The notes below the pieces were generated by a model. The model had not been told where the DNA came from, did no database searches, and saw only the letters and a program-made list of their open reading frames with translations. The translations under genes and the position numbers were made by a program. A DNA stretch of 64,000 nucleotides from Candidatus Hatepunaea meridiana (GTDB taxonomy: Bacteria > Electryoneota > AABM5-125-24 > Hatepunaeales > Hatepunaeaceae), in contig JAVCDD010000015.1 of assembly GCA_030765125.1 (NCBI GenBank), positions 2,939-66,938 on the forward strand, written 5' to 3'. Positions 1-64,000 of the stretch are shown piece by piece (positions within the stretch are counted from its first letter, which is position 1; each line of letters begins with the position of its first letter).

Positions 1-1030
1 ATTGGAAATTACGATCTGAGCAATGTGCTGTTCCTCATCCACCCCGCAGATCACTGCCCCTTCATCGCCATAGAGCAGTTCACCATCAGAGTTTACACGT
101 TGAGTATAGATATCTTTATTGCTCCTGCCAAAATCCCTATAATTAACCCATACGACAAATGCACCGCCACTCCTGTCTGAACAGATTTTAGGTAATTCTT
201 GATATTCTCGATTATTGCAGACGATTATGCCATCACCCCAGAGAAGTTCTCCTTCTTCGGTGACACGCTGCACCCATACATTGTAGTCATCATCGTCTCT
301 GCCATCCTGCCAACAGACGATCATTCCACCGTCACCGTCTGAGCATAAGTTTTGTTGACGTTGACCTCCTACAGCTCTGACGATAGGGATACCGTTCTCT
401 TCCCAGTTGCGATCCATTACTCCATCACCGGTAACGTGCATTCCATAGATATCACCCATGTCACCTCTTCGCCCATCCCTCCAGATAATGAAGCAGCCAT
501 TGTTTGAATCTTCGAGTACACGAATATCGTCGGATCTGCAGTGTTGTACAGCACAAACGGGAACACCGCGTTGATTTTCACCCCAGAGTCGTTCGCCTCT
601 CGAATTGATCTTTGTACAGTGAATGCTGCCATCTATCTCAACACTGAAATTCTCGCTGAAATCCTCCCAGGCAACGAACCAGCCGCCGTCGGAACAGGCG
701 CAAACGACGGGATTAACCTGCGCTCTGGTTGTATCAGCGACCAGGATGCCGTTTTCCCCGAATTTGAGTTCGCCGTCGGTATCGATGACCTGCATATAAA
801 TCCCATAGTCCCCGCTACGGCAGTCCGCCCAAACGAGAGCCACCTCCCCCGCGAGTTCCCCTTCAATACGGCTGGCGCCGGATCGAAACCATTCCGTATG
901 CCATCCCTGACGCACAGCGATCCCATTTTCAGGCGACCATCGGCGGAAGTTATCTTGAGTGAATGCGATAGAGGGAAGAAGGATTGATAAGACGAGAATT
1001 AAATTGAGGTTTTTTACAAATCTTGACATA
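1..1030 (-). CDS. secreted tandem-repeat protein (beta-propeller-like repeats), 3'-truncated by window edge
   Basis: Manual minus-strand translation from the ATG at 1028-1030 runs uninterrupted to position 1. It begins with signal peptide MSRFVKNLNLILVLSILLPSIAF, then ~55-aa repeats with recurring W-x-D-x-R-x-G-D...DIY...QRV and CSDG-GG motifs. It is absent from the ORF track because no stop lies inside the window. Confidence 0.5.
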
Positions 1031-1141
1031 ACGAAAATCTCCTTTATACAACGATTTGTTATTCAGCAGCGAAGGCGTCTCTGCCTGTGGGATTGAGCAA
1101 GTTACAAGTAATCACAACATTACAACATTACAACATAATCT

Positions 1142-1611
1142 CTATGATTTAAACACCTTTGTCAACTTCAGAAACATCCCTTTACCGACCATTTTATCCG
1201 CTGCACACATTAGGCGCTTGACAATCTCCAGAATGTCCCCTTCCCCAGCCCAATTACGCTGGACAACTTCAGGAGCAACATTGTTCATGAGGTTAAATAT
1301 AATAAACAAATATGTTAATGTCAAGTTCTTATTTAAGCGCTTATGGGGATTAAGCCCGTCAGAAAATTTATTGGTGAAGTAAAGTAAGCGATAGCTATGA
1401 GCAATTGGGCTTTATGTCTGGGGGGTACGTCTTTGTCAAGAGACAACTTCACAAAGAGATGAAAAAGATCAGGGGCTAATACAGCGAGTTCTATCCATTT
1501 ATGATCGGCATATTTTTTACCTCGGAAGCCTTTGATGCGGTTTCTTAGTTTTTGGTAGAAATCTCGTTGCTGTGAGGGAATTTCTTTGGATATTGACTCA
1601 TTGAGGGGCAT
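1142..1611 (-). pseudogene. disrupted DUF1232 (YkvA-like) paralog; frameshift splits it into ORFs 1333..1611 and 1142..1324
   Basis: The 92-aa ORF matches the N-terminus of the 2155..2652 protein (SKEIPSQQRDFYQKLRNRIKG...WIELAVLAPDLFHLFVKLSLDKD). The 60-aa ORF matches its C-terminus (NNVAPEVVQRNWAGEGDILEIVKRLMCAADKMVGKG), in a different frame. Confidence 0.5.
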
Positions 1612-1894
1612 CTGTCTTCTCTAATTAAGGTCTACTGAAAAACTCCAATGTTTAATAATAATTTCCTCATTTTGTCATTCCTTTGGAAGTAAATTTCAAG
1701 GATGCTATTACCGGAGTGTCGAAGCTTGCTTCGGCAATGTTCAAGCAAGCTTGAGCACTCCGATTTTCATGCTCCGTGGTGTAGGACGTAACATGAATAT
1801 TCCAGCGAAATAAGCTGATCGAGAATGACCAATCAGTAGCGTCAGGCGGGAACGCCTGACGGTTAATTGTACTGACAAATAAGGTTGTCATAAA

Positions 1895-1992
1895 CTCTAA
1901 CCCGCTGACAGACGCCTCCGTCTGACAGTTAAGTGCATGCTATAACTATATATTGCTGTCAGACGGGGGAGTCTGACAACGGGTTGATTTAT
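1895..1992. repeat. GTCAGACG-type double-hairpin element
   Basis: cccgctgacagacgcctccgtctgacagttaag ... gctgtcagacgggggagtctgacaacgggtt; homologous to the insert at 23113..23192. Confidence 0.5.
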
Positions 1993-2154
1993 GTGCTAAC
2001 CTATCGTGTCTGTACAGTCAATATATAGATATCTATCAACATAAACGACAGGCAGGGGGCCTGTCGCTCCCGGTTTCCTGTTTTGGACATCCTGTTTCAT
2101 TGATATGACAGAAGATGATCAAAATTCCAGTAAATCGGGATTCTTGCAGTAGAC

Positions 2155-2652
2155 CTAATTAGTTTCAGGTACTTTGGTATCAGTCTTCGTCTTTAATAAA
2201 TTAACCAACCTTCGGTATAATCCTTCACCGACCATTTTATCAGCATCATTCATCAGCTTCTTGATAAGCTCCAGGATATCATCTTCACCTGCCCAATTTC
2301 GCTGTATAACTTCAGGCTCAACGTTGTTCAAGAGGTCATTCAAGACATAAGCCGCGACAACGATGTCGTCGAGTAAACCTACAATGGGGATGAAATCCGG
2401 TATTAAGTCTATTGGGGAAGCAAAGTAGGTGATAGCAAAGGCTAATTTTACCTTCTTTTTAGTTGGTATGTCCTTGTCAAGAGATAACTTAACTAAAAGA
2501 TGAAAAAGGTCGGGAGCTAAAACAACGTATTCTATCCACTTATTATCCGAATGTTTTCCGCTTTTCCAACCTTTAATGCGGTTTCTTAGTTTATGATAGA
2601 AATCGCGTTTTTGTACTGGGATTTCTCTGGTTTTTAATTCTTCTTCAAACAT
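2155..2652 (-). CDS. DUF1232 (YkvA-like) family membrane protein
   Basis: 165-aa ORF with the DUF1232 signature FASPIDLIPDFIPIVGLLDD; intact tandem paralog of the disrupted copy at 1142..1611. Confidence 0.6.
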   Translation of the reverse strand: MFEEELKTREIPVQKRDFYHKLRNRIKGWKSGKHSDNKWIEYVVLAPDLFHLLVKLSLDKDIPTKKKVKLAFAITYFASPIDLIPDFIPIVGLLDDIVVAAYVLNDLLNNVEPEVIQRNWAGEDDILELIKKLMNDADKMVGEGLYRRLVNLLKTKTDTKVPETN

Positions 2653-2764
2653 AATACTGAGTAGTTCCTATTATTTAGAGGGCAGAGACACTTTCCCTGC
2701 TCGTGATATTACCTGACGTTTTAATGTGTTGTCGGGCGCCATCACCCGACAACACAACCATTCA

Positions 2765-3706
2765 TCAAGTCCGCTCATCCACTTCAACAACCGCAGTCTT
2801 AACGGCTTTCAGTGAATTATCCAGCAGCGCTTGTTCGTCGCCGGTCAGCTTGACTTCAACTATTTTCTCTACACCGCCAGCGCCGATGACAACCGGTACG
2901 CCGAGGTAGTAACCATCGATGCCATACTCGCCTTCAAGATAAGCTGCCGCCGTAAGGACGCTTTTCTTGTCTAACAGGTAAGCCTCCGCCATCATAAGCG
3001 ATGAAGCTGCCGGTGAGAAGAAGGCTGAGCCGTTGCCGAGCAGTTTGACGATCTCGGTGCCTGCCTCGCGAGTGCGAGTAACGATAGCGTCAATCTTCTC
3101 TTGTGACATTACTTCGTTCAAGGGAATACCGCCAACCGTGCACAGCCTGGGCAGCGGAACCATTGTCGGACCGTGTCCGCCGAGCACCGTCGCTGCGACG
3201 TCTTCAACTGAAACGTCCAGTTCCATTGCCACGAATGAACGGAAGCGAGATGTGTCCAGCACTCCAGCCATACCGCATACCATATTCTTTGAAAACCCAG
3301 TGATCTTCTTAAAGCCATAGACCATCGAATCCAGTGGGTTGGTAACGATAATGCAGAAGGCGTCGGGGCAATATTTCTTTACATTATTTGCAACGTTGCT
3401 GATGATCTTGACGTTGACGTCGAGCAGATCGTCGCGGGTCATACCCGGTTTGCGGGGCAGCCCAGCAGTAACGATAACTACGTCCGAACCTGCGATGTCC
3501 GCATAGTCAGATGTGCCGGTTAGTTTAGCGTCATAACCGCCAACAGCCTGCGACTCAGCGATGTCCAGCATCTTGCCCTTGACCATTCCCTCCATTTCGG
3601 GAATATCAAGCATTACTACGTCGCCTAATTGTTTCTGAGCACACATCAGCGCTTGAATGCCGCCAATTTGACCGCCGCCGATTAGTGTGATTTTCTTTCT
3701 TGCCAT
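2765..3706 (-). CDS. mdh: malate dehydrogenase (LDH-like NAD-dependent MDH)
   Basis: 313 aa with Rossmann motif [12 protein letters not shown]. Substrate-specificity loop [14 protein letters not shown] carries Arg, not Gln, which indicates MDH rather than LDH. LDH/MDH catalytic His region present. Confidence 0.9.
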
Positions 3707-3904
3707 TTTTTCTCCAGTTTTGTAAGAATTAAATTAATTGTTGTTTGATTGTTTGATTGCCGTATTGTTAAGCGCAGTATCTATTTATACGCCTTGCTTC
3801 GGTGACAAACACTATAAATAGTAACTATCTGTTCCTTTGAATTAATTGTATAAATAACCCGCCAGTTACCAACACGAAGACGATAGCCTGCCCCTATTTT
3901 AAGC

Positions 3905-4036
3905 TTAATTGCTCCAACTAGGAAAGGGATTGTTTTTCAACTCAACGATTTTACGGTCAACCTGTTGAATAACTTTATCGGTAAATTTTCGCATCTCGCG
4001 CTGGGCGCGAGGAGTAAATCTTACAATCCACCTCAA
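3905..4036 (-). pseudogene. truncated RelE/ParE-family toxin (N-terminal 43 codons only)
   Basis: A TTG start overlaps the stop of the upstream antitoxin ORF. Translation is LRWIVRFTPRAQREMRKFTDKVIQQVDRKIVELKNNPFPSWSN*, a typical RelE/ParE N-terminus that stops prematurely. Confidence 0.5.
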
Positions 4037-4239
4037 ACGGGACGACCTTCCTTGCGCAGTTCTTGTATAAGTGTATCGTAATCTATCGTTGGTTCACCTT
4101 GTTGAGAAGCGATAATCATTGCGTCTTCCAGATCTTCAAAAAGCGAATCATCGCCTAATAATTGACGAATCAGGTCATTCTTTTCCGGTTCTTCTAATTT
4201 CTTAACTATTCTCATTATGTCTTTTACTCGTTGAGTCAT
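4033..4239 (-). CDS. putative addiction-module antitoxin component (TIGR02574-like small protein)
   Basis: 68-aa acidic protein (KKLEEPEKNDLIRQLLGDDSLFEDLED) immediately upstream of the toxin fragment, with start/stop overlap. Confidence 0.45.
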   Translation of the reverse strand: MTQRVKDIMRIVKKLEEPEKNDLIRQLLGDDSLFEDLEDAMIIASQQGEPTIDYDTLIQELRKEGRPV

Positions 4240-4330
4240 TATTTACTCCATTGAATGGTGTTAACCGAAGTTAGAGCATCCTTCAGCCTCAAATAAGCGA
4301 TGTTATAACGGGGATCGTAAGATAATTCCA

Positions 4331-4540
4331 TTAGATTGACTTTCCTGACTGGTATTGCGAAATTAGCCTGCGAACTCTTGGAACCAGTTCATTAGGAATA
4401 TCTAACATACAAAAGCCATCGTGTTCATAAGCAGCTTCATCTTCGGCTACCGCTTCTTCTTCTGTTTGATTCTCGTAGTGAGATAGAACGCGGCGGACTC
4501 GATCTTCATCCCAACCGGGAGGGAATTTATTTTGTTTCAT
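4331..4540 (-). CDS. small conserved hypothetical protein (possible antitoxin-like)
   Basis: 69-aa ORF FPPGWDEDRVRRVLSHYENQTEEEAVAEDEAAYE; third small gene in the same minus-strand TA-like string. Confidence 0.35.
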   Translation of the reverse strand: MKQNKFPPGWDEDRVRRVLSHYENQTEEEAVAEDEAAYEHDGFCMLDIPNELVPRVRRLISQYQSGKSI

Positions 4541-4582
4541 TATTTTCTTCTTCGCCTCCGTCTTTTAAAGGCTAAGAACAAG

Positions 4583-5314
4583 TTAATCAGCAGGAGTAAG
4601 CCTCACATCAGGCACATCCATGTCTTCCCACCAGAGATTAGTAAGTTTGTTCCGTACAACTATTGAGTCCGTAAAACCCAATCTCCACATATAACTGTCG
4701 GACTTTGTAGGTACATCATAGACCACAACACACCTTGTCCACTCATTGGCACTGGCAAAAGTAGGCCAAGACGGATGGAGACTCTTCATAAATTGAGTGG
4801 GCTTATCAGCAGGGCTGCAATCCGACCAAGCTGGGTACTTGGGATCAGCCCTGAAAGGTCGACCTCCTGTGGATTTGAGGATGTCTGCATCAGTAACTCC
4901 TAATCTATGCAGATTGTCAAGTGACTCGTTGTAAGCATTAACCCTTTCAATATAACGCTTCTCAAGAATATTAGCCGCCTCATCGGAGCACTCATACTCC
5001 CGACCCTGCGAGTCCACCACATGCCAGGTCCAACCAGTAGTAACTAATGCCTTGTCTTTTGAATTATGAATTGCGTGGTAAACCACAAGAAACACACCCT
5101 CTGGAAAGACATTCTCCACTATTATTCCACGGTCAACCACCAAAGAGGTAACAAACTCGCAACCATAAACCTTATAGGTTAAAGAGCCAACGGACACCTC
5201 ATCATAGAGTCCCATTGTAAGTGTATCTTCTGCACCAGAAGTCGAGACAAGAAACAGAGTTACCAAGAACAGAATCATTCGGTACTTCATTCTTATCTCC
5301 TTACTGTAAATCAT
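4583..5314 (-). CDS. secreted hypothetical protein
   Basis: 243-aa ORF with N-terminal signal peptide (MKYRMILFLVTLFLVSTSGA); no recognisable catalytic motif. Confidence 0.5.
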   Translation of the reverse strand: MIYSKEIRMKYRMILFLVTLFLVSTSGAEDTLTMGLYDEVSVGSLTYKVYGCEFVTSLVVDRGIIVENVFPEGVFLVVYHAIHNSKDKALVTTGWTWHVVDSQGREYECSDEAANILEKRYIERVNAYNESLDNLHRLGVTDADILKSTGGRPFRADPKYPAWSDCSPADKPTQFMKSLHPSWPTFASANEWTRCVVVYDVPTKSDSYMWRLGFTDSIVVRNKLTNLWWEDMDVPDVRLTPAD

Positions 5315-5966
5315 GTGGATAAGAGCTGTATCTTCCTCCTGCTAAAATCAGTTCTTCATAGAACGGCATAAGCTTATTGAATACCCTTCGGTAATCTTTG
5401 GGTGTCTTTGTAATAGCCTCACTGATGTTCCAAAGTTTACCAATGAAAATGAATACAGGTTTACTATCTGGAGGAATTATGAATGTCTCTAAATCGATAT
5501 CTTCATTATACTTATGTTGAAATTGAGTTACAAAACCATTCTCTTTAACACAATTATAAAATGCATCCCTAAATGGCAATGGTGGTCTGATACAAAGAAA
5601 TGTCTGTAGTACTTGAAAAGCGGGAGGTTTTGGATTTACCTGTCTGCCTATCTGAAAGCCAAGTCCCACTCTTATAAATTCTGACCACATACCAATATTT
5701 AACTGAACTTGGTTCTGGTCTCCTCCAACATTAAATAAAAACCAATGTTTAGAAGAACCTCTGGGATGACCAAAAACCAGATCGTCTCTACTTCTCATTT
5801 TTTTTCTTACTATATGCTTCTCGAAATATTCTAGTTTAAATTCAGTAAAATTATCAAGTTCATTTCTGAGTTCGTTGATCTTATTTTCTAGTGGTTTAGG
5901 AATAGGTTTTTTCTTTTCCTGTTCCATTAATTCAAAATCTTCCTTGGTAAATGGTGAAAATGCCAT
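5301..5966 (-). CDS. hypothetical protein
   Basis: 221-aa ORF with a 14-nt overlap onto the downstream secreted protein gene; no recognisable motif. Confidence 0.45.
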   Translation of the reverse strand: MAFSPFTKEDFELMEQEKKKPIPKPLENKINELRNELDNFTEFKLEYFEKHIVRKKMRSRDDLVFGHPRGSSKHWFLFNVGGDQNQVQLNIGMWSEFIRVGLGFQIGRQVNPKPPAFQVLQTFLCIRPPLPFRDAFYNCVKENGFVTQFQHKYNEDIDLETFIIPPDSKPVFIFIGKLWNISEAITKTPKDYRRVFNKLMPFYEELILAGGRYSSYPHDLQ

Positions 5967-6027
5967 TTTAACCTCCTATATATGTGAGTGTTAATGTGTG
6001 ATTATTACGATTTATTAAAATTTGTTT

Positions 6028-6267
6028 TCAATTTCCTGTTACAAACTCCACTACCTCAACCTCCCGCCTAACCGCAAATTCCCTACGATGTTGCATAATC
6101 CGGTCAATCTGATGCACCGTTTCTGCGGTCAGATAACTTTCGCTGCAGTTTGGGCAAGAGATTATCGGGACATTCTCTATCACAAGCAGATCTTCTCCCT
6201 CGTCATAAGTACGGGTTATATGGTGGATGCGAACGCGCTCTCTATCGCAATTATCGCATATCATCAA
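6028..6267 (-). CDS. YgiT-type (MqsA N-terminal-like) zinc-ribbon protein
   Basis: 79 aa with CDNC...CPNC (C-x2-C ... C-x2-C) spacing typical of the YgiT/MqsA zinc-binding domain; no HTH. Confidence 0.55.
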   Translation of the reverse strand: MMICDNCDRERVRIHHITRTYDEGEDLLVIENVPIISCPNCSESYLTAETVHQIDRIMQHRREFAVRREVEVVEFVTGN

Positions 6268-6291
6268 TCATATCCTCTTCAGTTTTCCGCT

Positions 6292-6762
6292 TTATCTTTC
6301 TAATTGAACAATACCGGCTTGATAGTCGCACACAAAGCGAAACTGGTTGATCAAATCACGTCCCAACACAGATGGGAGTCTGATAATGCGCGCAACTTCA
6401 TCGGGGGGCAGCCTATCTAAATCATGTTGTACAACCCATATATCTTGTCTAAAAACAACATTGCTTTCATTTGAAGCAAATTTGATGTCTACATTTTGCA
6501 ATTGAAATGATCGAACACTTCCTCCAATGCCAACAATAGGCAGAGAGGATGGCTTGAGTAACTCAACCGGAATATCCAATAGCCTGACATCACGATCCAA
6601 AAGGGTTGTACGAGATGCTCCTGTGTCTGCAAGAAGCCAAACTAATCCTTGAAAACCGGTGGAATTGAGATAAATAGCTAAATATGGTGCATTGCCAATA
6701 AAACGCCCCTGAATGATCACAGCACCATCTCTATAGGTTCTCGAGTAATATATTCGACACAC
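6292..6762 (-). CDS. retropepsin-like (clan AA) aspartic protease domain protein
   Basis: 156 aa with the active-site motif LLADTGASRTTLL (D-T-G-A). Size matches bacterial/archaeal standalone retropepsin families. Confidence 0.6.
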   Translation of the reverse strand: MCRIYYSRTYRDGAVIIQGRFIGNAPYLAIYLNSTGFQGLVWLLADTGASRTTLLDRDVRLLDIPVELLKPSSLPIVGIGGSVRSFQLQNVDIKFASNESNVVFRQDIWVVQHDLDRLPPDEVARIIRLPSVLGRDLINQFRFVCDYQAGIVQLER

Positions 6763-7022
6763 GTATGCGGTGGGTCTGGTAATTTGGACATCAGCCCTTC
6801 CAGATCCGGATCGCTGGCGATAATTTTACAATTCTTAACCGCAATCCACTGATCAGAATATTGCTCTAATAGGGTTTCTAAGTTATCGCTGATCCATAAG
6901 TGATCGGAACTAAATGTAAGCAATTCATCATTTAATGTCTCATTCAAGTTTACCTCCAAAGTTGAATTCCTAATTTTTCCCTTTACAAAAGCCATCTCCT
7001 TCTCCGCATTATCCAAAGACAA
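6717..7022 (-). CDS. hypothetical protein (overlaps protease gene by 46 nt)
   Basis: 101-aa ORF with no known motif; linked in an operon to the retropepsin and nucleotidyltransferase genes. Confidence 0.4.
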   Translation of the reverse strand: MSLDNAEKEMAFVKGKIRNSTLEVNLNETLNDELLTFSSDHLWISDNLETLLEQYSDQWIAVKNCKIIASDPDLEGLMSKLPDPPHTCVEYITREPIEMVL

Positions 7023-7314
7023 CTACACCATTTTCAGTGATCTCACGGGCTAAAGTAGTGGCAATAGGCTTAAACCGCTCAAGTTCTTCAGAAGTTAAGA
7101 TAAAAACATCCAATGACAACATAGAACTCATAAATAGCCTGTATATATCTAACTCTACGTCGCCTTTAGATTTATCACCGTCGTAAATAATCGCTAAGTC
7201 ATAATCGCTATCCAGTCGTGCATCACCCCGTGCCCTCGATCCGAATAGAAATATCTTAACCGGATTGATATATGCGGTTATCTTTTTAACTATTTCAGCA
7301 AGTTGAGGATCCAA
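7009..7314 (-). CDS. minimal nucleotidyltransferase (MNT-type antitoxin-like)
   Basis: 101 aa with FGSRARGDARLDSDYDLAII, the GS-x9-13-D-x-D pol-beta nucleotidyltransferase motif. Confidence 0.6.
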   Translation of the reverse strand: MDPQLAEIVKKITAYINPVKIFLFGSRARGDARLDSDYDLAIIYDGDKSKGDVELDIYRLFMSSMLSLDVFILTSEELERFKPIATTLAREITENGVVVFG

Positions 7315-7485
7315 TTTGCTTTCCTTCGATATTCTGATGCTATTTAACGTAAAAAAAGGACATAGTTATCCGCAATCACTTGAAAATCAATTCAAGGATA
7401 GTAGAATATTGGTTAACAGGCAGGAGCGTCTATCCTACTGATAAACGACAAACAGGAATGTCTGTCCTACCGTACAGGATTAAAC

Positions 7486-7995
7486 CTATTTCTCAGCCTT
7501 TAAAACAATCGTTCCGGCTAACTTATCATGCCAGGCTTGTGAATTCTTATCGAATAAAGCCCACCAATAGCCCAATGACAGGAAGAGCATACTTATAATT
7601 CTTCCGACAATCTCGCGTAGAATCATTTTACCGAGTCCCGGATTTTCTCCTGTTTGATAGTTGACAACGTGAAGACCTAAAATCCTTTTACCGGGAGTTA
7701 CTCCTTCTTTTAAAAGTGTAAGGAACCAAATAAGATATAATATGGGAAGTACGACCGCGGCAGTTATACCCATAATAGCGCCCAATTTATCAGAGATTAT
7801 CGAGAAGATACCTCCGATTATCCCTGTACCAATAAAGACAAGAATAACTGCAATAAGCGGATCAATAAGCAACGCTATAAAGCGTGCGAAAAAACCAGCC
7901 TTTTTCCCTTTTTCCGGCACTGGAATGAAAACATTGCACCACGAGCACAAAACTGAATCGGGTGCAACCTCTTTTTCACAACTTGGACAATTCAA
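7486..7995 (-). CDS. RDD-family membrane protein with N-terminal zinc ribbon
   Basis: 169 aa with CPSC...CSWC followed by transmembrane segments and RDD-family conserved residues (GKRILGLHVV ... WHDKLAGTIVLK). Confidence 0.6.
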   Translation of the reverse strand: MNCPSCEKEVAPDSVLCSWCNVFIPVPEKGKKAGFFARFIALLIDPLIAVILVFIGTGIIGGIFSIISDKLGAIMGITAAVVLPILYLIWFLTLLKEGVTPGKRILGLHVVNYQTGENPGLGKMILREIVGRIISMLFLSLGYWWALFDKNSQAWHDKLAGTIVLKAEK

Positions 7996-8110
7996 TTGTC
8001 CTCCTGTTTTTGGTGATGATTATTTGTTTTTAATTTTTGTTATAAGTAAATATGATGGGTAAATCTATTAATTTAGGCTTTAGGCTTCGAGATCGTAGAG
8101 ATATAATTCC

Positions 8111-8413
8111 TCACTGCGCATAAATCACCCTTGAGCTGTTGATGACGCTATCACGTATAATTGGCTTAAGACCATCTTTAACAACGAGATCAACTTTTCG
8201 TTTTAATAGATCACTAAGTGCATTTTGCATACCGGTCAGTTCAAAAAAACCTATTGATGCATCCTCCTCGAATTGAACAAGAAAGTCCACGTCGCTATCA
8301 GTGCGGAAGTCATCCCTAAGAACTGATCCGAATAGAGCCAGCTCGCGAACATAGTACTCTTGGCAGAGGCGTCTGATTGCTTTCATTGGTAGTTTTAGAT
8401 TAGGTATAATCAT
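8111..8413 (-). CDS. minimal nucleotidyltransferase (MNT-type)
   Basis: 100 aa with LFGSVLRDDFRTDSDVDFLV, the GS...D-x-D nucleotidyltransferase motif. Confidence 0.6.
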   Translation of the reverse strand: MIIPNLKLPMKAIRRLCQEYYVRELALFGSVLRDDFRTDSDVDFLVQFEEDASIGFFELTGMQNALSDLLKRKVDLVVKDGLKPIIRDSVINSSRVIYAQ

Positions 8414-8426
8414 GATAAATTCATAG

Positions 8427-8636
8427 CTTACAGGCGTTTACGCTCGATTTCCTCAACAGCTTGATTAAAAGGAATAACTTCATCATCTGAAGCCTTTGCT
8501 TCATCATAAGCACGAATATCTTCCTGCTCTTCAAGTTCTTCAATAAGTTGTAGAAAGTCATCTATATCGAGCTGAACACTGATACGTTTACCGCTTTCAT
8601 CGACTACATATTGAGTTTTAAAAGTGTGCGTTTTTA
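8427..8636 (-). pseudogene. Phd/YefM-like antitoxin remnant lacking a start codon
   Basis: The frame reads [71 protein letters not shown]. An in-frame TAA lies immediately upstream and no ATG/GTG/TTG start is available. It abuts the rpmA stop. Confidence 0.3.
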
Positions 8637-8888
8637 CTACTCGTTATAAACACTAACCGCCTGCCGTCCCCGAAAGCGCTCAAACTTGACCTTGCCGTCA
8701 ATCAGTGCAAAGAGTGTGTGATCCCTTCCGCAGCCTACATTGCGACCCGGATGATGCCTGGTGCCGCGCTGGCGAAGGATGATCGTTCCGGTTCTGACGG
8801 CTTGACCACCGTAACGTTTAACGCCTAACATTTTGGGTTTTGAATCACGCCCGTTGCGAGAACTGCCGCCGCCTTTTTTATGAGCCAT
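8637..8888 (-). CDS. rpmA: 50S ribosomal protein L27
   Basis: 83 aa; [17 protein letters not shown]-terminus is diagnostic of L27. Confidence 0.95.
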
Positions 8889-8891
8889 TTT

Positions 8892-9206
8892 CTATTCCCC
8901 TTTATCTATTGATTTAACTTTAACTAAGGAGTATTGCTGGCGGTGTCCGAGCTTCCTGCGCATCCCACCGCGTCGCTTGAACACTCGCGAGATTACCTTG
9001 CGATGGCGACCATGCTCGATTACCTCGAGTTTAACCTGATATGGTACACGAGGCGTGCCGATCTCGGTATTTTCACCTTCGGCATACATTATCACATCGG
9101 TGATCGTTACATCGTCACCAGGTTCAGCCTTTAGTTTGTCGACTTTTATTTCTTCATCCGGAGAAGCACAATACTGTCTCCCCAGGATTTTTACGATTGC
9201 ATACAT
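8892..9206 (-). CDS. rplU: 50S ribosomal protein L21
   Basis: 104 aa; MYAIVKILGRQY start; conserved rplU-rpmA order. Confidence 0.95.
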   Translation of the reverse strand: MYAIVKILGRQYCASPDEEIKVDKLKAEPGDDVTITDVIMYAEGENTEIGTPRVPYQVKLEVIEHGRHRKVISRVFKRRGGMRRKLGHRQQYSLVKVKSIDKGE

Positions 9207-9320
9207 TTTATAAATCCTTTATAATTTAGTAAAGCTATGTAATATAGTGTTATTTTCATAACTAAGTCAAGGTTGTTGGTTTTATGCTTTGGTTTAATGA
9301 ATATTATTCACTTTAAAATT

Positions 9321-9464
9321 GAAGTTCAGAGTTCAACCTTCAGGTTGCTTCCGCGCTGTCAATCCCGCCGCGGTTGACAGAATTGTCAAGAGTGTTGCTG
9401 TCAGGGACGGCGCTCTGACAGCAGACCGAGAAAAACACGCTAAAGCGCGAACTCTAAACTCTGA
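9321..9464. repeat. REP/MITE-like palindromic element (CTGTCA hairpin pair inside AGTTCAGAGTTCA inverted repeats)
   Basis: ctgtcaatcccgccgcggttgacag and ctgtcagggacggcgctctgacag hairpins are flanked by gaagttcagagttcaacc / gaactctaaactctgaa. The same families recur at five or more other loci. Confidence 0.6.
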
Positions 9465-9467
9465 ATA

Positions 9468-11138
9468 TTAAATGAAGAACACCAGTGTAACAATCACAAA
9501 CACCGGCAGCAGGAAAACTCCAGACCACAGCATATATCCAAAGAAACTCGGCATCTTAATTCCCTGTTCTTCAGCAATTGACCTGACCATAAAATTAGGC
9601 GCATTGCCGATATAGGTCATAGCGCCGAAGAAAACTGCGCCGGTGGATATTCCCTTCAGATAAGTTACGAATTCAGGACCAACAACGTGCGACATCCCCG
9701 TCAGGATTTGCGTTACTTGTGGCTCGCTTAATCCAAGCCTGCCGAGCGCCAGATTAAAGAACGTTAGATAAGTAGGCGCATTATCAAGAAAACTCGAAAG
9801 CGCACCGGTTATCCAGAAATAATGTATTGGTTTCTTGACCATTTCGACTATAAACGCCATCGAACCCGCACTGCCGGCGTGGAGCATCGCCAGCATTGGA
9901 ATGATACACATAAATATCCCCGCAAACAAATAAGCCACTTCCATAATGGGAAACCATGAAAAATCGTTATCCTTGCGAATCGCTATGTGCGTTGTTTTCA
10001 GGGATAGAATGCCCATCATAATAATACCCAGGTCTCGCGCAACGTTCTGCAATTCCAAATGAACGCCATAAACGTTGATATGCCCCGGCTTCCATGTCCC
10101 TGACATTAACACAAAGGCAAGAATCCCACCCAGGAACAGAAAGTTATGCACACCTTCAAGCCGTAGGGGATATTTTCCAGCATCCTTTTCATTCTTTTCA
10201 GGCGGTTTAACTCCTTCCCGCTTGTAAATGATACTGTCCAGAATATAAAATATCACCAGCAGGATCACTGCTGTCAGCGCAAAGTGCGGGAATATATTAA
10301 ACGTCCAGAAGAACGGTACTCCGTGCAGGAAGCCGAGGAACAGCGGAGGATCACCCAAGGGCGTTAATGATCCACCGACGTTGGCAACCAAGAAAATGAA
10401 GAAGATGATTATATGCACTTTGTTCTTGCGATAGGCATTAGCGCGGAGAATCGGTCGGATCAACAACATAGCTGCGCCAGTCGTTCCCATCCAGGAGGCG
10501 AGGATAGTTCCAATCAGTAGTAATTTGAGGTTAAGCTTAGGCGTACCAACCAAAGAACCCCGCAAGAGAATACCTCCTGAGACGGTATACAATCCCCAGA
10601 GCAGGATAATGAACGGAATATAGTCAATCAGATAAATATGGAGTATCTCATATATAGCCAATCCCTTGTAAACGAAGATAAAGGGAATTGCGAAGACTAA
10701 AGACCAGGCAAAGGAAACCTTGGGGAAGTGTTTATGCCAGAAGTGTGGTAAAATTAACGGAAAAAACGCTATTGACAGCAATATTCCTGCAAATGGCAAC
10801 CCTGCCCAAAGCGGTAGTTCTCTCGCCATCTTCTCTGCCGCAGCATGAAAGCCATATTTGTCTTCAGTATGATGGTCGTCGCTTGATGAATGATCGGTAT
10901 GATCCAGTTCATTAATCTCATTTTGAGATGTATCAGAAATATGAGCAGTTGCAACAACTTCAGCATTAACTGTGGTATCTACCTTGTTGGGCAATAGACT
11001 TAATTCAGCATTATCGGTAGTTTCGGCGAGAACCAAAGCCGTGCCTGTAAGGGAAAAAAGACAAAACAATATAGCTAAACCAACGCCTGTTATTGCTGAA
11101 CAGGTTTTAAAGCGATTAATATATCTAATATGACGCAA
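9468..11138 (-). CDS. IT-superfamily (NhaD/ArsB-like) ion transporter permease
   Basis: 556-aa polytopic membrane protein with a His/Asp-rich N-terminal extension and a central RANAYRKNKVHIIIFFIFLVANVGGSLTPLGDPPLF motif resembling NhaD/ArsB-type permeases. Confidence 0.5.
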   Translation of the reverse strand: MRHIRYINRFKTCSAITGVGLAILFCLFSLTGTALVLAETTDNAELSLLPNKVDTTVNAEVVATAHISDTSQNEINELDHTDHSSSDDHHTEDKYGFHAAAEKMARELPLWAGLPFAGILLSIAFFPLILPHFWHKHFPKVSFAWSLVFAIPFIFVYKGLAIYEILHIYLIDYIPFIILLWGLYTVSGGILLRGSLVGTPKLNLKLLLIGTILASWMGTTGAAMLLIRPILRANAYRKNKVHIIIFFIFLVANVGGSLTPLGDPPLFLGFLHGVPFFWTFNIFPHFALTAVILLVIFYILDSIIYKREGVKPPEKNEKDAGKYPLRLEGVHNFLFLGGILAFVLMSGTWKPGHINVYGVHLELQNVARDLGIIMMGILSLKTTHIAIRKDNDFSWFPIMEVAYLFAGIFMCIIPMLAMLHAGSAGSMAFIVEMVKKPIHYFWITGALSSFLDNAPTYLTFFNLALGRLGLSEPQVTQILTGMSHVVGPEFVTYLKGISTGAVFFGAMTYIGNAPNFMVRSIAEEQGIKMPSFFGYMLWSGVFLLPVFVIVTLVFFI

Positions 11139-11167
11139 ATTAATCCTCCATTATCAATATACCTTCC

Positions 11168-11232
11168 TGCTGTCAATCCACCGCTAATGATAGTATAAGC
11201 GGTGCTGTCAGTGACGGTGCCATGACAGCGGG
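11168..11232. repeat. CTGTCA-hairpin REP-like element
   Basis: ctgtcaatccaccgc...ctgtcagtgacggtgccatgacag; member of the dispersed hairpin family. Confidence 0.5.
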
Positions 11233-11348
11233 TAAACAATAAATATATACACTATACAATTAATAGTCAATTACAGTAGCAATTATCGTTACAAACTTCA
11301 TCATTATTTCACTTTCATCCTTCATCTTTCGTCCTTCGTCCTTCATCC

Positions 11349-12404
11349 TTACACTATCAGCATCGCATCCCCATAGCTGTAGAAGCGAAATCCGCCCTCC
11401 AGCGCTGTTTGATATGCAAGATTGAGCAAATCCCATCCTATCAAAGCCGCTGTTAATTGAAGCAGAGTTGAATCAGGACGATGAAAGTTAGTAAGCAGCC
11501 GGTCAACGACTTTGAACTGGTAAGGTGGATAAATAAAAATATCTGCTGTATATTCACCACTGCGAATTGGCAGACCGTCGGCAGCAGCATCCTCAAGAGC
11601 GCGTACAACCGTTGTTCCTACCACCGTTATATTTCTACTCGACTGTTTGGCTGAGTCTATCTGTTCTATGGTTTGATTCGGTATGTAATAACGTTCCTCG
11701 TGCATTCTATGAGCTGACAGGTCTTCAGAGCGGATTGGAATAAATGTTCCTAATCCGACGTCCAGAGTTATAGAAACAATATCACAACCCGAAGTTATCA
11801 ATTTATCTATCAATTCCCTGGTGAAGTGAAATCCTGCGGTTGGCGCCGCTAATGATCCCGGTTGGCGAGCATAGACAGTCTGATAGCGTTCAACGTCTGT
11901 GGTCTCCACTGGTCTGCGAATGTACGGTGGCAGCGGCGGTTGTCCGACATGATACAACCATTCCGCAAAAGGACGTTTGCTTTCACCGCATAACCAGGTT
12001 CCACGCCATTTACCATCGGTTGTTTTATCCTTTAGCAGCAAACGGGCATCATCGGGTAAATGTAGACAAACGCCACTACGTAAACGTCGTCCGGGATTGA
12101 CTAAGGCTTCTATTTCACCTTCCAAGCCTATCGTCTGAATGTCGGAAGACAGAAACAGGATATTGATCTTCCCTCCACTGGAGCGTCGTCCATCCACGCT
12201 TACCGGCAAAACGCGCGTTTCATTTATAAGAATAAGATCTCCGCCAATATATTCGACAATATTTCGAAACCGACCGGCATCATTAACCGTTTTTCGACCT
12301 CGATCAACTATCAGCAACCTGGAATCATCACGCATTTCTGCAGGATATTGCGCTGTTCGATCTTCGGGGATATTTACTTTGAATTCTTTTGGCGCTCGGC
12401 TCAT
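11349..12404 (-). CDS. queA: S-adenosylmethionine:tRNA ribosyltransferase-isomerase
   Basis: 351 aa with QueA hallmarks LPPYI, VGTTVVRALE and FYSYGDAMLI. Confidence 0.9.
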   Translation of the reverse strand: MSRAPKEFKVNIPEDRTAQYPAEMRDDSRLLIVDRGRKTVNDAGRFRNIVEYIGGDLILINETRVLPVSVDGRRSSGGKINILFLSSDIQTIGLEGEIEALVNPGRRLRSGVCLHLPDDARLLLKDKTTDGKWRGTWLCGESKRPFAEWLYHVGQPPLPPYIRRPVETTDVERYQTVYARQPGSLAAPTAGFHFTRELIDKLITSGCDIVSITLDVGLGTFIPIRSEDLSAHRMHEERYYIPNQTIEQIDSAKQSSRNITVVGTTVVRALEDAAADGLPIRSGEYTADIFIYPPYQFKVVDRLLTNFHRPDSTLLQLTAALIGWDLLNLAYQTALEGGFRFYSYGDAMLIV

Positions 12405-12563
12405 AGGATATTTATGTTTATAATCATTGTATCGCTTGACTTCTCTGTTTGAATATAGTAAAATTATAGGTTTAATCCAAAGAATAAAAGACCACGCATT
12501 CCCGAAGGGAATGAATATGAATAGCGGTGGGTGAAACCCACCGAATTAAATTGCAGACCCTTA

Positions 12564-12806
12564 GTGAAATATGGGGACAGTATACCTATTTTTATGAGTA
12601 GTTTTAGAAAGACCAACAGTATTTAGTGTCTGAACGAAAACCCTCATTTTTCTGAATATTAACCCTCTTTTGTCATTCCCGCGAAGGCGGGAATCCAGGA
12701 GAAACAATAAGTTATCTGGATTCCCGCCTTCGCGGGAATGACAAAAGAAGGGTTTTCGGTCAGACACTATTTAGAAAAATAGGTATACTGTTCCCATATT
12801 TCACTG
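12564..12806. mobile_element. MITE-like nested palindrome; inner 94-bp element has 38-bp TIRs AACCCTCTTTTGTCATTCCCGCGAAGGCGGGAATCCAG
   Basis: Near-perfect inverted repeats at 12661..12754. Outer inverted repeats AAATATGGGGACAGTATACCTATTTT lie at 12567 and 12781. The same TIR family occurs at 23071..23283 and 46596..46697. ORF 12561..12767 inside it is spurious. Confidence 0.6.
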
Positions 12807-12854
12807 TTTATTCAACCCCTTCGGGATTTTTGTAACAAGTCAATTATTTCGATA

Positions 12855-13631
12855 ATGGTAAATATGCTAAAAAATAAAACCATACTCATCACTGGCGCTT
12901 CCGCCGGAATTGGAGAGGCTTGCGCTAATGCGTTTGCTGCTGAAGGAGCAAATCTTGTTTTAGCTGCCAGACGACACGAACGCCTCGTAAAGATGGCTGA
13001 TGAGTTAACTACGAAATGTAATATTAAATGTCGCGTGTCACCTCTCGATGTGCGAGATAATATACAGGTTGAGGAATTTATTCACAATTTGCCTGTTGAA
13101 TTTCAGAATATTGATATTCTTATCAATAACGCCGGACTGGCGCGAGGATTGGATTCAATACAAAACGGCAATATTCGCGACTGGGATGAGATGATAGACA
13201 CCAACCTCAAAGGATTGCTCTATATAACCAGAGCGGTTATTCCAGGGATGATTGAGCGTGGAAATGGGCACATCATCAATATAGGCTCAATTGCCGGAAG
13301 ACAACCATATCCGAATGGTACGGTTTATTGTGCGACAAAGTTCGCCGTGCGCGCACTCACGCAGGGAATGCTGATGGACATGGTTGATACACCGATCCGC
13401 GTCTCTACGGTTGATCCTGGTATGACAAAAACGGAGTTCTCGCGGGTTCGTCTCAAACGAGATGATGTCAAAGCCGATAGTGTTTATGATGGACTAACAC
13501 CGTTAACAGCACAGGATATTGCAGAAGCGGTACTGTTCTGCGCTACTCGTCCACCACATTCTAATATCACAGAAATGGTCATTTTACCGGCGGATCAGGC
13601 TTCAGCTTATCACGCGCATAGGAGGAAATAA
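12855..13631 (+). CDS. SDR-family oxidoreductase (YdfG-like NADP-dependent 3-hydroxy acid dehydrogenase)
   Basis: 258 aa with TGASAGIG cofactor motif, NNAG, and catalytic YCATKFAV (Y-x3-K). Confidence 0.8.
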   Translation: MVNMLKNKTILITGASAGIGEACANAFAAEGANLVLAARRHERLVKMADELTTKCNIKCRVSPLDVRDNIQVEEFIHNLPVEFQNIDILINNAGLARGLDSIQNGNIRDWDEMIDTNLKGLLYITRAVIPGMIERGNGHIINIGSIAGRQPYPNGTVYCATKFAVRALTQGMLMDMVDTPIRVSTVDPGMTKTEFSRVRLKRDDVKADSVYDGLTPLTAQDIAEAVLFCATRPPHSNITEMVILPADQASAYHAHRRK

Positions 13632-13702
13632 GAGGCTTTGGATTTAAGCCCAGAGCCCAGAGCCTAAAGCCATTTAATATAAAACGCTAAATAAACTATC
13701 AA

Positions 13703-14440
13703 ATGAACAAATATCATTCACCGGCATATTTCTTATCCGACTGCCATCTGCCATTGATACCTCGACCAGGGCAAGAGGAATGGACTCCGACAGTAGTACG
13801 ATTCCTGCGTAAGATTGCCTCTGATGCAAGAACGCTGTTTATTGTTGGGGATCTCTTCGACTTCTGGTTTGAATGGCGGTATTCCGTCCCGAGCGCCGCA
13901 TTCCCGATTTTGACCGAACTATCTAATCTGAGAAAGAAGAATATAGACATCATATACATTGCCGGAAATCACGATGGACACTTAGGGAATTTCCTAAAAA
14001 ACGAGGTTGATCTTACGATTTCACGTGAACCGATAGACGTTGAAATCGACAGCAGGAAATTCCATATAATTCATGGTGATGGAATTGCAAAAAGTGACCA
14101 TGGTTACCGTATTCTAAGAGGACTTGTACGCTGGAAAATGACTGAGAAAATATACAAATTAGTCCATCCTGATTTAGGAATCTGGTTCGCACGCTGCATA
14201 TCGAAACACTCTCGTATTACAGGTGGTAACCCGAAGGCTGGCAGATTAGAGTATTACACCAATTATGCTGACAGAAAGCTGGACTCCGGTTTTAATTTCG
14301 TAGTAATGGGGCATATACATGAGGCAAAAATGTTTCCACACCATAACGGCGGTTTTTTTTCTATCGGTGAATGGATGAAAAAACACAGCTATGGGGTGTT
14401 CAAGGAAGACGAGATGGAATTGGAATTCTTTGAGGAATAA
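13703..14440 (+). CDS. lpxH: LpxH-like calcineurin-type metallophosphoesterase (UDP-2,3-diacylglucosamine hydrolase candidate)
   Basis: 245 aa with FLSDCHL, GDLFDFW, AGNHD, IHGD and GHIH motifs in LpxH order. Confidence 0.6.
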   Translation: MNKYHSPAYFLSDCHLPLIPRPGQEEWTPTVVRFLRKIASDARTLFIVGDLFDFWFEWRYSVPSAAFPILTELSNLRKKNIDIIYIAGNHDGHLGNFLKNEVDLTISREPIDVEIDSRKFHIIHGDGIAKSDHGYRILRGLVRWKMTEKIYKLVHPDLGIWFARCISKHSRITGGNPKAGRLEYYTNYADRKLDSGFNFVVMGHIHEAKMFPHHNGGFFSIGEWMKKHSYGVFKEDEMELEFFEE

Positions 14441-14466
14441 TACTTCACCACGAAGGGAGCGAAGAT

Positions 14467-14497
14467 GGCTTTGGGCTTTAGCCAAAAGCCCAAAGCC
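14467..14497 (+). terminator. stem-loop (13-bp stem, 5-nt loop) after the lpxH-like gene
   Basis: ggctttgggcttt-agcca-aaagcccaaagcc, a perfect hairpin 27 nt past the stop. A weaker related hairpin follows the SDR gene at ~13641. Confidence 0.4.
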
Positions 14498-14532
14498 GAT
14501 TTATCTTCATCGTGAAATCAAATTAAACAAAT

Positions 14533-16701
14533 ATGCTAAAAAGAATCTGGCGATTTTTATCCAGTTTAACAAGTAGTATCTGGCGATTTCTCGGACCTAA
14601 TGATTTTGTCCGTACAATCACATCAGGTTTTGTAATAGTTTTCATCGGACTATCCGGGATCGGTCTGTTACTATGGTTCCTTTCGTCCGGTTTGCCTGAT
14701 CTGCAGAAACTAAGAGGCTATGAACCGCGGTTGACTACTCGTATCCTCGATCGTGATGATAAGCTAATATTTGAGTTGTACAGCCAACGCCGGATTATGG
14801 TGCCGTTAGACCAGATTCCCCAGCATACAATCGACGCCATTCTTACTATCGAGGACACCCGATTCTACGATCATTGGGGAGTAGATTTGATCGGAATAAC
14901 CCGCGCTGCCGTGATTGACGTCCTTACCCTCAGCCTACGCCAGGGCGCCTCTACTGTTACTCAGCAATTAGCACGCGATCTTTACCTCCATAAAAGACGC
15001 ACCTTCGGTCGTAAAATTCAAGAGACGCTGGCTTCTATTCAGATTGAGCGTAATTATTCGAAGAACGAAATCCTTGAGATGTATCTGACCCAAATTCCAC
15101 TGGGACACGGCGCTTATGGAATTGGATCAGCCGCAAAGCTCTATTTCGATAAGTCAGCAAGAGATTTGACCCTTGCTGAATCAGCCCTCTTAGCAGCTCT
15201 GCCGAAAGCGCCGTCGCACTACTCACCGTATTTCCACTTTGATAGATCGCTGGCGAGACGAAACCTTGTCCTCAAGAGGATGCTGGTGGAAAATGTCATT
15301 TCTCAACATCAGTATGCAATGGCTGTAGCAGAGACGCTCAATGTTGTTCCTCGCTCCAAAGAAACCTCGTTGGGGATTGCGCCCTATTTTACTGAAACGA
15401 TCCGGCAAAATCTGTCGGAAGAAGGTAAAAATCGAGGTTTTAGTTATCTGACCGATGGCTTAACCGTTCAGACAACTTTAGATTCCAGCCTGCAAGTATT
15501 TGCAGAAATTGCTGTCGATTCACACCTTACAAACATGCAGCCTCTTTATAGAAAACGTTTCATAAAGAGGTCGTTAACCGAAATCTGTTCTACTCTATAC
15601 GGTCCGGAAGAACCACCAGATATCAAACGCGCCTTATCCGATAGCGTAATAATTGACTCGATATTCTCAGCACGTTCTAAATTACAGGTAGCTTTAGTGG
15701 CTTTGGATCCACATTCCGGTGACATCCTGGCAATGATTGGCGGACGCAATTTCAAGGAATCAAAGTTCAATCGAGCAGTGCAAGCTGTCCGCCAGCCCGG
15801 ATCTGTGTTCAAACCCTTTGCATATATGACCGCAATTGATAACGGCTATTCGACTACTTTTGAACTGTTGAATCAGGACGTTGTCCTGACAATGCCGGAC
15901 GGAAAAAGATGGGTACCGCAGAACTACGATCATTCTCACGGCGGTTTAACAACTCTTCGGGAAGGGCTGCGCAGATCGTTAAACCTCGTTGCCGCAAGGT
16001 TGGTGCAGGAGGTCGTACCTCCACGAATGGTGGTGAAATATGCTAAACAAATGGGAATAACCACGCGAATAGCAGCGGTTGACGCGGTGGCGTTAGGCGC
16101 TTCGGGAGTTATACCTATTGAGATGGTCTCTGCTTTTTCAGTGTTTGCCGCGGGTGGAATCTATCATACACCGCGTTCAATACTAAAGATAAACGACCGC
16201 TTTGGCGAAAACATCATCACGTATCCCATTCAGCGCAAGGTTGCAATATCGGCTGAGACTTCTTACATAATGACCGATTTGTTACAAACGGTTATTAATC
16301 GCGGGACGGGCGGATCGGCGCGCTGGAAATACGACTTTAGAGCACCCGCTGCCGGTAAAACCGGAACTACTAACGATTTCACCGATGCCTGGTTTATCGG
16401 TTTCACACCGCAATTGGTATGTGGTGTCTGGGTAGGTCTTGACGATCCACAGGAAAGGCTTGGCGCAGGATATTCTGGAGCCGCCGCTGCCCTGCCGATC
16501 TGGGCTAAGTTTATGAAAATGGCGTATGATTCGCTTGAATTCGAAGATGAGAAGTTCGAAATGCCCACTGGAGTAGTCAAAGTTACAATCTGTCTGGATA
16601 CCAAACAAATAGCTACACCATACTGCCCGAATAAAGTAGTTGAGGTTTTCAGGCAGGATTCCAGACCTCTGACAAAATGTCGTAAACATAGAATGAGGTA
16701 A
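14533..16701 (+). CDS. mrcA: class A penicillin-binding protein 1A (glycosyltransferase GT51 + transpeptidase)
   Basis: 722 aa with N-terminal TM helix, GT51 motifs EDTRFYDHWG, GASTVTQQLAR and RKIQE, then transpeptidase SVFKPF (SxxK) and KTGT. Confidence 0.9.
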   Translation: MLKRIWRFLSSLTSSIWRFLGPNDFVRTITSGFVIVFIGLSGIGLLLWFLSSGLPDLQKLRGYEPRLTTRILDRDDKLIFELYSQRRIMVPLDQIPQHTIDAILTIEDTRFYDHWGVDLIGITRAAVIDVLTLSLRQGASTVTQQLARDLYLHKRRTFGRKIQETLASIQIERNYSKNEILEMYLTQIPLGHGAYGIGSAAKLYFDKSARDLTLAESALLAALPKAPSHYSPYFHFDRSLARRNLVLKRMLVENVISQHQYAMAVAETLNVVPRSKETSLGIAPYFTETIRQNLSEEGKNRGFSYLTDGLTVQTTLDSSLQVFAEIAVDSHLTNMQPLYRKRFIKRSLTEICSTLYGPEEPPDIKRALSDSVIIDSIFSARSKLQVALVALDPHSGDILAMIGGRNFKESKFNRAVQAVRQPGSVFKPFAYMTAIDNGYSTTFELLNQDVVLTMPDGKRWVPQNYDHSHGGLTTLREGLRRSLNLVAARLVQEVVPPRMVVKYAKQMGITTRIAAVDAVALGASGVIPIEMVSAFSVFAAGGIYHTPRSILKINDRFGENIITYPIQRKVAISAETSYIMTDLLQTVINRGTGGSARWKYDFRAPAAGKTGTTNDFTDAWFIGFTPQLVCGVWVGLDDPQERLGAGYSGAAAALPIWAKFMKMAYDSLEFEDEKFEMPTGVVKVTICLDTKQIATPYCPNKVVEVFRQDSRPLTKCRKHRMR

Positions 16702-16705
16702 CTAT

Positions 16706-16918
16706 AAATGTTGTAATGTTGAGATGTTGTAATGTTGTGATTTCAAATTACAATCTAACATTTCCCAGTTCGTAATTTCCTCATTCCCAACTTGATTGGG
16801 AATCCAGTAAGCCCTTGAATTCTCTGGATTCCCAATCAAGTTGGGAATGAGGAAAAAACTGTAAAGTGGAAATGTTAATCACAACATTACAACATTACAA
16901 CATCACAACATCAAAGAG
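16706..16918. repeat. long imperfect palindrome: (TGTTGTAA/TGTTGAGA)n arms enclosing a 75-bp MITE-B with TIRs CTCATTCCCAACTTGATTGGGAATCCAG
   Basis: Left arm atgttgtaatgttgagatgttgtaatgttgtgat; right arm atcacaacattacaacattacaacatcacaacatc; inner inverted repeat at 16778..16852. The same octamer repeats occur at 1111..1136, 40278..40314 and 42978..42998. Confidence 0.6.
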
Positions 16919-16930
16919 GATCAATAAATT

Positions 16931-17608
16931 ATGATAAAAGCTGTCTTTTTCGACCTCGATAACACCCTTGTTGACTTCTTCCGGGCGAAGAAATCGGCGG
17001 TAAAAGCTGCCGTAAGCGCAATGCTGGACTCCGGATTGCAGGGAAGTTTCAAGGAAGCATACGATCTCATTATGCAAATCTACAAAGAGGAGGGTATTGA
17101 GTATCAATCAGTATTTGATCGTTTTCTAATAGATAAATACGGTGAGATTAAATACAAGATGTTAGCTGCCGGAGTAGTTGCTTATCGTAAGGCTAATGAG
17201 GATGCGTTAACGCTCTTCCCGCACGTAACTACAACACTTACAACCCTCGCCAAGCGTGGAATTAAACTTGCTATTATTACAGACGCTCCCGCAAAGCAGG
17301 CGTGGCAAAGGCTCTGCTATTTACAACTTCACCACCTGTTCGATGAGGTTGTTGTATCCGAGGACACCGGCGCTTTAAAGCCATCACCTCTGCCATTTCA
17401 ATATGCTCTTAGCAAGTTGGGGATACAACCTTCAGAAGCATTAATGATTGGAGATTGGCCCGACCGCGACATTGTAGGCGCTAAGAACGTCGGAATACAT
17501 ACCGTATTTGCCCGCTACGGCGACCCGCGCGAAATTGAAATATCGGGAGCGGATTATGATATTGACGATATCTTTGAGCTTGTCAGGATTGTTGAAGAGA
17601 TTGGTTGA
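16931..17608 (+). CDS. HAD-family hydrolase
   Basis: 225 aa starting MIKAVFFDLDNTLVDF (DxDxT motif I), with the distal GDWPDRDIVGAKNVG motif. Confidence 0.75.
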   Translation: MIKAVFFDLDNTLVDFFRAKKSAVKAAVSAMLDSGLQGSFKEAYDLIMQIYKEEGIEYQSVFDRFLIDKYGEIKYKMLAAGVVAYRKANEDALTLFPHVTTTLTTLAKRGIKLAIITDAPAKQAWQRLCYLQLHHLFDEVVVSEDTGALKPSPLPFQYALSKLGIQPSEALMIGDWPDRDIVGAKNVGIHTVFARYGDPREIEISGADYDIDDIFELVRIVEEIG

Positions 17609-17654
17609 TGGGTGTTTGTCCCCCAATCGTTGTTATTCCTTTGAAAGTAGCGCC

Positions 17655-17725
17655 CCGCTGTCAACCCGCCGTGGTTGACAGCATAACCGGGAGCATTGCC
17701 GTCAGGGACGGCGCCCTGACAGCAG
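17655..17725. repeat. CTGTCA-hairpin REP-like element
   Basis: ctgtcaacccgccgtggttgacag ... cgtcagggacggcgccctgacag between convergent genes. Confidence 0.55.
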
Positions 17726-17821
17726 GTTGAATTTTCATGTTGCGTTGTGCAATCTGTTGAATGAATATTCCGGACTTGATTCGGAATCCAGTCTTTCTCA
17801 CTTTCTCACTTGCCTACTTGC

Positions 17822-19573
17822 TCACTTCAACAATACCATCCGACTGACATTTCTGTATTGAACATTGTTATCATTCTTAGCAATAAACCTGTAGAAATAT
17901 ACTCCCGAAGAGACGGGGTTTCCTGCTTGGTTCATACCAAACCAGATCGCGCTATGATTGCCAGGCGTTTGTCGTTTATTAATCAGTTCTGTTATGAGAC
18001 GACCGGCGACATCATAGATGCTGATACAAACATCTGCCTCAAATGGGAGCGAGTAGCCGATCTCGGTTGATGAATTGAAAGGATTAGGATAGATACCCAT
18101 TATAGCAAATTCCATTGGCAGAGCTTCGTCGGACAATTCAACGCCTAACGCCGTGCCAATTAACTGGATTTCGAGTTCACCCTCGTCTCTATCATTGGAC
18201 TCGATTAGAAGAACGGCTTCATATTCGCCTTCATCCGGGGGATAGAAATAAATCATCAAGGTATGCGATGAATCGGGGGGGAGTTCAAGGTGATTGTCCT
18301 GGTCGCCTAAATCGAAAGGTGCATCGTCAGGCATTATCCTTAACCAAGTGATATCGAGTGGTTCCAGACCGACGTTGCTGATTTCCAATTCCGCTTCCGA
18401 AATATAATCCATCTGAACATCATTGAATTCAACTGATTCCGGTTCCACAAAGATATTGCATTGAGGAAAAAAGAAAGGTCCAATGTCGGCTGTAGTGCTG
18501 TCAGGGTCGGGATCGCCGGTCGGATCACCTGCGTCTATGCAGGGAGAGTCTTCGGTGGGAAAATAGCTTTCCGGGAAATCACCTTCCATTGCCAGCTCGG
18601 GATCCATAAACAGATTGCCGAAAACATCTGTTGAATCGCCGTTGACATTAACCCGGTCAAGGACTCCGAACTCATCTAATTCTAAATCTTCGGAAAGATT
18701 TAGATCGGCATTTTCGCGTCGATTGAAAAATAGATTATTCTTAATTTCAGGCATAGCAAAATCCTGATTAAAATCACCTTCTATCACCGTAATCATAGAT
18801 CCCTCACCCATAAAGATATTGTTGGTAATCTGACAGGAATCACAAACAGTTATAGCAGTCCCTCGATTGGGTAGATAGAAGAGACAGTTTGAAATAGAAG
18901 TAATAGAAGAACACTCTCCTGTAATTACGATACCCCCACCGTTAGCCATTTCAAAAACACATTGTGAAATTATAGAAACATCAGGTGATCTTGTTTCAAT
19001 GATTATGTCAAGCTCTATCCTAATTCTGAATCTACATTTGTACATCTCGTATCCATAATAGCTGTGTATTACTTGTCCTTCTCCTTGAAAAGAGCAATTC
19101 CTGAAAACCGGTTTATGGTCGTTTGATCCAACTAATATTAAGTTATTAAGTTCAGGCCAAAATTGGGTATAGCGTCTCCAATTTCTGAATTGGCAGTATG
19201 TAAACAGCACATCCTGTATTTCAACCTCATTCCAGGTAGTGTCCATGAAGGTAATGCCGCCCCAATTCCTTTCTCCTGCTTTATCAAAAGTAATGGAATC
19301 ATCCTCAGTCCCTTCAGCGATCAGCACACCCCAACAACCGATCCCGCCACTAGCAGGGAAGAGTACTGTAATTCCGGCTTCGATGATTAAAGTATCACCT
19401 CTCTCTATTCCAAATCCTCGATCCCCATCAAGATCACATATATAAGGACTTCCTTCTTGTGTCAACCGTCCGCTGATCCAACCGCCGATATGAGTCTCAG
19501 CGCCAGCCAAACTATAGAGTAACAGGGCTGAAAAGAATAAGAATAGTATTTTGTTTTTCATAATTGTATCCAT
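17822..19573 (-). CDS. T9SS cargo protein: signal peptide + right-handed beta-helix + Ig-like (choice-of-anchor-D-like) domain + T9SS C-terminal sorting domain
   Basis: 583 aa. Signal peptide, beta-helix N-cap (DTLIIEAGITVLF), and C-terminus GIYPNPFNSSTEIGYSLPFEADV...SGVYFYRFIAKNDNNVQYRNVSRMVLLK (T9SS CTD, TIGR04183-like). Confidence 0.75.
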   Translation of the reverse strand: MDTIMKNKILFLFFSALLLYSLAGAETHIGGWISGRLTQEGSPYICDLDGDRGFGIERGDTLIIEAGITVLFPASGGIGCWGVLIAEGTEDDSITFDKAGERNWGGITFMDTTWNEVEIQDVLFTYCQFRNWRRYTQFWPELNNLILVGSNDHKPVFRNCSFQGEGQVIHSYYGYEMYKCRFRIRIELDIIIETRSPDVSIISQCVFEMANGGGIVITGECSSITSISNCLFYLPNRGTAITVCDSCQITNNIFMGEGSMITVIEGDFNQDFAMPEIKNNLFFNRRENADLNLSEDLELDEFGVLDRVNVNGDSTDVFGNLFMDPELAMEGDFPESYFPTEDSPCIDAGDPTGDPDPDSTTADIGPFFFPQCNIFVEPESVEFNDVQMDYISEAELEISNVGLEPLDITWLRIMPDDAPFDLGDQDNHLELPPDSSHTLMIYFYPPDEGEYEAVLLIESNDRDEGELEIQLIGTALGVELSDEALPMEFAIMGIYPNPFNSSTEIGYSLPFEADVCISIYDVAGRLITELINKRQTPGNHSAIWFGMNQAGNPVSSGVYFYRFIAKNDNNVQYRNVSRMVLLK

Positions 19574-19738
19574 AAGATTGAGATAGGTGGACAGTAGTGA
19601 TACTGTCCACCTATCTCACTTTTACCTTTTGTCATTCCGGTTCCCCTTTTGTCATTCCGGACTTGATCCGGAATCCAGCCTTCCTTTTCGGTGCACTTTT
19701 CTTACATGCTTACTTGCTCACGTGCTTACTTTCTTACC

Positions 19739-21394
19739 TCACTTCAACAATACCATTCGGTGAATATTCCTATACTGGACATTGTTATCATTCTTAGCAA
19801 TAAACCTGTAGAAATATACTCCCGAAGAGACGGGGTTTCCTGCTTGGTTCATACCAAACCAGATTGCGCTATGATTACCAGGTGTTTGTCGGTTATTAAT
19901 CAGTTCAGTTATGAGACAACCGGAAACATCATAGATGCTGATGGAGACATCTGCCTCAAATGGGAGCGAGTAGCCGATCTCGGTTGATGAATTGAAAGGA
20001 TTCGGATAGATACCCATTGCTGCAAATTCCGTAGGCAGAGCTTCGTCGGACAAACCAACGCCCAATGCTGTGCCGACTAACGGGATTTCGAGTATATCTT
20101 CATCGCGGTCGTTGGATTCGATGAGCAGGCTGGCTTCATATCTTTGCTCTACAAGGGGTGCGAAACTGATAGTGACGACGCGGGATGAATCCGGTGAAAG
20201 CTCAAACTCCTGCTCTAAATCATTGATGCTGAACGGCATATTAACCGGATGAATCGTCCAGCTCTCAATCTGGAGCGGCAGCACACCGATATTCATTATT
20301 TCCAATTCCAATTCTACTATCTCATCAATCTGAACACCAATAAATTCAACGGTATCCGGTTCAACATCGATATTGCATTGCGGGTAGAAGAATGCGCCGA
20401 TGTCGGCACGTGTGCCGTCAGGGTCGGGGTCTGATTCGGGATCACCGGCATCGATGCAAGGGGAGTCGGAGGTTAAATAGTAAGAATCGGGGTAGATCCA
20501 AACGCTGTCTATCGGTCCGACCTGTAGCGGGTCTTGAAACAGGTTGCCGTACCTGTCCGTCGAATCGCCGTTGGCGTTGACCCGGTCGAGGATGCCGATG
20601 CCCTCAATATCAACGTTCTCGAATTCCTGATCATTGAACATGAAACAGTTATACTCCACATTATCATCGATTCCGGATAGTGCGATCCTATGACACACTA
20701 AGATATTGTTAAAAACCGAAGTCTCGTTATAAGCGTACAAAGCGCCTGACCAATTATTGCATATTTCACCGCGGAAAACACGCATACTACCGTAAATGAC
20801 GCATCGCTGTATTAAGCTGAAACCACCACGTAACCTCTCCCTGACAGGTAGCCCAGAGTAGGTGAAATAACAATCGGTAACAAACACATTTGAATTACGA
20901 CTTGTTCTTAGGCCGATCGAGGAAGTTACAAAAGTGCAATGAGAAAGAGTTGCGGTTAATTCTTCCCCGCCAAAAATCGAGACGGAACCTATATCAAGTT
21001 CCATATCGCATCCTTTAAGCCTGAATTCACAGAAAGACGCTCTGAAATCACTGTCCCCCTCTATCGAGATATATGACCAGCCATATCTATTATCTATATC
21101 CCTGAAGAATATGGAGTCATCTGCCGTCCCCTCCGTTATGAGCTTCGCACCTTCAACTACAAGTTCATGAGAAGACTCGAAAAGCACTTCAACGCCCGGT
21201 TCAATGATCAGAGTATCATTCTCCGCGATCCAAATAGCACGTTCCCTACCCGTAAGTATATATGGACTTCCATCGGTTGACCATATACCGGAAACCTCTC
21301 CTTCCACCCAGGTCGTGTCCGCAAATGAATTGACTAACGATAAGGGCGCAAGAACCAAAACAAAAAAGAATAATCGTTTCATGAACCACCTCAT
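19739..21394 (-). CDS. T9SS cargo protein paralog (beta-helix + conserved Ig-like module + T9SS CTD)
   Basis: 551 aa. Shares the module NRVNANGDSTD...DSPCIDAGDPESDPDPDG...ELELEIMNIGVLPL...SNDRDEDILEIPLVGTALGVGLSDEALPTEF with the two downstream paralogs. CTD is nucleotide-identical to that of 17822..19573. Confidence 0.75.
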   Translation of the reverse strand: MRWFMKRLFFFVLVLAPLSLVNSFADTTWVEGEVSGIWSTDGSPYILTGRERAIWIAENDTLIIEPGVEVLFESSHELVVEGAKLITEGTADDSIFFRDIDNRYGWSYISIEGDSDFRASFCEFRLKGCDMELDIGSVSIFGGEELTATLSHCTFVTSSIGLRTSRNSNVFVTDCYFTYSGLPVRERLRGGFSLIQRCVIYGSMRVFRGEICNNWSGALYAYNETSVFNNILVCHRIALSGIDDNVEYNCFMFNDQEFENVDIEGIGILDRVNANGDSTDRYGNLFQDPLQVGPIDSVWIYPDSYYLTSDSPCIDAGDPESDPDPDGTRADIGAFFYPQCNIDVEPDTVEFIGVQIDEIVELELEIMNIGVLPLQIESWTIHPVNMPFSINDLEQEFELSPDSSRVVTISFAPLVEQRYEASLLIESNDRDEDILEIPLVGTALGVGLSDEALPTEFAAMGIYPNPFNSSTEIGYSLPFEADVSISIYDVSGCLITELINNRQTPGNHSAIWFGMNQAGNPVSSGVYFYRFIAKNDNNVQYRNIHRMVLLK

Positions 21395-23031
21395 TTCAAA
21401 ACCGACATCTTTCTGGTCGCGTTGTAAACGGTCCCATGCTCCGTTACAGCCTCGATCTCATAGAAATATATTCCGGTAGGAACCGTTCGACCATTCGATG
21501 AAGTTCCGTTCCATGCAGCAGAGTGCCAACCGGCATTACGTAAACCTTCGTTCAACCGGCAGATCAATCTGCCCTCTATATCGAAGATGTCAATTCTTAC
21601 CCGTGACGGAGAATTGAGCGAATAAGGGATGTTTGTGGAAGTATTGAAGGGGTTGGGGTAGATGTCCGCTACAGCAAATTCAGTTGGCAGATCCGTATCG
21701 GACAAACCAACACCCAATGCCGTGCCGACTAACGGGATTTCGAGTATATCTTCGTCGCGGTCATTGGATTCGATGAGCAGGCTGGCTTCATATCTTTGCT
21801 CTTCAAGGGGTGCGAAACTGATAGTGACGACGCGGGATGAATCCGGTGAAAGCTCAAACTCCTGCTCTAAATCATTAATGCGGAACGGCATATTAACCGG
21901 ATGAATCGTCCAGCTATCAATCAGAAGCGGCAGCACACCGATATTCATTATTTCCAATTCTAATTCCGCTCTCTCATCTGGCTGAATATTTATAAATTCA
22001 ATGGTATCAGGTTCAACGTTGATGTTACATTGCGGGTAGAAGAACGCGCCGATGTCAGGGAAGGTGCCGTCAGGGTCGGGGTCATCTTCCGGGTTGCCGG
22101 CGTCGATGCAGGGGGAATCGTCTTGAAGGAAATGCTGGTCGGGGAAGTCGTCTCCTCCAACAAGCTGAGGGTCGAGTATCACATTGCCGAATCTGTCGGT
22201 GGAATCGCCGTTGGCGTTGACGCGGTTGAGGACGCCGACTTCTTCGATATCTTCCGAGGTTATTTCTGCATAATTATAAAAGCAATTGTTTGAAACGTTA
22301 ACAGCGTTACCGACAATCGCCGTCCCGCCGCCGCGGCTTAAAAAGATCGAATTAGTAACGCTGCCGCCTCCGTCATTGCATAGTACAAAACAAGTATTAT
22401 AAAATATGCAGTGATCAGCAATTCCCTTAACAGTTGCATGACCATAGGAGACCCTCTTAAATATACATCGTCTTACGATTGTACTGTCGTCTCTTTGTGG
22501 TATAATAGCCCTCCCATATACAATTCCGTCAAATAAACAGTCTTCAATGATGTAATCTGAACCACTTACATCTATACCTTTAGCAAGGCTATTGAATGTT
22601 GAATGCCTGACTTCAAGTGATGAAGCACCACTAATAGCTTCTGATGTACAAAAATAACCAAATACTGCGTAAAAATGACAATAATCGAATCTACCAGTTG
22701 AATTCTCACCTCTGAAATTTATACCACCCCAGCTTTCATGATCATCATAATTAAGAGGAATGAACAATATTGAATCGTCTATTGTTCCTTCGGCTGTTAT
22801 TGTTAGGTTATCACCTGCTATGTTAACATGAAAGCGAAATAAAACAATTACACCGGGTTCAATAATTAAATCGGCATCATCACTAAAACGCACATTTGTA
22901 TCAACTATATAAGGACTCCCCTCAATATCCCATACACCACCTTCCATTTGACCTCCGACGTGAGTTTCAGAGAACAAAAGAGGAGATAAAAGGAATTGAA
23001 GCAACAAAATAGTAAAGATTTTCTTAATCAT
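21391..23031 (-). CDS. T9SS cargo protein paralog (beta-helix + conserved Ig-like module + divergent T9SS CTD)
   Basis: 546 aa; 4-nt overlap with the upstream paralog; CTD variant IYPNPFNTSTNIPYSL...TRKMSVLK. Confidence 0.75.
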   Translation of the reverse strand: MIKKIFTILLLQFLLSPLLFSETHVGGQMEGGVWDIEGSPYIVDTNVRFSDDADLIIEPGVIVLFRFHVNIAGDNLTITAEGTIDDSILFIPLNYDDHESWGGINFRGENSTGRFDYCHFYAVFGYFCTSEAISGASSLEVRHSTFNSLAKGIDVSGSDYIIEDCLFDGIVYGRAIIPQRDDSTIVRRCIFKRVSYGHATVKGIADHCIFYNTCFVLCNDGGGSVTNSIFLSRGGGTAIVGNAVNVSNNCFYNYAEITSEDIEEVGVLNRVNANGDSTDRFGNVILDPQLVGGDDFPDQHFLQDDSPCIDAGNPEDDPDPDGTFPDIGAFFYPQCNINVEPDTIEFINIQPDERAELELEIMNIGVLPLLIDSWTIHPVNMPFRINDLEQEFELSPDSSRVVTISFAPLEEQRYEASLLIESNDRDEDILEIPLVGTALGVGLSDTDLPTEFAVADIYPNPFNTSTNIPYSLNSPSRVRIDIFDIEGRLICRLNEGLRNAGWHSAAWNGTSSNGRTVPTGIYFYEIEAVTEHGTVYNATRKMSVLK

Positions 23032-23070
23032 TTTTCTCTCATTTTAATGATTCTGCTGAAAAACATCCTA

Positions 23071-23283
23071 TTTTGTCATTCCCGCGAAACAGACAGTCCG
23101 AGAATGCTGAAATCCCGCTGGCAGACGCCCTCGTCTGCCAGTTAAGTCCTTGTTTTTTCGTCAGACGAGGGCGTCTGACGACGGGTGAATATCTATTCTC
23201 GGACAGTCTGGAAAGCTGGAATCCAGATGGAGTGTTAAATACTTGAAAACTCTGGATTCCCGCTTTCGCGGGAATGACAAATA
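23071..23283. mobile_element. MITE-A copy (TTTTGTCATTCCCGCGAA... TIRs) interrupted by a nested ~125-bp hairpin element
   Basis: The left TIR is truncated after ttttgtcattcccgcgaaa. It is followed by an insert with its own inverted repeats cagacagtccgagaa/ttctcggacagtctg, carrying GTCAGACG hairpins homologous to 1895..1992. The insert is followed by the MITE-A centre and an intact right TIR. Confidence 0.55.
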
Positions 23284-23319
23284 AATGATCGCAGGCAGAG
23301 ACACCTACGCTACTATCAA

Positions 23320-25158
23320 TTATCGGATTAAAACCATCCGGTTTACAATATTTTCAGTATTGCCCGCATCATATTCAATGGAAATATTGTATAAATAGAT
23401 ACCTGAAGCAACTTCCAAACCACTTCTGTCAAGACCGTTCCAGGTAACACGGTTAGCGCCTGCTTGCTGCATACCGGAAACAAGTTCCTTAACGAGCCTG
23501 CCTTTGATGTCGTAGATCCTTAAGCTGACTTCACCGGATTGCGGAATGCTATAGCTGATCTCGGTTGATGAGTTGAAAGGATTCGGATAGATACCCATTG
23601 CTGCAAATTCCGTAGGCAGAGCTTCGTCGGACAAACCAACGCCCAATGCTGTGCCGACTAACGGGATTTCGAGTATATTCTCGTCGCGATCATTGGATTC
23701 GATGAGCAGGCTGGCTTCATATCTTTGCTCTTCAAGGGGTGCGAAACTGATAGTGACGACGCGGGATGAATCCGGTGAAAGCTCAAACTCCTGCTCTAAA
23801 TCATTGATACGGAACGGTATATTATCCGGGTGAATCGTCCAGCTCTCAATCAGAAGCGGCAGCACACCGATATTCATTATTTCCAGTTCCAATTCCGCTC
23901 TCTCATCAGGTTGAATATTTACAAATTCAACGGTATCGGGTTCAACGTTGATGTTACATTGCGGGTAGAAGAATGCGCCGATGTCGGGGAAGGTGCCATC
24001 AGGGTCAGGGTCTGACTCGGGGTCGCCAGCGTCGATGCAAGGCGAGTCATCGGACAGGTGGAAGTCGTCGTTATCATGATCGATGAATTGAGGATCTTCA
24101 TGAATTACATGATCACTGTACTCCTCAAGCCATTCGCCTTCAATATCGCAATAGGATAAGATCACCTCGTCAACATCTTCATAGAAGTGAACTTGAGGTC
24201 CTTCATAGGCACGGTTTCCCCAGAATATACAGTTCGATACAATACTCCATTCATTAGCCACAACACAGATACCACCACCAATTTCACTTTCGTTAAATAC
24301 GATAGTATTTGAATGGAATCGAAAAGGTCTCGCAGAATGATCAAAATATATAGCTCCACCCGCGTTTCCAGCACTATTATATGAAAAAACGTTATATTGC
24401 ACTTCTGCTAAGGTGAGATGACCCAAGCTTAATGCACCGCCATTGTAACCTGCTTGGTTACCGATAAACATATTTCCTGTTATGGTAAATTCCCCGAAAG
24501 GTGATTCCCAAGTCCCGATTGCTCCACCAGACCCTAAAGCGGAATTATCAATAAACAGGTTCTCAACAACCCTGATATCTCCGGAAAACCTAATACTCAA
24601 TGCTCCACCGCTGACTCCACAATTCTCTATAAATAAGTTTCTTTCAATAGTTACGGGATGGCAAAAATATGTGCATATAGCTCCACCCCACCAGTAACAT
24701 TGATTGTCTGAAAAAGTGGAGTTACTGATATTCAATTCGGCTTCCTCACAATAAAGAGCACTGCCTCGGACGTAGTTATCTTCATCACCTACGATGCAAT
24801 TACTGACTATACAATATCTTAATGTTACCACAGCACCACTATCAGCCCTGATACCACACCAGAATTCCTCGTCTTCATCGGAATGAAAAACTATGGAGTC
24901 ATCTACCGCTCCCTCTGCAAGAAGTTCACCATAAACCAACAGCGAATAGGGACCATTGAAATTTATTATTACACCGGGTTCAATCATCAGTGTATCTTCA
25001 GCGGGGATAAAGATGGTGTCCAGGACGACTACAGGCGAATCGTCGATAGTCCATGTACCACTTACTTCGTCTTCAACTTCAATTGCGTATAGATTATTTA
25101 ATGCAAGTATGCAGAATATTGACAAGGCGACGCAAATAAGTATTTGTTTTTTGTTCAT
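23320..25158 (-). CDS. T9SS cargo protein paralog with pbH1-type parallel beta-helix repeats, conserved Ig-like module and T9SS CTD
   Basis: 612 aa with glycine-rich pbH1-like repeats (SGGALSIRFSGDIRVVENLFIDNSALGSGGAIGT), the conserved module shared with 19739.. and 21391.., and CTD ...GIYLYNISIEYDAGNTENIVNRMVLIR. Confidence 0.75.
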   Translation of the reverse strand: MNKKQILICVALSIFCILALNNLYAIEVEDEVSGTWTIDDSPVVVLDTIFIPAEDTLMIEPGVIINFNGPYSLLVYGELLAEGAVDDSIVFHSDEDEEFWCGIRADSGAVVTLRYCIVSNCIVGDEDNYVRGSALYCEEAELNISNSTFSDNQCYWWGGAICTYFCHPVTIERNLFIENCGVSGGALSIRFSGDIRVVENLFIDNSALGSGGAIGTWESPFGEFTITGNMFIGNQAGYNGGALSLGHLTLAEVQYNVFSYNSAGNAGGAIYFDHSARPFRFHSNTIVFNESEIGGGICVVANEWSIVSNCIFWGNRAYEGPQVHFYEDVDEVILSYCDIEGEWLEEYSDHVIHEDPQFIDHDNDDFHLSDDSPCIDAGDPESDPDPDGTFPDIGAFFYPQCNINVEPDTVEFVNIQPDERAELELEIMNIGVLPLLIESWTIHPDNIPFRINDLEQEFELSPDSSRVVTISFAPLEEQRYEASLLIESNDRDENILEIPLVGTALGVGLSDEALPTEFAAMGIYPNPFNSSTEISYSIPQSGEVSLRIYDIKGRLVKELVSGMQQAGANRVTWNGLDRSGLEVASGIYLYNISIEYDAGNTENIVNRMVLIR

Positions 25159-25167
25159 TTCGTCAGC

Positions 25168-25631
25168 TCCATTTTTATTATTCCTGTTTCGTAGCCTGCT
25201 TGTATTTTGCAGAAATAGACACCTGAATTTACAAGGATTCCATTGCCATTTACACTATCCCATATTAAGTTATTCGGTATTGTTCTTTGCGCTCTCAATT
25301 ATGCCGTCTTCGAGGAAATCATCGCATAGTTCAAGTTGATCTACTGCTGGAGTGAGGGTATATTAGACAAGGTACGCTCCGGTGCTCATTACCTTTATGG
25401 TCTCACAATCCTGCGACGAGATCAGGTTATTGATTTGAGTTTGAGTGACAGAGCCCTCGAATTTTACCATAATTTCGGTGCCAACAAGCTTATAGTTACA
25501 CCCTGGTAGACCTCATACCATTCCCCTTCAATCTGCGTATACTCACGCCCATTGAACGTGTACGCTTCCGCGGTCTGTACGCTGAAAAAGACCGCAATAC
25601 AGATGATTAAAACATTCCTCAAGTTCTTCAT
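25168..25631 (-). pseudogene. decayed T9SS cargo gene: intact signal peptide ORF followed by frameshifted CTD fragments
   Basis: MKNLRNVLIICIAVFFSVQTAEA... (part of ORF 25464..25724), then out-of-frame pieces YTLTPAVDQLELCDDFLEDGIIESAKNNTE and WDSVNGNGILVNSGVYFCKIQAGYETGIIKMELTK. The latter resembles the CTD consensus W.G.N..G..VSSGVYF...K. Confidence 0.4.
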
Positions 25632-25961
25632 TGTTCCTCTCCGTTCTAATTTGTTTAGCGCCAAAAGGTTATTTAAACAAACCACACCTATATTCATAAT
25701 ACTAAAAGAAAAAGGACTTGTCAAGCATTATTTTCATTTTTATGGGATATTATTACCCCAAAAATCGATGAATATTGGATTTGTATCTATGGTATTCATT
25801 TGCATAGAATCCCCTATATGCTCGTAAACTTTCTAACATTCAATTTTCAAACTTATATTTCACTTGACTTCATATCCTATTAAATCTATATTATATAACT
25901 GATTTAGTCTTAACTCAAACTCCAATCATCCTGCTGTATTCCGAAGTAAGGGAGTTTTTCT

Positions 25962-25995
25962 TAGTTGTGTCAGGTGTTAACACCTGACACAACTA
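25962..25995. promoter_or_regulatory. perfect 34-bp palindrome ~65 bp upstream of the giant LVIVD gene start (candidate operator)
   Basis: tagttgtgtcaggtgttaacacctgacacaacta, exact dyad symmetry around GTTAAC. Confidence 0.4.
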
Positions 25996-26059
25996 AATAT
26001 AGAACGCTTCGTTGTGCGGAATACGCCGGCGGAGCTTTTTTATTATAAGGGAAGAAACA

Positions 26060-29000
26060 ATGGTTCACCGATTTGCTTTAATTCTCTCGCTGATGGTTTT
26101 CTGCTTAACCATCACAACCGTATCAGCCCAGGAAATCATCGAAGTAGGAGACTTTGATACACCAGGGCTGGCTAAGGACGTTGTCGTCGCCGGTAACCAC
26201 GCATACATTGCGGATTACGGCAGCGGTCTGCGTATCATCAACATATCCGATCCGGAAAACCCTGATGAAGTCGGGGCTTTTGACACTCAGGGGAATGCTT
26301 GGGGCGTCGTCGTTTCCGGTGATTTCGCTTACATAGCTGACTACGCAAGCGGATTGCGTATAGTCAATATTTCCGATCCGGAAAATACCAATGAGGTTGG
26401 TAATTACGACACGCCAAGTCACGCCTTTAGCGTCGTCGTTATAAACAGCCTTGCTTATATCGCAGATGGCGAGGAGTCCGGATTACTCATAATAAACGTC
26501 GCCGATCCGGCAAATCCCGACATAGTTGCAAGCTTTGAGACTGAGGGAACCGCCTTCGACGTTTCCGTTGTCGGTAATCTTGCATACATCGCAGACGCTG
26601 GTTTTCTGCGCATTATTGATGTGTCTGATTTAGACAATATGGTCGAAGTCGGAACTATTGAAACTCGGGGTACCGCCAAAGGCGTAGCTGTCGCCGGTGA
26701 TTATGCTTACATCGCTGATGGCGAAAGCGGGTTGCGTATTATCAACGTATCCGATCCGGAGAACCCGGAAGAAGTGGGGGACTTCAATACACCCGACGAT
26801 GCCAGCGATGTTACCGTTGTCGGCAGCTATGCCTACGTAGCTGACGGTGAAAGCGGTCTTTACATAATTGATGTTTCTAATCCGGAGGAACCGGAAGAAG
26901 CAGGTTCTTTCGATACCCCGAACGAGGCGATAGGCGTCACCGGAAATGATGAATATATATACATAGCAGATAACACAAGCGGTCTGCTTATTCTAAACGT
27001 ATCCGAATTTCACATTCCTATTATTGCCGTTGCCCCTGAAGCCCTTGACTTTGAAGAGGTCGAGTTAAACCAGAGTGCGGAATTGACTTTGACCATCAAT
27101 AACGAGGGTGGTAATGATCTGACCATTTCGGATGTCTCATTAACTGGAGACCACTTCAGCGTTGACTTTGAAGATGAAGTTGTCGTTGAACGAGATGAAG
27201 ACTATGAATTAACGGTAACCTTTGCGCCTGAGGAAATCGGTGAACTACGGGATACTTTAATAATTACATCCAACGATCCTGATAACGGTGAAGTAACCAT
27301 ATTCCTGAGTGGTGTTGGCGTAGGACCGGTTATTTCCATTGATCCCGAGACGATGGTCTTCGGTCAGGTGTTAGTCGGTGAAGCTGGTGAGATGATTATT
27401 ACAATCAGCGACTCTGGAAACACTAATCTAATTGTGTCTGATATTTTAGTTGAAGGCGATTATTTCTACGTTGATTTCGAGCAGGAGTTAGTAATTGAAC
27501 CGAACGGCGCCGCTGAAGTGTCGGTCAGCTTTGCACCTGAAGAATTCCGCGATTGCCAGGGAACACTGACTATTACATCCAACGATCCTAATCGGGATGA
27601 GATAGTTATCAACTTAACTGGTTCTGGGGTTGCAGTAGCCATCCGCGAGGTCGGCGCTTTCAATACGCCGGGCGAGGCGCGGGGCATTGCGGTAGTTGGT
27701 GATATTGCTTACATTGCAGATGGTCAAACCGGTTTGATTATTTTCGATATTTCCAATCCTGCCGAACCGGATTCTCTTGGAGCCTGTGATACGCCTGGTG
27801 ATGCATACTACGTCATCGTCGTAGGTGAATATGCTTACATCGCCGATCAAACAGGCGGTTTAAGGGTAATTAATGTTTCCGATCCAACTGAACCCGAAGA
27901 AGTCGGATACTACGATACTGCCGGTGAAGCCAGAGGCGTTGCTGTGCTTGGGAACTATGCTTATATCGCAGACGGTGATCCAGGTCTCATAGCAATAAAC
28001 ATCTCTAATCCTGAAGATCCGGAGCAGGTAGGAGCATTCAATTCTCCCGGAACGGCAAGGGGTGTCACAATCTCAGGGGAATACGCTTATGTATCGGATG
28101 GAGGAAGCGGTCTTCGTATCGTAGACTTGTTTGATCCACGCAGCCCGGAAGAAATTGGCTCTTTCGATACACCGGGGTGGGCGTTGAGTTCCTTTATCGC
28201 TGGAGATTACGCTTATGTTGCCGACTGGCGCAATGGTATGCAGATCATTGATATATCCGATTTGGAAAATCCTGATTTGGTGAGCTCTTTTGATACACCG
28301 GGTGAAGCTTTGAACCTTGCAATTGTTGGTAATTACGTTTATATTGCTGATTTAGGTAGTGGTCTGCGAATGATCGACGTATCCAACCGTCGTCAACCTG
28401 AAGAAGCCGGATACTTTGATACACCCGGTAACGCAAGAGGCGTTGCCGTAATTGGTGACTATGCTTACGTAGCTGATGGACCGGGTGGATTGCGTATCCT
28501 CGATGTATCTAACATCGGCGAACCCTTACCGTTTATCTCAGTAGCGCCTTTAGAATTGGACTTCGGTGAGGTGATGCTGAATGAAGGTACGCAGTTGGCT
28601 ATAACAATCAGCAATGTTGGCGGTGCTGATCTGACCATTTCAGAAGTTGTCAGCAATTTTGGATGCTTTACAACCGATTTCGAGGATGAGATTGTCCTTG
28701 AACCAGATGAAAGTGAAAATGTAATGGTTACGTTTACACCGGATCATCACGGACTATTTGAAGGAACTATAACCATTACTTCAAATGATCCATTTACCGA
28801 AGAAGTAACTGTTACTCTGCGTGGAAACGGAATTATCGGCGTTATCCATCATATTGGTTTCTTTGATACGGAAGGGCATGCACTGGATGTGGTAATTGAA
28901 AATAATTATGCCTATGTGGCTGACCGGCGAGCTGGAATGAGCATAATCAGTATTGCCGATCCGTTTAATCCGAGTGAAGTTGGATACATCGATTCACCGG

Positions 29001-31234
29001 GTGACGCACGCGGTGTTGCCGTCCAGGGTGATTATGCTTATATAGCGGATTGGAATCAAGGATTGCGTATTATACTCGTCAGCCGTCCAACCCTTCCGCG
29101 CGAAGCTGGATTCTTTGTTACCGATGGAAATGCTCGAGGTGTCGCCGTAGCCGGGAACTATGCTTATGTTGCAATGCAGGAGAGCGGTCTTAGTATCATT
29201 GACATATCCGATCCCGCAGAACCCAGCGAAGTTGGCTCTTTCGATACACCGGGAGCTGCCTATGCCGTTGCCGTTGTTGAAGACTATGCTTATGTCGCTG
29301 ACGGAACAGGTGGACTTAGGGTGATAAATGTTTCAGATCCGCAAGAGCCTCGGGAAGTCGGCGCTTATGATACTGAGGGTCAATCTTATGGCATTACAGT
29401 TGATGGTGAGTTAGCATACGTTGCTGATGGTGACGGCGGTTTACGCATCATTAACATATCCGATCCGGAACATCCTGAAGAAGTGGGAGCATATCAAGAA
29501 TTGGAGCAATCCTGGGACGTTGCTGTTGAAGACGGCTTTGCATACATAGCGGACTATGAAAACGGTCTGCGCTTAATAGACGTTTCCGATCCCGAAAATC
29601 CCAACGAGGTCGGAGACTATGACACTCCTGGACTAGCTTACGGAGTCGCTGCCGCAAACGAGCATTACGCTTACGTAGCAGATTATGATAGCGGATTACG
29701 TATCCTTGACGTATCTGAAGTCATCGGTTGGGAAGCGCAAGATCCTGCTATTATCGTTTCACCGGATGAGTTAATCTTCGATCAGGTTGAGATCGGTCTG
29801 AATCGTAATCTCAACATTACTATTCGCAATGAAGGCAATGCTGATTTGATTGTATCCAATATTTATGTTACTGACAATGCTTTCAGTGTAGATTTCCCTG
29901 ATCAGCTCGCTATAGAGCCCGGCAACAGCGAAGAGATTGTGGTTACTTTTGCACCTGACAGATTCAGCGAATCCGAAGGAGACCTGATTATCGAATCCAA
30001 CGATCCGAATGGCGACGTATCAATCTCTTTGATCGGTTCAGGTGTTTACATTGTGATTAGCGAGATGGGGTATTTCGATACTGAAGGAAATGCTAAAGAC
30101 GTCGCAATCGTGGGTGATTACGCCTATGTAGCTGATGGTGAAGCGGGAATAAGCATAATAGATATTACCGATCTGCAAAACCCCAATGAAGTAGGAACAT
30201 TAGATACACCGGACGAAGCTTTTGCAATTGAGGTAGTTGGTGATTATGCTTATGTGGCAGACAAAGAGAGCGGGTTGCGCGTCATTAACATCTCAAATCC
30301 TGAGCAACCGGAAGAGGTTGGTTCTTATGACACACCGGGAATGGCAAGAGAAGTTGTTGTTGTCGGCAACTATGCTTACGTTGGCGATGGCGCTGATGGT
30401 TTCCGAGTGATTGACATATCAACTCCTGACGACCCACGTGGTACAGGCATCTATAATACACCTGACGAAGCCTGGGGAATCACCATTATCGGTGAATACG
30501 CATACGTAGCGACAAGGGAAAGAGGGTTGCGTATTCTAAACATCTTCGATCCGCAACGTCCAAATGAGGTTGGATTCTACGATACGCAGAGATACGCCCG
30601 CGACGTCAGCGTGTCCGGTGACTATGCTTATGTGGCAGACGGCACCGGCGGACTGGTCGTGTTAAATATTTCTGATCCGGAGCATCCTCGTAAAGAGGGC
30701 GAATTATTAACTATGGACGAAGCTCGCAGTATCACCATCCGTGGAAATTTTGCATTCGTCGCCGATAAGGAAGGTGGATTGCGGATTATTGATATCTCGC
30801 ATCCGGATGATCCGGAAGAGATCGGATTCTATAATACTTCAGACGAGTCTTTCGGAGTTACTGTTGTGGATGACAGATATGCCTACGTAGCGGACGGAGA
30901 GAACGGACTGCGAATACTTGACGTTTCAAACATCCACGGCGTAAACGATCAACAGGATAATCCTATTCCAACGGAATTCAATTTATCGGCAGCCTATCCG
31001 AATCCGTTCAACTCGACTATGAATATATCGTATGACCTGCCCGTCCTGACAAATATTTCATTGCAGATATTCGATGTCAACGGTAGAGTTACAGCAACGC
31101 TTTATTCAGGTGCAAGAGCGCCGGGGCGTTATCATTCAATTTGGAACGGACGCAATTCACCATCAGGCATTTACTTGATTAGGTTGAATTCATCCGATTT
31201 CAATGCTGTACGTAAAGTAGTACTAACGAAATGA
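26060..31234 (+). CDS. giant secreted LVIVD-repeat protein: four ~7-bladed LVIVD beta-propellers separated by choice-of-anchor-D Ig-like domains, with T9SS C-terminal sorting domain
   Basis: 1724 aa from the ATG at 26060 (track ORF begins at an upstream TTG). Signal peptide MVHRFALILSLMVFCLTITTVSAQ. Contains >25 copies of a ~40-aa unit G.YAY[IV]AD...GL[RV]I[IV][DN][IV]SDP.NP.EVG.[YF]DTPG.A.GV.V. Ig-like segments such as ELTLTINNEGGNDLTISDVSL...ITSNDPDNGEV appear four times. C-terminus AAYPNPFNSTMNISYDL...IRLNSSDFNAVRKVVLTK. Confidence 0.8.
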   Translation: MVHRFALILSLMVFCLTITTVSAQEIIEVGDFDTPGLAKDVVVAGNHAYIADYGSGLRIINISDPENPDEVGAFDTQGNAWGVVVSGDFAYIADYASGLRIVNISDPENTNEVGNYDTPSHAFSVVVINSLAYIADGEESGLLIINVADPANPDIVASFETEGTAFDVSVVGNLAYIADAGFLRIIDVSDLDNMVEVGTIETRGTAKGVAVAGDYAYIADGESGLRIINVSDPENPEEVGDFNTPDDASDVTVVGSYAYVADGESGLYIIDVSNPEEPEEAGSFDTPNEAIGVTGNDEYIYIADNTSGLLILNVSEFHIPIIAVAPEALDFEEVELNQSAELTLTINNEGGNDLTISDVSLTGDHFSVDFEDEVVVERDEDYELTVTFAPEEIGELRDTLIITSNDPDNGEVTIFLSGVGVGPVISIDPETMVFGQVLVGEAGEMIITISDSGNTNLIVSDILVEGDYFYVDFEQELVIEPNGAAEVSVSFAPEEFRDCQGTLTITSNDPNRDEIVINLTGSGVAVAIREVGAFNTPGEARGIAVVGDIAYIADGQTGLIIFDISNPAEPDSLGACDTPGDAYYVIVVGEYAYIADQTGGLRVINVSDPTEPEEVGYYDTAGEARGVAVLGNYAYIADGDPGLIAINISNPEDPEQVGAFNSPGTARGVTISGEYAYVSDGGSGLRIVDLFDPRSPEEIGSFDTPGWALSSFIAGDYAYVADWRNGMQIIDISDLENPDLVSSFDTPGEALNLAIVGNYVYIADLGSGLRMIDVSNRRQPEEAGYFDTPGNARGVAVIGDYAYVADGPGGLRILDVSNIGEPLPFISVAPLELDFGEVMLNEGTQLAITISNVGGADLTISEVVSNFGCFTTDFEDEIVLEPDESENVMVTFTPDHHGLFEGTITITSNDPFTEEVTVTLRGNGIIGVIHHIGFFDTEGHALDVVIENNYAYVADRRAGMSIISIADPFNPSEVGYIDSPGDARGVAVQGDYAYIADWNQGLRIILVSRPTLPREAGFFVTDGNARGVAVAGNYAYVAMQESGLSIIDISDPAEPSEVGSFDTPGAAYAVAVVEDYAYVADGTGGLRVINVSDPQEPREVGAYDTEGQSYGITVDGELAYVADGDGGLRIINISDPEHPEEVGAYQELEQSWDVAVEDGFAYIADYENGLRLIDVSDPENPNEVGDYDTPGLAYGVAAANEHYAYVADYDSGLRILDVSEVIGWEAQDPAIIVSPDELIFDQVEIGLNRNLNITIRNEGNADLIVSNIYVTDNAFSVDFPDQLAIEPGNSEEIVVTFAPDRFSESEGDLIIESNDPNGDVSISLIGSGVYIVISEMGYFDTEGNAKDVAIVGDYAYVADGEAGISIIDITDLQNPNEVGTLDTPDEAFAIEVVGDYAYVADKESGLRVINISNPEQPEEVGSYDTPGMAREVVVVGNYAYVGDGADGFRVIDISTPDDPRGTGIYNTPDEAWGITIIGEYAYVATRERGLRILNIFDPQRPNEVGFYDTQRYARDVSVSGDYAYVADGTGGLVVLNISDPEHPRKEGELLTMDEARSITIRGNFAFVADKEGGLRIIDISHPDDPEEIGFYNTSDESFGVTVVDDRYAYVADGENGLRILDVSNIHGVNDQQDNPIPTEFNLSAAYPNPFNSTMNISYDLPVLTNISLQIFDVNGRVTATLYSGARAPGRYHSIWNGRNSPSGIYLIRLNSSDFNAVRKVVLTK

Positions 31235-31257
31235 GATGTAATGTTAGCTGTCATCCC

Positions 31258-31416
31258 ACCGTGGTTGACAGCCTGTGAACAGAGCCCGTTCAGAAAAGAA
31301 ATGCTGAACGGGCTCTGTTATGTAAAACGGAGAGAGCGGATATTCCTGTCCACCACATTATTCATCTTCAAACCAACCCAGCTGTCAGGGCGCCGTTCCT
31401 GACAGCAATACAACAA
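31258..31416. repeat. cluster of REP-like hairpins (CTGTCA family plus a perfect 16-bp stem)
   Basis: ctgtcatcccaccgtggttgacag; aacagagcccgttcag...ctgaacgggctctgtt; ctgtcagggcgccgttcctgacag. Confidence 0.55.
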
Positions 31417-31670
31417 TCAAGCAATTAAGCAATCATATCTTCTTAGTATTTCCACTATTCATTTGACATCTAACTCAAATAACAATAAATTAACATAAAA
31501 TCATTTTGCAGTGAAGCTGGGCGAATTAAGAGTGCAAAAACAAAAAACAAACACCTTCTTAATGAAAAGCTGCTTATCCGGTTTTCATTTCTTTTAAAAT
31601 AGCATCTTATCAACCTTGACACCGGTAATACTGAATAGTATATTCACTGAAGCCTATAGAAAGTATTAAT

Positions 31671-31777
31671 CAGTAGCGTAGACGTACCCGCCTGTGGAAA
31701 CACTTCTAGCAGGCAGAAGGGAGGGGGGGGCCGCTCCTAATTATTTACTTTCGCAGGCAGGGACGTCTACGCTACTG
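31671..31777. repeat. inverted repeat CAGTAGCGTAGACGT...ACGTCTACGCTACTG enclosing a G8 homopolymer tract
   Basis: cagtagcgtagacgtacccgcctg ... caggcagggacgtctacgctactg with gggagGGGGGGGGcc at 31723..31730, 30 bp upstream of the OMP gene start. A related half-site lies at ~23291. Confidence 0.5.
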
Positions 31778-31806
31778 TATTTTCAATCAACCAACGGAGT
31801 TACCTT

Positions 31807-33099
31807 ATGAGAAAACTAATCGTTATTTTCCTTTGCGCACTGCTGTTTACAGTTTCAAGTGCATTCAGCCAATTACTTACCGATTACACAGATGTAGGCA
31901 ATGGCGCTCGCGCGGCTGCAATGGGTAATGCCTTCACCGGGCTCGCAGATGATGCCACGGCTGTTGCATGGAATCCTGCCGGTCTAACGCAATTGGGTAT
32001 GCCTGAGTTCAGCATCGTTGGACGCTACAATCTGGGATACTCAACAATGAAATGGTCAAATGTCGAATTTCTCGATAAATTCAGCATTTCTCAATCATCT
32101 CAGTTTGACATCAACTTTTTAAGTTTCGTCCTTCCAATAAATACAGAAAGTATCGGGCTTGGAGTATTAGCGGATATCGGTATCTCCAAGTTTGTTCCTG
32201 CGATAGCTTATCGTACAATGTATGACTGGGCTTTCAAGCAGAAGAGAACCCGAAAATACAGTGATGACGATACAGAAATAGAAATAGTTGAAGATATTAA
32301 GCAAAAAGGCGGCATTAAGGTGCTTTCTACTGCATTCGCAACCGAATTTGGACGTCTCTCCGGTGGTATGACATTAAACTTTATCAAAGGCGACCTTGAA
32401 TATAAATACGAACATAAGCAGGACGGTCAAATTCAAGATTCTGACAACTACAATGTCGAGGACTACAAAGGCAGGTCCGTTGACTTTGGTCTTTCATTGG
32501 ACGGCACCTGGATTGGTAATAGCGGTGGAAGAACTGGGATAGTACTCGGAGCGAAGCTATCCCCTGGGTACGTCCGAAGCAATGTTTACGTAGACGCCAA
32601 TGATAATCGTACTAAGCGCGAACTGAAAATTCCATATTTCTACACTTATGGCGCTGCCGTGCTATTTAGTGAAAGCTTTACGGTAACCGTTGACTATCGA
32701 TCTCATAATTGGTCTGATTCGGAATCCCGGAACGAAGTGAATGGAGCGTGGACCGATTGGGCAGAGTATACAAACAATGACCTGAATGCATGGCATTTTG
32801 GAATGGAGAAATTAAACCTCACAACTGGTGCATCATTTCGGTTGGGCTACTATAATAAACCGTATGTTGACGATGACGCCAATGGAGACCAGATTGTAAA
32901 TGAAGTTTTTACAATAGGAATGGGATTTGCCAAAAAGAACTTCAGTCTGGACTTTTCGTCACAGTTCGAACTACACAGCTATTTATGGCGTAAAATTGAC
33001 GAATCTGAATATACAGACAAAGGCGGTGAATTAAGCTTTTCTTCAAGCTTGATTATCTACATTGACTTTATGGACATATTTGATAAACTGCAGAGGTAG
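31807..33099 (+). CDS. FadL-like / PorV-PorQ-type beta-barrel outer-membrane protein
   Basis: 430 aa with signal peptide and N-terminal motif GNGARAAAMGNAFTGLADDATAVAWNPAGL, typical of the FadL/PorV-like OMP superfamily. It sits immediately after the T9SS cargo genes. Confidence 0.5.
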   Translation: MRKLIVIFLCALLFTVSSAFSQLLTDYTDVGNGARAAAMGNAFTGLADDATAVAWNPAGLTQLGMPEFSIVGRYNLGYSTMKWSNVEFLDKFSISQSSQFDINFLSFVLPINTESIGLGVLADIGISKFVPAIAYRTMYDWAFKQKRTRKYSDDDTEIEIVEDIKQKGGIKVLSTAFATEFGRLSGGMTLNFIKGDLEYKYEHKQDGQIQDSDNYNVEDYKGRSVDFGLSLDGTWIGNSGGRTGIVLGAKLSPGYVRSNVYVDANDNRTKRELKIPYFYTYGAAVLFSESFTVTVDYRSHNWSDSESRNEVNGAWTDWAEYTNNDLNAWHFGMEKLNLTTGASFRLGYYNKPYVDDDANGDQIVNEVFTIGMGFAKKNFSLDFSSQFELHSYLWRKIDESEYTDKGGELSFSSSLIIYIDFMDIFDKLQR

Positions 33100-33129
33100 C
33101 GTCTTATCTTGTTCAACTCAATAAAATAT

Positions 33130-33230
33130 ACAAAATCAGTAGAAGCGACACTCTTGTCGCTTGAATGTTAGATTTACCACAACTTTGTAAGCGACGCAAG
33201 CGACAAGAGTGTCGCTTCTACTGATTTTGT
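33130..33230. mobile_element. MITE-C (33-bp TIRs ACAAAATCAGTAGAAGCGACACTCTTGTCGCTT)
   Basis: Perfect terminal inverted repeats flank a 35-bp centre; a second copy with the same TIR core lies at 40149..40240. Confidence 0.55.
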
Positions 33231-33277
33231 AACTCTTTAATAATTGAAGAATAAACGCTATTTTTAAAGGGAGTATC

Positions 33278-36200
33278 ATGAAAACAAACAAGAACTTATT
33301 CCTCATTTCAGCGCTTATAGCAATAATATGCTTTCAAGTAAACACTGCCGGCGCTGCAAACTGGTACGATCTATATGCACGCGGAACCAGACTGATGAAG
33401 AAGGAAAACTACGACAAGGCAGCCGAATGCTTTGCTAATGCGCTGAAACAGAACGATTCGGATAATCCGCGTGTTCGTACTTCAGGAATGCGCTTTATTA
33501 AATACTACCCACACAGAGAACTGGGTATATGCTATTACAATCTGGGTCGGTATTCAGAAGCTATGGAACAATTACGGGTTTCAATCCGGCAGTCTTCTAC
33601 CTCCAGTGCAAAGAGTTATCTGTCATTGGCTGAAAAGCAGATGGTTAATGTTCAAAATCAGATTAAGCAAGACAAGATAAAACAGGACGCTCTCGCCAGG
33701 GAAGCTCAAGAACGGGAAAAACAAGAAAGAATTAAAAAGAACGAACTCGCCAGGATAGAGTCGTCTGATCTGGGAGTCGCGGGTCAAGAATCCCACATAG
33801 AGATTACTCCATTGAAGAGGTTGAAGGAACAACCTGGATTGGTTGTCAGTATGGCATTCAGTCCCGATAGCAAATACTTAGCAAGCAGAAGCGGCAGCAA
33901 CATCCAACTATGGAATACTGAAACCGGTTCAAGCGCCGGGAAACTTACCGGGCATTCAGATGGTGTCTGGGATCTATGCTTCAGCGGGGATGGACAGCTT
34001 GCAAGCGCCAGCTTTGATGAAACTTCCAGGTTGTGGTCTATTGTAAACAAGCAATCAACCAGAACAATAACCGGACATTCGGCAAAGGTTCGGGCTGTTG
34101 CTCTCAGCCCTGACGGCAAGAGGCTCGCAAGCGGTGACGGGGATGGTATTATTAAACTATGGGATATGCAAAACGGACAGGAATTGAAATCGTTCAATCA
34201 TTATAACCGATGGATCAATACACTTGAGTTTAGTCCAAATGGATCCATACTTGCGAGCGGAGATGGCAATGGGACAATCAAACTGTGGAATATATATAAC
34301 GGTGAAGAGATTAAAACGCTTAAAGGACATTACGAAAGAGTAGATGTAGCATTCAGTCCGGACGGAAAGTATCTCGCCAGCGGTAGCAAAGACACAAAGA
34401 TTAAAATATGGGATGTTGAGAACGGCAATGTGATCAGAACATTGGAGGGACATACTTCCTCTGTCAATTCGATCTGCTTCAGTCCGGACGGCTTTTGGCT
34501 GGCAAGTGGAAGTGGGAAATGGGACGGTGGAGGCGAGAACAATTCGGTCAGGATCTGGTTAGTTGGCAGCGGTCAGGAAGTTAGAAAAATAAAAGCCTAC
34601 AATACTGTCTATTCAGTTGCATTCAGTCCGGATGGCTCTATGCTCGCCGCTGGAAGCGGGGATTATAGCACTGCCAAAGGTGAAGTCGAACTGTGGCGGG
34701 TTAAAATGCACAAACCGGAATTCGGTCTTCCTCCAAACCTGTTTGCCGAACTTAGCTTTGAAGATGACAATGGTAACGGTATACTCGATGCGATGGAATC
34801 AGCGCTGTTGGAAGTAACCCTCTATAACAAAGGGAAAGGTACTGCCCATCTTCTGCAGATTTGTATTGAGGACGATCAATATGATCCTGAACTGAAAATC
34901 GGAGGGAATGTAGTCTGGGAGTTACCCTCTAAAAATCAGACGAAAGTCACTATTCCTATTAGAACAGGCATGGACCTGAAATCTGCAAAACACCGGTTTA
35001 AAATCAGTGTTCTCGAGTACTTCGGATATGATATGGATCCAGCATACCTATCGCTCAACACGCAGGAATATTCGCCTCCAAAACTTGTCTATTCCGGTAT
35101 GGACATTGATGATTGGAGTGAGGGAACCGGCGGCAATGATGAGGATGGTCAGTTGCAGGCTGGTGAACTGGTTAAAATGAAGATTGTTGTGCAGAATATT
35201 GGTCAGGAGCCTGCGCTTAATACGAAATACTCCGTCAGAAGCGATGATAATAATATACGCCTCAAAGAAGGATACGGCACACTCGGCACAATAAAACCAG
35301 GGGAAGTCAAGGAATTTTGGATCACCATCAGTCCAAACAAACGTGTTACAACTGAGGATGATCTGCCCGTTTATCTGACGATGACTGAATCGATAGGCAA
35401 AGGCAAACTTTTAAATTTCCAGTTACCGATAAAGCTCAACCAGAAGCCTCCCCAAATGAATGTTGTCGAGGTCAAACCGGATTTGTCGCGACTCCAGCAA
35501 CAGATCGCAAAGTTTGAATACACATCTTCTAAATTCAAGACCCGTATTAAAAAGAAAGAAGATGTATGGGCTGTCAAGCGGTCTCGTTCGAGTCGACCGA
35601 ATTCTACAGCAGTCGTGATAGGCGTAGAAAATTATAAAAAACTTGCGCCGGCGCCATTTGCTGCAAGAGACGCTGATCTAATGGAAAAGTATTTTAGGGA
35701 GCTGCTTGGTGTTGATAATGTTGTTCTGTATAAGGATAACGACGTCTCAGGTATGGTGTTCGATGATATTTTCAACCCTGACAATGGTGAACTTCAGACG
35801 TCAATTATCCAAGGGGAAACAGAACTGTTTGTATATTACTCCGGTCACGGCATCCCGAATAAAACCGGTTCAGAGGTATATCTTGTTCCTTCTGATGTAA
35901 AAATTCACCGGCTTGAAGAACAGGGATACAGCTTGAACAAGTTCTATAAGAATCTGAGCGAGTTGGGCGCTAAAAATACGATGGTGATACTCGATGCCTG
36001 TTTCAGCGGTGGGTCGCGTTCAACCGGCAGTATAAAAGAAGAGAATCTCGTTGCACACAAGGCTGTTGGACTAAAGATCAAGGAGCCGTGGCGGACTTAT
36101 AAGAACTTTACGGTAATAAACTCGTCAACCGGTAGTGAGACCTCGTTGGGATTTGACCAGTCGGAGACAGGGCTGTTTACCTACTATCTGGCATTAGGAC

Positions 36201-36358
36201 TGAAAGGCAAAGCTGATGACAACAATGACCAAAAGGTAACGGTCGGTGAACTCAAACGATACGTAATCGCAAACGTAAAGGAAACGTCGAAGAAGATGTT
36301 AGGTTTACAGACGCCGCAATTCTACGGTGATGAGAGTCGGGTGTTGGTGGAGTATTAA
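33278..36358 (+). CDS. secreted multidomain protein: signal peptide - TPR - coiled coil - WD40 beta-propeller - Ig/CARDB-like domains - C-terminal caspase-like (peptidase C14) domain
   Basis: 1026 aa. About 8 WD40 repeats (TGHSDGVWDLCFSGDGQLASASFDETSRLWS; GHTSSVNSICFSPDG...). C-terminal caspase His/Cys dyad contexts YYSGHGIPN and MVILDACFSGGS. Confidence 0.7.
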   Translation: MKTNKNLFLISALIAIICFQVNTAGAANWYDLYARGTRLMKKENYDKAAECFANALKQNDSDNPRVRTSGMRFIKYYPHRELGICYYNLGRYSEAMEQLRVSIRQSSTSSAKSYLSLAEKQMVNVQNQIKQDKIKQDALAREAQEREKQERIKKNELARIESSDLGVAGQESHIEITPLKRLKEQPGLVVSMAFSPDSKYLASRSGSNIQLWNTETGSSAGKLTGHSDGVWDLCFSGDGQLASASFDETSRLWSIVNKQSTRTITGHSAKVRAVALSPDGKRLASGDGDGIIKLWDMQNGQELKSFNHYNRWINTLEFSPNGSILASGDGNGTIKLWNIYNGEEIKTLKGHYERVDVAFSPDGKYLASGSKDTKIKIWDVENGNVIRTLEGHTSSVNSICFSPDGFWLASGSGKWDGGGENNSVRIWLVGSGQEVRKIKAYNTVYSVAFSPDGSMLAAGSGDYSTAKGEVELWRVKMHKPEFGLPPNLFAELSFEDDNGNGILDAMESALLEVTLYNKGKGTAHLLQICIEDDQYDPELKIGGNVVWELPSKNQTKVTIPIRTGMDLKSAKHRFKISVLEYFGYDMDPAYLSLNTQEYSPPKLVYSGMDIDDWSEGTGGNDEDGQLQAGELVKMKIVVQNIGQEPALNTKYSVRSDDNNIRLKEGYGTLGTIKPGEVKEFWITISPNKRVTTEDDLPVYLTMTESIGKGKLLNFQLPIKLNQKPPQMNVVEVKPDLSRLQQQIAKFEYTSSKFKTRIKKKEDVWAVKRSRSSRPNSTAVVIGVENYKKLAPAPFAARDADLMEKYFRELLGVDNVVLYKDNDVSGMVFDDIFNPDNGELQTSIIQGETELFVYYSGHGIPNKTGSEVYLVPSDVKIHRLEEQGYSLNKFYKNLSELGAKNTMVILDACFSGGSRSTGSIKEENLVAHKAVGLKIKEPWRTYKNFTVINSSTGSETSLGFDQSETGLFTYYLALGLKGKADDNNDQKVTVGELKRYVIANVKETSKKMLGLQTPQFYGDESRVLVEY

Positions 36359-36430
36359 GCGGATATCTTCGTATTTGATTGTGTCGCTACAAAGTTGTTA
36401 GAAGCATTCGAAGAAGATCATTTCCGTGCT

Positions 36431-36573
36431 GATGGGAATCCAGATTCCGAGAACGTTCAGCAGGTCGTTATACTGCAGCCTGGAACAGCGTGAACGCACC
36501 ATCCGGTATCTATTTATTGCGATTAGAGTCGCTTGATTTCAATGCTATGTGCAAGGCTGTGCTTGTGAAATGA
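36431..36573 (+). pseudogene. orphan T9SS C-terminal-domain fragment
   Basis: The frame reads (stop)WESRFRERSAGRYTAAWNSVNAPSGIYLLRLESLDFNAMCKAVLVK*. It aligns with the giant protein's terminus GRYHSIWNGRNSPSGIYLIRLNSSDFNAVRKVVLTK, but no upstream coding body exists. Confidence 0.45.
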
Positions 36574-36706
36574 TATAATGGTAAAATATGGGGACAGCAG
36601 TGATACTTGTCCCCATATTTACAAAGATCACATTAGCCTCGACATCGTTAGTCCGGTCAACATCGGAGAAGATATATAGAATTATTTTCTCGGAATATCT
36701 CTTTAT

Positions 36707-36891
36707 CGGTTATGCCTTTAGCTCAGCAATGTATAAACCTAATAACACCGGAGTAGCGAAGCTTGCTGCGCGTCCACTTAACAATACCGGAAGTAGTAAA
36801 GCTTGCTGCGTTCTTGCACTGTGGCGCATGCGTGTCTGCTTGCGAGCGCGCAGCAAGCTGCGCTACTCCGGCTGAGCTAAAGGCATAACCG
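36707..36891. mobile_element. MITE-E (TIRs CGGTTATGCCTTTAGCTCAGC) flanked by a 9-bp direct repeat TCTCTTTAT (target-site duplication)
   Basis: TSD copies at 36698..36706 and 36894..36902. Internal sub-palindrome ccggagtagcgaagcttgctgcgcg...cgcgcagcaagctgcgctactccgg. A second copy begins at 63841. ORFs 36588..36875 and 36723..36977 inside it are spurious. Confidence 0.6.
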
Positions 36892-37247
36892 ATTCTCTTT
36901 ATTTCTTTCCAATCATTAAAAATCCAATCTAAAATCTCACACGCTACCCGTTTGATCTCTTTTAGCATGATGATCATCTTTTAGAAGGCGATAGAGGCGA
37001 TAACGAAGTTGCGTCCATTACCGGTGACAAGGGATTTAGCACACCTTATGCGTTGAGATACTTGATTTTCCATCGTGTGCTATCTATATTGTGATAAGTG
37101 GAAAAACACAAACCACTATACAGGCAGGAGCGCGACTATGCCACCATTATTGCAGGGATATGAAAATCCCAGGACAGTATCCTTCGGGCGCCTCCAAACT
37201 TTTCATGTGGCACGGTCAGGCAATGACCAGAAAAAGAGAGGAATAAC

Positions 37248-38540
37248 ATGGCTAAAATAGAAGGATTCAGAATTCAAAATTATCGTGTGTTGAAAGACGT
37301 GACACTCGGAAAACTTTGGAATATGCAACAAGCACAGCCACTAACGCCGTTGACAGCCGTTATTGGGAAAAACGGTGTCGGCAAGAGCTCTCTGTTTGAT
37401 GCATTCGGCTTCCTTGCTGATTGCTTGAAATTGGGTGTCGAAGAAGCTTGTGATACCAAAGGGCGGGGAGGGTTTGATCGTATTCGCTCTCAAGGGAGTG
37501 ATGATCCGATTGAGTTCCAGATATATTACAAGCAAGATGGAAATGCCCGACCGATCACCTATGAACTTGCCATTGACACAGATAAAACTGGTCGTCCTTA
37601 CGTAAAACAGGAACGTTTTCGTCAAAGACGTAAAGGACAAAATCGTGGCTGGCCCTTCTCGTTTCTTATGTTAATCGAAGGCAAAGGAGCCGTGTGGAAA
37701 GGCGAGGAATTGGGACTACAGAGTGACGAAGGTAAGAGTCCTCTCAACTTTATACAGTTGATGGAGATAATTAATGCAGAATCACCAAAAGAGGAGAGCC
37801 ACGAAACGGAGGTTATTGAACTGCAAGACAAGCGTAAGCTTGGTATTGCAACCCTTGGTGCGCTGAAGCAACATCCTCGAATATCGGCTTTTAGACAGTT
37901 CATCGAAGGATGGTATTTGAGTTACTTCACTCCAGACGCAGCCCGCAGCCTGCCCTTGGCGGGTCCACAAAGGCACTTGAGTATCCACGGTGACAATCTT
38001 GGCAATGTTGTCCAGTTCATGCAGCGTGAACATCCTAAACGTTTTGCGAGTATCCTCAATCGCATTGCTGAAAAAATCCCTGGAATTGACAAGATTGATA
38101 CTAATCAAAGTCAGGATAAACGATTACTTCTCCGTTTTAACGACAAAGGTTTTAATGACCCTTTTTACGCTCAACAAATGTCTGATGGCACACTAAAAGT
38201 CTTTGCCTATCTGCTTTTATTGGAAGATCCAACACCGCCACCTTTCATCTGTATTGAGGAGCCTGAAAACGGTCTTTATCACAAACTCCTTGAAACTCTT
38301 GCAACTGAATTCCGTACACATGCAACCGGAAGGAAAAACGCACCACAACTCTTTATCACAACTCATCAACCATATTTTGTCGATGCACTCGCACCGGAAG
38401 AGACATGGTTACTTGAAAAAGGTTCGGATGGTTTTTCGACTATCCGCAGAGCAAGTGATGATGAAACCGTCAACGCAATGGTGGAGGAGGGATTACCTCT
38501 TGGGAGTCTCTGGTACAGCGATTACCTTGATGCAAGGTGA
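37248..38540 (+). CDS. ABC-type AAA ATPase (AAA_21/AAA_15-like; OLD/AbiLi/RloA-like ATPase component)
   Basis: 430 aa with Walker A VIGKNGVGKSSLFDA, ABC signature-like QMSDGTLKVFAYLLLL, Walker B PFICIEEPENGLY and H-loop FITTHQPYF. The stop overlaps the start of the next gene (ATGcaaggTGA). Confidence 0.7.
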   Translation: MAKIEGFRIQNYRVLKDVTLGKLWNMQQAQPLTPLTAVIGKNGVGKSSLFDAFGFLADCLKLGVEEACDTKGRGGFDRIRSQGSDDPIEFQIYYKQDGNARPITYELAIDTDKTGRPYVKQERFRQRRKGQNRGWPFSFLMLIEGKGAVWKGEELGLQSDEGKSPLNFIQLMEIINAESPKEESHETEVIELQDKRKLGIATLGALKQHPRISAFRQFIEGWYLSYFTPDAARSLPLAGPQRHLSIHGDNLGNVVQFMQREHPKRFASILNRIAEKIPGIDKIDTNQSQDKRLLLRFNDKGFNDPFYAQQMSDGTLKVFAYLLLLEDPTPPPFICIEEPENGLYHKLLETLATEFRTHATGRKNAPQLFITTHQPYFVDALAPEETWLLEKGSDGFSTIRRASDDETVNAMVEEGLPLGSLWYSDYLDAR

Positions 38541-39198
38541 ACCAGTGCACTTTGAAATACTTGTTGAAGATAAGTCAGGGAAAATCGCATTGGAATCTTT
38601 TTTGGGAAAAATACTTAGCCCAAACGGGCAAGATCACACCTATAAAGTAATTTCCTACAAAGGAATTGGACGCATTCCAAGAAATCTAAGAGGAACAACA
38701 GATCCGCAGAAGCGGATTCTTCTGGATCAATTGCCCAGGTTACTCAGAGGATATGGGAAAAGTTTCCGAGAATATCATCATGCAGTTGTGGTGGTCGTTG
38801 ACCTTGATAATAAGAATTGTCTAAACTTCAAACAAGAACTCCTCAATGTGTTATATGCCTGCAATCCAAAGCCAAAAACACTGTTCAGAATTGCGATAGA
38901 GGAAGGCGAAGCATGGTTATTGGGAGATCGTAACGCCGTAAAAACTGCCTACCCACATGCAAAAGTGCGGGTATTAGACGCTTATGTACAAGACAGCATT
39001 TGTGGTACGTGGGAAAAGCTTGCAGATGCAATCTATCTGGGTGGATCACAAAAACTTAAACAAATGGGATACCCCCTTACGGGACAGGCTAAGTGCGAAT
39101 GGGCGAAAACAATAGCTCCCCACTTAGATGTGGAGAATAATCAGTCGAAAAGTTTCCAAGTTTTTCGTGATGGAATCAGAAATCTGGCGGGATCGTGA
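38530..39198 (+). CDS. small TOPRIM-like protein (DUF4276/RloB-like), partner of the upstream ATPase
   Basis: 222 aa from the ATG at 38530; the track ORF 38203.. carries a spurious N-terminal extension inside the ATPase gene. Conserved Glu in strand 1 (HFEILVEDKSG) and DxD motif (AVVVVVDLDNKN), consistent with a TOPRIM nuclease fold. Confidence 0.55.
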   Translation: MQGEPVHFEILVEDKSGKIALESFLGKILSPNGQDHTYKVISYKGIGRIPRNLRGTTDPQKRILLDQLPRLLRGYGKSFREYHHAVVVVVDLDNKNCLNFKQELLNVLYACNPKPKTLFRIAIEEGEAWLLGDRNAVKTAYPHAKVRVLDAYVQDSICGTWEKLADAIYLGGSQKLKQMGYPLTGQAKCEWAKTIAPHLDVENNQSKSFQVFRDGIRNLAGS

Positions 39199-39234
39199 CC
39201 TGATGAATGATTATGTTGAAAAGTCAATTATTAT

Positions 39235-40131
39235 ATGAACACACCCATCCCTTACCTCGGTGAATCCCTTGCCTTACTAACAGCATTTATCTGGGCGTCT
39301 GCAGTTATTCTGTTCAAGAAGAGCGGTGAATCGGTTCACCCTATAGCGCTCAACCTCTTTAAGACCGTGATGGCTACTGTTTTAATCATCCCTACGATGT
39401 GGCTGTTTGGTGAGACCTTCTTTCGTCCGGTTTCAACGAGTGATTATATTCTTTTACTATTAAGCGGCGTCATCGGCATCGGTTTATCGGATACGATGTT
39501 CTTTAAGAGTCTTAACTTACTCGGCGCTGGATTGTCAGCGATTGTCGACTGCCTATATAGTCCGTTTATTATTGGGCTGTCGGTATTATGGATCGGTGAG
39601 CGGCTAAATGGCTGGCAGGTTTTAGGCGTAGTGATGATTGTAGCTGCTGTACTTACTGCGACAAGTAAGGAAAAGCAGAACCGTATCAGCTCACGTAACC
39701 TAATATGGGGGATAATATGGGGCGTGGCAGCGATGGCGTCTATGGCGGTGGGAATTGTGATGATTAAACCAATGTTAGAACACTCTCCGGTGCTGTGGGC
39801 GACTGAAGTGCGGTTGATTGGCGGTGGTATTACACTGATCCTGATCTTATTGTTTTATCCATCACGCCGGGCGGTTATTAACTCTCTATTAAAATCACAC
39901 AATTGGAAATATACAATCTCTGGTTCGTTTCTGGGAGCATACCTGGCAATGATAGTCTGGTTGGCAGGAATGAAGTTCGCTCAAGCTTCAATAGCATCAG
40001 CGCTAAATCAAACTTCCAATGTTCTCGTTTTTATTTTTGCTGCTATCTTGTTGAAAGAACCCGTTAATACCCGTAAGATTATTGGGATTGGACTGGGGGT
40101 TGGGGGAGCCTTTCTGGTAACTTTTGGATGA
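39235..40131 (+). CDS. DMT-family (EamA-like) transporter
   Basis: 298 aa, ~10 TM segments, two EamA-like halves. Confidence 0.7.
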   Translation: MNTPIPYLGESLALLTAFIWASAVILFKKSGESVHPIALNLFKTVMATVLIIPTMWLFGETFFRPVSTSDYILLLLSGVIGIGLSDTMFFKSLNLLGAGLSAIVDCLYSPFIIGLSVLWIGERLNGWQVLGVVMIVAAVLTATSKEKQNRISSRNLIWGIIWGVAAMASMAVGIVMIKPMLEHSPVLWATEVRLIGGGITLILILLFYPSRRAVINSLLKSHNWKYTISGSFLGAYLAMIVWLAGMKFAQASIASALNQTSNVLVFIFAAILLKEPVNTRKIIGIGLGVGGAFLVTFG

Positions 40132-40148
40132 TGAAAAGTGACAAGGAC

Positions 40149-40240
40149 GAAAAATAGTAGAAGCGACACTCTTGTCGCTTTGGCAATGTCTCTGAAACTC
40201 GAAAGCCCAAGCGACAAGAGTGTCGCTTCTACTATTTTTC
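40149..40240. mobile_element. MITE-C second copy
   Basis: TIR gaaaaatagtagaagcgacactcttgtcgctt ... aagcgacaagagtgtcgcttctactatttttc, followed by the (CAACATYA)n tract at 40278..40314. Confidence 0.55.
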
Positions 40241-40318
40241 AAGGGGTGGCACAGGCAATAAATAGCCTGCGCCACCCAATCACAACATCTCAACATCACA
40301 ACATTACAACATCAAGAA

Positions 40319-41503
40319 TCAAAACTGCCCACTATGCCAGATCAACTGCTTCTTAACCCTTTCGAAAGTATGCGTCGTGTGGTCAGCGGGGATATCTGCG
40401 CTTTCAGAGTTCGGGATGCCGTCGTAATATAGGCTGACATCCGGTGACATACTTGCTGCGGCAAGCGCACCGGCAAAAACCTGATGTGCTCCATATAACC
40501 CGAGATCATCGTCTAACCCGGCGTCCAGGTATACTTTAACTCCAACCAGAGACGTTAATTGTCCACCAGAGAAACGACTCACTATATCGCGTGCCATCCA
40601 ACGGTTCCAGACCGGCATATATAACGTGCCATCTATATTAATCGGCAGGTCAACCCCTACTGCAGCAATAGAAGTCGGCACAGGCGCCGCAGGATTTGTC
40701 GGGCTGAATGCGGCTGCCATAGCAAACGCCATCGAAGTCAGACGCCTATCAGGAGCAGGATAAAACATTGCACGGAAAGCAGCAGTATCACCAACGCCCG
40801 GATTTGCTTCAAGGACGGAATCATAGTTGGTTTCTGCCAAAATTGACGGCAGCAGTGCCTCTATGCCCTTGTAGGTTTCATCATTGTGAGGCGGCATTGT
40901 CTTGGTTCCCCAGAAGGCAATCGGAGCAGCGATAACAGAAATACTGCCGAAAACACCTGTTGAGTCCAGTGGAACACTAAGCGCTCCGTATCCACCCATC
41001 GAATGACCACCAATACCACGGCTTGCCGGGTCTTCGATAGTGTTGTAGTTAAGGTCTACATCGGAAACGATGGTCAGGATATGATTCGCACTCTGACCGA
41101 CATAGGGATGAGGACTGTTGGTATAAAACGACCCACCAAAGTTGTTATGTCCTGATGGGAAAACCAGGATCATAGGTTCTATGTCGCCGCGCGAGAGCAG
41201 CCAGTCGGCAGCGTCAACGGCGCTGAAAAGCGCAACAAAGTAGTTCTCATCGGCACCGAAGCCATTGAGTAAATACAGCGTCGGATAACCCTGGGCGCGA
41301 TTCACATCGTAACCGGGTGGTGTATAGACATAGTAGCAGCTCGAAGTCGTATCACCGATAGTCGCCATAAATGGGTCTACAACAGGTGTAATGGAACCTT
41401 TTGTAACCGTTGGCGCCGTCGGAGCAATCTCTTCGGAAGCGCAACCGATGAACAGACCGACGATTAATCCGACGGTCAGGATGTATAGTAGAATTTTGTG
41501 CAT
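40319..41503 (-). CDS. alpha/beta-hydrolase esterase lipoprotein (putative esterase family)
   Basis: 394 aa with lipoprotein signal LIVGLFIGCAS and nucleophile elbow GGHSMGGYGA. Confidence 0.65.
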   Translation of the reverse strand: MHKILLYILTVGLIVGLFIGCASEEIAPTAPTVTKGSITPVVDPFMATIGDTTSSCYYVYTPPGYDVNRAQGYPTLYLLNGFGADENYFVALFSAVDAADWLLSRGDIEPMILVFPSGHNNFGGSFYTNSPHPYVGQSANHILTIVSDVDLNYNTIEDPASRGIGGHSMGGYGALSVPLDSTGVFGSISVIAAPIAFWGTKTMPPHNDETYKGIEALLPSILAETNYDSVLEANPGVGDTAAFRAMFYPAPDRRLTSMAFAMAAAFSPTNPAAPVPTSIAAVGVDLPINIDGTLYMPVWNRWMARDIVSRFSGGQLTSLVGVKVYLDAGLDDDLGLYGAHQVFAGALAAASMSPDVSLYYDGIPNSESADIPADHTTHTFERVKKQLIWHSGQF

Positions 41504-41514
41504 AATTGATTCCT

Positions 41515-42939
41515 TTAAAACTGATAACCGATTGACAACCCAAACGTATCCACTTGTAGCTTCCAGTCACCGGCTATGTTGTCCATCTCGCCGTCTTCAT
41601 TGTAGAGAGCGACAATTGAGCGCGTATTGGTGAAGAGATGCTCCCAGTAACCTTCGAGGCTGACGTTCTTCCATGGTTCACATTTGAAGCCCAAACTGAC
41701 GTTATGCTTGTCGGCTACGTCAGTGATAGTCGGGCGGAGGCTGCCGGCTGGAATCGGTGTCGGATCGAAGTAATAGCCTAATCTGACGTGTAGATCCTTC
41801 TCTTCGGTGATAAGATAATCCGCGCCGATGTTGAACCTGTAAGTATCCTCGTAATTCATCAGCAACTTGTTGTCTTCAGCAGGTTCTTTGATGCCGTCAC
41901 CATCCGTATCAACGGGACCTTCACCGCTCATTTTGATCTCAATCTCGTCAATCGATCCCCAATTTGTCCAGACTATATCAAAAGCGACAGTCAGCTTGGG
42001 GTTAGGGAATAACGCTACGCCAAACCCGGCGTCCATCGGAATCGGGAAGTCAGCGCTGCCATCCGGTTCAGCTTCGCTGACGCCGCCGTTGAACAGGTGT
42101 GCAACTTCAGGCATGGCAGCTTGCAATCCCAGGCTGTAAGGATGTATCAGCTTCTGCTTGACTGTTCCCTCGATTGCAATATCTACGGGACCACGGTAAG
42201 AAGCACCGAATTTGATTGTCTCGCTGATCTTGTATAGAACGCCGAGGTTGAAACCAAATCCCAACCCTGTTCCTTCAAGGACTGCATCAACGTAGAAATG
42301 CTCAAACGGAAACGGCGCTCCGGATGGAACCATTTTCGGGCTTTCCAGGCAGATGTCACCATATTGGATTGCCAGCCCAAGTCCGACGTCAAGTTTTTCA
42401 TTGACTGAGTATGCAATCGTCGGGTGAAAGTCAATCACCTTAAGATCACTGTTCCAACCCTTCTCCGGATAAGGTTCGGTATTATTATATCCGTAGGGTG
42501 GACCCGTGAAAAGGTTTTGCCAGTCTGCACCAAGAGCTGATGGAGCAAACACGCTGAAACCAACTGTCAGGTTCTTCGGTAGTTGGTAAGTTAAACCAAA
42601 CCCACCGGCAAGAAAACCTGTTTCCTTGGTGGTCTGCTCGATACCGTTATGGTAACCTTCGTATCCCGGATAGTGAGACGGCACATCAGGTGTCAACCAG
42701 ACTATCGGGTAGAGCATTTTGCTGCCGATGGTGAAAGCATTGGCTTGCCCAGCCAGACCGGCGGGGTTCCAATACATAGCGCTCCAGTCATCCGACACGG
42801 CGCGAAAAGCTCCCGACATAGCCAGTGCTTTAGACCCAACGCCGGCAAGGTTATATCCTCCGGCATAAGCGCCTGTGCATAGAACGCTGATAATAAGCAG
42901 CGTCGAAAGCAGGCACAGTAACGGTTTTGTGTTAATCAA
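41515..42939 (-). CDS. FadL-family outer-membrane hydrophobic-compound channel
   Basis: 474 aa with signal peptide, N-terminal GSKALAMSGAFRAVSDDWSAMYWNPAGLA and C-terminal aromatic residue (...SIGYQF). Immediately upstream of the esterase, as a probable operon. Confidence 0.65.
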   Translation of the reverse strand: MINTKPLLCLLSTLLIISVLCTGAYAGGYNLAGVGSKALAMSGAFRAVSDDWSAMYWNPAGLAGQANAFTIGSKMLYPIVWLTPDVPSHYPGYEGYHNGIEQTTKETGFLAGGFGLTYQLPKNLTVGFSVFAPSALGADWQNLFTGPPYGYNNTEPYPEKGWNSDLKVIDFHPTIAYSVNEKLDVGLGLAIQYGDICLESPKMVPSGAPFPFEHFYVDAVLEGTGLGFGFNLGVLYKISETIKFGASYRGPVDIAIEGTVKQKLIHPYSLGLQAAMPEVAHLFNGGVSEAEPDGSADFPIPMDAGFGVALFPNPKLTVAFDIVWTNWGSIDEIEIKMSGEGPVDTDGDGIKEPAEDNKLLMNYEDTYRFNIGADYLITEEKDLHVRLGYYFDPTPIPAGSLRPTITDVADKHNVSLGFKCEPWKNVSLEGYWEHLFTNTRSIVALYNEDGEMDNIAGDWKLQVDTFGLSIGYQF

Positions 42940-43224
42940 TGGACTCCTCCATTTATAAAAATAGATTTTATAATTTCGAGATGTTGCGATGTTGTGATTT
43001 ATTTTTTTCTTTCACGTTTTGTATTTGATTAAGTAAGGTAGGTAATCAGGTTCCTATTAGTATAGTGATTAATTGACGGGAATTCAAGTATATTTTAAAA
43101 TCAAGCGTCTAACAGAGAAATATATTAACTATTATGCATCAGTTATTGCTAATATTACGTAATCACTATATATTACATAAATGGAGAAAACACTGACACT
43201 TACTAAATCGGAGTACAAACCCGC

Positions 43225-44349
43225 TTGACAATAGGCGATTTAATCTACTGGTTAACCGTCTCAACCGGCATTATATGGGCAATTGTAACGATAGCTCTAT
43301 CTATCGGTTTAAGGTTGCTTAAAACTGTTAAGGACATTGCCAAGCCTACAGTGTCCGTTCTGATAGCAGCACGCAATGAAGAGGACAACATAGGCAACTG
43401 CCTGGAAGCGTTATCAAAACAGGACTATCCGGTTCACATGCGCGTTATTTTGGTTATTGATGACAACTCGACCGACGACACCTGGAAAATAGCTAACGGA
43501 TTCATCGGAAATATTCCAGGATTAAAGGTCATCAAGGCAGGTAAACCAGCGGGAAATATTGCGCCTAAGAAAAATGCTCTGATAACCGGCATCGACGCAA
43601 CAGCCGGAGACGTCATAATCACAACCGATGCGGATTGCACGCCTCCAACGGGCTGGATTTCCAGCATAGCCGGTCTATTTGAACCGGACGTGCAGGCTGT
43701 AGTCGGTTTTTCACCACTGAAAGGACACGGGATAGCCGGTGCGATCTCCCGCTTTGACAGTCTTGTAAACGCCGTGATCTCTGCCGGCGCGTTAGGTCTC
43801 GGAAAAGCAGCCAGCGCCGTCGGACGCAACTTCGCATATCGTCGCAGCGCCTATGACGACGCCGGAGGATTCGGTTCCAGCGCCATCGGAGCTTCCGGTG
43901 ATGACGATCTTCTGTTACAGCGAATCGCCTCAAAGGGTGGAAAGATAATCTTCGCAACCGATCCCAACAGCTTCGTTCCCGCCAGGGGCAAAGATACCAT
44001 CGTCGACTGGTTACGAATGAAACGACGCCATTTCTCGGCGGGAAAACGATACTCAACTGATCTAATCATTTTAGGAACTTTACTTTACCTCTTCAATCCA
44101 GTGCTGATTGCTTCAACTATTCTTTCAATAGTCGGTATTCTTGACCCTGTTGTAATCGCCGCTATCTGGGGCGCAAAATTATCCGTTGATGGTCTGGCGC
44201 TTTCACGAGGAGCGAGGCTCTTTCACACACAGAGCTGGATTATTCCCTGGATATTCGCTGAATTGATCTCACCGTTTCTTCTCACAGTATTAATTCCCGC
44301 ATCTCAAATAGGGAAAATTCGATGGAAGGGTAGAAAATTGAAAAAGTAA
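43225..44349 (+). CDS. family 2 glycosyltransferase (membrane-anchored)
   Basis: 374 aa (TTG start in track) with N-terminal TM helix, then GT2 motifs VSVLIAARNEEDNIGNCLEAL, VILVIDDNSTDDT and TDADC. Confidence 0.7.
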   Translation: MTIGDLIYWLTVSTGIIWAIVTIALSIGLRLLKTVKDIAKPTVSVLIAARNEEDNIGNCLEALSKQDYPVHMRVILVIDDNSTDDTWKIANGFIGNIPGLKVIKAGKPAGNIAPKKNALITGIDATAGDVIITTDADCTPPTGWISSIAGLFEPDVQAVVGFSPLKGHGIAGAISRFDSLVNAVISAGALGLGKAASAVGRNFAYRRSAYDDAGGFGSSAIGASGDDDLLLQRIASKGGKIIFATDPNSFVPARGKDTIVDWLRMKRRHFSAGKRYSTDLIILGTLLYLFNPVLIASTILSIVGILDPVVIAAIWGAKLSVDGLALSRGARLFHTQSWIIPWIFAELISPFLLTVLIPASQIGKIRWKGRKLKK

Positions 44350-44477
44350 GGGGAAATAAGGGGACAATATACCTGTTTTATAAATATTCTTTAAAATAAC
44401 GATAGTCCATAGAAAAGTAGGTATACTGTCCCCTTATTTCCTCATTCGATGTTTAAACTACTTTACGGGAACACCAT

Positions 44478-45731
44478 ATGGATCGTCCAATCGAAAAGAA
44501 ATTCTGGACAGCGAAGCGCATCGTTGGGATTACTCTCGTCTGTCTAATTATATTTGCGATTTTTTATATGCTGCTGTTCAGAGACAGCAGCTCACGTTTG
44601 AATGTCTCTGCCGAACGGTTGACCATCTCTGAAGTGGAACGCGGTGCATTTCAGGAATGGATTCCCATCAACGGTATCGTCGTACCGGTGAAATCCGTCT
44701 ATATAGACGCCATCGAAGGTGGTCGGGCAGAAGAGGTATTTGCAGAAGAAGGCAGTATGGTTGAAAGCAATCAACCGATTCTTAAGCTCTCCAATACCAA
44801 TCTCCTGCTGGACATTATGTACCGCGAAGCAGAACTCTACCGGCAGATAAACGATCTCCGCAATACCCGCCTCGCAATGGAGAAACACCGTCTTGAGCTT
44901 CGAAGCGCTCTGCTTGACCTCGATTATCAGCTATCCAAAGGTGAAAGAGACCTTAAACGGGTTAAAGTGCTGCAAAAGACAAAAATGATCTCCGATGAAG
45001 AGTTCAAAGAAGCACAGGATGAATATGATTACCTGTTTGACCGTCGTGAACTGACCCTCGAAACACACCATCAGGATTCACTTTTTCGCCAAGTTCAGAT
45101 TGCGGCGCTGGAAGCGTCAGTTGAACGGATGCAGTCAAATCTTGAAATAGTAAGAGGAAAGCTCGATAATCTGCTCATTCGAGCGCCGATAGCCGGACAG
45201 TTAACGTCGCTGGACGCCGAAGTCGGGCAGTTAAAAGCGCCCGGAATGCGGATTGGACAGATCGATGTATTAGAGAGTTTCATTTTACGCTGCGGGATCG
45301 ATGAACATTATATCGCCAGGATCACCAAGGGATTGATCGGCGAATTTAACTTCGCCAACAACGCATACCGCCTGCAGGTGATTAAAATTTATCCGGAGGT
45401 ACAGGAAGGTCGTTTTGAAGTGGATATGGGATTTATGGATAATGAACCGGAGGGCATCCGTCGCGGGCAGACATTTCGCATCCACCTCGAGCTTAGCGCT
45501 CCTGTTGAGGTGGTAATGCTGCCACGAGGGGGCTTCTACCAGAGTACAGGTGGTCGCTGGATTTTCGTCCTGGATGAGACGGGAGAATATGCTCTTAGGC
45601 GACCGATCCGGCTTGGTAGGCAAAACACGCAAATGTATGAAGTGCTCGACGGTCTGGAACCTGGCGAGCGAGTATTAACCTCATCCTACGAAAACTTTGG
45701 GGATGCAGATAAACTTGTTTTAAAGAAATAG
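44478..45731 (+). CDS. HlyD/MacA-type periplasmic adaptor (membrane fusion protein)
   Basis: 417 aa with N-terminal TM anchor, long coiled-coil region, and beta-barrel/lipoyl-like C-terminal part. It precedes the ABC ATPase and FtsX-type permease genes. Confidence 0.75.
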   Translation: MDRPIEKKFWTAKRIVGITLVCLIIFAIFYMLLFRDSSSRLNVSAERLTISEVERGAFQEWIPINGIVVPVKSVYIDAIEGGRAEEVFAEEGSMVESNQPILKLSNTNLLLDIMYREAELYRQINDLRNTRLAMEKHRLELRSALLDLDYQLSKGERDLKRVKVLQKTKMISDEEFKEAQDEYDYLFDRRELTLETHHQDSLFRQVQIAALEASVERMQSNLEIVRGKLDNLLIRAPIAGQLTSLDAEVGQLKAPGMRIGQIDVLESFILRCGIDEHYIARITKGLIGEFNFANNAYRLQVIKIYPEVQEGRFEVDMGFMDNEPEGIRRGQTFRIHLELSAPVEVVMLPRGGFYQSTGGRWIFVLDETGEYALRRPIRLGRQNTQMYEVLDGLEPGERVLTSSYENFGDADKLVLKK

Positions 45732-45817
45732 GAACACGGATGACGCGGATTCAACGGATTATCGCAGATTTTTTTATCTGCGATAATCCGCAAAAATCCG
45801 CGTCATCCGCGTTCCAA
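45731..45817. repeat. 87-bp near-perfect palindrome between the adaptor and ABC ATPase genes
   Basis: ggaacacggatgacgcggattcaacggattatcgcagat ttttttatctgcgataatccgcaaaaatccgcgtcatccgcgttcc. Confidence 0.55.
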
Positions 45818-45833
45818 TAAACTGGACTAACTA

Positions 45834-46499
45834 ATGATACAAACCAAAAACTTACAAAAAATCTACCGTACTGAAGAGGTGGAAACAGTCGCGCTGGACG
45901 AAATCAACCTCGAAATCAAAGAGGGTGAGTTCGTAGCGATTATGGGTCCTTCCGGCTGTGGGAAATCCACGCTGATGAATGTCCTGGGGCTTCTGGATAA
46001 TCCCACTAATGGACAATACTATTTCCTCGATCAAGAGGTCGCGCACTACTCGGAACGGCAACTGGCAAATCTGCGCAAGTCGAACATAGGGTTTGTATTC
46101 CAGAGCTTCAACCTGATCGACGAACTGACCATTTATGAAAACGTCGAATTGCCGCTTCTCTACCAGGGAGTATCATCTTCCGAGCGAAAAACAATGGTTT
46201 CAGAAGTGCTTGAAAAGATGGAGATCGCCCATCGAAAGAAACATTTTCCACAGCAGCTTTCAGGTGGCGAGCAGCAGCGTGCTGCAGTTGCTCGTGCGGT
46301 GGTAGGCAAACCAAAACTCATCCTCGCTGACGAACCCACCGGCAACCTCGACTCCGCTCGTGGTGAGGATGTGATGAAACAACTCGCCATGCTTCACTCG
46401 GAAGGCGCTGCTATTGTGATGGTCACTCACTCTGCAGCGTATGCTGAGTATAGCCAGCGTATTGTGCATCTGTTTGATGGTCATATCGTGACATCTTGA
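45834..46499 (+). CDS. ABC transporter ATP-binding protein (MacB/LolD-type)
   Basis: 221 aa with Walker [10 protein letters not shown], signature LSGGEQQR, Walker B LILADEPT. Confidence 0.85.
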
Positions 46500-46890
46500 C
46501 AGGTAGCGTAGGGCGGGATCTTATCCCGCCGAACTGCTTTTCTTGATAATGAAGATGTCCGGCAATACTTACTATTAATGATCCTGTTGAAATACTTCCC
46601 ATTTTGTCATTCCCGCGAAGGCGGGAATCCAGTTTAAAGAGTTTAAATACTTGAAAACTCTGGATTCCCGCCTTCGCGGGAATGACAAAGTGGGAAGCAA
46701 ATTCTGTAATAATTGACTTTTTCAACAGAATCATTAATCCGACCGTTTAATAGTTGACGTTGCGTTGCTGTCAGGTTACGCTTCGCTTGAAACCTGACGG
46801 GAACGTGTATATTATTAAGCGGTCTGGTTAATAATTTGAGTGATGTTAGACTTACGGCGGGTTAAGAACCCGCCCTACGTTTCAGGATTA
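46500..46890. repeat. composite nested palindromic region inside the efflux operon, containing a MITE-A copy at 46596..46697
   Basis: Outer inverted repeats cgtagggcgggatcttatcccgcc / ggcgggttaagaacccgccctacg; middle inverted repeats ttaatgatcctgttgaaa / tttttcaacagaatcattaa; inner MITE-A TIRs cttcccattttgtcattcccgcgaaggcgggaatccag. ORF 46423..46734 is spurious. Confidence 0.55.
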
Positions 46891-47036
46891 CCTTCAACAA
46901 GCAATTTATCAAGGTAAAACAGAGTTCAGAGTTCGGCATTTAGATTGTTTTTCCTTCTCGAACTAACGAAGTGAATTCTAAATCAAACACACTAAAGTGC
47001 GAACTCTGAACTCTATTTCTAAAGGAATATTAAATT

Positions 47037-49448
47037 ATGAACCTATCCGATGTAAAACTATCCTGGCGAACCCACAAGAAGAGTCCGCTCTTCGCGGTAA
47101 TCAACATACTTGGCTTGGCTGTGGCTATGGCTGCGGTTATCCTGATTGCTATTTACGTTCGTTATGAACTCAGCTATGATGCTCATTGGAAGAATGCCGA
47201 CAGAATTTACCGTGTGAATGGCGTCTGGACTACCGAAACCGGTGAAGAGATCACATCGCCAACCAGCGTGGGGGCTCTGAAAACCGCATTTGACCGAGAT
47301 ATTCCCGGCATTGAAGCAAGCGCGAGAATCGTTGACTTTGGCTGGCTTGAATATATATCCACAGAAAAAGCTTCCGCGCAAGTACTGATTCCAATGGCAG
47401 ATTCAACACTTTTAGATGTTTTTGATATTAAACTTCTTAAAGGTGATCCCAACACCGCATTGAGCGTCCACAATTCGGTTATCATAAACGAATCGTCAGC
47501 AAAGAAATTTTTCGGTGATGAGAACCCGATAGGAAAAAATTTAGAATTCAAAGCAGGTGCTTTCTATACTGTGACAGGCGTTTTCGAGGATATCTCTCAG
47601 CCGACACATCTAAAAAAGTATGCAATGTTTAACGGAATGCCGAGAATCTGGATCAATGACAATTGGGGATTTGAACTCCCTAATACGTATGTTATGCTCC
47701 AGGAAGGCGTAGATCCACATTCATTGCAACCGGCTTTGGATTCACTCGTTAAACCGCATGTTAAAAATCTTTCTTCTCAAGAAGGAAAGGTGTTCCGACT
47801 CGATCTCCAACCCGTTCGCGATATTCATCTCTATTCTACTCTATCAAATAGATTCTCATGCTGCGAAGAAAACACCACTCCAGCGATAGAAAACATCAGG
47901 TTGTTTTCCGGTGTCGGATTGCTCATTTTGATAATAGCTTGTTTAAATTTCATTAACCTTTCCTCTGCACGCAGTGCAGCCCGAGGAAAACAGGTTGGGA
48001 TTGCTAAGGTGGTTGGAGCCACGCGAGGCAGGCTATTCCGGAGCTTTATGCTCGAATCGATAGTTATGACAACCGGTTCAATGGTGATCGCCTTGTTGAT
48101 CTCAGGATTGCTATTGCCACATTTCATAAACATTTCCGGCATAAACCCGGATGTTGTTCAACTATTAGATTTAAGGTCCCTCGGGTTATTAGGATTATTT
48201 ACTGTTACTGTCGGCTTATTGGCGGGCTGTTATCCGGCTGCTTTTTTATCAGGTTTTCGTCCGGCTCAGGTTCTTAAGGGAACTCTTAGCCAGGGCTTAA
48301 AAGGATCTAAGCTGAGAGCTATATTAGTGATTTTCCAGTTTTCTATCTCGATAGCGCTTATAACCGGAATATTGATTGTCCATAATCAGATTAGTTACAT
48401 ATTCAATAAACCGCTCGGTTATAACATAGAAAACATCGTTATATTGGATCTGATGAGATTCCAGGGTGATTGGAGCGAGGAAGCTTTCATCAACGAATTA
48501 AGTTCATTGCCGGGAGTTGTTGATTTGACGACATCGCTCATGGTCCCGTTACTTGCAGGAGTCAATTGTTCAGGACCGGGTGAATGTTTTATACCTGGAT
48601 CCAACGATGAAATTTTAAATCCGCATTTTATGAAAGTAGGAACGAATTTTCCACAAATGTTTCAAATGAACTTGTTATCCGGCGCGTGGCTTGATAAAGA
48701 GATAAATTATGATAAAAATAACATCTCAATAATCATTAACCAGACAATGGCAAAGCGGTTGGGGTTCGATGATGCGGTTGACAAACAAATAAAGTCTCCT
48801 ATAAATGATGGAACTCGAACGTATACAATCATCGGTATAGTTGAGGATTTCCATTTAAAATCTCTACATTCGCGAATTGAACCAACCTTTTTAGTACCTA
48901 ATTGCAAAACCATTTGGAAGATACTGCTCAAGCTCGATCCAAACGACATACCCGGAACATTGACTGCTGTAGAGAGAATTTGGCTGGAATTAGGTCCACC
49001 GGTGGTTTTTAATTATCAATTTCTCGAAGATGTTTTTCGGCAGATTCATTCGGCTGACAAACGGTTTCAGGAAATTTTCATCAACTTAACTCTACTGGCG
49101 ATCTTCATTGCCTGTCTGGGTCTGTTCGCTTTGGCTGCTTACGCCGCAGAACGACGAACGAAGGAGATTGGCATCCGCAAAGCCCTGGGGGCATCAGTAT
49201 CCGGGATAGTAATGCTACTGTCGAAGGAATTCCTTATTCTAATAATGATCTCAAACGTGATAGCAACGCCGATAGCTTACTATTTTATGCAGCGTTGGTT
49301 GGAGAACTTTGCCTATAGGATTAGTATTGGAACAGGGGTTTTCCTGTTCGCAGCCATCCTAAGCGTACTGATAGCTTTACTCACCGTCAGTGCTCATGCT
49401 GTTCGAGCGGCAATGATGAAGCCAGTGGATTCGTTGAGACATGAATAA
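47037..49448 (+). CDS. ABC transporter permease, FtsX/MacB-type with two FtsX domains
   Basis: 803 aa; N-terminal TM + periplasmic MacB_PCD-like domains + FtsX 4-TM bundle, repeated twice. Confidence 0.8.
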   Translation: MNLSDVKLSWRTHKKSPLFAVINILGLAVAMAAVILIAIYVRYELSYDAHWKNADRIYRVNGVWTTETGEEITSPTSVGALKTAFDRDIPGIEASARIVDFGWLEYISTEKASAQVLIPMADSTLLDVFDIKLLKGDPNTALSVHNSVIINESSAKKFFGDENPIGKNLEFKAGAFYTVTGVFEDISQPTHLKKYAMFNGMPRIWINDNWGFELPNTYVMLQEGVDPHSLQPALDSLVKPHVKNLSSQEGKVFRLDLQPVRDIHLYSTLSNRFSCCEENTTPAIENIRLFSGVGLLILIIACLNFINLSSARSAARGKQVGIAKVVGATRGRLFRSFMLESIVMTTGSMVIALLISGLLLPHFINISGINPDVVQLLDLRSLGLLGLFTVTVGLLAGCYPAAFLSGFRPAQVLKGTLSQGLKGSKLRAILVIFQFSISIALITGILIVHNQISYIFNKPLGYNIENIVILDLMRFQGDWSEEAFINELSSLPGVVDLTTSLMVPLLAGVNCSGPGECFIPGSNDEILNPHFMKVGTNFPQMFQMNLLSGAWLDKEINYDKNNISIIINQTMAKRLGFDDAVDKQIKSPINDGTRTYTIIGIVEDFHLKSLHSRIEPTFLVPNCKTIWKILLKLDPNDIPGTLTAVERIWLELGPPVVFNYQFLEDVFRQIHSADKRFQEIFINLTLLAIFIACLGLFALAAYAAERRTKEIGIRKALGASVSGIVMLLSKEFLILIMISNVIATPIAYYFMQRWLENFAYRISIGTGVFLFAAILSVLIALLTVSAHAVRAAMMKPVDSLRHE

Positions 49449-51858
49449 AATGTATTTGACGGATCTCAAACTATCCTGGCGGACTCACAAGAAGAATCCG
49501 CTCTTCACGGCAGTCAACATACTTGGCTTGGCTGTGGCTATGGCTGCGGTTATCCTAATCACCATCTACGTTCGTTATGAACTCAGTTATGATGCACATT
49601 GGAAAAATGCAGACAGGATTTACCGTGTGAATGGCACCTGGATTACTGAAAGCGGTGGAGAGATCACATCGCCAACCAGCGTAGGGGCTCTGCAAACCGC
49701 ATTTGAACAAGACATTCCTGGAATCGAAGCAAGCGCGAGAATCATGGACTGGGGCTGGCTTACATCTATATCCTCAGAAAAAGCTTCAGCGCCGGTGTTG
49801 ATCCCAATGGCGGACTCAACTCTTTTCGATGTCTTTGATCTAAAGCTACTGAAAGGTGATCCCAACACTGCATTAAGCGACCCCTTCTCGGTTGTAATAA
49901 ACGAATCATCGGCAAAGAAGTTCTTCGGCGATGAAAATCCGATTGGAAAATATCTCGACACCGATGCAGATACTTTCTACACAGTAACAGGCGTATTCGA
50001 GGATATTTCCAAACCGACACACCTCAAAAAGTATAAGATGTTTATTGGGTTGCAAAGAAAATGGATCGATGATTTCTGGGGATTAGACGCCCAAAATACT
50101 TACATAGTGCTCCAGGAAGGCGTCGATCCATACGGTTTGCAACCCGCTTTGGATTCACTCGTTAAACCGCATGTTAAAGATATTTCTTCTAAAAAAGGAA
50201 AGGTGTTCCGGCTCGATCTTCAACCCCTTCGCGATATTCATCTCTATTCTACTCTATCAAATAGATTTTCATGCAGCGAAGAAAACACCACTCCAGCGAT
50301 AAAAAACATCAGGTTGTTTTCCGGTGTTGGTTTGCTGATTCTTATAATAGCCTGTCTAAATTTCATTAACCTTTCCTCTGCACGCAGTACAGCTCGAGGG
50401 AAACAGGTTGGGATTGCCAAGGTGGTTGGAGCCACGAGAGGCAGATTATTCCGGAGCTTTATGCTCGAATCGATAGTTATGACAACTATTTCAATGGTGA
50501 TTGCCTTGTTGATCTCAAGATTACTATTGCCGCATTTCATAAACATCTCCGGTATAAACCCGGATGTTGTTCAACTATTAGATTTTAGGTCCCTCGGATT
50601 ATTAGGGTTATTTACTGTTATTGTCGGCTTATTGGCGGGTTGTTATCCTGCCGCTTTTTTGTCGGGTTTTCGTCCGGCTCAGGTTCTTAAAGGCACTCTC
50701 AGCCTGGGTATGAGAGGATCGAAGTTGAGAGCAATATTGGTGATTTTCCAGTTTTCTATTTCGATAGCGCTTATAACCGGAATATTGATTGTCCATAATC
50801 AGATTACGTACATTTTCAACAAACCGTTGGGCTATGACATAGAAAATATTGTTCTAATGGATCTGATGAAATACGATGGTGATTGGAGCGAGGAAGCTTT
50901 CATTAACGAATTGAGTTCGTTGCCGGGAGTTGTCGATTTAACGACAGCGATCCATGTTCCGTTACTTCCGGGAGTCGGTTGCGCAGGATTAGGTAGATGT
51001 TTCATACCTGGCACGAATGATGAAAAGCTTGATCTGCATATGTTGCGGGTGGGAACGAGCTTTCCACAAATGTTTCAAATGAACTTGCTCGCCGGCAGAT
51101 GGTTTGATAAAGAGACAGATTTAAAAAAAGACGTCTCACTAATTATTAACCAGACGATGGCAAAGCAATTGGGGCTCGATGATCCGGTTGGCAAACAAAT
51201 AAAATCTCCCTATATGGATAAAATTCGAATGAGAACAATCATCGGTTTAGTCGAGGACTTTCATTTAAAATCATTACATTCACAAATCGAACCGACTTTT
51301 TTAAGTCTCGATGACGATGCCAACTGGAATATACTGCTCAAGCTCGATCCAAACGACATACCCGGAACATTGACTGCTGTTGAGAGAATTTGGCAGGAAT
51401 TGGCTCCACCGGTAGCTTTTAACTATCAGTTTCTCGAAGATGTTTATCAGAAGATTCACTTGCCTGACAAACGGTTTCAGGAAATTTTCATCAGCCTAAC
51501 TCTACTGGCGATCTTCATTGCCTGTCTGGGTCTGTTCGCTCTGGCAGCTTATGCTGCAGAACGTCGAACCAAGGAGATCGGCATCCGCAAAGCCCTGGGA
51601 GCATCAGTATCCGGGATAGTAATGCTGCTGTCAAAGGAATTCCTTATTCTAATAATGATCTCAAACGTGATAGCAGCGCCGGTAGCCTACTATTTTATGC
51701 AGCGTTGGTTGGAAAACTTTGCCTACAGAATAACCATCGAACCGGGAGTTTTCCTGTTGGCAGCGGTTTTAAGTTTGCTTATTGCTTTAGCAACTGTCAG
51801 TACTCAGGCGGTCCGAGCTGCAATGATGAAGCCAGTGGATTCGCTGCGATACGAGTAG
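49441..51858 (+). CDS. ABC transporter permease, FtsX/MacB-type (tandem paralog)
   Basis: 805 aa; collinear with, and about three-quarters identical to, the preceding permease; 8-nt overlap. Confidence 0.8.
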   Translation: MNKMYLTDLKLSWRTHKKNPLFTAVNILGLAVAMAAVILITIYVRYELSYDAHWKNADRIYRVNGTWITESGGEITSPTSVGALQTAFEQDIPGIEASARIMDWGWLTSISSEKASAPVLIPMADSTLFDVFDLKLLKGDPNTALSDPFSVVINESSAKKFFGDENPIGKYLDTDADTFYTVTGVFEDISKPTHLKKYKMFIGLQRKWIDDFWGLDAQNTYIVLQEGVDPYGLQPALDSLVKPHVKDISSKKGKVFRLDLQPLRDIHLYSTLSNRFSCSEENTTPAIKNIRLFSGVGLLILIIACLNFINLSSARSTARGKQVGIAKVVGATRGRLFRSFMLESIVMTTISMVIALLISRLLLPHFINISGINPDVVQLLDFRSLGLLGLFTVIVGLLAGCYPAAFLSGFRPAQVLKGTLSLGMRGSKLRAILVIFQFSISIALITGILIVHNQITYIFNKPLGYDIENIVLMDLMKYDGDWSEEAFINELSSLPGVVDLTTAIHVPLLPGVGCAGLGRCFIPGTNDEKLDLHMLRVGTSFPQMFQMNLLAGRWFDKETDLKKDVSLIINQTMAKQLGLDDPVGKQIKSPYMDKIRMRTIIGLVEDFHLKSLHSQIEPTFLSLDDDANWNILLKLDPNDIPGTLTAVERIWQELAPPVAFNYQFLEDVYQKIHLPDKRFQEIFISLTLLAIFIACLGLFALAAYAAERRTKEIGIRKALGASVSGIVMLLSKEFLILIMISNVIAAPVAYYFMQRWLENFAYRITIEPGVFLLAAVLSLLIALATVSTQAVRAAMMKPVDSLRYE

Positions 51859-52252
51859 CTCCGCTGAAACAGATATGAATTGAACCCATCTCCTCCTTAC
51901 TTCCGGTAATTTTACAACTATTTTACATTCTGAAGTAGCAAAAATTTCCATTTGCTGATTTGCTTTAATATATTTGGGTAAATCACGATCTGGTTTGTTA
52001 ACCGAATTTGAAGGAAAATCTCATGAGCAGAATTATAAAGAACTTCCGTCTATTGGCAATAATAGTCTGCATGGTTGCCGTTCTGTTGTTGCAGTTGCGC
52101 AGCAGTTACCTCATCGAATTCTGGTAGCAAGCCTTTTATAATAAGTGGAAATACGATTTTCGACATACTGAGCAACTGATCAGCGGTCTTATTCGTGATA
52201 AACTTACTGAAAAAAGAAACAACACTTAAGAGAATATAATCTGGAGGTTTCA

Positions 52253-52666
52253 ATGAAAAAAACAGTGTTTACAGTCCAAATCTGGTGTGCAGCGGCGTTT
52301 ATCGGGTCAATGCTGCTCTTATCATGTGCTTCTGTCAAGCAACAGAGTGATCCCATACCAGAACTGATTGAAGGAGTAAAAATGGTCATTATTACGACTA
52401 TTAACGCCAATCAGTTCTTCAAGGAAGATTACAAACAGGACGCACTGAGTTTTGTTATGCTTGAAAAAATGGATTATCTTATGATAGATCCATACACAAA
52501 GAAGATATTTGCTTTTACCTTGACACTCAAAGATGGGAAACTGGTGACTATTACTGCCACTACCACTGAGGAGTCCCCTGTAGGATCGGGAAAGAAGGTC
52601 ATTTATGATGTCAACTCTCAAAACTGGAGCGGTGATCTGGTCGAATTGTACCGTTCACAAAAGTAG
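52253..52666 (+). CDS. hypothetical lipoprotein
   Basis: 137 aa; lipobox LLLSCAS after a signal peptide. Confidence 0.5.
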   Translation: MKKTVFTVQIWCAAAFIGSMLLLSCASVKQQSDPIPELIEGVKMVIITTINANQFFKEDYKQDALSFVMLEKMDYLMIDPYTKKIFAFTLTLKDGKLVTITATTTEESPVGSGKKVIYDVNSQNWSGDLVELYRSQK

Positions 52667-52726
52667 ATCATACAAACTTGGTTTGACGGTAGTATTTTAC
52701 AGCCTCAGAGTGATTTAGATAGACCC

Positions 52727-53146
52727 TTGAATATAGAGGAGGTCCATGTGGATCGTCCGATCAAGAAGAAAATCTGGACGCCGAGGCGTATCGTTTGGAT
52801 CGCTCTTGCCTGTCTGGGGCTGTTCGCATTAGCAGCATGCGCCGCAGAACTGCGAACGAAGGAGATTGGCATCCGCAAAGCCCTGGGGGCATCAGTATCC
52901 GGAATAGTAATGCTGCTGTCAAAGGAATTCCTTATTCTAATAATGATCTCAAACGTTATAGCAGCGCCGATAGCTTATTATTTTATGCAGCGTTGGTTGG
53001 AGAATTTTGCCTATAGAATAACCATCGAACCGGGAGTCTTCCTGTTGGCAGCGGTTTTGAGTTTGTTAATCGCTTTAGCAACTGTCAGTACTCAGGCGGT
53101 CCGAGCGGCGATGATGAAGCCGGTTGATTCGCTGCGATACGAGTAG
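52727..53146 (+). pseudogene. chimeric deletion remnant: HlyD-adaptor N-terminus fused to C-terminal ~115 aa of an FtsX permease
   Basis: The first ~20 aa (VDRPIKKKIWTPRRIVWIAL) resemble the start of the 44478 adaptor (MDRPIEKKFWTAKRIVGITL). The rest is near-identical to the last 115 aa of the 49441..51858 permease. The ~160-bp 3' flank (53147..53310) duplicates 51859..52022. Confidence 0.55.
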
Positions 53147-53309
53147 CGCTGCTGAAACACAAATGAATTGAACCCATCTCCTCCTTACTTCCAGTAATTT
53201 TACAACTATTTTACATTCTGAAGTAGCAAAAATTTCCATTTGCTGATTTGCTTCTTATATTTGTATAAATCACAATCTGGTTCGTTAACCGAATTTGGAG
53301 AAAATTACC

Positions 53310-54980
53310 ATGTTACAGAAATTAAAAAGTCTGCGTTTACTACTTATCCTGATAATCTTCGCAGTCTTTATCATACTGTTTGGGATTAGCGATGTTCTGA
53401 ACAAATTCTATCAGGAACAAATGCGTCACATTCAGATTTCAGGTACCTTTAGGACGGAAACCTTAGTTCGAAAGTTATTTCTCTATCGAATCAGTGAACC
53501 AATAACCAAAATTGAAAAAACTCTTACTCAGCATGTTAAGACTGATATGAATGATGAGGAATTCATTGATTGGCTGAAAAATTATTCCAATGATGAATCT
53601 CTTATCGGTGCAGGTTTTGTCTGGCGAAGACTAACAGGTAAGATAGAAATCATATCTCTTTCTTTAAAAATAGACACAAAGACCAAGATATCTATAGAGG
53701 AATACATCCGGACTGTCTATAATCCGGAGTTTGTTCCTGCTTATCCTCCCTGGCGAAAGGCTCTGATTGATTCCCTCAAAGCAGAGATTAATCAGAATGT
53801 TGGCTTTACGCTCTTTCATAAAGATAATTTCCCGGATATCAAACCCCGAAGTAAGGCAATTGAGGCAGTTAATACAGTTTATGGTATAATATGGGATAGT
53901 GATTATTATCTCACTGATTACTTTGCCCCGCTGAAGAAGGAAATTGAAGATAATCCCTGGAATTTTGGTCTGATTTTCTTTACCATCTATAATAATACCA
54001 GAATAGAGGGTGATTATTCGGGAATGTTGCTTGTAGATGCTAATAATGATACTTTATTCAGTTGTGGTGGAATTCAACTGGAGCCTTATTTATTTCAGAA
54101 TCAGAAACAAATTGGTCCTTGGAAAACTAAAATAGACTGGTCCCCAGGCTGGGAGATGTATGCACAAGATCATCAGGCGTTGTCTTCAGTAATCGACTCA
54201 GACCTGTTAGCAAAATTCCGGAAGAGATTAAGACTATTGTTCCTTGTTGCTTTAATAATTTTGTTCGCTGTATTGTGGGTACAAATTAAAGCCCGTGAGA
54301 AGCAGCGAAAAATCATAGCTCACATTTCTCACGAGCTTAGAACTCCAGTCTCAAAAGTCAAGCTTTTCGCCGAAACTCTACGGAATGATCGGACAGTTTC
54401 AGAAGAGAAAGAAGATGAATATCTCGATAAAATTCTGCATGCATCTGACCATCTTTCAGTGTTGATAGACAATACGCTTAACCTGGCACGTCTCGATGCA
54501 GGAAAATTCAAGGTCACACTATCCCCCCAGAATTTCGGAGACTGGTTGGCAACATTTTACAAATCTCACTCTGGTTTCTTAACGGATGCCGGCTTTGAGA
54601 GCACACTCAAGGTGGAGCCCGATCTGCAGGATGTTACCTTTGACACTGAAGCAATGGAGCTAGCGTTGCGAAACATATTAGACAATGCTGTGAAGTATTC
54701 CGAACGAAATAAAGAGATTGAAATCATCGCCGAAAGAAAAGATACAAAGAGAGTAGTTTTATCAGTAAAAGATCGCGGGACAGGCATACCTGAAAAGAAG
54801 AGAAAAGCGATTTTCAAGAGGTTTTACCGAATTAAACAGAAGGATCGTGAACCTGTGGGTGGCGTTGGATTAGGCTTAAGCATTGTTAAAGAAATTGTCA
54901 AAGCTCATCGCGGCAAGGTCTGGTGTGAAGGACGAGAGGGGGGCGGAAACAACTTTAAGATTGAACTGCCGGTTGCCTGA
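53310..54980 (+). CDS. sensor histidine kinase
   Basis: H-box ISHELRTPVSKV, N-box LRNILDNAVKYS, G-boxes DRGTGIP and GGVGLGLSIV; two N-terminal TM segments. Track ORF starts at the TTG at 53295. Confidence 0.85.
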   Translation: MLQKLKSLRLLLILIIFAVFIILFGISDVLNKFYQEQMRHIQISGTFRTETLVRKLFLYRISEPITKIEKTLTQHVKTDMNDEEFIDWLKNYSNDESLIGAGFVWRRLTGKIEIISLSLKIDTKTKISIEEYIRTVYNPEFVPAYPPWRKALIDSLKAEINQNVGFTLFHKDNFPDIKPRSKAIEAVNTVYGIIWDSDYYLTDYFAPLKKEIEDNPWNFGLIFFTIYNNTRIEGDYSGMLLVDANNDTLFSCGGIQLEPYLFQNQKQIGPWKTKIDWSPGWEMYAQDHQALSSVIDSDLLAKFRKRLRLLFLVALIILFAVLWVQIKAREKQRKIIAHISHELRTPVSKVKLFAETLRNDRTVSEEKEDEYLDKILHASDHLSVLIDNTLNLARLDAGKFKVTLSPQNFGDWLATFYKSHSGFLTDAGFESTLKVEPDLQDVTFDTEAMELALRNILDNAVKYSERNKEIEIIAERKDTKRVVLSVKDRGTGIPEKKRKAIFKRFYRIKQKDREPVGGVGLGLSIVKEIVKAHRGKVWCEGREGGGNNFKIELPVA

Positions 54981-55675
54981 TGAATGAAACGATACTCATA
55001 GTTGAAGACGATCAGGAGATACGCCAGGGACTCCGGGATAATCTTGAGTTCGAGGGTTATCGAGTCGAGGATGCCTGGAACTTCTCGGATGCAGAGGAGA
55101 AGTGGCGGGCAGCAAAACCTTCGCTCGTTATTTTGGATCTGATGTTACCGGGGCGAAGCGGTTATCAACTGCTTAAAGAGATGAGAGCATCCGGATTGGA
55201 AACGCCGGTGATAATCCTTTCAGCACGAGGTGAGTTGTGGGACAAGGTTAAGGGATTCAGGCTCGGATGTGATGACTATGTGGTTAAACCTTTCAGTATC
55301 ATCGAGCTTCTCGCTCGCATAAAAGCCTTGCTGAAAAGGTCAATCCCACCGGATGAGCCAAAAGAGATAATCCGTTTTGCCAATCTAAAACTGGATATTC
55401 CAAACAGAAGATTGACAACGAGTGATAAGGTAAATGAACTTGCATTAAAGGAGTTTGAGCTGCTTTTTTACTTCCTCAATAATCCGGGCAGGGTGATTCC
55501 CAGAAAAGAGCTGCTTGCTGAAGTGTGGAATTCATCACCGAAAATCGTAACCCGCACGGTAGATGTTTACGTCTCTAATCTTCGTAAAAAGCTCACCGGG
55601 TCCGGTTACGAAATCCAGGCGGTTTACAAGGTTGGATATAGGTTTAGAGTGATGGATGAGGAGATTCAACATTAA
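54980..55675 (+). CDS. OmpR/PhoB-family response regulator
   Basis: 231 aa. Receiver with canonical acid pocket (IVEDDQ), phospho-acceptor LVILDLMLPG, conserved VVKPF Lys, and winged-helix C-terminus TRTVDVYVSNLRKKL. Confidence 0.9.
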   Translation: MNETILIVEDDQEIRQGLRDNLEFEGYRVEDAWNFSDAEEKWRAAKPSLVILDLMLPGRSGYQLLKEMRASGLETPVIILSARGELWDKVKGFRLGCDDYVVKPFSIIELLARIKALLKRSIPPDEPKEIIRFANLKLDIPNRRLTTSDKVNELALKEFELLFYFLNNPGRVIPRKELLAEVWNSSPKIVTRTVDVYVSNLRKKLTGSGYEIQAVYKVGYRFRVMDEEIQH

Positions 55676-55691
55676 TGTATTATTTAATTCT

Positions 55692-56393
55692 TCAGCGAGA
55701 AGGAATATCGATTACAGGTTGTTCCCATTTATATCCTTTCTGATAAACCGTTATAATACATTTCCCGATTGCTTGCCATTTCGAACGGATACGATGGATG
55801 TGCATATCAACCGTCCGTGTGGTGACATCGACCTCCTCCCCCCAGATCTCGTCAAGGATACGGTAACGGCGTACAACCTCACCCTCACTTCGAATTAACA
55901 ACGCGAGGATCATAAATTCGCTCTTGGTTAGATTTATTTCACTCCCCTCTAACACTGCCTGTTGAGTCTGTAAATCCAACGTAAAACCACCAGATTTGAG
56001 CAGCCTTGGAGCATTCTGATCGGAACCGACACGACGCAGTATCGCTTTTGCTCTACCAAACAGTTCATGCAGTGAAAAAGGGATCGCTACGAAATCGTCA
56101 CATCCCTCATTAAAGGCTCTAATCTTTTCTCTCTCCGCATCCTGAGCCGACAGTATAATCACTGGTGTTGTTCGAGCTTCCTGACGAAGTTTCCTCAGAA
56201 TGTGCCATCCATCAACTCCGGGAACCATCAGGTTAAGCACTATCAGATCAATATGATTGTGCAGTGCATATTCCAGTCCGTTTTGTCCATCGCGGAACCG
56301 AATGATCTGAAAACCTTCGCTCTCAAAACCATCTTGAAGCATCCGTCCGATGACAGGATCAAATTCGATTATTAGAATCGAAGTCATAATCAA
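55692..56393 (-). CDS. atypical OmpR-family response regulator (phospho-acceptor Asp replaced by Asn, conserved Lys replaced by Ile)
   Basis: 233 aa. Aligned to the 54980 regulator, LIVLNLMVPG stands against LVILDLMLPG, and VAIPF against VVKPF. The winged helix TRTVDMHIHRIRSKW is intact. Confidence 0.8.
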   Translation of the reverse strand: MIMTSILIIEFDPVIGRMLQDGFESEGFQIIRFRDGQNGLEYALHNHIDLIVLNLMVPGVDGWHILRKLRQEARTTPVIILSAQDAEREKIRAFNEGCDDFVAIPFSLHELFGRAKAILRRVGSDQNAPRLLKSGGFTLDLQTQQAVLEGSEINLTKSEFMILALLIRSEGEVVRRYRILDEIWGEEVDVTTRTVDMHIHRIRSKWQAIGKCIITVYQKGYKWEQPVIDIPSR

Positions 56394-58052
56394 CTAAACC
56401 GTCAACTCGATTCTAAAGATACTCCCGCCATCAGGATTTGGTCTCATATTAAGACGTCCTCTGTTTGCCTTGACTGCACATTTTGCCTGATAGAGTCCAA
56501 GCCCAATTCCTGCTCTGAATCTATGCTCATCATCAGGGATGATATAGAAAGGTTTGAACACTCTTCGTCTGAATCGCTTTTGAATACCGATCCCATTGTC
56601 GATGACTTCGATTGTTATTCTGTCATCTTGATGATAGCCTTTAACAACGACATTTTTTCCCTCATCCTCGGATGAATATTTTACCGCATTGCCTATGAGA
56701 TTATCAAGCGCGGTTCTCATATTTCCAACATTCCACCTCCCGCTCCAACCGGATTCGGGTAGATCCACAGTGTATGTAAATCCCTTCGCTTCAACATTAG
56801 TACGCCATCTTTCAGCAGCTTGTCGAAGCTCAACGCATAGGTCGGCATCTTCCTTCAACGCGGTTTGCGACTGTCTTTTCATCACGGCAAGTGTTGTCCT
56901 CGTAGCTCTCTGCAGATTGTCGGATTCCACCTGAAGTTGTTCCATAATTTCCTCTTCCTGTTGTGGAGTGTCAAAGCGTTTATCTTTTATCGATTCGATC
57001 AATATCCCGATTCGGGAAACCGGCATCTTCATAATATAACCATAATGAGCCATCAGAACCCGCTGATGTTTGAAAGCACGGAAGTAGATAAAGACCAGAG
57101 ACGCCAAAACAATTACAATAATGCCGATGCCTGTTAGGTTGATCAAGAAAAACTTCTTAACGTAGTCTCGGGCTCTTATTACCCGATTGTAAAATTTCCG
57201 TTCTCCGAAAATAGTTATATGTCTGAGTTGAGGCGCCATGGTTATGTGAGTTTCACTACGTATGGATTCAAGATAAGGGTCATCAGGATTTGCCATTAAT
57301 TTATCTCCCCACCAATATATCGTGTCATTTTCAGACACAGATCCGAATCCGAAGTCATGATTTTTCCTGTTTTCCGGAAAAGAATATAAGCGAAAATGCA
57401 GCCAGTTGATTTGAACACTGTCCCATACAGCAGGTAGTCTCTCAATAAACCAGTCTGGATTAAAAACCATTCCCACCGCGGTATCACCGAATGTTATACC
57501 ATCCGACGAGGGAAACAGAAGTAATCCACCAAAAGAATCCGTTGGAGAATACAATTTCAACAACCTTCCATACCCTCCGAATTTCTCAGATATAACTTCT
57601 GAGAGCTTGCCATCGACCCACTTTTCGATATAGGGCATAAGAGAAGTATCCAACTCTTGATCAGTAAAATTTTCAATACCGATTTGACCGATTACACCTG
57701 AGCTGTCAAATAGAAATGTTGAGTAAATCTCAGCTCTTTCAGAGATACTGACTGCAAAGTCATAACTGCTTGGTAAAAAAGTATTTTCGCGAGAGTTCTT
57801 TATTACGAACCTTGCAAGTGGCTGATATAGACCTCGGTACGCGGTGATCAGACCTGAGCGAAAGAACAGCTTCTGACTGGTGTTCGATAGCCTCGCCAAA
57901 CCGGGACCTCCCTCAAGAATAAACAGTTTAATCCTCTCGTATCTATGGATCCCTTTCAACGGAAAACAGACCGTCCAAAGCAGCACAACGACTCCAATTG
58001 CAACTGCAATGATGCGCCAATTTAAGAATCTCCACCTCATTTCATCCTCCAA
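56394..58052 (-). CDS. sensor histidine kinase (non-canonical H-box)
   Basis: 552 aa with TM segments, HATPase_c N/G boxes LDNLIGNAVKYS, DNGIGI, GIGLGLYQAK. The H-region reads LMAHYGYIMKMPVSRI rather than H-E-L-R-T-P. Immediately upstream of the atypical regulator. Confidence 0.75.
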   Translation of the reverse strand: MEDEMRWRFLNWRIIAVAIGVVVLLWTVCFPLKGIHRYERIKLFILEGGPGLARLSNTSQKLFFRSGLITAYRGLYQPLARFVIKNSRENTFLPSSYDFAVSISERAEIYSTFLFDSSGVIGQIGIENFTDQELDTSLMPYIEKWVDGKLSEVISEKFGGYGRLLKLYSPTDSFGGLLLFPSSDGITFGDTAVGMVFNPDWFIERLPAVWDSVQINWLHFRLYSFPENRKNHDFGFGSVSENDTIYWWGDKLMANPDDPYLESIRSETHITMAPQLRHITIFGERKFYNRVIRARDYVKKFFLINLTGIGIIVIVLASLVFIYFRAFKHQRVLMAHYGYIMKMPVSRIGILIESIKDKRFDTPQQEEEIMEQLQVESDNLQRATRTTLAVMKRQSQTALKEDADLCVELRQAAERWRTNVEAKGFTYTVDLPESGWSGRWNVGNMRTALDNLIGNAVKYSSEDEGKNVVVKGYHQDDRITIEVIDNGIGIQKRFRRRVFKPFYIIPDDEHRFRAGIGLGLYQAKCAVKANRGRLNMRPNPDGGSIFRIELTV

Positions 58053-58559
58053 TCTTAAAGATTAATCAACAGGTAAGATAATTTCGCCTGGATATGCAAA
58101 CCAAGCGAATTAATGCTTATCTTTAAGATAAACTCGTCAGAGCGCCGAATTGTCACAAAGTTGTAACATTTCATCTCTGAGCGAGATTCAATACTTATAG
58201 GTTGAACAGGTTGCTTTTAAAGGCTGATTACAAGGTGGGCGCTTCTTTGGATTAGGATTGTATTACCGGTCTTCCTTACTGTTAGTGAAACAAGATTAAG
58301 ATAGGACAAGTTATCGATTAGAGAGTCGAACTGACGGGTGAGTTCAAGATGGCATTCGATGAAGGCACGATTGAAGAGAAGCGGCTGTTTCTACGGGCTT
58401 CATTCCGTTCCAGCTACCAACCGTTCCCACCAGAAGGAATGGACAGATAAAGCGACAACTTTTTTTCAGGACGGGACAATGCGGATTTATATTTTAAAAA
58501 GCGAGTTTTAATATTATTTCTCGAGAAAAGTATAAATATCTCTTGACTTCTTGTGATTA

Positions 58560-58582
58560 TTGTATATATTGAATATATACAA
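58560..58582. promoter_or_regulatory. perfect palindrome TTGTATATA-N5-TATATACAA overlapping the GntR gene 5' end (candidate autoregulatory operator)
   Basis: ttgtatatattgaatatatacaa, 12 bp upstream of the ATG at 58595; TTGACT at 58544. Confidence 0.45.
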
Positions 58583-58594
58583 TATGGACAAATA

Positions 58595-58975
58595 ATGCTG
58601 TTAAACCTTTCAGAACTATCATCGGAACCTTTGCATAGCCAGATTACCCGGCAACTGCGTGCAATGATTCTAGCTGGGCATCTCGAGTCCGGTGACACGC
58701 TTCCATCGATCCGCGCAATGGCTCAAGAGCAGCGCGTCAGCGTGATCACGGTGCAGACCGCCTATGATAACCTGCAGCGGGAGGGATTGATTCATTCAAT
58801 GCGCGTAAAGGGCAGCATCGTATCCGAACTGACCGCCGAACAGAGAAAAACAATTGCTGTGAACCGTTTAGTAGAGGATTTAGCTCCAGTTTTATCAAAC
58901 GCGCAGGCAGAGGGTTTGACGCGTCGGAAAGTTCTTAACACTATCACAAAGATACTGAAGGGAGATGTGGAATGA
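58595..58975 (+). CDS. GntR-family transcriptional regulator (YtrA-like short subfamily)
   Basis: 126 aa from the ATG at 58595 (track begins at an upstream GTG). Winged HTH LPSIRAMAQEQRVSVITVQTAYDNLQREGLI. First gene of an operon with ABC ATPase + permease. Confidence 0.75.
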   Translation: MLLNLSELSSEPLHSQITRQLRAMILAGHLESGDTLPSIRAMAQEQRVSVITVQTAYDNLQREGLIHSMRVKGSIVSELTAEQRKTIAVNRLVEDLAPVLSNAQAEGLTRRKVLNTITKILKGDVE

Positions 58976-59838
58976 GTTATTCTTTCTGTATTGACAATAT
59001 GACAAAATCTTTTGGCGATTTTGTACTGGGTCCGATTGATCTAACGCTTGAGAAAGGAGTATCACTCGGGCTAATTGGAGCCAATGGTGCGGGCAAGACG
59101 ACTCTGCTGAACTGCCTGTCGGGGTTGATTATACCTAACAGTGGAGATATTTCAATTTTGGATAGAAAGTTGAATCTGTTTGATAAAACCTGGAAAAGAC
59201 AAATCGGTTATATCACTGATGAACCCATATTCTATGAAAACTGGACAGGCGCCAAAAACCTACGCTTCCTTTCAAAGTACTTTCCTGAATGGTCGAAGGA
59301 ATTTGAAGATGAGCTAATCAAGCGTTTTAATTGCCCAGTCAACAAGAAAACCCGCGACCTCTCAAAAGGCGAGAGAGTGATGCTCGCAATTATCAGCGTA
59401 CTGGCGCGTAAACCGAAGCTGCTGTTGCTCGATGAGCCAACGGCGGGACTTGATCCCGTGAACAGATCCAGATTGCTGGAATTGTTATGGGATTTGCTAA
59501 AGGAAGGTGAACAGTCAATCTTCTATTCAACACATATCATATCAGATGTCGGCAATATAGCGGAAGAGCTGGTTTTTATCAATGAAGGCAAATTGACTCT
59601 CCGAACACCGAAAGACAGTTTGACAAACAAGTGGCGGAAGATGACATTCATACATCAGGATCCAGCACTGAATTTGTCATCAATTGTCGAATCCAGGATT
59701 GAAGGATTAAAACGATTAATTGTCAGTTCCGATTACAACGTTACGCTATCCGAGTTACGGGAAGCAAAAGCGGAAGAGATTGAGACAACCCGGATAGGGC
59801 TGGATGAAATTGTCGTGCATATTCTGAAGGAGGAGTAA
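58972..59838 (+). CDS. ABC transporter ATP-binding protein
   Basis: 288 aa with Walker A GANGAGKTT, signature LSKGERVM, Walker B LLLLDEPT; 4-nt overlap with the GntR gene. Confidence 0.85.
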   Translation: MSYSFCIDNMTKSFGDFVLGPIDLTLEKGVSLGLIGANGAGKTTLLNCLSGLIIPNSGDISILDRKLNLFDKTWKRQIGYITDEPIFYENWTGAKNLRFLSKYFPEWSKEFEDELIKRFNCPVNKKTRDLSKGERVMLAIISVLARKPKLLLLDEPTAGLDPVNRSRLLELLWDLLKEGEQSIFYSTHIISDVGNIAEELVFINEGKLTLRTPKDSLTNKWRKMTFIHQDPALNLSSIVESRIEGLKRLIVSSDYNVTLSELREAKAEEIETTRIGLDEIVVHILKEE

Positions 59839-59842
59839 ACTA

Positions 59843-60514
59843 ATGTGGCGCTTAATTGTTACTGAACTTAGTTATAAGTGGTCGCGGATTCTCGTGATGT
59901 TTGCTCTTATGTTATTTTTGATAAATTTCTTTAGTCAGATCATAACTTTTTTCGATCCTGATACTAAAAAGAGATTAGGCGCAGCCTTAGGCTTTGTATT
60001 TTTTTCTGAGTGCGCAACATTGCCTATTACGATTATGTTCTTTTCGGCGAAATCCAGAAAAAACAGGTTATCGGTTCATTCAATGCTAACGTTAAATCCC
60101 GTTGAATTAGGATTAGCGCGTATTGTACCATTACTCATAATCCATATAATTTTAACTGCGGTCTGGATGATCTCGACTCAATATCATAATATTGAGGAGC
60201 AGCAAAGAGTATTAACTTTGATAATAGCTATGAATGGACTGTGGATTTCATTGTTTCTGATAGTGAATATGTGGATGGAATATTGTAGAGAAAAGAAGGT
60301 TTTGAAGACTATATTCCTTACCGTACTAATCATTGCAGGTTTGAGTTTTATGCTGGAACTAAAGTTTGAGTACAAAGCAGTGTATTACCTCGTCAAATGG
60401 CTGTTCAAATCTGTGCTTGTTAACAAAAGCTATATAATTCACAGTCTGATTGCAGTTTCAGTCATGGGTTTCTATCTCCGGACATTTGCCAGGAGAAGAT
60501 CTTTTCTCAGTTAG
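59843..60514 (+). CDS. ABC-2-type integral membrane protein (putative permease partner)
   Basis: 223 aa, ~6 TM helices, follows the ABC ATPase gene by 4 nt. Confidence 0.55.
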   Translation: MWRLIVTELSYKWSRILVMFALMLFLINFFSQIITFFDPDTKKRLGAALGFVFFSECATLPITIMFFSAKSRKNRLSVHSMLTLNPVELGLARIVPLLIIHIILTAVWMISTQYHNIEEQQRVLTLIIAMNGLWISLFLIVNMWMEYCREKKVLKTIFLTVLIIAGLSFMLELKFEYKAVYYLVKWLFKSVLVNKSYIIHSLIAVSVMGFYLRTFARRRSFLS

Positions 60515-60545
60515 CAATTTTTAGAAAGATAAAAGGAGTTTTAAG

Positions 60546-63500
60546 ATGTCGCATCGATTAGTTTCCAAACGGATCCTCAGTGCAATCCTGCTCTGTATGT
60601 CGATCCTTTTGATTTGCAATTCCGCTCAGGCGGTCATAAAAACAGACGTTAAAGATGGTCTGCGATTTGATCCCCCGATCACTACAGACCTCCTGGGCGC
60701 CGAGACGGGTCATTTGAGGTCGGGCAGCAGCTTTGCCCGAATCAATGAATGGGAATGCCTGCTATTCCAGGAAACCAAGGGGATATCCCGTGCTTTTGGC
60801 GCGCCCATTCCCCTTGTAAATGACCGGAAGAATGATAAGGCAGTCTCGGATTCTGGGATATTGTTTGCAAAGACTTGGGCTGAGGAGTTCAATTTTCATG
60901 GCTGCGACTTTACGGTCAGCTCAGTGAAACATACCTGGAAATGGACGATAGTCACTATTAAACCAGAGATTAAAGGCATACCGGTTTACGATGCAAATAT
61001 TGTCTTGAGCGTCAACCATAAAGGTCAACTGGCTAGCCTGAAGGCGCAGGGGTTTGGCTCTGATGTCAACGGCGCTTTCGTATTGACCGGAACCAATGCT
61101 GTTAACATTGCTAAGCGCGAGATCGGAAAAACAGACAGTAGGGCTGATGCAGAGCCTATCTACATGCCGTTTGTTGACAATGACGACAAGATCAAGCTCA
61201 AAGCCGCCTACCGGATCGTTATGACTACTTCAAACCCAGCCCTTCAACCGACTCTGTTTATCGATGCGTCAAACGGTAAAATCTTCGCCGCCGAAAACCG
61301 AGTGTACTTTGATGCAATGCAGGGACAAACTCAGGGGTATCACTTTCCTTTGTACCACTCAGACGATCCAGAGTTGATAGAATTTCCAAACGAATGGCTG
61401 GAAGTCAGAGGGGTTGATGAGCTTTACAGCGGGGATGACGGCGCTTTTGAGATTGAGGTCGATCCCGATGAAGCGCCTTTTGAAATAAATACAACTCTAA
61501 CTGGACGCTGGGTTGAAGCAGTTCGTTATCCGAATGAGAATTCAACAGCCTATTCGTTTGAAACCGAAGAAATTGACGATGTTGAAATAACATGGGATGA
61601 CGACAACTCTTTCCATGATGAAAGAAACCTCTACTGGCATGTTAATTTTATTCATAGTTACTGGACAACATTAGAGGAGGATTTTGACGCGCTTGATTAC
61701 CCGATGATCGCCGGCTGCAATCTTGGCGGCGAGGGTTTTGAAGCGTATGAGGATAATGCATTCGCCTCTGAACTAGGGCTCTTTTTTGGGCGCGGCAACC
61801 AGTTGGATAATTTTGCATTGTACGCCGACGTTGTCTGGCACGAATATTCGCACATGGTTACCGCAGAAGTGTATGATGACTTCGGCGGCATGCTCGCTGG
61901 TGAAGCCGGCGCGATGAATGAGGCATGGTCGGATTACTTTCCCTGCTCGATATCTGATGAACCGTTGATAGGTGAAGGCGGATTGATGAGAGAATACGCC
62001 GACTATATGCGGAACCTCGACAATGATCTGATTTACCCCGATAGTATTACGGGTGAAGTCCATGACGACGGCAGGATTATCGGCGCCGCGATGTGGCATA
62101 CGCGTGAGGTTTTCGGCGCGGATTACAGCGATTCTCTGTTTCATTTCTCCAAATATCTTCGTGCTCGCAGATTTAAATCATACTTCCAGGATGTCCTTCT
62201 AACTGACGATGACGATGGCGATCTCACTAATGGAGCGCCGAATTATCGAGGAATATTCGAGCAGTTCAAACGGCACGGCATAGATCTTGGCGATTACCCG
62301 CACTTCAATTTCCGCAGGCTCGAGATTGCAGATGACAATCATAACGGCGCGGACGGCAATAGCAACGGTCTATGGGAACCGGACGAGACGATCAGAATCG
62401 ATCTGGAATTCTTCCGTAGCGGTTGTATGGAGTTTCCGGCTGAAGAGGATGTGGTGGTGAGTGTAACCTGCGACAATCAGTATGTAGAATTGAATGAACA
62501 ATCTCGCAATCTGGGCGAGGTTCAAGTCGGTGATGTCGTCAACCTTGACCAGCCGTTGCTGTTCACCATCAGCGAAGACGCTGAACTAAGCGATGCTGTC
62601 CTGCACATTACAATATCCAGCGATGACGATACTCTGCCCGGCGTCGATTCTCTCAATATTGTAATCGGATTTCCGAATCTGTTTATAGTTCGTGATGGTG
62701 AGGAAGAGCGTGATTACAGTGAATACTACCGCGAAGGTTTAGATGAGATCGGCGTCTTTTACGCCGAGCACGGCGTGTGTCTGTTTGAACAGACGTTGGC
62801 AGAACAGCTTGGCATGTTTGAAAGCGTCATCTGGTTTACCGGCGACGATCAGGAAGGCGTCCTGGACAGTGACGAACGGGACGCTCTGACGGAATATCTT
62901 AACGACGGCGGCAATCTCATTCTTACCGGACAGACAGCGGGAACCGCCGAAGGGGCGGAGCCGTTCTTCAACGAGATGCTGATGGCGCACAACGTGATCG
63001 ATTCGCTCCGGCAGCGTGAAGTGCAGGGAGTTGAAGGAGACATTATAGGCGACTCACTCTGGTGCCTGCTCATCGGGGGTGGAGGCGCGGCGAATCAGGA
63101 CCGACCCGGCGGAGTGCGGGCGATCATGCCTGCAGCAGAGTGTTTTTACTGGAATAGAATGGAGGAAACTCCCGGAGCGGGTGTTCGATATCAGAACGAC
63201 GAGACTGGCGCTAAAAGCGTTTACTTATCATTTGGACTAGAATCGGTAAACGACGCGAGTCGATCTAATTCAAGGGGTGAAGTTTTACAGAGGATTCTGA
63301 CGAGTTTTGAGTCTGATTGGTCGGCGGCGCCTGAATTAACCATACCACTGGTTTTCCAGATTGGCAACCCCTTTCCCAACCCATTCAACAGCTATGTAAA
63401 ATTACCGGTGAGCATCAGCCGGTCCGGACTGATAACAATAGCGCTGTACGATATTCGCGGCAGAGCAATCTTCACCTACAGCCAACGCCTGAACGCGGGA

Positions 63501-63608
63501 ACCTCGCAAATACCGATCAACGCGCTGAACTGGTCGGCGGGTAAATATATTCTCAAAGTCAACTCCGGAGAGGAAGTCTATTTTACTCCGGTGACTTTAG
63601 TGAGATAA
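60546..63608 (+). CDS. secreted thermolysin-like (M4/M36-type) zinc metalloprotease with T9SS C-terminal sorting domain
   Basis: 1020 aa with signal peptide, HExxH (VVWHEYSHMV), third-ligand motif GAMNEAWSDYF, and CTD IGNPFPNPFNSYVKLPVSISRSGLITIALYDIRGRAIF...VYFTPVTLVR. Confidence 0.75.
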   Translation: MSHRLVSKRILSAILLCMSILLICNSAQAVIKTDVKDGLRFDPPITTDLLGAETGHLRSGSSFARINEWECLLFQETKGISRAFGAPIPLVNDRKNDKAVSDSGILFAKTWAEEFNFHGCDFTVSSVKHTWKWTIVTIKPEIKGIPVYDANIVLSVNHKGQLASLKAQGFGSDVNGAFVLTGTNAVNIAKREIGKTDSRADAEPIYMPFVDNDDKIKLKAAYRIVMTTSNPALQPTLFIDASNGKIFAAENRVYFDAMQGQTQGYHFPLYHSDDPELIEFPNEWLEVRGVDELYSGDDGAFEIEVDPDEAPFEINTTLTGRWVEAVRYPNENSTAYSFETEEIDDVEITWDDDNSFHDERNLYWHVNFIHSYWTTLEEDFDALDYPMIAGCNLGGEGFEAYEDNAFASELGLFFGRGNQLDNFALYADVVWHEYSHMVTAEVYDDFGGMLAGEAGAMNEAWSDYFPCSISDEPLIGEGGLMREYADYMRNLDNDLIYPDSITGEVHDDGRIIGAAMWHTREVFGADYSDSLFHFSKYLRARRFKSYFQDVLLTDDDDGDLTNGAPNYRGIFEQFKRHGIDLGDYPHFNFRRLEIADDNHNGADGNSNGLWEPDETIRIDLEFFRSGCMEFPAEEDVVVSVTCDNQYVELNEQSRNLGEVQVGDVVNLDQPLLFTISEDAELSDAVLHITISSDDDTLPGVDSLNIVIGFPNLFIVRDGEEERDYSEYYREGLDEIGVFYAEHGVCLFEQTLAEQLGMFESVIWFTGDDQEGVLDSDERDALTEYLNDGGNLILTGQTAGTAEGAEPFFNEMLMAHNVIDSLRQREVQGVEGDIIGDSLWCLLIGGGGAANQDRPGGVRAIMPAAECFYWNRMEETPGAGVRYQNDETGAKSVYLSFGLESVNDASRSNSRGEVLQRILTSFESDWSAAPELTIPLVFQIGNPFPNPFNSYVKLPVSISRSGLITIALYDIRGRAIFTYSQRLNAGTSQIPINALNWSAGKYILKVNSGEEVYFTPVTLVR

Positions 63609-63840
63609 GGAAATTTTCCCTAAACGTAAGCGGCTCCATATTGTGTTACTCGCTTTTCTTCATTGAGGGCGTATCGAACTTAACGAGCCGCTTGCGCTGT
63701 CGGTTTGACCGTTGTTGAAGGCGTCCGTTCTGAAAAAATAACCCTGGAAACGACGAGACACAAGCCTCCGGTTGGGGCGATGCTGATATTGATGTTCGAT
63801 AGCCTCACCAAACCGGGACCTCCCTCAAGAATAAACAGTT

Positions 63841-64000
63841 CGGTTATGCCTTTAGCTCAGCAATGTATAAAATTAATAACACCGGAGTAGCGAAGCTTGC
63901 TGCGCGTCCACTTAATAATACCGGAGTAGAAAAGCTTTCTGCATTCTCGTACGGTGGCGCATGCGTATCTGCCTGCGAGCGCGCAGCAAGCTTCGCTACT
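63841..64000. mobile_element. MITE-E second copy (truncated by window end)
   Basis: cggttatgcctttagctcagcaatgtataaa...ccggagtagcgaagcttgctgcgcgtccactt, nearly identical to 36707..36891. Confidence 0.55.

Follow-up and report, generated by a model that had tools for sequence, protein, structure and literature searches.

A horizontally mobile gene pair of a DUF5678 protein and a retropepsin-like aspartic protease in many bacterial phyla and archaea

Gene content and layout of the locus

The window, by which we mean the whole 64,000-nucleotide stretch of the Candidatus Hatepunaea meridiana contig that was analysed, carries at positions 6028–7314 four open reading frames (ORFs) that all run in the same direction on the minus strand, as the first-pass annotation of this DNA had noticed. 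The genes and signals, in the 5' to 3' order of that strand, are:

7009..7314, minus strand: minimal nucleotidyltransferase (MNT-type; Pfam Polbeta and NTP_transf_2)
6953..6957, minus strand: Shine-Dalgarno sequence GGAGG, 5 nt 5' of TTG 6947, where the DUF5678 gene starts (read from the sequence)
6717..6947, minus strand: DUF5678-family gene (76 aa), upstream member of the conserved pair (Pfam DUF5678)
6717..6720, minus strand: GTGA junction of the protease start and the DUF5678 stop (NTGA in 21/21 related loci inspected)
6292..6720, minus strand: retropepsin-like aspartic protease of clan AA (142 aa, predicted soluble), downstream member of the conserved pair
6619..6627, minus strand: codons of the catalytic Asp32-Thr33-Gly34 (reverse complement GAC ACA GGA)
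6028..6267, minus strand: YgiT-type zinc-ribbon protein, 78–79 aa (TIGR03831)

The neighbours of these four genes are mdh, L21/L27, a CitMHS transporter, QueA, an SDR gene and PBP1. A scan of the ORFs of at least 120 aa between 1 and 19.5 kb revealed neither a reverse transcriptase nor an integrase, in keeping with the initial view that the cluster is not a retroelement, and the window holds no second copy of the DUF5678 gene or of the protease gene.

Homologues of the protease are 142–143 aa long, which places the start of the window protease at GTG 6720, where it forms a 4-nt GTGA overlap with the stop of the DUF5678 gene. The DUF5678 protein has homologues of 76 aa that begin 5–8 nt after a GGAGG, the equivalent start in the window being TTG 6947; alternative starts are the ATG at 6995, used for the 92-aa form at NCBI (product name ‘DUF5678 domain-containing’), and the TTG at 7022 that opens the maximal ORF. 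Homology thereby favours a 4-nt overlap within the pair and a 61-nt gap between the nucleotidyltransferase stop (7009) and the DUF5678 gene, and the overlaps of 46 and 14 nt reported earlier are artefacts that arose because the longest ORFs had been taken. A gap of 24 nt separates the protease from the YgiT gene. The GTGA overlap suggests translational coupling of the DUF5678 protein and the protease.

The domain identities proposed at first sight hold for all four proteins. Among the profile models named for checking them, YgiT TIGR03831, NTP_transf_2 and DUF5678 are passed, whereas the protease stays below the cut-off of its best Pfam match, Asp_protease_2 (E 0.027; 15.6 bits against a cut-off of 24.3), and matches neither TIGR03698 nor TIGR02281 in NCBIfam; a profile search of PDB sequences likewise remained below threshold. 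As no HMM search placed the protease directly, it was assigned through its fold and through transitive evidence. The predicted fold is that of a retropepsin with an extra helix at residues 106–113, and the protein is predicted to be soluble. Its catalytic motif LLADTGAS lies at residues 28–35, the full motif LLADTGASRTTLL being present, and the context of the catalytic Asp, on which the first reading had depended, is intact and conserved: D32, T33, G34 and A35 are invariant in 18 close homologues, and across 54 distant relatives with 25–45% identity to the window protein, conservation of D32 and G34 is 90% or higher. The flap GIGGS (residues 64–68) and the motif VLGRD (residues 118–122), which we take to be the counterparts of IGGIGG and IIGRN in HIV protease, are invariant or nearly so. 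The 54 distant relatives, which were found with a profile of the protease, pass Pfam models in 48 cases, TIGR02281 in 32 and TIGR03698 in 12. As judged by predicted fold, invariant motifs and this transitive link through relatives, the protein is a retropepsin-like protease of clan AA.

The nucleotidyltransferase scores 49.1 bits against Polbeta (cut-off 26.9) and 48 bits against NTP_transf_2 (cut-off 21) and carries the GS...DxD signature FGSRARGDARLDSDYD; against the MntA model NF047752 it reaches 39.8 bits, below the cut-off of 60. No HEPN/HepT gene adjoins it in the window, the next gene downstream being that for DUF5678. The YgiT-type protein scores 46.6 bits against TIGR03831 YgiT_finger (cut-off 20.2), has two CxxC pairs (CDNC and CPNC) and is without an HTH domain (22.6 bits against the full MqsA model TIGR03830, cut-off 61.8).

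The conserved pair and its changing surroundings

Conservation of the neighbourhood was assessed in a close set of 22 loci/genomes from approximately 12 phyla and in a distant set of six informative relatives (26–38% identity). All 22 close loci have a DUF5678 gene immediately 5' of the protease, with a 4-nt NTGA overlap at each of the 21 junctions inspected, and all six informative distant relatives, including a Bathyarchaeia MAG, also have a DUF5678 gene upstream. Nearly all related loci carry the GGAGG at the same spacing and conservation begins exactly at this Shine-Dalgarno sequence; no operator or promoter upstream of the pair is conserved across them. Between copies, the identity of one protein rises and falls with that of the other (r = 0.66 in the close subfamily and 0.95 overall), mean identity being 73% for the protease versus 62% for its DUF5678 partner. 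Copies of the pair from different phyla are 61–75% identical, and yet their neighbours are unrelated, with 133 Pfam families among 125 flanking ORFs and none recurring in more than three loci. The conserved unit is the two genes DUF5678 and protease, a self-contained module that moves horizontally and occurs in archaea as well as in many bacterial phyla. Its genes are small, adjacent, co-directional, coupled and mobile and stand in variable context, which is the generic layout of a two-gene toxin-antitoxin (TA) system.

Several individual settings are informative. One contig holds three pairs within 5 kb. At one locus (L103) the pair lies beside ParE/RHH and DUF3368/UPF0175 modules, and several others have genes for AbiEii-type AAA_21, MNT and HEPN proteins near it. 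A single lineage has the pair inside an mcsA-mcsB-clpC operon, between mcsA and mcsB-clpC, a setting that would suit a role in protein quality control as well as chance insertion. Searches of plasmid and phage collections with the protease (tblastn) gave no match, and neither gene of the pair has a match in PHROGs.

Decay of the module is frequent and uneven between its genes. The protease gene is broken by a nonsense mutation, frameshift or deletion of the DTG region in 6 of the 22 loci and the DUF5678 gene in one, and at five loci a broken protease accompanies an intact DUF5678 gene; after correction for gene length, which differs two-fold, this asymmetry is not significant (binomial estimate approximately 0.12–0.23). 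Errors in MAG assembly could add to these pseudogene counts.

The DUF5678 protein scores 26.6 bits against Pfam PF18929 (cut-off 23.2), and the partners in the distant pairs pass this model as well. It ends in a C-terminal tail, VE[YF][IV]T-x-[EK]-x-[IL][ED][LM][IV]L-COOH, that is kept across relatives only 22–33% identical to the window protein and that the monomer model predicts with low confidence. The protein matches no HTH, RHH or AbrB family and lacks any recognisable DNA-binding domain such as type II antitoxins usually carry, as well as recognisable enzymatic or membrane-active features; no structural relative of it was found. DNA-binding domains are common in type II antitoxins and are not universal among TA families. 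The search for fusions of DUF5678 to the protease yielded only P0241, whose N-terminal part is of low complexity.

Proposed function and comparison with known systems

We posit, with a rough probability of 0.45, that the pair is a horizontally mobile module resembling TA or abortive-infection systems, in which the DUF5678 protein would control a cytoplasmic aspartic protease. The protease would be the effector or toxin, and the co-translated DUF5678 protein may bind and restrain it, probably through its conserved C-terminal tail, which could either fill the substrate cleft or cap the N/C-terminal β-sheet at the dimer interface. To our knowledge, retropepsins with a single DTG must act as homodimers, and the window protease is expected to form such a homodimer in the cytoplasm. 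If the partner were lost or titrated, the protease would become free to cut cellular targets. The asymmetry of broken genes, the higher conservation of the protease and the similarity of its relatives to a candidate defence component (PDC-M08B, see below) weakly suggest that the protease is the toxin-like member. Speaking against a TA-like module are the missing DNA-binding domain and structural relative of DUF5678, the lack of a conserved upstream operator or promoter, the absence of the pair from the plasmid and phage collections searched, and the mcsA-mcsB-clpC setting, which would suit quality control as well. The TA or abortive-infection flavour attributed to the locus in the first-pass annotation is a reasonable one, and the accompanying statement that it is not a described system holds for the DUF5678–protease pair within the searchable literature, where nothing relevant was found on this pairing or on a retropepsin-like protease in TA systems or phage defence.

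In several respects the pair resembles type II TA systems, among them the DUF4258–YgiT and MNT–HEPN pairs: two small genes point the same way and overlap at stop and start codon, horizontal transfer has left a patchy distribution, neighbours vary, a genome can hold more than one copy, copies often decay, and other TA genes cluster nearby. It differs from them in that the putative antitoxin, DUF5678, lacks a DNA-binding domain, and we know of no toxin that is an aspartic protease. That the pair represents a new, widespread class of bacterial and archaeal TA or abortive-infection system, consisting of a homodimeric aspartic protease toxin and an inhibitor free of DNA-binding domains whose conserved tail blocks the active site or dimerisation, is conceivable, and we regard it as doubtful.

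Among characterised enzymes, APRc of Rickettsia is reportedly joined to a membrane-embedded N-terminal region and is said to process surface autotransporters. The protein from Rickettsia conorii (APRc/ApRick; PDB 5c9b and 5c9f) is approximately 20% identical to the window protease, which, unlike APRc, is predicted to be soluble, belongs to a two-gene mobile module and has the extra helix at residues 106–113. RimB of the RimABK system of Pseudomonas (DUF785-type) offers another parallel, being a small cytoplasmic retropepsin-like protease that acts together with proteins from its own operon (PMC11957791). The characterised bacterial retropepsin-like enzymes, namely APRc, RimB and the Pseudomonas Rlo proteins, are not toxins, which counts against a toxin role for the window protease. 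The prokaryotic single-domain clan AA peptidases known as pSNCAPs (families COG5550/TIGR03698 AF_0612 and COG3577/TIGR02281) resemble the window protease by way of its distant relatives, although the protease itself matches neither TIGR model. Of these families ‘little is known’ (PMC2642776), and the papers that were found make no mention of a conserved DUF5678 partner gene.

A further likeness is to component B of PADLOC PDC-M08, the profiles of which (approximately 127 positions) align with the protease family from the DTG to the C-terminus. The similarity is remote, at E 0.0076 for the window protease and 1e-5 to 2e-4 for distant relatives. It implies that a retropepsin-like protein has already been flagged as a candidate defence component; PDC-M08 is an unvalidated candidate defence system on which no paper was found. 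The DUF5678 partners match none of the PADLOC models, including that of PDC-M08A.

Free-standing prokaryotic retropepsin-like proteases of the COG5550/TIGR03698 type have been catalogued for some 25 years essentially without an assigned function. The present comparison links a large branch of them strictly to DUF5678 in a two-gene cassette that moves across phyla and domains, and offers a concrete hypothesis, that of a protease effector under a cognate partner, which would also give a function to a DUF family. Were the protease a toxin or defence effector, aspartic proteolysis would join the mechanisms of TA and abortive-infection systems, and in DUF5678 there would be a naturally occurring protein that inhibits a retropepsin. 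Prokaryotic retropepsin-like proteases have long been discussed in relation to the origin of the retroviral and Ddi1-type proteases. Such a system would give the free-standing prokaryotic enzymes a role in genetic conflict and would bear on the origin of the retroviral-type protease.

Alternative explanations

The foremost alternative is a non-toxic physiological pair in which DUF5678 acts as activator, adaptor, substrate or pro-protein in regulated proteolysis or quality control, for which RimB within RimABK would be the precedent. Strict pairing and co-variation would be expected of any obligate partnership. The RimB study (PMC11957791) notes that further protein factors are involved with those bacterial A2-type peptidases that have been characterised, and both the insertion between mcsA and mcsB-clpC and the missing DNA-binding domain of DUF5678 are in line with such a role. 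The mcsA/mcsB setting was, however, seen in one lineage only, and a physiological pair accounts poorly for copies that are 61–75% identical across a dozen phyla and yet sit among unrelated genes, occur several times on one contig, are disrupted in 27% of cases and lie together with TA genes. Mobility, multiple copies, decay and co-location with TA genes point to a selfish accessory module rather than a housekeeping function, and we consider a physiological pair somewhat unlikely.

Reversed polarity, with DUF5678 as the harmful component and the protease as an antidote that cleaves, for example, the conserved tail, appears improbable. The low confidence with which that tail is modelled would be compatible with a cleavage site, and a toxin-first gene order does occur elsewhere, as in DUF4258–YgiT pairs. 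Against this stand the five loci that combine a broken protease with an intact DUF5678 gene, where an unneutralised toxin should not be tolerated, as well as the higher conservation of the protease and the absence from DUF5678 of recognisable enzymatic or membrane-active features.

That all four genes form a single four-component TA or abortive-infection cassette, as the first-pass annotation had entertained, is very improbable and is refuted as a conserved system: the genes are co-directional and tightly packed with no terminator-like site found between them, so that they may be co-transcribed in this organism, but the neighbourhood comparison fails for two of the four, a zinc-ribbon/YgiT ORF following the protease in 0/22 related loci and a nucleotidyltransferase lying near the pair in 2/22 (co-directional in one and on the opposite strand in the other), which leaves DUF5678 and the protease alone as conserved. 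Both outer genes have other associations among their own relatives. On plasmids, genes related to the nucleotidyltransferase overlap HEPN genes, and relatives of the YgiT protein are accompanied by a DUF4258 gene in 59 of 80 loci (Pfam DUF4258 E 1e-13), which lies just upstream of YgiT in the 50 loci where the adjacent ORF was called. The window has no DUF4258 remnant, and among the YgiT relatives a protease upstream of YgiT occurs only in a contig of the same organism that is 100% identical.

The nucleotidyltransferase and the YgiT gene look like unrelated orphan TA-type genes that have gathered between mdh and rplU/rpmA in a small accessory island. The lesson for annotation is that TA-like genes tightly packed in an accessory island need not be one system. 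No inverted repeats flank the island and no Rfam matches were found, and a promoter-like site at 7037..7008 scores at chance level. The GC content of the island shows a mild dip only.

Gene content and the retropepsin assignment

Four co-directional ORFs fill positions 6028–7314 of the window, whose host phylum, Electryoneota, belongs to the FCB group:

7314..7009, minus strand: nucleotidyltransferase, passing Pfam Polbeta (49 bits) and NTP_transf_2 (48 bits)
6947..6717, minus strand, start TTG 6947: DUF5678 protein, passing Pfam DUF5678 (26.6 bits, cut-off 23.2)
6720..6292, minus strand, start GTG 6720: retropepsin-like protease
6267..6028, minus strand: YgiT protein, passing TIGR03831 (46.6 bits, cut-off 20.2)

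NCBI entries that match the protease and the DUF5678 protein exactly or almost exactly derive from the Ca. Hatepunaea meridiana MAG. Against the MntA equivalog model the nucleotidyltransferase scores 39.8 bits, short of the cut-off of 60, and the YgiT protein lacks an HTH and does not pass the full MqsA model. On its own the protease falls below every curated model (top match Asp_protease_2, E 0.027), and when PDB sequences were searched by profile, FIV protease came up at an E-value of only 0.09. The domain identities proposed in the first-pass annotation are supported for all four genes, three by their Pfam or TIGR03831 matches and the protease via its homologues.

The protease is a genuine retropepsin. 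Its profile, run against 1.8 billion representative proteins, gave 426 clusters, and the motifs DTGAS, GIGGS and LGRD are invariant among 261 homologue clusters, nearly all of 142–143 aa. Across 53–54 sampled relatives 25–45% identical to the window protein, D32, G34, the GxGG flap and PS..G.D are kept at at least 90%; the catalytic Asp context, the loss of which had been named as grounds against the first proposal, is thus retained. Distant relatives pass Asp_protease_2 (48/54), gag-asp_proteas (46/54), TIGR02281 (32/54) and RVP (30/54). The window protein, in which no hydrophobic segment was found, belongs among the single-domain clan AA peptidases of prokaryotes, which have been little studied (Llorens et al.).

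A conserved and mobile two-gene module

With each species represented by a single genome, a scan yielded 22 loci with close protease relatives, in hosts including Actinomycetota-like Hakubella, Chloroflexota, Zixibacteria, Sumerlaeota, Gemmatimonadota, Thermodesulfobacteriota, Clostridiales, Planctomycetota, Verrucomicrobiota, Poribacteria and Ignavibacteria. All 22 carry a DUF5678 gene immediately 5′ of the protease gene (tblastn with the window proteins), as do all six informative loci with distant proteases 26–38% identical to that of the window, where the upstream gene is Pfam-positive and one host is a Bathyarchaeia MAG; a seventh locus, at a contig end, was uninformative. From its homologues, the protease starts at GTG 6720, which overlaps the DUF5678 stop as GTGA, and this NTGA junction is common to every related locus inspected. 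DUF5678 homologues are 76 aa long and start 5–8 nt past a GGAGG; the window start, TTG 6947, is preceded by GGAGGTAAAC. Because homologues place the two starts here, the overlaps of 46 and 14 nt reported earlier are maximal-ORF artefacts; the true values are 4 nt of overlap between the DUF5678 and protease genes and 61 nt of spacing between the nucleotidyltransferase and DUF5678 genes.

Copies of the pair in different phyla are 61–75% identical in unrelated contexts: the 125 flanking ORFs of the 22 loci matched 133 Pfam families, none in more than three loci, and upstream conservation begins exactly at the Shine-Dalgarno site. Divergence of the two proteins co-varies (r = 0.66 in the close subfamily, 0.95 overall), the protease being the more conserved (mean identity 73% versus 62%). 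Occasional neighbours include ParE/RHH, PIN-like DUF3368/UPF0175, AbiEii-type, MNT and HEPN genes. The window holds a single intact copy of a DUF5678–retropepsin module that is widespread, mobile and apparently undescribed; a literature search found no paper on DUF5678 in a prokaryotic context, nor on a retropepsin-like toxin-antitoxin or defence pair.

Two loci show further arrangements. At L105 (994–5344), a 690-kb contig packs three divergent small-gene and retropepsin pairs into 5.4 kb, two of them plus-strand and one minus-strand, and the first small gene (994–1236) falls below the Pfam DUF5678 threshold. In Ca. Hakubella (L001, 40–3486, minus strand) the pair adjoins a ribonucleotide reductase gene (class I/II, large subunit) into which an intein bearing a LAGLIDADG endonuclease domain is inserted.

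Possible function of the pair

Judging from genomic context, we give a probability of roughly 0.45 to a toxin-antitoxin or abortive-infection-like module in which the protease would be the effector, acting as a cytoplasmic homodimer in line with established retropepsin enzymology, and DUF5678 would restrain it via its conserved C-terminal tail. Relatives just 22–33% identical to the window protein still conserve this tail as far as its C-terminal Leu (VE[YF][IV]T-x-[EK]-x-[IL][ED][LM][IV]L). The predicted DUF5678 model (pLDDT 80) comprises a helical hairpin and a small beta-beta-alpha-beta unit, with the last ~9 residues at low confidence, and no structural relative of it was found. One 148-aa homologue, P0183, bears an N-terminal extension, VVICKGVVKDNVVVLEENACLPDGAEVEVRVLP..., which resembles antitoxins of the AF2212/DUF104 type; gene calling may have fused this homologue to an antitoxin gene lying upstream.

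In form the pair is like two-gene toxin-antitoxin modules, and its putative effector is unprecedented. PDC-M08B, of the unvalidated candidate system PDC-M08 in PADLOC, is a remote retropepsin-like component; the DUF5678 partners match no PADLOC model, those of PDC-M08A included. The protease gene is broken in six of the 22 loci, by nonsense mutations (L007, L009, L017), a frameshift with DTG changed to DTS (L019), deletion of the DTG region (L020) or two frameshifts (L022), and DUF5678 is disrupted in L009 only, remaining intact in the other five. This asymmetry is only a hint of toxicity, given a protease gene of twice the length and a binomial estimate of 0.12–0.23.

A non-toxic protease–adaptor or protease–substrate pair is a less likely explanation, for which the bacterial retropepsin-like protease RimB offers a precedent. 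It also draws on three loci of one metagenomic lineage (L108, 1606–5432; L109; L110), where the pair has an mcsA-like UVR-domain gene on one side and mcsB (ATP:guanido phosphotransferase) and then clpC on the other, and so lies within an arginine-phosphorylation and ClpC protein-quality-control operon; this placement may reflect either chance insertion or a functional link. Reversed polarity, with the roles of DUF5678 and protease exchanged, appears improbable.

The outer genes and the surrounding island

A single four-gene cassette, as first proposed, is highly improbable: tblastn with the window proteins found no YgiT near the protease in any of the 22 loci, against DUF5678 in all of them, and a nucleotidyltransferase near the pair in two, once on the opposite strand. 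Nor did ORFs 3′ of the protease contain even one CxxC in these loci. Among 80 metagenomic YgiT relatives (49–64% identity), 59 have a conserved ~93-aa gene matching Pfam DUF4258 (E 1e-13), just upstream of YgiT in the 50 loci with an adjacent ORF called; the one contig with the protease upstream is 100% identical and comes from the same organism, and no DUF4258 remnant was found in the window. Plasmid relatives of the nucleotidyltransferase overlap annotated HEPN genes, and no HEPN gene is present beside the window copy. YgiT and the nucleotidyltransferase are most plausibly orphan genes of toxin-antitoxin type, between which lies a conserved DUF5678–retropepsin pair that is real and testable. 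The locus is indeed not a retroelement, and its suggested toxin-antitoxin likeness holds as a flavour.

Between mdh and rplU/rpmA, small accessory genes make up an island slightly richer in AT. A second MNT (8111–8413, minus strand; NTP_transf_2 E 2e-15, PADLOC PDC-S09 E 4e-28) is 37% identical over 62 residues to that at 7314..7009 and has no HEPN or DUF86 gene next to it. Directly 3′ of YgiT, overlapping minus-strand ORFs encode 221 aa (5301–5966; nothing matched in Pfam, NCBIfam, PADLOC or PHROGs) and 243 aa with a signal-peptide-like N-terminus (4583–5314; nothing matched in Pfam or PADLOC, the libraries scanned). At 3905–4239 (minus strand), a 68-aa ORF overlaps a 43-aa ORF behind it whose sequence, MRWIVRFTPRAQREMRKF..., is reminiscent of a RelE/ParE-type toxin N-terminus; neither matched Pfam, and they are probably a decayed toxin-antitoxin pair. 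Finally, a 92-aa ORF (1333–1611, minus strand) is a truncated paralogue of a 165-aa DUF1232 protein (2155–2652, minus strand), and their common N-terminal sequence suggests local duplication followed by decay.

Follow-up and report, generated by a model that had tools for sequence, protein, structure and literature searches.

Palindromic repeats of Candidatus Hatepunaea meridiana as probable NTS/SRM hairpin dimers, with one lineage carried by a 155-bp MITE

Introduction

What kind of element is a short palindrome that recurs at three loci of one bacterial contig, and is it a transposon private to that genome or something with wider relations? The question is raised by a 64-kb stretch of DNA (the whole of it is called the window here) from Candidatus Hatepunaea meridiana, a MAG from Ace Lake (Antarctic) that belongs to the phylum Candidatus Electryoneota in the FCB group. 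A first-pass annotation, made from the letters alone, had described the three loci as copies of a MITE family with 38-bp TIRs.

Two published bodies of work bear on the question. The accessible text of Chenal et al. (2025, Nat Commun 16:2388, PMC11893778) describes the NTS as a 28-nt hairpin, CGTCATTCCCGCGMAVGCGGGAATCYRG, that includes dRS3 and has the SRM motif as its generalised form; NTS-type hairpins are single-strand targets of Ssn nucleases and are known in Neisseria, Rickettsia and many other bacteria. Across bacteria ssnA, a GIY-YIG gene (cd10448), is flanked by NTS copies in an NTS-ssnA-NTS layout. SsnA binds the hairpin as ssDNA only and cuts a few nt upstream (5') of it, with binding and cleavage demonstrated for Neisseria and Wolbachia Ssn homologs, and in vitro Ssn accepts extensions of the hairpin loop (PMC11893778). 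According to the same text, cleavage and an effect on transformation were demonstrated, while mobility was hypothesised only and transposition not demonstrated. The second body of work concerns REPs. As described in the accessible text of Di Nocera, De Gregorio & Rocco (2013, PMC3733652), a CGTC-1 REP has a CGTC, TGTC or CCTC tag, an 8-bp stem starting with AT, a 4-nt loop and a CCA tail; CGTC-1 REPs are mostly inverted homodimers and count Neisseria dRS3 and Rickettsia RPE-6 among their members, CGTC families 2-4 have a 5-nt loop, and no dedicated transposase is known for CGTC repeats.

The repeated hairpin

The window has five occurrences of a 30-mer, TTTGTCATTCCCGCGAAGGCGGGAATCCAG, against 0 expected and 0 in its dinucleotide shuffles, which bears out the earlier claim that the three loci share a repeat. 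The occurrences are laid out as inverted pairs at ~12.7, 23.1-23.3 and 46.6 kb (copies 1, 2 and 3; Table 1), and related hairpins lie at 16.8, 17.8 and 19.65 kb. The inverted arms of copy 1 (36 nt, 12663-12698 / 12716-12751) and copy 3 (38 nt, 46595-46632 / 46660-46697) are each 97% complementary. Fold prediction agrees with the first-pass annotation that each arm is itself a stem-loop, predicted for single-stranded DNA, with an 8-bp stem and a 4-nt loop (-8.9 kcal/mol, z -4.9), and it folds each dimer as one long hairpin (z -14 to -15.5; for the copy 1 dimer, 12663-12751, -44.5 kcal/mol and z -14). The hairpin is made up of a TGTC tag, the 8-bp stem ATTCCCGC, the loop GAAG or GAAA, GCGGGAAT and a CCAG tail. 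The TGTC tag is present in all five copies, and the dimers are inverted with their tags pointing outward. No Rfam family at gathering thresholds and no tRNA was found within the window.

The motif in the window, TGTCATTCCCGCGAAGGCGGGAATCCAG, differs from the NTS consensus by one mismatch, at position 1, in five copies. The SRM expression as published, HGTCWYN(0-2)YYVSBRHN(0-5)WNVSBRGN(0-2)RNCYNB (PMC11893778), matches exactly the five intact copies in the window, where shuffled sequence gives a mean of 0.2 matches; it does not match family B or the 19650 hairpin, both described below. The window copies likewise have the tag, 8-bp AT stem, 4-nt loop and CCA tail of CGTC-1, and all three CGTC-1-type loci in the window are inverted homodimers. 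Judged by sequence, the conserved arm that had been called a TIR is an NTS/SRM hairpin, for which CGTC-1 REP is another name, and it contains the core of Neisseria dRS3.

Table 1. Positions of hairpins, MITE copies and palindromes in the window
Feature	Position	Strand	Description
30-mer, copy 1	12669-12698	+	TTTGTCATTCCCGCGAAGGCGGGAATCCAG
30-mer, copy 1	12716-12745	-	TTTGTCATTCCCGCGAAGGCGGGAATCCAG
30-mer, copy 2	23252-23281	-	TTTGTCATTCCCGCGAAGGCGGGAATCCAG, 1 mismatch
30-mer, copy 3	46603-46632	+	TTTGTCATTCCCGCGAAGGCGGGAATCCAG
30-mer, copy 3	46660-46689	-	TTTGTCATTCCCGCGAAGGCGGGAATCCAG
Nested palindrome around copy 1	12563-12805	.	three layers; one ~240-nt hairpin, z -18.4
Family F outer arms	12566-12593 / 12775-12802		GAAATATGGGGACAGTATACCTATTTTT
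Middle palindrome layer	~12624-12646 / 12749-12772		NTS dimer at apex
NTS/SRM hairpin, copy 1 left	12671-12698	+	TGTC-ATTCCCGC-GAAG-GCGGGAAT-CCAG; motif and SRM expression
NTS/SRM hairpin, copy 1 right	12716-12743	-	inverted partner, 17-nt spacer
Family B dimer	16776-16855	.	CCTC-ATTCCCAA-CTTGA-TTGGGAAT-CCAG; 32-nt arms, 100% complementary
Degenerate untagged paralog of 19650 hairpin	17767-17791	+	equivalent position 3' of duplicated T9SS-cargo gene
Single hairpin (19650 hairpin)	19650-19678	+	TGTC-ATTCCGGA-CTTGA-TCCGGAAT-CCAG
Copy 2, decayed 155-bp-type MITE	23048-23281	.	
Copy 2 left outer TIR	23048-23064		
Copy 2 left NTS	23074-23089 + 23211-23226		split in loop
Palindromic insert in copy 2	23090-23210	.	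121 bp; 16-bp TIRs CAGACAGTCCGAGAAT (1 mismatch), GAAA either side
Copy 2 right NTS	23252-23279	-	
'Empty' family F copy	44353-44441	.	no NTS dimer inside
Outer nested palindromes, ATPase-permease spacer	46503-46885	.	RNA fold -201.9 kcal/mol, z -18.3
Copy 3, complete 155-bp MITE	46579-46733	.	NTS dimer core; ends TGATCCTGTTGAAATAC...TTCAACAGAATCA; fold z -15.5
Copy 3 target duplication	46575-46578 + 46734-46737		TTAA
NTS/SRM hairpin, copy 3 left	46605-46632	+	motif and SRM expression
NTS/SRM hairpin, copy 3 right	46660-46687	-	motif and SRM expression

Occurrence in other genomes and viruses

The hairpin is not confined to Hatepunaea. Among genomes, with one taken per GTDB species, the exact 30-mer was found in at least 97 stretches, and the hosts among the matches listed include Zixibacteria, Ignavibacteriota, Patescibacteria, Planctomycetota, Nitrospirae, Chloroflexi, Cyanobacteria, Elusimicrobia, Myxococcota, Campylobacterota, Desulfobacterota and Alpha-, Beta- and Gammaproteobacteria. 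Similarity to the window is limited, among the genome matches listed, to the hairpin dimer itself. The 24-nt core is present in at least 120 IMG/VR stretches, on contigs of 41-71% GC, and the flanks of these matches diverge directly outside GTC-ATTCCCGCGAAGGCGGGAAT-CCAG; several of the IMG/VR matches listed lie in Neisseria-like NIME contexts. The 38-bp repeat had been taken for the end of a private MITE, an assignment that we abandon: its core is the pan-bacterial NTS hairpin, and the exact 30-mer is found in many phyla. The range of the motif now includes Electryoneota, and the genome scan adds MAGs of CPR, Cyanobacteria, Chloroflexi and Elusimicrobia; none of these groups was found named as a host in the accessible text of Chenal et al. 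(2025).

About 10% of copies, spread over many phyla, are preceded by a direct repeat of the 5' half of the hairpin, situated 17-21 nt upstream (14/134 genome copies and 23/222 viral copies). The downstream control, on the same strand, gave 1/134 genome and 9/222 viral copies. No mention of this upstream half-hairpin repeat was found in the accessible text of Chenal et al. (2025) or of Di Nocera et al. (2013).

When ORFs in the vicinity of the motif are clustered, spurious ORFs arising from translation of the hairpin itself blur the result, and GIY-YIG genes were therefore found by HMM search of six-frame translations instead. Ten small GIY-YIG genes, carrying PF01541 (E 3e-17), were recovered in 217 motif-selected loci, and every one of the ten lies within 0-117 bp of a hairpin. 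In the reciprocal set, 31 IMG/VR loci chosen by protein alone, a tagged hairpin stands on at least one side of the gene in 31/31 and on both sides in ~27/31, as judged partly by manual inspection of the flanks; in these loci the hairpin variant co-varies with the lineage of the GIY-YIG gene. Chromosomal GIY-YIG genes flanked by hairpins occur in Nitrosomonas, in a Planctomycetota MAG and in Aurantiacibacter, where the gene sits between phage portal and terminase genes. A claim that the association between GIY-YIG genes and hairpins is new was dropped, as it had already been reported by Chenal et al. (2025), and the present analysis is therefore an independent confirmation rather than a discovery. 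A search for ssn (GIY-YIG) genes gave none in the 64-kb window and none in ~54 kb of further Ace Lake contigs from this population.

A MITE with the hairpin dimer at its core

The repeat unit of copies 2 and 3 had been drawn too short. The true unit is 155 bp long (46579-46733 in copy 3) and reads TGATYCTGTTGAAATACTTCCCATTT-NTS-spacer-NTS-AAATGGGAGG...TTCAACAGAATCA, with outer TIRs TGATYCTGTTGAA... / ...TTCAACAGAATCA and TG...CA ends. It was found by scanning metagenome contigs for a 27-mer peculiar to the spacer that copies 2 and 3 have in common, and by aligning the contigs recovered. The 27-mer is present on 16 contigs, all from two Ace Lake metagenomes that also contain window genes; metagenome contigs were assigned to Hatepunaea by sample of origin and shared repeats only. 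On these 16 contigs the 155-bp unit has unrelated flanks and occupies at least 15 distinct loci, and the view that the family is dispersed rather than locally duplicated is thereby upheld.

A target duplication is absent at the boundaries given earlier and instead borders the 155-bp unit, so that both the termini of the MITE and the duplication lie 26 nt outside the hairpins. Perfect 4-bp direct repeats flank six of nine complete copies (TTAA twice, and TAAA, TAGA, TAAC and GTGA once each). Because four of the six are non-palindromic, we regard these repeats as true target duplications and not as extensions of a palindrome. With its TIRs and its 4-bp target duplication, copy 3 is a MITE in the full sense. 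The original MITE reading accordingly survives for the lineage of copies 2 and 3, with its 155-bp unit, TIRs and duplication; it fails for the 38-bp arms, which are not transposon ends, and for copy 1. IS3-family-like ends are marked by TG...CA and 3-4-bp duplications, and the TG...CA ends and 4-bp duplication of the 155-bp MITE presumably recall ends of that family. A parent autonomous IS with matching outer TIRs was found neither in the window nor in population contigs or viral contigs, the sole match in the scan of viral contigs being a chance one inside a gene.

Copy 3 lies between the ATPase and permease genes of a MacB-type efflux operon. The spacer between these genes is 537 bp long here, as against 65 bp in a relative of 83% identity and ~180 bp in a relative of 89% identity, and the latter spacer contains a different palindrome. 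The two edges of the spacer can still be aligned with the relatives, one in the first bases past the stop codon and the other in the last bases ahead of the start codon. Within it a GTAG-tagged REP pair (GTAGCGTAGGGCGGG...) encloses the MITE together with a further hairpin at ~46770-46810, and, just as the first-pass annotation had stated, copy 3 sits inside larger nested palindromes (46503-46885). Contigs of other assemblies that carry the ATPase gene end ~117 bp beyond it, inside the element.

Palindromes within palindromes

Copy 2 retains only the left outer TIR, the right one being missing, and its spacer has TAAATACTTGAAAACT in common with copy 3. Its left arm had been thought partly lost; we find instead that a 121-bp palindrome interrupts the hairpin precisely at its loop, giving ATTCCCGC-GAAA-(121 bp, 23090-23210)-GAAA-GCTGGAAT-CCAG, where a copy of the 4-nt loop stands at each side of the insert. 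An insert with inverted repeats of its own had indeed been recognised here, and this insert is a paralog of a palindrome at ~1870-2015. The split NTS could remain recognisable by Ssn, since in the predicted fold its stem can re-form around the inserted hairpin and tolerance of loop extensions has been published.

Copy 1 is without the 155-bp outer layer and has a different spacer: it is a bare dimer, located between divergently transcribed genes. The interval reported for it earlier, 12564-12806, is the outermost palindrome, 12563-12805, and structure prediction makes this interval, like 46503-46885, one nested hairpin (z -18.4 and -18.3). The copy 1 locus is matched at 100% over 661 bp in two other (JGI) Ace Lake assemblies and at 99.8% in an ENA assembly, and this near-identity in independent assemblies argues that it is not an assembly artefact.

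An inverted-repeat survey supports the impression that the genome is crowded with palindromic families. In this genome palindromic elements have inserted time and again into other palindromes, at the apex or in the loop, as can be seen from the empty copy of family F, the split NTS of copy 2 and the paralog of the element inserted there. In an ungapped comparison, NTS dimers inside longer palindromes were not general in other taxa; apex-targeting may therefore be specific to the Hatepunaea lineage.

Further hairpins in the window are built on a similar frame. The second family, announced as a MITE-B at ~16.8 kb, is real, with fully complementary arms, and its dimer is enclosed by two arrays of an 8-bp unit, one inverted relative to the other (16708-16757 / 16862-16911). 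Sites at 17770 and 19650 had been listed as half-sites. Both exist, and at 19650 the hairpin is complete, with its own 5' half repeated directly in front of it (CCTTTTGTCATTCCGG, 19625-19640 / 19645-19660). Family B and the 19650 hairpin have the ATTCC...GGAAT-CCAG frame of the NTS copies with a loop of 5 nt.

What else the repeats could be

The explanation that we consider best overall, with a probability of about 0.8, is that the repeats are NTS/SRM hairpin dimers, of which one lineage is borne by a MITE and others are nested in palindromes. Four other explanations were weighed against it.

The 38-bp hairpin arms might, after all, be the transposase-binding TIRs of a degenerate IS of this genome. 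Small size (<300 bp), inverted repeats, non-coding sequence, several copies and the target duplication at copy 3 are what such a private MITE would display, but an arm core that is identical in unrelated phyla, with flanks that diverge at once, is not. In addition, the termini and the duplication are set apart from the hairpins by 26 nt, copy 1 does not have those termini, and the gene that the hairpins flank elsewhere encodes a GIY-YIG nuclease and not a DDE transposase. We consider this origin very unlikely.

Nor is it any likelier that the hairpins are regulatory features (terminators, mRNA stabilisers or protein-binding sites) that owe their persistence to host selection and not to mobility. 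High stability is predicted for the RNA and DNA folds alike, the elements occupy intergenic spacers and in one case the inside of an operon, and an effect of REPs on mRNA stability is reported from other bacteria (background in PMC3733652). Against this, no T-runs follow the hairpins and a terminator scan gave no terminator-like site at them, and the role in transcription termination that had been suggested for such elements finds no support in the sequence. Insertion is shown by the target duplications, the unrelated flanks and the absence of the elements from orthologous spacers, and the position of copy 1 between divergently transcribed genes also speaks against regulation as their reason for being. 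A regulatory side-effect is compatible with the explanation by NTS/SRM hairpin dimers.

Classical REPINs, in which REP doublets are mobilised by a RAYT (an IS200/IS605-type Y1 HUH transposase), have the same architecture, in which a pair of inverted REPs around a short spacer makes a long hairpin, and GTAG-tagged REPs are also present in the window, so that a RAYT may exist in this genome. Yet the tag of the hairpins is TGTC/CGTC and not GTAG, and the accessible text of Di Nocera et al. (PMC3733652) gives no tyrosine transposase gene flanked by CGTC repeats. Neither the window nor ~54 kb of further contigs from the population yielded an HUH-type ORF, and in other genomes the hairpin-flanked gene is that of the GIY-YIG nuclease. 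That the repeats are REPINs of this kind is highly improbable.

That the repeats stem from local duplication, or from fold-back artefacts in the assembly of the MAG, is scarcely credible: palindromes and MAG assemblies are prone to artefacts and short-read contigs break at copy 3, but the copy 1 locus recurs in three other assemblies, at least 15 loci have different flanks, and the motif is widespread in finished genomes.

Model and implications

Returning to the NTS/SRM hairpin dimers, we hypothesize that each dimer has two possible folds, a pair of Ssn-type hairpins or a single long one. The hairpins would be targets of Ssn whenever they become single-stranded, be it in replication, in transformation or during phage or conjugative entry, and the Ssn acting on these sites would be encoded elsewhere in the genome or in incoming phage DNA. 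We propose two modes of spread. In the first, a dimer lineage would travel as the core of the 155-bp MITE (TGATYCTGTTGAA...TTCAACAGAATCA); the 4-bp target duplications suggest that this MITE was moved in trans by a transposase with staggered cutting. In the second, bare dimers such as copy 1, along with other palindromes, would enter the apex or loop of pre-existing palindromes and so produce Russian-doll nesting. Once transcribed, the RNA hairpins may influence mRNA stability or the polarity of the MacB-type operon. No observation made here supports Ssn itself as the mover of the hairpins.

A more far-reaching proposal joins several of these points. Beyond descent in the NTS-ssn-NTS layout, the hairpins would multiply both as passengers in a MITE core and by insertion at apex or loop, the upstream half-repeat would be a footprint of repair after Ssn cleavage, and NTS/Ssn would be an ssDNA mobile system that is active now or was so recently. 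We put this forward tentatively, and think it unlikely that all of it is right; if it were, an active NTS/Ssn mobile system would be more than a transformation-control signal only.

The kind of hairpin and its link to Ssn were known already, and our additions are modest: a host phylum, the breadth of exact conservation, carriage by a MITE with target duplication, a copy split in its loop, and the upstream half-hairpin repeat. For annotation, the hairpin should be labelled NTS/SRM (CGTC-1 REP) and not as a private TIR, and ORFs called across it, such as 46423-46734(-) and the peptide clusters derived from the motif, are probably spurious. For Ssn biology, the window offers a natural case of a hairpin dimer carried by a bona fide MITE and a natural hairpin split in its loop by another palindrome, a configuration of a sort that the enzyme tolerates in vitro according to the accessible text of Chenal et al. 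(2025). The 537-bp block of nested hairpins in the MacB-type efflux operon may, from its predicted structure, alter the polarity of that operon.

Comparison with known systems

The REPIN-RAYT system (Bertels & Rainey 2011) resembles the present repeats in that an inverted REP pair forms a long hairpin and the gene of a presumed trans-acting enzyme is flanked by repeats. It differs in its tag (GTAG, not CGTC) and in its enzyme (a Y1 HUH transposase, not a GIY-YIG nuclease), and because both differ the repeats cannot be counted as members; moreover, the 155-bp element is accompanied by a target duplication and REPINs are not.

MITEs derived from DDE-type IS are similar to the 155-bp unit in its length, its TIRs, its TG...CA ends, its 4-bp repeats and its at least 15 dispersed copies. 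Unlike theirs, its core is not derived from an IS but consists of a foreign hairpin dimer of pan-bacterial distribution.

The Neisseria dRS3/NIME repeats have a core, ATTCCC-N8-GGGAAT, identical to that of the window hairpin, but in Neisseria they mostly occur clustered in large arrays, alternating with RS repeats, and are used by phages for integration; the Hatepunaea copies are isolated inverted dimers.

With the NTS/SRM-Ssn system of Chenal et al. (2025), as its accessible text presents it, the window hairpins have in common a 5' GTC tag, an oriented hairpin, a CCAG tail and a fit to both the NTS (one mismatch) and the SRM, and the ssn-like genes of other genomes are bracketed by the same hairpins. 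The Hatepunaea hairpins depart from it in being strictly inverted dimers and in having one lineage inside a MITE with target duplication. No description of such carriage was found in that text, and the word 'MITE' is absent from its main text.

The CGTC-1 family, finally, agrees with the window hairpins in its TGTC and CCTC tag variants, its AT-starting 8-bp stem, its 4-nt loop, its CCA tail and its inverted homodimers, and some of its dimers lie within longer palindromes, as reported for H. neapolitanus (PMC3733652). Family B, with its 5-nt loop and CCTC tag, is instead like CGTC-2 in the stem and loop lengths reported. As far as its accessible text goes, the 2013 survey recorded CGTC repeats in five phyla and gave no enzyme partner, a link that has since been published, whereas the exact motif is now found in many more phyla.

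A half-hairpin repeat upstream of the NTS

Among the matches listed, about 10% of full copies of the NTS, the CGTC-1 REP hairpin, are preceded by a direct repeat of the hairpin's own 5' half (GTCATTCCCGC), and these copies occur in many phyla. The repeat lies 17-21 nt upstream, measured start to start, and is sometimes tandem. Among the matches listed, it accompanies 14 of 134 NTS copies in genomes, versus 1 of 134 in a downstream same-strand control; the corresponding counts for viral copies are 23 and 9 of 222. We found no mention of this arrangement in the available portions of PMC11893778 or PMC3733652. Cleavage and repair may have left the repeat behind as a footprint.

Palindromic elements and repeats in the window

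The window also holds GTAG-tagged REP families (GTAGAAGCGACACTCTTGTCGCTT and GTAGCGTAGG...), which form inverted dimers as well, alongside the CGTC-type hairpins, and no RAYT/HUH ORF is present in the 64 kb. Further palindromic families are GCTGTCAGGGACGGCGCCCTGACAGC and the CTGTCAGACG-NNNN-CGTCTGACAG dimers; the insert in the loop of the left hairpin of copy 2, a decayed MITE, belongs to the latter. An 8-bp unit (AATCACAACATTACAACATY...) is arrayed at five sites; two of the arrays enclose the family-B dimer, an inverted hairpin pair, as inverted arms, and two, one of them also such an arm, lie directly upstream of start codons.

In a relative with 89% identity, the spacer orthologous to the one between the ATPase and permease genes of the MacB-type efflux operon also holds an inverted hairpin dimer, but a different one (CTCGTTCCCATGCTCCAGCGTGGGAATG... 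/ ...CATTCCCACGCTGGAGCATGGGAACGAG). Palindromic elements may land repeatedly at this site. Hairpins have also been duplicated together with genes: four tandem paralogs with T9SS C-terminal sorting domains occupy 17822-25158 on the minus strand, some with a hairpin directly 3' of the stop codon. Close to these genes, 26012-31234 encodes a protein of 1740 aa that is made up of repeats of 42 aa (126 nt). ORF callers translate the hairpin into spurious peptides (e.g. ...VIPAKAGIQ..., ...SFPRRRES..., ...WIPAFAGMT...), and unbiased clustering of ORFs around the motif ranked such peptides as its top "protein families".

Coordinates of repeats and hairpin-derived features (window positions unless a locus is named)
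Feature	Position	Remark
Upstream half-hairpin repeat	19625-19678
Upstream half-hairpin repeat	L129, L146, L163, L164, L191, L193, L204, L207, L006, L028, L082 and other loci
8-bp unit array	1102-1147
8-bp unit array	16708-16742
8-bp unit array	16869-16912	one inverted arm; precedes HAD gene at 16931
8-bp unit array	40270-40323
8-bp unit array	42956-43008	precedes minus-strand gene, start 42939
GTAG-tagged REPs	33109-33251, 40149-40240, 46503-46535/46855-46885, 23283-23315, 31671-31777
GCTGTCAGGGACGGCGCCCTGACAGC family	9392-9422, 17695-17726, 31378-31411
CTGTCAGACG-NNNN-CGTCTGACAG dimers	1870-2015, 23090-23210
Probably spurious hairpin-derived ORF	46423-46734	minus strand
Orthologous spacer with other dimer	L280/L282, 4667-4850

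Phages and a possible prophage

In Aurantiacibacter aquimixticola (L261, RAHX01000001.1, 2044924-2049235), an ssn-type GIY-YIG gene flanked by CGTCATTCCCGCGAAGGCGGGAATCCAG / CTGGATTCCCGCCTGCGCGGGAATGACG has a phage portal gene on one side and a large-terminase gene on the other. It seems to have inserted into a head module of prophage or GTA-like type. Several NTS copies per contig are common in viral contigs (L072, L080, L039 and other IMG/VR loci); all copies in L072 and most in L080 share a single orientation, and in both contigs a copy is often followed within a few bases by the start of an ORF. Together, the multiplicity, shared orientation and placement of these copies suggest that the hairpin is carried or exploited by phages.

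What the first reader, a model, noticed from the sequence alone, without database searches (positions are those of the whole stretch)
17822..25158. Tandem array of four T9SS cargo paralogs with mosaic module sharing (variable beta-helix head, near-identical Ig-like core, swapped CTDs)
Four consecutive minus-strand genes encode signal peptide, beta-helix, Ig-like module and T9SS CTD. Genes 2-4 share an almost nucleotide-identical ~250-aa module. Conserved antisense ORFs 20070..20252, 21662..21904 and 23651..23833 have identical translations, which betrays this DNA identity. Genes 1 and 2 share a nucleotide-identical CTD, while genes 3 and 4 have different CTDs. The N-terminal beta-helix regions are divergent. 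This pattern suggests recent gene conversion or cassette shuffling that generates surface-protein diversity, possibly a variable adhesin or glycoside-binding repertoire.
Basis: seen in the sequence. Interest (0 to 1): 0.6.

Follow-up and report, generated by a model that had tools for sequence, protein, structure and literature searches.

The report
Recombining family of secreted surface proteins
Four neighbouring genes of an uncultured Antarctic-lake bacterium encode secreted beta-helix surface proteins that have swapped stalk and export-tag segments by ordinary recombination, a pattern already known from other bacterial surface-protein families.

Summary
The four minus-strand genes are real. 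Each encodes a signal peptide, a right-handed beta-helix head, an ASH/HYDIN-type Ig-like domain and a T9SS type A C-terminal domain (CTD). The source is a MAG of Candidatus Hatepunaea meridiana (phylum Electryoneota).

The mosaic is real but overstated. Genes 2-4 share 263-371 nt (88-124 aa, not about 250) at 94.6-96.2% nucleotide identity. The gene 1/2 CTDs are 91% identical over the whole CTD (95% over the best 240 nt), not identical. The three antisense ORFs are near-identical by-products.

Recombination is well supported:
- dS is 0.05-0.33 in shared modules and saturated in the heads.
- A PHI-like test gives z = -28.
- All four combinations of two Ig types and two CTD types occur.

The same MAG carries four more paralogs: a second three-gene array and a singleton. 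Tract ends fall in two conserved junction motifs.

I found no silent cassettes, recombinase or reverse transcriptase. Independent assemblies reproduce the genes exactly. The evidence therefore points to old, sporadic non-allelic recombination, not a programmed switching system. Close precedents exist (P. gingivalis gingipains/HagA, T. forsythia KLIKK proteases). This is a new member of a known kind, of modest interest.

The parts
17822..19573 (-). g1: 583-aa T9SS cargo. Head H1 18551-19573, choice-of-anchor-Q-like junction motif 18452-18550, Ig type A 18158-18451, linker 18068-18157, CTD type 1 17825-18067.
   Evidence: ASH 29.7 bits, TIGR04183 31.9 bits, Beta_helix 21.2 bits (below cut-off).
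19739..21394 (-). g2: 551-aa T9SS cargo and the clearest mosaic. Unique head H2 20468-21394, junction motif 20369-20467, Ig type B 20075-20368, linker 19985-20074, CTD type 1 19742-19984.
21391..23031 (-). g3: 546-aa T9SS cargo. Head H3 22120-23031, junction motif 22021-22119, Ig type B 21727-22020, divergent linker 21637-21726, CTD type 2 21394-21636. Its stop overlaps the g2 start by 4 bp (ATGA).
   Evidence: The independent JGI contig L006 is 100% identical to window 21103-23065.
23320..25158 (-). g4: 612-aa T9SS cargo. Pmp-type beta-helix head H4 24049-25158 with 6 GGA[ILV] and 7 FxxN motifs, junction motif 23950-24048, Ig type B 23656-23949, linker 23566-23655, CTD type 3 23323-23565.
   Evidence: Beta_helix 57.6 bits, Chlam_PMP 43.4 bits, TIGR01376 32.5 bits.
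19976..20314 (-). g2 copy of the shared Ig-B/linker tract. It matches g4 23557-23895 (339 nt, 95.6%). Over 20046-20308 it matches g3 21698-21960 (263 nt, 96.2%).
21698..22068 (-). g3 copy of the shared tract. It matches g4 23627-23997 (371 nt, 94.6%).
23557..23997 (-). g4 copy of the shared tract: the union of its g2-like and g3-like stretches.
17767..18120 (-). g1 copy of the CTD-1 tract shared with g2 (19738-20037 at 91%; best 240 nt at 95%). The similarity continues about 55 nt past the g1 stop codon, and about 85 nt past the g2 stop, and includes a GGATTCCG-N-CGGAAT hairpin.
19574..19738 (-). g2-g1 intergenic region, with a perfect 18-bp-stem hairpin at 19579-19618 and the shared 3' flank.
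23032..23319 (.). g4-g3 intergenic region. It carries a dispersed repeat bounded by inverted copies (23044-23088 and 23235-23281). Other copies lie at 12699-12745 and 46575-46689.
   Evidence: D11, D17

Best explanation
[quoted passage not shown] How each protein most likely works (inferred from established knowledge of T9SS type A cargo):
- A Sec signal peptide takes it to the periplasm.
- The T9SS recognises the C-terminal type A CTD and carries the protein across the outer membrane.
- The CTD is then removed, and the protein is either anchored to the surface or released.
- The exposed part is a right-handed parallel beta-helix head held on one Ig-like (ASH/PapD-type) stalk domain.
- The head probably binds or cleaves a polymer. 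g4's head is of the Pmp adhesin type. g2's head resembles PL6/pectate-lyase-type enzymes and beta-helix adhesins equally well.

How the family evolved (shown here): it grew by tandem and segmental duplication. The heads diverged until synonymous sites were saturated. The 3' part of the genes (junction motif, Ig stalk, linker, CTD, and in places the 3' flank and the next gene's 5' end) was repeatedly exchanged between paralogs by RecA-type homologous recombination. This was non-allelic gene conversion and/or unequal crossing-over. Exchange ends fall in two motifs that are conserved at nucleotide level in all copies: DSPCIDAGDP..DPDPDGT and LSDEALPTEFA..GIYPNPFNSS. The outcome is a combinatorial set of heads, three Ig types and four CTD types.

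The exchanges are old (4-9% divergence) and sporadic. This is not a programmed switching system.
For: Architecture.

Source and family size:
- The source is the Ca. Hatepunaea meridiana MAG.
- A second array has consecutive accessions MDP8239197/198/199 on a 38,152-bp contig.
- There is also a singleton, P0123, which in the MAG is split across two contig ends.

DNA-level exchange:
- Tracts of 263-371 nt at 94.6-96.2% sit next to heads at 41-46% nt identity.
- dS is 0.18-0.24 in Ig-B, 0.045 in the g2-g4 linker, 0.33 in the g1-g2 CTD and 0.19 in the g4-P0006 CTD. In the heads it is at least 1.6 or saturated.
- The g1-g2 similarity continues into non-coding DNA past the stop codons.
- The stretch [g4 CTD, intergenic region, g3 head] is collinear with [P0006 CTD, intergenic region, P0002 head] at about 88.6%.

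Incongruence between modules:
- Ig types are A (g1, P0006), B (g2, g3, g4, P0002, P0123) and C (P0018).
- CTD types are 1 (g1, g2), 2 (g3), 3 (g4, P0006) and 4 (P0018, P0002, P0123).
- All four combinations A1, B1, A3 and B3 exist.
- 70 sites support the split {g1,P0006|rest} in the Ig region. In the CTD region 10 sites support {g1,g2|rest} and 11 support {g4,P0006|rest}.
- The PHI-like statistic is 0.163 against 0.378 +/- 0.008 in permutations, with 0 of 5000 reaching the observed value.

Not an assembly artefact:
- Exact repeats are at most 116 nt.
- L006 is 100% identical across the whole of g3 and the g3/g2 junction.
- L001 and L002 are identical to each other.

No programmed machinery.
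Against: - The function of the heads is untested. No catalytic residues were identified, and residues 200-340 of the g2 model have low confidence.
- T9SS machinery genes were not seen in the window, and the rest of the MAG could not be read.
- Gene conversion cannot be separated from unequal crossing-over or hybrid-gene duplication with these data.
- One ENA contig (L003) joins the P0123 head to the P0002 CTD and its downstream genes. It is either an assembly chimera or evidence that exchange between loci is still happening. If the latter, 'old and sporadic' would be too conservative.
- No close sister-species orthologs were available, so conversions could not be dated against speciation.
Confidence: 0.8

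Rival explanations
1. An actively used diversity-generating system. Under selection for surface variation, frequent and possibly ongoing cassette exchange re-pairs heads, stalks and CTDs within the population. This is essentially the first reader's view.
For: - The combinatorial module pattern.
- Tract ends fall at conserved junction motifs.
- Contig L003 is a hybrid of two loci, switching within nt 1993-2058.
- In the MAG, the P0123 gene is broken at the repeat.
Against: - There are no silent or truncated cassettes. All copies are complete genes.
- No recombinase, invertase or reverse transcriptase was found among the Pfam-scanned large ORFs of the window.
- The tracts are 4-9% diverged.
- Different assemblies give identical sequence for g3 and for the P0018-P0006-P0002 junctions.
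- The MAG copy of P0006 differs from it by only 2 aa.
- L003 can be explained as a short-read chimera.
Confidence: 0.1
2. No recombination. The shared segments are simply the most constrained parts of old duplicates, conserved by purifying selection.
For: The Ig, linker and CTD modules are functional and show dN/dS below 1. The junction motifs are conserved across the wider family.
Against: - Synonymous sites are also shared: dS 0.05-0.33 against saturation in the heads.
- The identity extends into non-coding 3' flanks and intergenic DNA.
- The Ig and CTD modules give incompatible groupings, and all four module combinations occur.
- Other CTD pairs are only 31-41% identical in protein, so the CTD as such is not that constrained.
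Confidence: 0.02
3. Assembly artefact. The metagenome assembler mis-joined or collapsed repeat copies, which created false mosaics.
For: The family does break or confuse assemblies. P0123 is split over two MAG contigs, and L003 is probably chimeric.
Against: - The longest exact repeats in the window are 73-116 nt, shorter than normal reads.
- The copies differ at 10-20 positions per tract.
- L006 independently reproduces all of g3 plus the start of g2 at 100%.
- Swapping the g2 and g4 tails would make the order g4-g3-g2-g1 circular and therefore inconsistent.
- P0006 (Ig-A with CTD-3) is recovered by three assemblies.
Confidence: 0.04
4. The mosaic comes mainly from duplication of already hybrid segments and from unequal crossing-over that creates hybrid genes. 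Copy-number-neutral gene conversion plays little part.
For: - The segment spanning CTD-3, the intergenic region and head H3 is duplicated between the two arrays.
- The g1/g2 tract includes the 3' flank.
- The genes are in tandem and in the same orientation.
Against: - The patchwork inside the tracts is nested and short. g3=g4 starts upstream of the point where g2 joins. g3 leaves before the linker, whereas g2=g4 continues. g1 joins for 75 nt. Conversion tracts explain this more simply than whole-segment duplications.
- Ig-B is shared by three loci on different contigs.
Confidence: 0.3

Closest known systems
Porphyromonas gingivalis RgpA / Kgp / HagA (T9SS cargo with shared adhesin domains; Dashper et al. 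2017, PMC5266723)
   Same: These are T9SS CTD surface proteins whose genes exchange domain-sized segments by homologous recombination or gene conversion. The result is a mosaic that does not follow the genome phylogeny.
   Different: In P. gingivalis the shared units are cleaved-adhesin (haemagglutinin) domains attached to cysteine proteases in a host-associated pathogen, and variation is documented between strains. Here the shared units are an Ig stalk and the CTD itself, attached to beta-helix heads, in a free-living anoxic-lake bacterium of another phylum. Variation between strains is not shown.
Tannerella forsythia KLIKK proteases (Ksiazek et al. 2015, PMC4404884)
   Same: Six T9SS cargo genes lie in two clusters. 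They have unrelated N-terminal functional domains, a conserved 30-residue junction motif and a nearly identical 86-residue CTD. This is the same logic of a variable head plus a shared tail, spread over two arrays.
   Different: All KLIKK proteins share one CTD type, and their heads are proteases of different classes. Here there are four CTD types and three Ig types in combinatorial pairings, and all heads are beta-helices.
Chlamydia polymorphic membrane proteins (Pmp; PF02415 / TIGR01376)
   Same: g4's head carries the GGA[ILV]/FxxN repeat pattern at about 27-residue spacing, above the curated cut-offs. Pmps are also a paralogous beta-helix surface family.
   Different: Pmps are type V autotransporters with a C-terminal beta-barrel. 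g4 has an Ig domain plus a T9SS CTD instead. g1-g3 lack the Pmp repeats.
Pectin-lyase-fold enzymes and adhesins (PL6 alginate lyase 7dmk, pectate lyase 1ru4, PfbA 3zpp, Vag8 7akv)
   Different: Sequence identity is 10-14%. No catalytic residues or Ca2+ sites were identified. The fold alone does not separate an enzyme from an adhesin.
Programmed antigenic-variation cassette systems (Neisseria pilE/pilS, Borrelia vlsE, Anaplasma msp2)
   Same: Segmental gene conversion between paralogous surface-protein sequences.
   Different: Those systems have one expression site plus promoterless partial cassettes, and they switch at high frequency. Here every copy is a complete, presumably expressed gene, and the tracts are old.

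Membership tests
T9SS type A cargo (TIGR04183 / PF18962 CTD proteins) | CTD of about 70-80 residues at the extreme C-terminus, scoring above the curated cut-off | tested here: met
   TIGR04183 scores 31.9, 29.5, 30.9 and 35.3 bits against a cut-off of 23. PF18962 scores 28.6, 28.3, 30.9 and 33.6 bits against 27. All matches end within about 12-18 residues of the C-terminus.
T9SS type A cargo (TIGR04183 / PF18962 CTD proteins) | N-terminal Sec signal peptide | tested here: met
   Each protein has a basic N-terminal region followed by a hydrophobic core of at least 12 residues (mean Kyte-Doolittle 2.4-3.2) and a small-residue cleavage context. No dedicated signal-peptide predictor was available.
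T9SS type A cargo (TIGR04183 / PF18962 CTD proteins) | The genome encodes the T9SS machinery (SprA, PorV, PorU, PorK/L/M/N) | not testable with these tools
   None was seen among the window's Pfam-scanned ORFs. The rest of the MAG could not be fetched: the genome-contig scan did not contain it. The phylum belongs to the FCB group.
Right-handed parallel beta-helix (PF13229, pectin-lyase fold) | Sequence match above Pfam's gathering score | tested here: inconclusive
   g4 scores 57.6 bits (met). g1 scores 21.2 bits, below the 25.9 cut-off. g2 and g3 give no hit.
Right-handed parallel beta-helix (PF13229, pectin-lyase fold) | Three-dimensional beta-solenoid fold | tested here: met
Polysaccharide lyase / glycoside hydrolase (enzymatic beta-helix) | Conserved catalytic residues or a Ca2+ site | not tested
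   Only fold-level and weak profile similarity was obtained: BcAlyPL6 at E = 1.9e-6. No active-site mapping was done.
Chlamydia Pmp autotransporters | GGA[ILV] and FxxN repeats | tested here: met
   g4 only: 6 GGA[ILV] and 7 FxxN motifs, PF02415 43.4 bits and TIGR01376 32.5 bits. g1-g3 do not meet this.
Chlamydia Pmp autotransporters | C-terminal type V autotransporter beta-barrel | tested here: not met
   The C-terminus is an Ig domain plus a T9SS CTD, with no autotransporter hit. g4 is therefore Pmp-like in its head only.
Choice-of-anchor D domain (NF012200) | Score above NCBIfam's cut-off of 45 bits | tested here: not met
   Scores are 18.9-21.2 bits. The domain does pass PF22544 HYDIN/VesB-like Ig in g2, g3 and g4 (28.6-31 bits against 25.5) and PF15780 ASH in g1 (29.7 bits against 27). 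Foldseek and the profile search hit ASH/PapD-like and HYDIN Ig domains.
Multigene family shaped by non-allelic gene conversion / recombination | Nucleotide-level identity tracts, with shared synonymous sites, inside otherwise diverged paralogs | tested here: met
Multigene family shaped by non-allelic gene conversion / recombination | Phylogenetic incongruence between adjacent segments (four-gamete / PHI) | tested here: met
Programmed cassette-type antigenic variation | One expression locus plus silent partial cassettes | tested here: not met
   All eight copies are full-length with a start codon and signal peptide. In the MAG, one copy (P0122 + P0124) is split across contig ends.
Programmed cassette-type antigenic variation | Dedicated recombinase, invertase or DGR reverse transcriptase nearby | tested here: not met
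   None among the Pfam-scanned ORFs of at least 150 aa in the 64-kb window. Three ORFs at 58972-63608 were not scanned.

The most novel reading that the evidence does not exclude
The two nucleotide-conserved junction motifs (DSPCIDAGDP..DPDPDGT, and LSDEALPTEFA..GIYPNPFNSS) might act as recombination 'splice sites'. They would let the population keep re-pairing beta-helix heads with different Ig stalks and with four CTD classes. The CTD class would in turn decide a different fate for the protein, for example anchored versus released, or a different T9SS shuttle. That would be a combinatorial, still-active surface-remodelling system in a free-living 'dark-matter' phylum. The hybrid contig L003 would then be a caught-in-the-act recombinant and not a chimera.
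Probability: 0.08. Interest if true: 0.5.

Novelty: new member of a known kind. Interest (0 to 1): 0.25.

Why it matters
It is a clean, quantified example of module exchange among T9SS cargo genes outside Bacteroidota, in the candidate phylum Electryoneota. It shows that the CTD export tag itself can be swapped between paralogs.

There is a practical lesson for this MAG. These repeats fragment assemblies, and they appear to have produced at least one hybrid contig, so gene models in this family should be checked at read level.

Biologically it suggests that Ca. Hatepunaea invests in a diversified set of beta-helix surface proteins, although the published description found few polysaccharide-degrading genes (PMC9324843). 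It does not reveal a new mechanism.

Tried and rejected
1. The exact-product look-ups for g2, P0002 and P0018 returned nothing. DNA of the second array was therefore available only in part, through L001 and L002.
2. The genome-contig scan did not contain this genome and returned one distant locus. The metagenome-contig scan gave only L005, L006 and one distant hit. No population series could be analysed.
3. Rfam and tRNA scans of the window found nothing. There is no RNA element or tRNA-linked island.
4. The composition profile shows no island signature: GC is 0.42-0.47 across the array, like the flanks.
6. phmmer of the g4 head against PDB sequences gave only chance-level hits.
7. The promoter/terminator scan was uninformative apart from the hairpins: 29 promoter-like sites against 19 expected.
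8. I treated the antisense ORFs as possible genes and rejected that. They are short, overlap the coding strand of conserved modules, and their conservation is fully explained by the repeat.
9. I first counted P0005 (L003) as a genuine paralog. I then replaced it with P0123 (L005), because the 3' half of L003 belongs to the P0002 locus.

Full report
**What is there**

The region 17822-25158 holds four consecutive minus-strand ORFs:
- g1, 17822-19573, 583 aa
- g2, 19739-21394, 551 aa
- g3, 21391-23031, 546 aa; its stop overlaps the g2 start by 4 bp
- g4, 23320-25158, 612 aa

An exact protein match identifies the source as a 67,413-bp contig of the MAG 'Candidatus Hatepunaea meridiana'. This organism belongs to the candidate phylum Electryoneota in the FCB group. 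It was described from the anoxic zone of Ace Lake, Antarctica (PMC9324843). That paper does not discuss T9SS or these genes.

The flanks are ordinary chromosome. On one side lie a class A PBP and a HAD hydrolase. On the other lies a divergently oriented 1740-aa LVIVD-repeat T9SS cargo gene. GC content is unremarkable.

**Architecture**

- All four proteins have a Sec-type N-terminus.
- All four have a T9SS type A CTD above the curated cut-offs of both TIGR04183 and PF18962.
- All four have an ASH/HYDIN-type Ig-like domain above Pfam cut-offs. Choice-of-anchor D stays below NCBIfam's cut-off.
- Pfam sees a beta-helix clearly only in g4 (57.6 bits). g4 also carries Chlamydia-Pmp repeats, with 6 GGA[ILV] and 7 FxxN motifs.
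- For g2, an AlphaFold model built on 33 homologs gives a confident beta-solenoid over residues 28-200 and two confident beta-sandwiches (Ig and CTD). Residues 200-340 are poorly modelled.
- The family profile hits the PL6 lyase 7dmk at E = 1.9e-6 and HYDIN Ig at E = 1.9e-15.

The head's function, enzyme or adhesin, is not decided by fold.

**The repeat, measured**

Codon-aligned and nucleotide alignments show heads at 41-46% nt and 25-38% aa identity. They also show the following high-identity tracts:

| Pair | Length | Identity | Coordinates |
|---|---|---|---|
| g2-g3 | 263 nt | 96.2% | 20046-20308 / 21698-21960 |
| g2-g4 | 339 nt | 95.6% | 19976-20314 / 23557-23895 |
| g3-g4 | 371 nt | 94.6% | 21698-22068 / 23627-23997 |
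| g1-g2 | 240 nt | 95.0% | 17862-18101 / 19779-20018 |

- The g1-g2 CTD is 91.4% identical over its full length.
- The pattern is a nested patchwork. g3=g4 begins upstream of the point where g2 joins. g3 leaves before the linker. g2=g4 continues through the linker into the first codons of the CTD. g1 joins there, so g1=g2=g4 for about 75 nt. g4 then leaves, and g1=g2 runs to the stop codon.
- The g1-g2 similarity continues 55-85 nt past the stop codons, at 89% with indels, and includes a hairpin.
- The module shared by g2-g4 is therefore 88-124 aa at about 95%, not 'about 250 aa almost identical'. The g1/g2 CTD is similar, not identical.
- The three antisense ORFs exist but differ at 2-5 of 60 residues. 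They are by-products of the repeat.

**Is it recombination?**

- Synonymous divergence is 0.18-0.24 in the Ig-B module, 0.045 in the g2-g4 linker and 0.33 in the g1-g2 CTD. In the heads it is saturated. Protein-level constraint cannot explain this, nor the extension into non-coding DNA.
- The homolog search and cluster look-ups show four more close paralogs in the same MAG.
  - One set is a second tandem array: P0018, P0121 (= P0006) and P0002. Their accessions, MDP8239197-199, are consecutive on a 38,152-bp contig.
  - The other is a singleton, P0123. In the MAG it is split over two contig ends exactly at the repeat.
- Contig L001/L002 confirms the order: P0018 tail, P0006, a palindromic repeat, then the P0002 start.
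- Module typing:

| Module | Type | Members |
|---|---|---|
| Ig | A | g1, P0006 |
| Ig | B | g2, g3, g4, P0002, P0123 |
| Ig | C | P0018 |
| CTD | 1 | g1, g2 |
| CTD | 2 | g3 |
| CTD | 3 | g4, P0006 |
| CTD | 4 | P0018, P0002, P0123 |

- All four combinations A1, B1, A3 and B3 occur, which requires exchange between the Ig and CTD modules.
- On six sequences with DNA available, 70 informative sites support {g1,P0006|rest} in the Ig region. In the CTD, 10 sites support {g1,g2|rest} and 11 support {g4,P0006|rest}.
- A PHI-like statistic is 0.163, against 0.378 +/- 0.008 in permutations; none of 5000 permutations reached it.
- The stretch [g4 CTD, intergenic region, g3 head] is collinear with [P0006 CTD, intergenic region, P0002 head] at about 88.6%. 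Segmental duplication between the two arrays therefore also contributed.
- Tract ends coincide with two motifs conserved at nucleotide level in all copies: the choice-of-anchor-Q-like DSPCIDAGDP..DPDPDGT motif, and the linker/CTD start LSDEALPTEFA..GIYPNPFNSS.

**Is it an assembly artefact?**

Probably not.
- The longest exact repeats in the window are 73-116 nt.
- A separate JGI contig (L006) is 100% identical to window 21103-23065. It spans the whole of g3 and the g3/g2 junction.
- L001 (ENA) and L002 (JGI) are identical to each other.
- Any swap of tails would make the gene order inconsistent.

The family does trouble assemblers, however. The ENA contig L003 is identical to L005 (the P0123 locus) up to nt 2057. 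It then follows the P0002 CTD and P0002's downstream genes, the cytochrome MDP8239200 and the LUD protein MDP8239201. This is either a chimera or a genuine recombinant between loci. I could not decide which without reads.

**Is it a programmed diversity generator?**

I found no support for that.
- Every copy is a complete gene with a signal peptide.
- No recombinase, invertase or reverse transcriptase was found among the Pfam-scanned large ORFs of the 64-kb window; three ORFs at 58972-63608 were not scanned.
- The tracts are 4-9% diverged, while the same genes are identical between assemblies.
- The exchange homogenises or re-pairs the stalk and export tag. The heads diverge by mutation.

The best reading is sporadic non-allelic homologous recombination, by gene conversion and/or unequal crossing-over, in an expanded family of T9SS surface proteins.

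In two distant relatives the homolog is a single gene lying just downstream of an S8 peptidase T9SS cargo gene. This hints that the expansion is lineage-specific, but it rests on two loci only.

**Comparison with known systems**

- In P. gingivalis, RgpA, Kgp and HagA are T9SS cargo that exchange domains by recombination (PMC5266723).
- In T. forsythia, the KLIKK proteases form two clusters with variable heads, a conserved 30-residue junction and a nearly identical 86-residue CTD (PMC4404884).
- These are close precedents. The phylum, the beta-helix heads and the combinatorial use of several CTD types are new details, not a new principle.

**Verdict**

- It is a new member of a known kind.
- Interest is 0.25.

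Noticed in passing
window 12699-12745, 23044-23088, 23235-23281, 46575-46689; related copies at 17770-17791 and about 19650-19690: A dispersed intergenic hairpin repeat (CTGGATTCCCGCYTTCGCGGGAATGACAAA and its inverse). In the g4-g3 spacer, two inverted copies bound a segment of about 240 nt, like a REP or MITE element. A related hairpin follows the g1 and g2 stop codons.
   Followed up: partly
window 33109-33251 and 40142-40245; L001 2004-2107: A second palindromic intergenic element: 55-nt arms, 84% complementary. It also lies between P0006 and P0002 in the second array (92% to window 40149-40241).
   Followed up: no
window 26012-31234 (+): A 1740-aa T9SS cargo gene with 25 LVIVD repeats, four HYDIN-type Ig domains and a CTD. 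It is divergently oriented next to g4 and contains internal 126-nt DNA repeats.
   Followed up: partly
window 47037-49448, 49441-51858, 52806-53105: A tandem pair of MacB/FtsX-type ABC permease genes (803 and 805 aa) sharing 81-91% nucleotide identity over long stretches. A third partial copy of the 3' end, and a repeated upstream region (51969-52025 and 53256-53312), lie nearby. This is another recombining tandem duplication.
   Followed up: partly
window 33278-36358 (+): A 1026-aa protein combining a WD40 beta-propeller with a C-terminal caspase (Peptidase_C14) domain.
   Followed up: no
window 37248-39198 (+): An AAA_21 (AbiEii/OLD-like ATPase) gene followed by an overlapping DUF4276 gene. 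This pairing is often seen in candidate defence systems.
   Followed up: no
window 36706-36867 and 63840-64000: A 160-nt direct repeat (88-97% identity) 27 kb apart. It contains an internal GC-rich palindrome (AGCTTGCTGCGC...GCGCAGCAAGCT). The second copy runs to the end of the window.
   Followed up: no
L003 (ENA ERZ27315452 k141_98073) compared with L005 (JGI Ga0075114_10013922): The two contigs are identical for 1954 nt. They then diverge inside the shared Ig-B module. L003 continues with the CTD and downstream genes of a different locus (P0002). It is either a chimeric assembly or a real recombinant between loci.
   Followed up: partly
L008 5080-9653 and L009 696-5212: In two distant relatives the beta-helix/Ig/CTD homolog is single-copy. 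It sits directly downstream of a gene of about 920-950 aa encoding a Peptidase_S8 with a FlgD_ig/CTD-like tail. This may be a conserved gene pair, and it is absent from the window array.
   Followed up: no
window 19579-19618: A perfect 18-bp-stem hairpin lies 6 nt upstream of the first in-frame ATG of g1. NCBI's gene model starts 4 codons later, at MKNKILF. The NCBI model of g2 likewise starts 4 codons inside the longest ORF.
   Followed up: no

Follow-up and report, generated by a model that had tools for sequence, protein, structure and literature searches.

The first description of LVIVD repeats came from archaeal cell-surface proteins. Our literature search returned only the 2004 definition of the repeat and structure modelling, with no protein of the present type characterised; among the choice-of-anchor families, F and K are treated in the literature, and nothing functional was found for B or D. 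(In print, 'LVIVD' is mostly an abbreviation from veterinary cardiology.) The only solved structure found by a sequence profile, built here from 34 propeller blocks, is Sb-PTE (E = 4.8e-10), a phosphotriesterase/haloalkylphosphorus hydrolase of Sphingobium sp. TCM1 (PDB 5hrm/5ioj). A search of solved structures with the whole protein gave marginal matches only, and the 34-block profile was needed to reach Sb-PTE. Like the blocks described below, Sb-PTE is a seven-bladed propeller with recognisable, degenerate LVIVD-like motifs. However, at about 500 residues with large insertions, it forms one propeller only and has neither Ig domains nor a type IX secretion system (T9SS) C-terminal sorting domain (CTD), and its repeats are far more degenerate than the near-consensus repeats of our LVIVD-Ig protein. 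The insertions are also apparent in the Foldseek comparison, where 456–462 aligned columns are returned for a 312-residue query. Sb-PTE contains a binuclear manganese centre (as given in the title of entry 5ioj), whereas no conserved candidate metal ligands were seen among the 34 blocks. The seven-bladed WD40 propellers (e.g., 2ymu, WDR5, and beta-TrCP) share 9–15% sequence identity with the LVIVD-Ig protein, which lies outside the WD40 sequence family; most WD40 proteins are found inside the cell, whereas the LVIVD-Ig protein is predicted to be exported.

The gene lies within a 64-kb stretch of DNA (hereafter the window), in which all coordinates are counted. Judged by the malate dehydrogenase, the nearest genomes are unclassified metagenome-assembled genomes (81–85% identity), followed at 64% by Fidelibacterota. 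Its open frame spans 26012–31234 of the forward strand when counted from the first possible start. The ATG at 26060, preceded by the purine-rich stretch AAGGGAAGAAACA, gives a product of 1724 residues (26060–31234, forward strand). Residues 1–23 (26060–26128) constitute a predicted signal peptide, read from the translation, with a positive n-region, a hydrophobic core and an A-x-A-like site; cleavage is predicted after VSA, between MVHRFALILSLMVFCLTITTVSA and QE. The extreme C-terminus carries a T9SS type A CTD (residues 1646–1724; 30995–31231), matched at residues 1646–1721 by both TIGR04183 (36 bits, cut-off 23) and PF18962 (38.1 bits, cut-off 27). The two sequence features of T9SS type A cargo, i.e., a type A CTD scoring above cut-off and a Sec signal peptide, are thus both present. 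Five further genes of the window also encode a T9SS CTD, six altogether, and it is because of these six genes that a T9SS is very likely present in the host; no gene for the secretion machinery itself (SprA, PorU, PorV, PorK-N) was recognised within the 64-kb window.

Between the two sorting signals, the chain is made up of LVIVD repeats and Ig-like domains. The Pfam LVIVD model (PF08309) matches in 26 stretches with 964.9 bits against a gathering score of 20.2 (E = 2.6e-299). A motif scan, together with an HMM built from the units, resolves 28 units of 41–43 residues each (typically 42), which form exactly four blocks of seven, at residues 35–328, 537–830, 938–1237, and 1342–1637. An additional strand of the 'EVG.FDT' type stands ahead of each block, and the last unit of each block is devoid of that strand. 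The four propellers so delimited, all encoded on the forward strand, are propeller 1 (26129–27007, residues 24–316, with unit matches at residues 35–328), with the closing strand EIIEVGDFDT; propeller 2 (27641–28513), with AIREVGAFNT; propeller 3 (28844–29716), with VIHHIGFFDT; and propeller 4 (30056–30931), with VISEMGYFDT. Each comprises its closing strand and seven units, supported by both Pfam LVIVD and unit matches for propellers 1, 2, and 4. The choice-of-anchor B model (TIGR04312, 364 positions) attains 259.8 bits against a cut-off of 100 when summed over seven partial stretches, the best of which spans model positions 261–345 only, a match that reflects the LVIVD content and not one full-length domain. 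In the DNA, the repeat has a period of 126 nt and its copies are 60–77% identical, whereas the four blocks are 45–50% identical to one another in protein sequence, no closer than they are to the blocks of other organisms. This level of divergence rules out a recent internal duplication or an assembly artefact; the array is accordingly old and maintained.

The propellers are separated by choice-of-anchor D domains, for which NF012200 scores 154.2 bits against a cut-off of 45 in four stretches, with additional matches to PF22544, ASH, and DUF1573. Their order is 2+1+1, i.e., a pair after block 1, a single domain after block 2 and another after block 3. The tandem pair (residues 319–424 and 422–527; 27014–27640, forward strand) is matched by NF012200, PF22544, and PF22073, and its two members score 161 and 158 bits with an HMM built here. 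Domain 3, at about residues 822–928 (28523–28840, forward strand), is matched by PF22544 at residues 825–923 and by NF012200 at residues 824–911, and is all-beta in the predicted structure (pLDDT about 80–92). Domain 4, at about residues 1227–1332 (29744–30052, forward strand), contains PF22067 and CARDB stretches at residues 1238–1320 and scores 156.8 bits with our HMM. The first-pass annotation, made from the sequence alone, had described a 1724-residue T9SS cargo of four LVIVD propellers with choice-of-anchor D domains in between, an approximately 40-residue unit recurring more than 25 times in four blocks of about seven, a pair of Ig-like domains between blocks 1 and 2 and one between later blocks, and a terminal T9SS CTD. 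The Pfam and NCBIfam matches, the unit scan, and our own HMM agree with this description on every point, at the coordinates given and well above what chance would produce.

The same annotation had proposed a structure prediction of one block as a check for a seven-bladed propeller, and AlphaFold2 indeed predicts this fold (pLDDT 95.2, pTM 0.91), with 28 strands plus an N-terminal closing 'velcro' strand. Compared with known structures by Foldseek, the single-block model gives TM-scores of 0.75–0.80. A 713-residue model of a propeller-Ig-propeller segment, which takes in propeller 2 and Ig-like domain 3, has a pLDDT of 91.1 (above 90 in the propeller regions) with a pTM of 0.52, so that the three domains are predicted with confidence but their mutual orientation is not. 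The low pTM may stem from the shallow alignment of 10 sequences used for this model, and not from real flexibility; the linker from the Ig domain to the propeller is approximately four residues in the same model.

Among the 34 propeller blocks, the positions that are invariant or at least 90% conserved are occupied by Ala, Gly, Pro, Tyr, Leu, and Val only, and none of the residues His, Glu, Asp, Ser, Cys, and Lys is conserved at any blade-specific position. In 11 of the 28 units an aromatic residue follows the conserved Ala, in 12 units Arg or Lys does, and in none an acidic residue; the loop following 'YVAD' is likewise variable. Judged by strand order and by analogy with WD40 topology, both variable positions would be located on the top face of the propeller, which is therefore a candidate binding face.

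LVIVD propeller proteins are very numerous; when sequences are clustered at 50% identity, 59,033 clusters match at E ≤ 0.001, and 17,750 do so at E ≤ 1e-30. Homologues as a rule have their repeats in blocks of seven; in 35 of the best 120, these blocks alternate with the Ig domain seen here, and 29 of these 35 end in a T9SS CTD. The same modules, namely seven-repeat LVIVD blocks, choice-of-anchor D domains in between and a type A CTD, are found in relatives (e.g., P0001, P0002, P0016, P0019, and P0020) from Candidatus Hatepunaea meridiana (Electryoneota), Calditrichota, and unclassified metagenome-assembled genomes of the FCB group. NCBI names these relatives 'choice-of-anchor D domain-containing protein' or 'T9SS type A sorting domain-containing protein'. 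The closest by identity, P0001, is 40% identical over 66% of the query. P0002 and P0020 contain repeats for four propellers, and a second 28-repeat gene adjoins that of P0002; one locus (L001) contains two tandem genes, each with 28 repeats, Ig domains and a CTD. The most frequent forms are P7-Ig4-P7-CTD (about 1120 residues) and P7-Ig-P7-Ig-CTD (about 1220 residues), where P7 denotes a seven-repeat block; none of the homologue architectures examined had precisely the order P7-Ig-Ig-P7-Ig-P7-Ig-P7-CTD. The architecture had been called unusual for LVIVD proteins, a view that these counts, the other 28-repeat proteins and giant relatives of up to 6901 residues do not support. Uncultured relatives of Bacteroidota commonly have the propeller-Ig-T9SS design, and the gene is thus one ordinary representative of a large family, which by itself adds no new kind of system. 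We note that LVIVD propeller proteins frequently rank as the largest surface proteins predicted for uncultured bacteria of the FCB group, and that the present gene provides a clean, complete and near-consensus example, suited to producing individual propellers for crystallography or binding screens. Homologues have other T9SS cargo genes as neighbours, and the two LVIVD genes of L001 adjoin a gene whose product combines a C25 peptidase domain with a T9SS CTD, as does the T9SS sortase PorU.

The domain composition, repeat count, predicted fold, sorting signals, and family abundance are established above; surface attachment, a binding role and the nature of what is bound are inferred. On balance, we lean towards a multivalent cell-surface binding protein (an adhesin or a ligand-capture protein), Sec-exported and handled by the T9SS, and not an enzyme. 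The protein would be exported by Sec, after which the type A CTD would direct its transfer across the outer membrane through the T9SS. The mature protein would consist of eight folded modules, four seven-bladed LVIVD propellers, each closed by the strand that precedes its first repeat, and four choice-of-anchor D domains, the latter serving as short spacers. If it behaves like other type A cargo, the protein would lose its CTD after transfer and be either attached to the surface or released. Several points speak against this reading: type A cargo can be released instead of anchored, no T9SS machinery gene was recognised in the window, and the PorV-like gene downstream scores below every cut-off. 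The four propellers would then act as separate binding heads on the surface, each presenting its top face, where the most variable positions, rich in aromatic residues and Arg/Lys, would be gathered.

A different role is suggested by the genes directly upstream. Four paralogues (17822–25158, reverse strand; 583, 551, 546, and 612 residues), which by Pfam and NCBIfam each comprise a beta-helix, a choice-of-anchor-D-like Ig domain and a T9SS CTD, share 39–52% identity among themselves, and their transcription diverges from that of the LVIVD gene. Metagenomic giants of 3980–6901 residues (P0121–P0125) contain seven-repeat LVIVD propellers, 42–45% identical to the query segment and flanked by the same Ig domains, and add many beta-helix modules as well as a C-terminal region of approximately 700–1200 residues that falls outside the four domain models used. 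Four of them (P0121, P0122, P0123, and P0125) interleave beta-helix-Ig with seven-repeat propeller-Ig modules, and the two with a complete C-terminus, P0121 and P0123, both end in a T9SS CTD. The beta-helix-Ig modules that are internal to the giants are separate genes in the window. The paralogue at 23320–25158, the one of the four whose matches were examined, aligns to the beta-helix-Ig modules of the giants over both the helix and the Ig domain (27–34% identity, E down to 1.6e-36). By domain fusion, the four paralogues are possible functional partners of the LVIVD protein, and this link offers a concrete and testable hint.

Taken further, the LVIVD-Ig chain and the four beta-helix-Ig-CTD proteins could be separate subunits of a single envelope layer or fibre exported by the T9SS, a structural surface coat that related organisms make as a single giant polypeptide. 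The adjacency of the genes, a beta-helix and CTD gene located 4.7 kb from an LVIVD-Ig-CTD gene at a second locus (L002), and the archaeal cell-surface proteins in which the repeats were first described are in line with such a coat. However, domain fusion shows that modules of both kinds are able to function within a single protein and says nothing on the assembly of separate proteins, the neighbourhoods of homologues vary, and the LVIVD and beta-helix genes do not form one operon, because they are divergently transcribed; we regard the coat as unlikely. The broader proposal, that the LVIVD-Ig protein and the four paralogues represent a 'split' form of the 4000–7000-residue mosaics of related uncultured FCB-group bacteria, jointly building from propeller, beta-helix and Ig modules an undescribed T9SS-dependent fibre or coat widespread in Electryoneota, Calditrichota, and allied phyla, is in our estimate quite improbable.

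That each propeller might instead resemble Sb-PTE in holding an active site within its central channel, making the protein a secreted multi-site hydrolase or lyase acting on an extracellular substrate, would suit the enzymatic nature of the one solved structure with detectable sequence homology and the fact that many T9SS cargo proteins are hydrolases, but we consider it very unlikely in view of the missing blade-specific conservation of potential catalytic residues in the 34 blocks, the absence of a match to any catalytic family in Pfam and NCBIfam, and the near-consensus repeats, which are typical of scaffolds, as opposed to the larger, insertion-rich and more degenerate Sb-PTE.

On the downstream side, the first-pass annotation had the LVIVD gene immediately followed by a gene for a FadL/PorV-like outer membrane protein. 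This is indeed the next gene (31807–33099), but it starts 572 nt past the LVIVD gene, beyond a 16-bp hairpin, and its likeness to these families is weak. It scores 50.8 bits against PorV_fam (cut-off 90), 18.9 against T9SS_OM_PorV (250), 17.5 against PorQ (220), 42.3 against BamG (250), and 16.9 against the FadL model Toluene_X (29.7), and an N-terminal motif alone aligns well to the PorV/PorQ/FadL-type models; by sequence, it can be called weakly FadL/PorV-like, below every family cut-off. No relative was found in the metagenome scan or, by sequence, in the PDB. A tblastn search of four homologous loci found no counterpart near the LVIVD genes, and on this ground, together with the differing neighbours and the empty metagenome scan, a conserved pairing of the two genes was rejected.

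The LVIVD gene itself is flanked by two inverted repeats, for which an Rfam scan gave sub-threshold matches only, reflecting the long hairpins. The hairpin after the gene (31278–31319, forward strand), with a perfect 16-bp stem and a 10-nt loop, begins 44 nt after the stop codon and is probably a transcription terminator; a consensus terminator scan did not list it, because it has no T-tract. Ahead of the gene, 64 nt upstream of the start codon, lies a perfect 36-nt palindrome (25961–25996), with 18-nt arms that are 100% complementary and directly abutting. No second copy was found within the window, where none would be expected by chance, and this unique palindrome is a possible operator.

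The open reading frame of the LVIVD gene extends over 26012–31234 on the forward strand, and translation from the ATG at 26060, preceded by a purine-rich stretch, gives a protein of 1724 residues, in agreement with the first-pass annotation. By its sequence, the N-terminus (MVHRFALILSLMVFCLTITTVSA followed by QE) is a typical Sec signal peptide, and it has no lipobox cysteine. Pfam LVIVD (PF08309), proposed as a check, matches 26 stretches of the protein (964.9 bits, E = 2.6e-299), and a scan for the ‘YAYVAD’ core motif and an HMM derived from the units equally find 28 units, spaced by 41–43 residues. What had been described as more than 25 repeats in four blocks of about seven is exactly 4 × 7, with seven units each in block 1 (residues 35–328), block 2 (537–830), block 3 (938–1237) and block 4 (1342–1637). 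The DNA carries the same repetition as a 126-nt period, with copies 60–77% identical. The four inter-block domains match the NCBIfam choice-of-anchor D model (154.2 bits, cut-off 45) as well as the Pfam Ig models HYDIN/VesB-like, ASH, DUF1573 and Cep192_D4, and they follow the proposed pattern of a pair and then singles: two after block 1, one after block 2 and one after block 3. The expected T9SS type A sorting domain (CTD) occupies the last 79 residues and scores above both curated cut-offs. All elements listed in the first-pass annotation are found at their stated places. In addition to the LVIVD, choice-of-anchor D and CTD thresholds, the protein exceeds the curated threshold for choice-of-anchor B; its NCBI name would be ‘choice-of-anchor D domain-containing protein’, as for its homologues. 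A perfect 36-nt palindrome (TTAGTTGTGTCAGGTGTT/AACACCTGACACAACTAA), unique in the window, lies at 25961–25996, 64 nt upstream of the start codon, and could be a site for a dimeric regulator.

LVIVD was defined in 2004 as a 42-residue repeat found in cell-surface proteins of archaea and bacteria (PMC2447325), and a later study modelled it as a propeller (PMC8078820); no functional study of LVIVD proteins was found in the literature. Before its first unit, each of the four blocks has an additional copy of the strand that ends the unit (EIIEVGDFDT, AIREVGAFNT, VIHHIGFFDT and VISEMGYFDT), and the seventh unit of every block lacks this strand and continues into the linker, a combination that is the signature of propeller ‘velcro’ closure. 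In the AlphaFold2 model of block 3 (residues 926–1237; pTM 0.91, pLDDT 95.2), the N-terminal closing strand comes first, the 28 strands form seven groups of four, and Foldseek gives TM-scores of 0.75–0.80; together these values confirm the seven-bladed propeller predicted earlier. A second model, of 713 residues, comprises propeller 2, the third Ig domain and propeller 3, and was built from a 10-sequence alignment. Its pTM is only 0.52 despite a pLDDT of 91.1, i.e., the three modelled domains are well defined and their relative orientation is not. The linkers in this model are short, with about four residues from the last Ig strand to the next closing strand and about ten from propeller to Ig, and the model fits modules on short hinges, although the shallow alignment could also account for the low pTM.

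The first-pass annotation regarded this architecture as unusual for LVIVD proteins, a claim that does not survive comparison with the homologues. Among the candidates scored in a whole-protein search, 2467 proteins match at E ≤ 1e-10; the best match (40% identical) is from Candidatus Hatepunaea meridiana (phylum Electryoneota, FCB group), and further matches carry the label Calditrichaeota. (The malate dehydrogenase of the host, an uncultured bacterium, is 81–85% identical to those of unclassified MAGs and 64% to that of a Fidelibacterota MAG.) When HMMs for unit, Ig domain and CTD were applied to the best 120 of the 2467, runs of 7, 14, 21 or about 28 units predominated, and the same Ig domain stood between seven-unit blocks (each P7) in 35 of the 120, 29 of which also end in the CTD. 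Architectures that recur are P7-Ig4-P7-CTD (about 1120 residues, many members), P7-Ig-P7-Ig-CTD (about 1220 residues) and P14-Ig-P7-Ig-P6-CTD (homologues P0002 and P0020). Four blocks occur with spacers of about 100 residues in P0054 and P0067, and with longer spacers of about 200–350 residues, which the Ig HMM does not match, in P0007, P0029 and P0040. When 1.84 billion cluster representatives were searched exhaustively with the P7-Ig-P7 segment as query, 59,033 matched at E ≤ 0.001, of which 17,750 reached E ≤ 1e-30. The exact module order of the LVIVD protein was not found among the architectures examined; it is one ordering within a modular scheme that is very common, and the architecture is ordinary. 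Identity between the blocks of the protein is 45–50%, no closer than to blocks of other organisms. The protein is a member of a large, old and maintained family.

From established T9SS biology, Sec would export the protein across the inner membrane, the CTD would next direct it across the outer membrane, and upon removal of the CTD the protein would be attached to the surface or released. The most variable positions among the 28 units are the two neighbours of the conserved alanine in ‘PG.A.GV’, together with the loop that follows ‘YVAD’. Directly after that alanine, 11 of 28 units have an aromatic residue, 12 have Arg or Lys and none has an acidic residue. With ‘A.GV.V’ as strand A, ‘YAYVA’ as strand B, ‘GLRIID’ as strand C and ‘EVG.YD’ as strand D, the variable positions fall in the D-A and B-C loops. 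In WD40-type propellers these loops make up the top face, the usual ligand-binding face, and by analogy they are a candidate binding face here. We favour, with modest confidence, a multivalent binding protein of the surface, its four heads independent of one another and set on short Ig spacers.

It is less probable, and on balance unlikely, that the protein is a structural component of a coat or fibre, acting with the beta-helix paralogues. Upstream of the LVIVD gene, 17822–25158 on the reverse strand holds four tandem paralogues (39–52% mutual identity), each combining a right-handed beta-helix with a single choice-of-anchor-D-like Ig domain and a T9SS CTD. Among the top-scoring representatives of the P7-Ig-P7 search are four giant metagenomic relatives of 3980–6901 residues (P0121, P0122, P0123 and P0125) with the architecture (beta-helix-Ig-Ig)n followed by (P7-Ig-beta-helix-Ig-Ig)n; in P0121 and P0123, the two with a complete C-terminus, a long region outside the four HMMs used and then a T9SS CTD follow. 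The one paralogue whose matches were examined (23320–25158) aligns to modules of the giants over helix and Ig (27–34% identity, E down to 1.6e-36). The gene kinds that adjoin in the window are therefore fused in relatives, which hints at a shared function, and such domain fusion is no proof of interaction. Homologue neighbourhoods are not conserved, except that other T9SS cargo genes are frequent. At locus L002, an LVIVD-Ig-CTD gene lies 4.7 kb from a beta-helix and CTD gene. Locus L001 (1–14449 of a metagenomic contig) carries, in order, a gene that combines a C25 peptidase domain with a T9SS CTD, as in the T9SS sortase PorU, a seven-unit LVIVD and CTD gene, an unrelated 433-residue gene, and two 28-unit genes with two Ig domains and a CTD each; the second is P0002, and the first has no Pfam matches on record, though LVIVD repeats are clearly present. 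A catalytic centre is disfavoured by an alignment of 34 blocks (the four of the LVIVD protein and 30 non-redundant seven-unit blocks from homologues), in which the positions that are invariant or at least 90% conserved hold only Ala, Gly, Pro, Tyr, Leu and Val, the structural residues of the repeat, and no blade-specific polar residue is conserved.

The gene said to follow immediately, which encodes a FadL/PorV-like outer-membrane protein (OMP) of 430 residues at 31807–33099, starts 572 nt after the LVIVD stop codon. A perfect 16-bp hairpin is located 44 nt past that codon, with sigma-70-like hexamers beyond it, and because of the gap, hairpin and hexamers separate transcription of the two genes is probable. 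The OMP has a signal peptide and, in its N-terminal part, the ‘GARAAAMGNAFTGLADDATAVAWNPAGL’ motif that typifies the FadL/PorV superfamily, and at that level the label is acceptable. All family models score below their cut-offs, i.e., PorV_fam (50.8 bits, cut-off 90), BamG (42.3, 250), PorV2 (41.8, 325), PorV (18.9, 250) and Toluene_X (16.9, 29.7). No relative of the OMP was found near homologous LVIVD genes, in the PDB or in the metagenome scan, and a functional link between the two genes finds no support. In contrast to this sub-threshold product, 41515–42939 on the reverse strand encodes a genuine outer-membrane transporter of the FadL/TodX family (Toluene_X, 159 bits). An imperfect 29-nt inverted repeat (86% complementary, 49-nt spacer) lies just upstream of the OMP start, at 31671–31777.

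Between the OMP gene and the next gene is a hairpin of about 165 nt (33096–33261); its Rfam matches as a plant microRNA precursor are far below thresholds on both strands, and it is therefore simply a long inverted repeat. In the 1026-residue product of that next gene (33278–36358, forward strand), a WD40 propeller is combined with a caspase domain (Peptidase_C14) at the C-terminus, an arrangement of STAND-like or defence-like type; the ‘EACC1-associated caspase’ model also matches, below its threshold. Two overlapping forward-strand reading frames at 37248–39198 encode an AAA_21 (AbiEii-like) ATPase and a sub-threshold DUF4276 match (29.4 versus 30.2 bits), a pairing that resembles known two-gene modules of anti-phage or toxin type. 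Of the CTD-bearing genes in the window, the sixth (60546–63608, forward strand; 1020 residues) has a C-terminal T9SS CTD as its sole family match, and its product is another large cargo protein.
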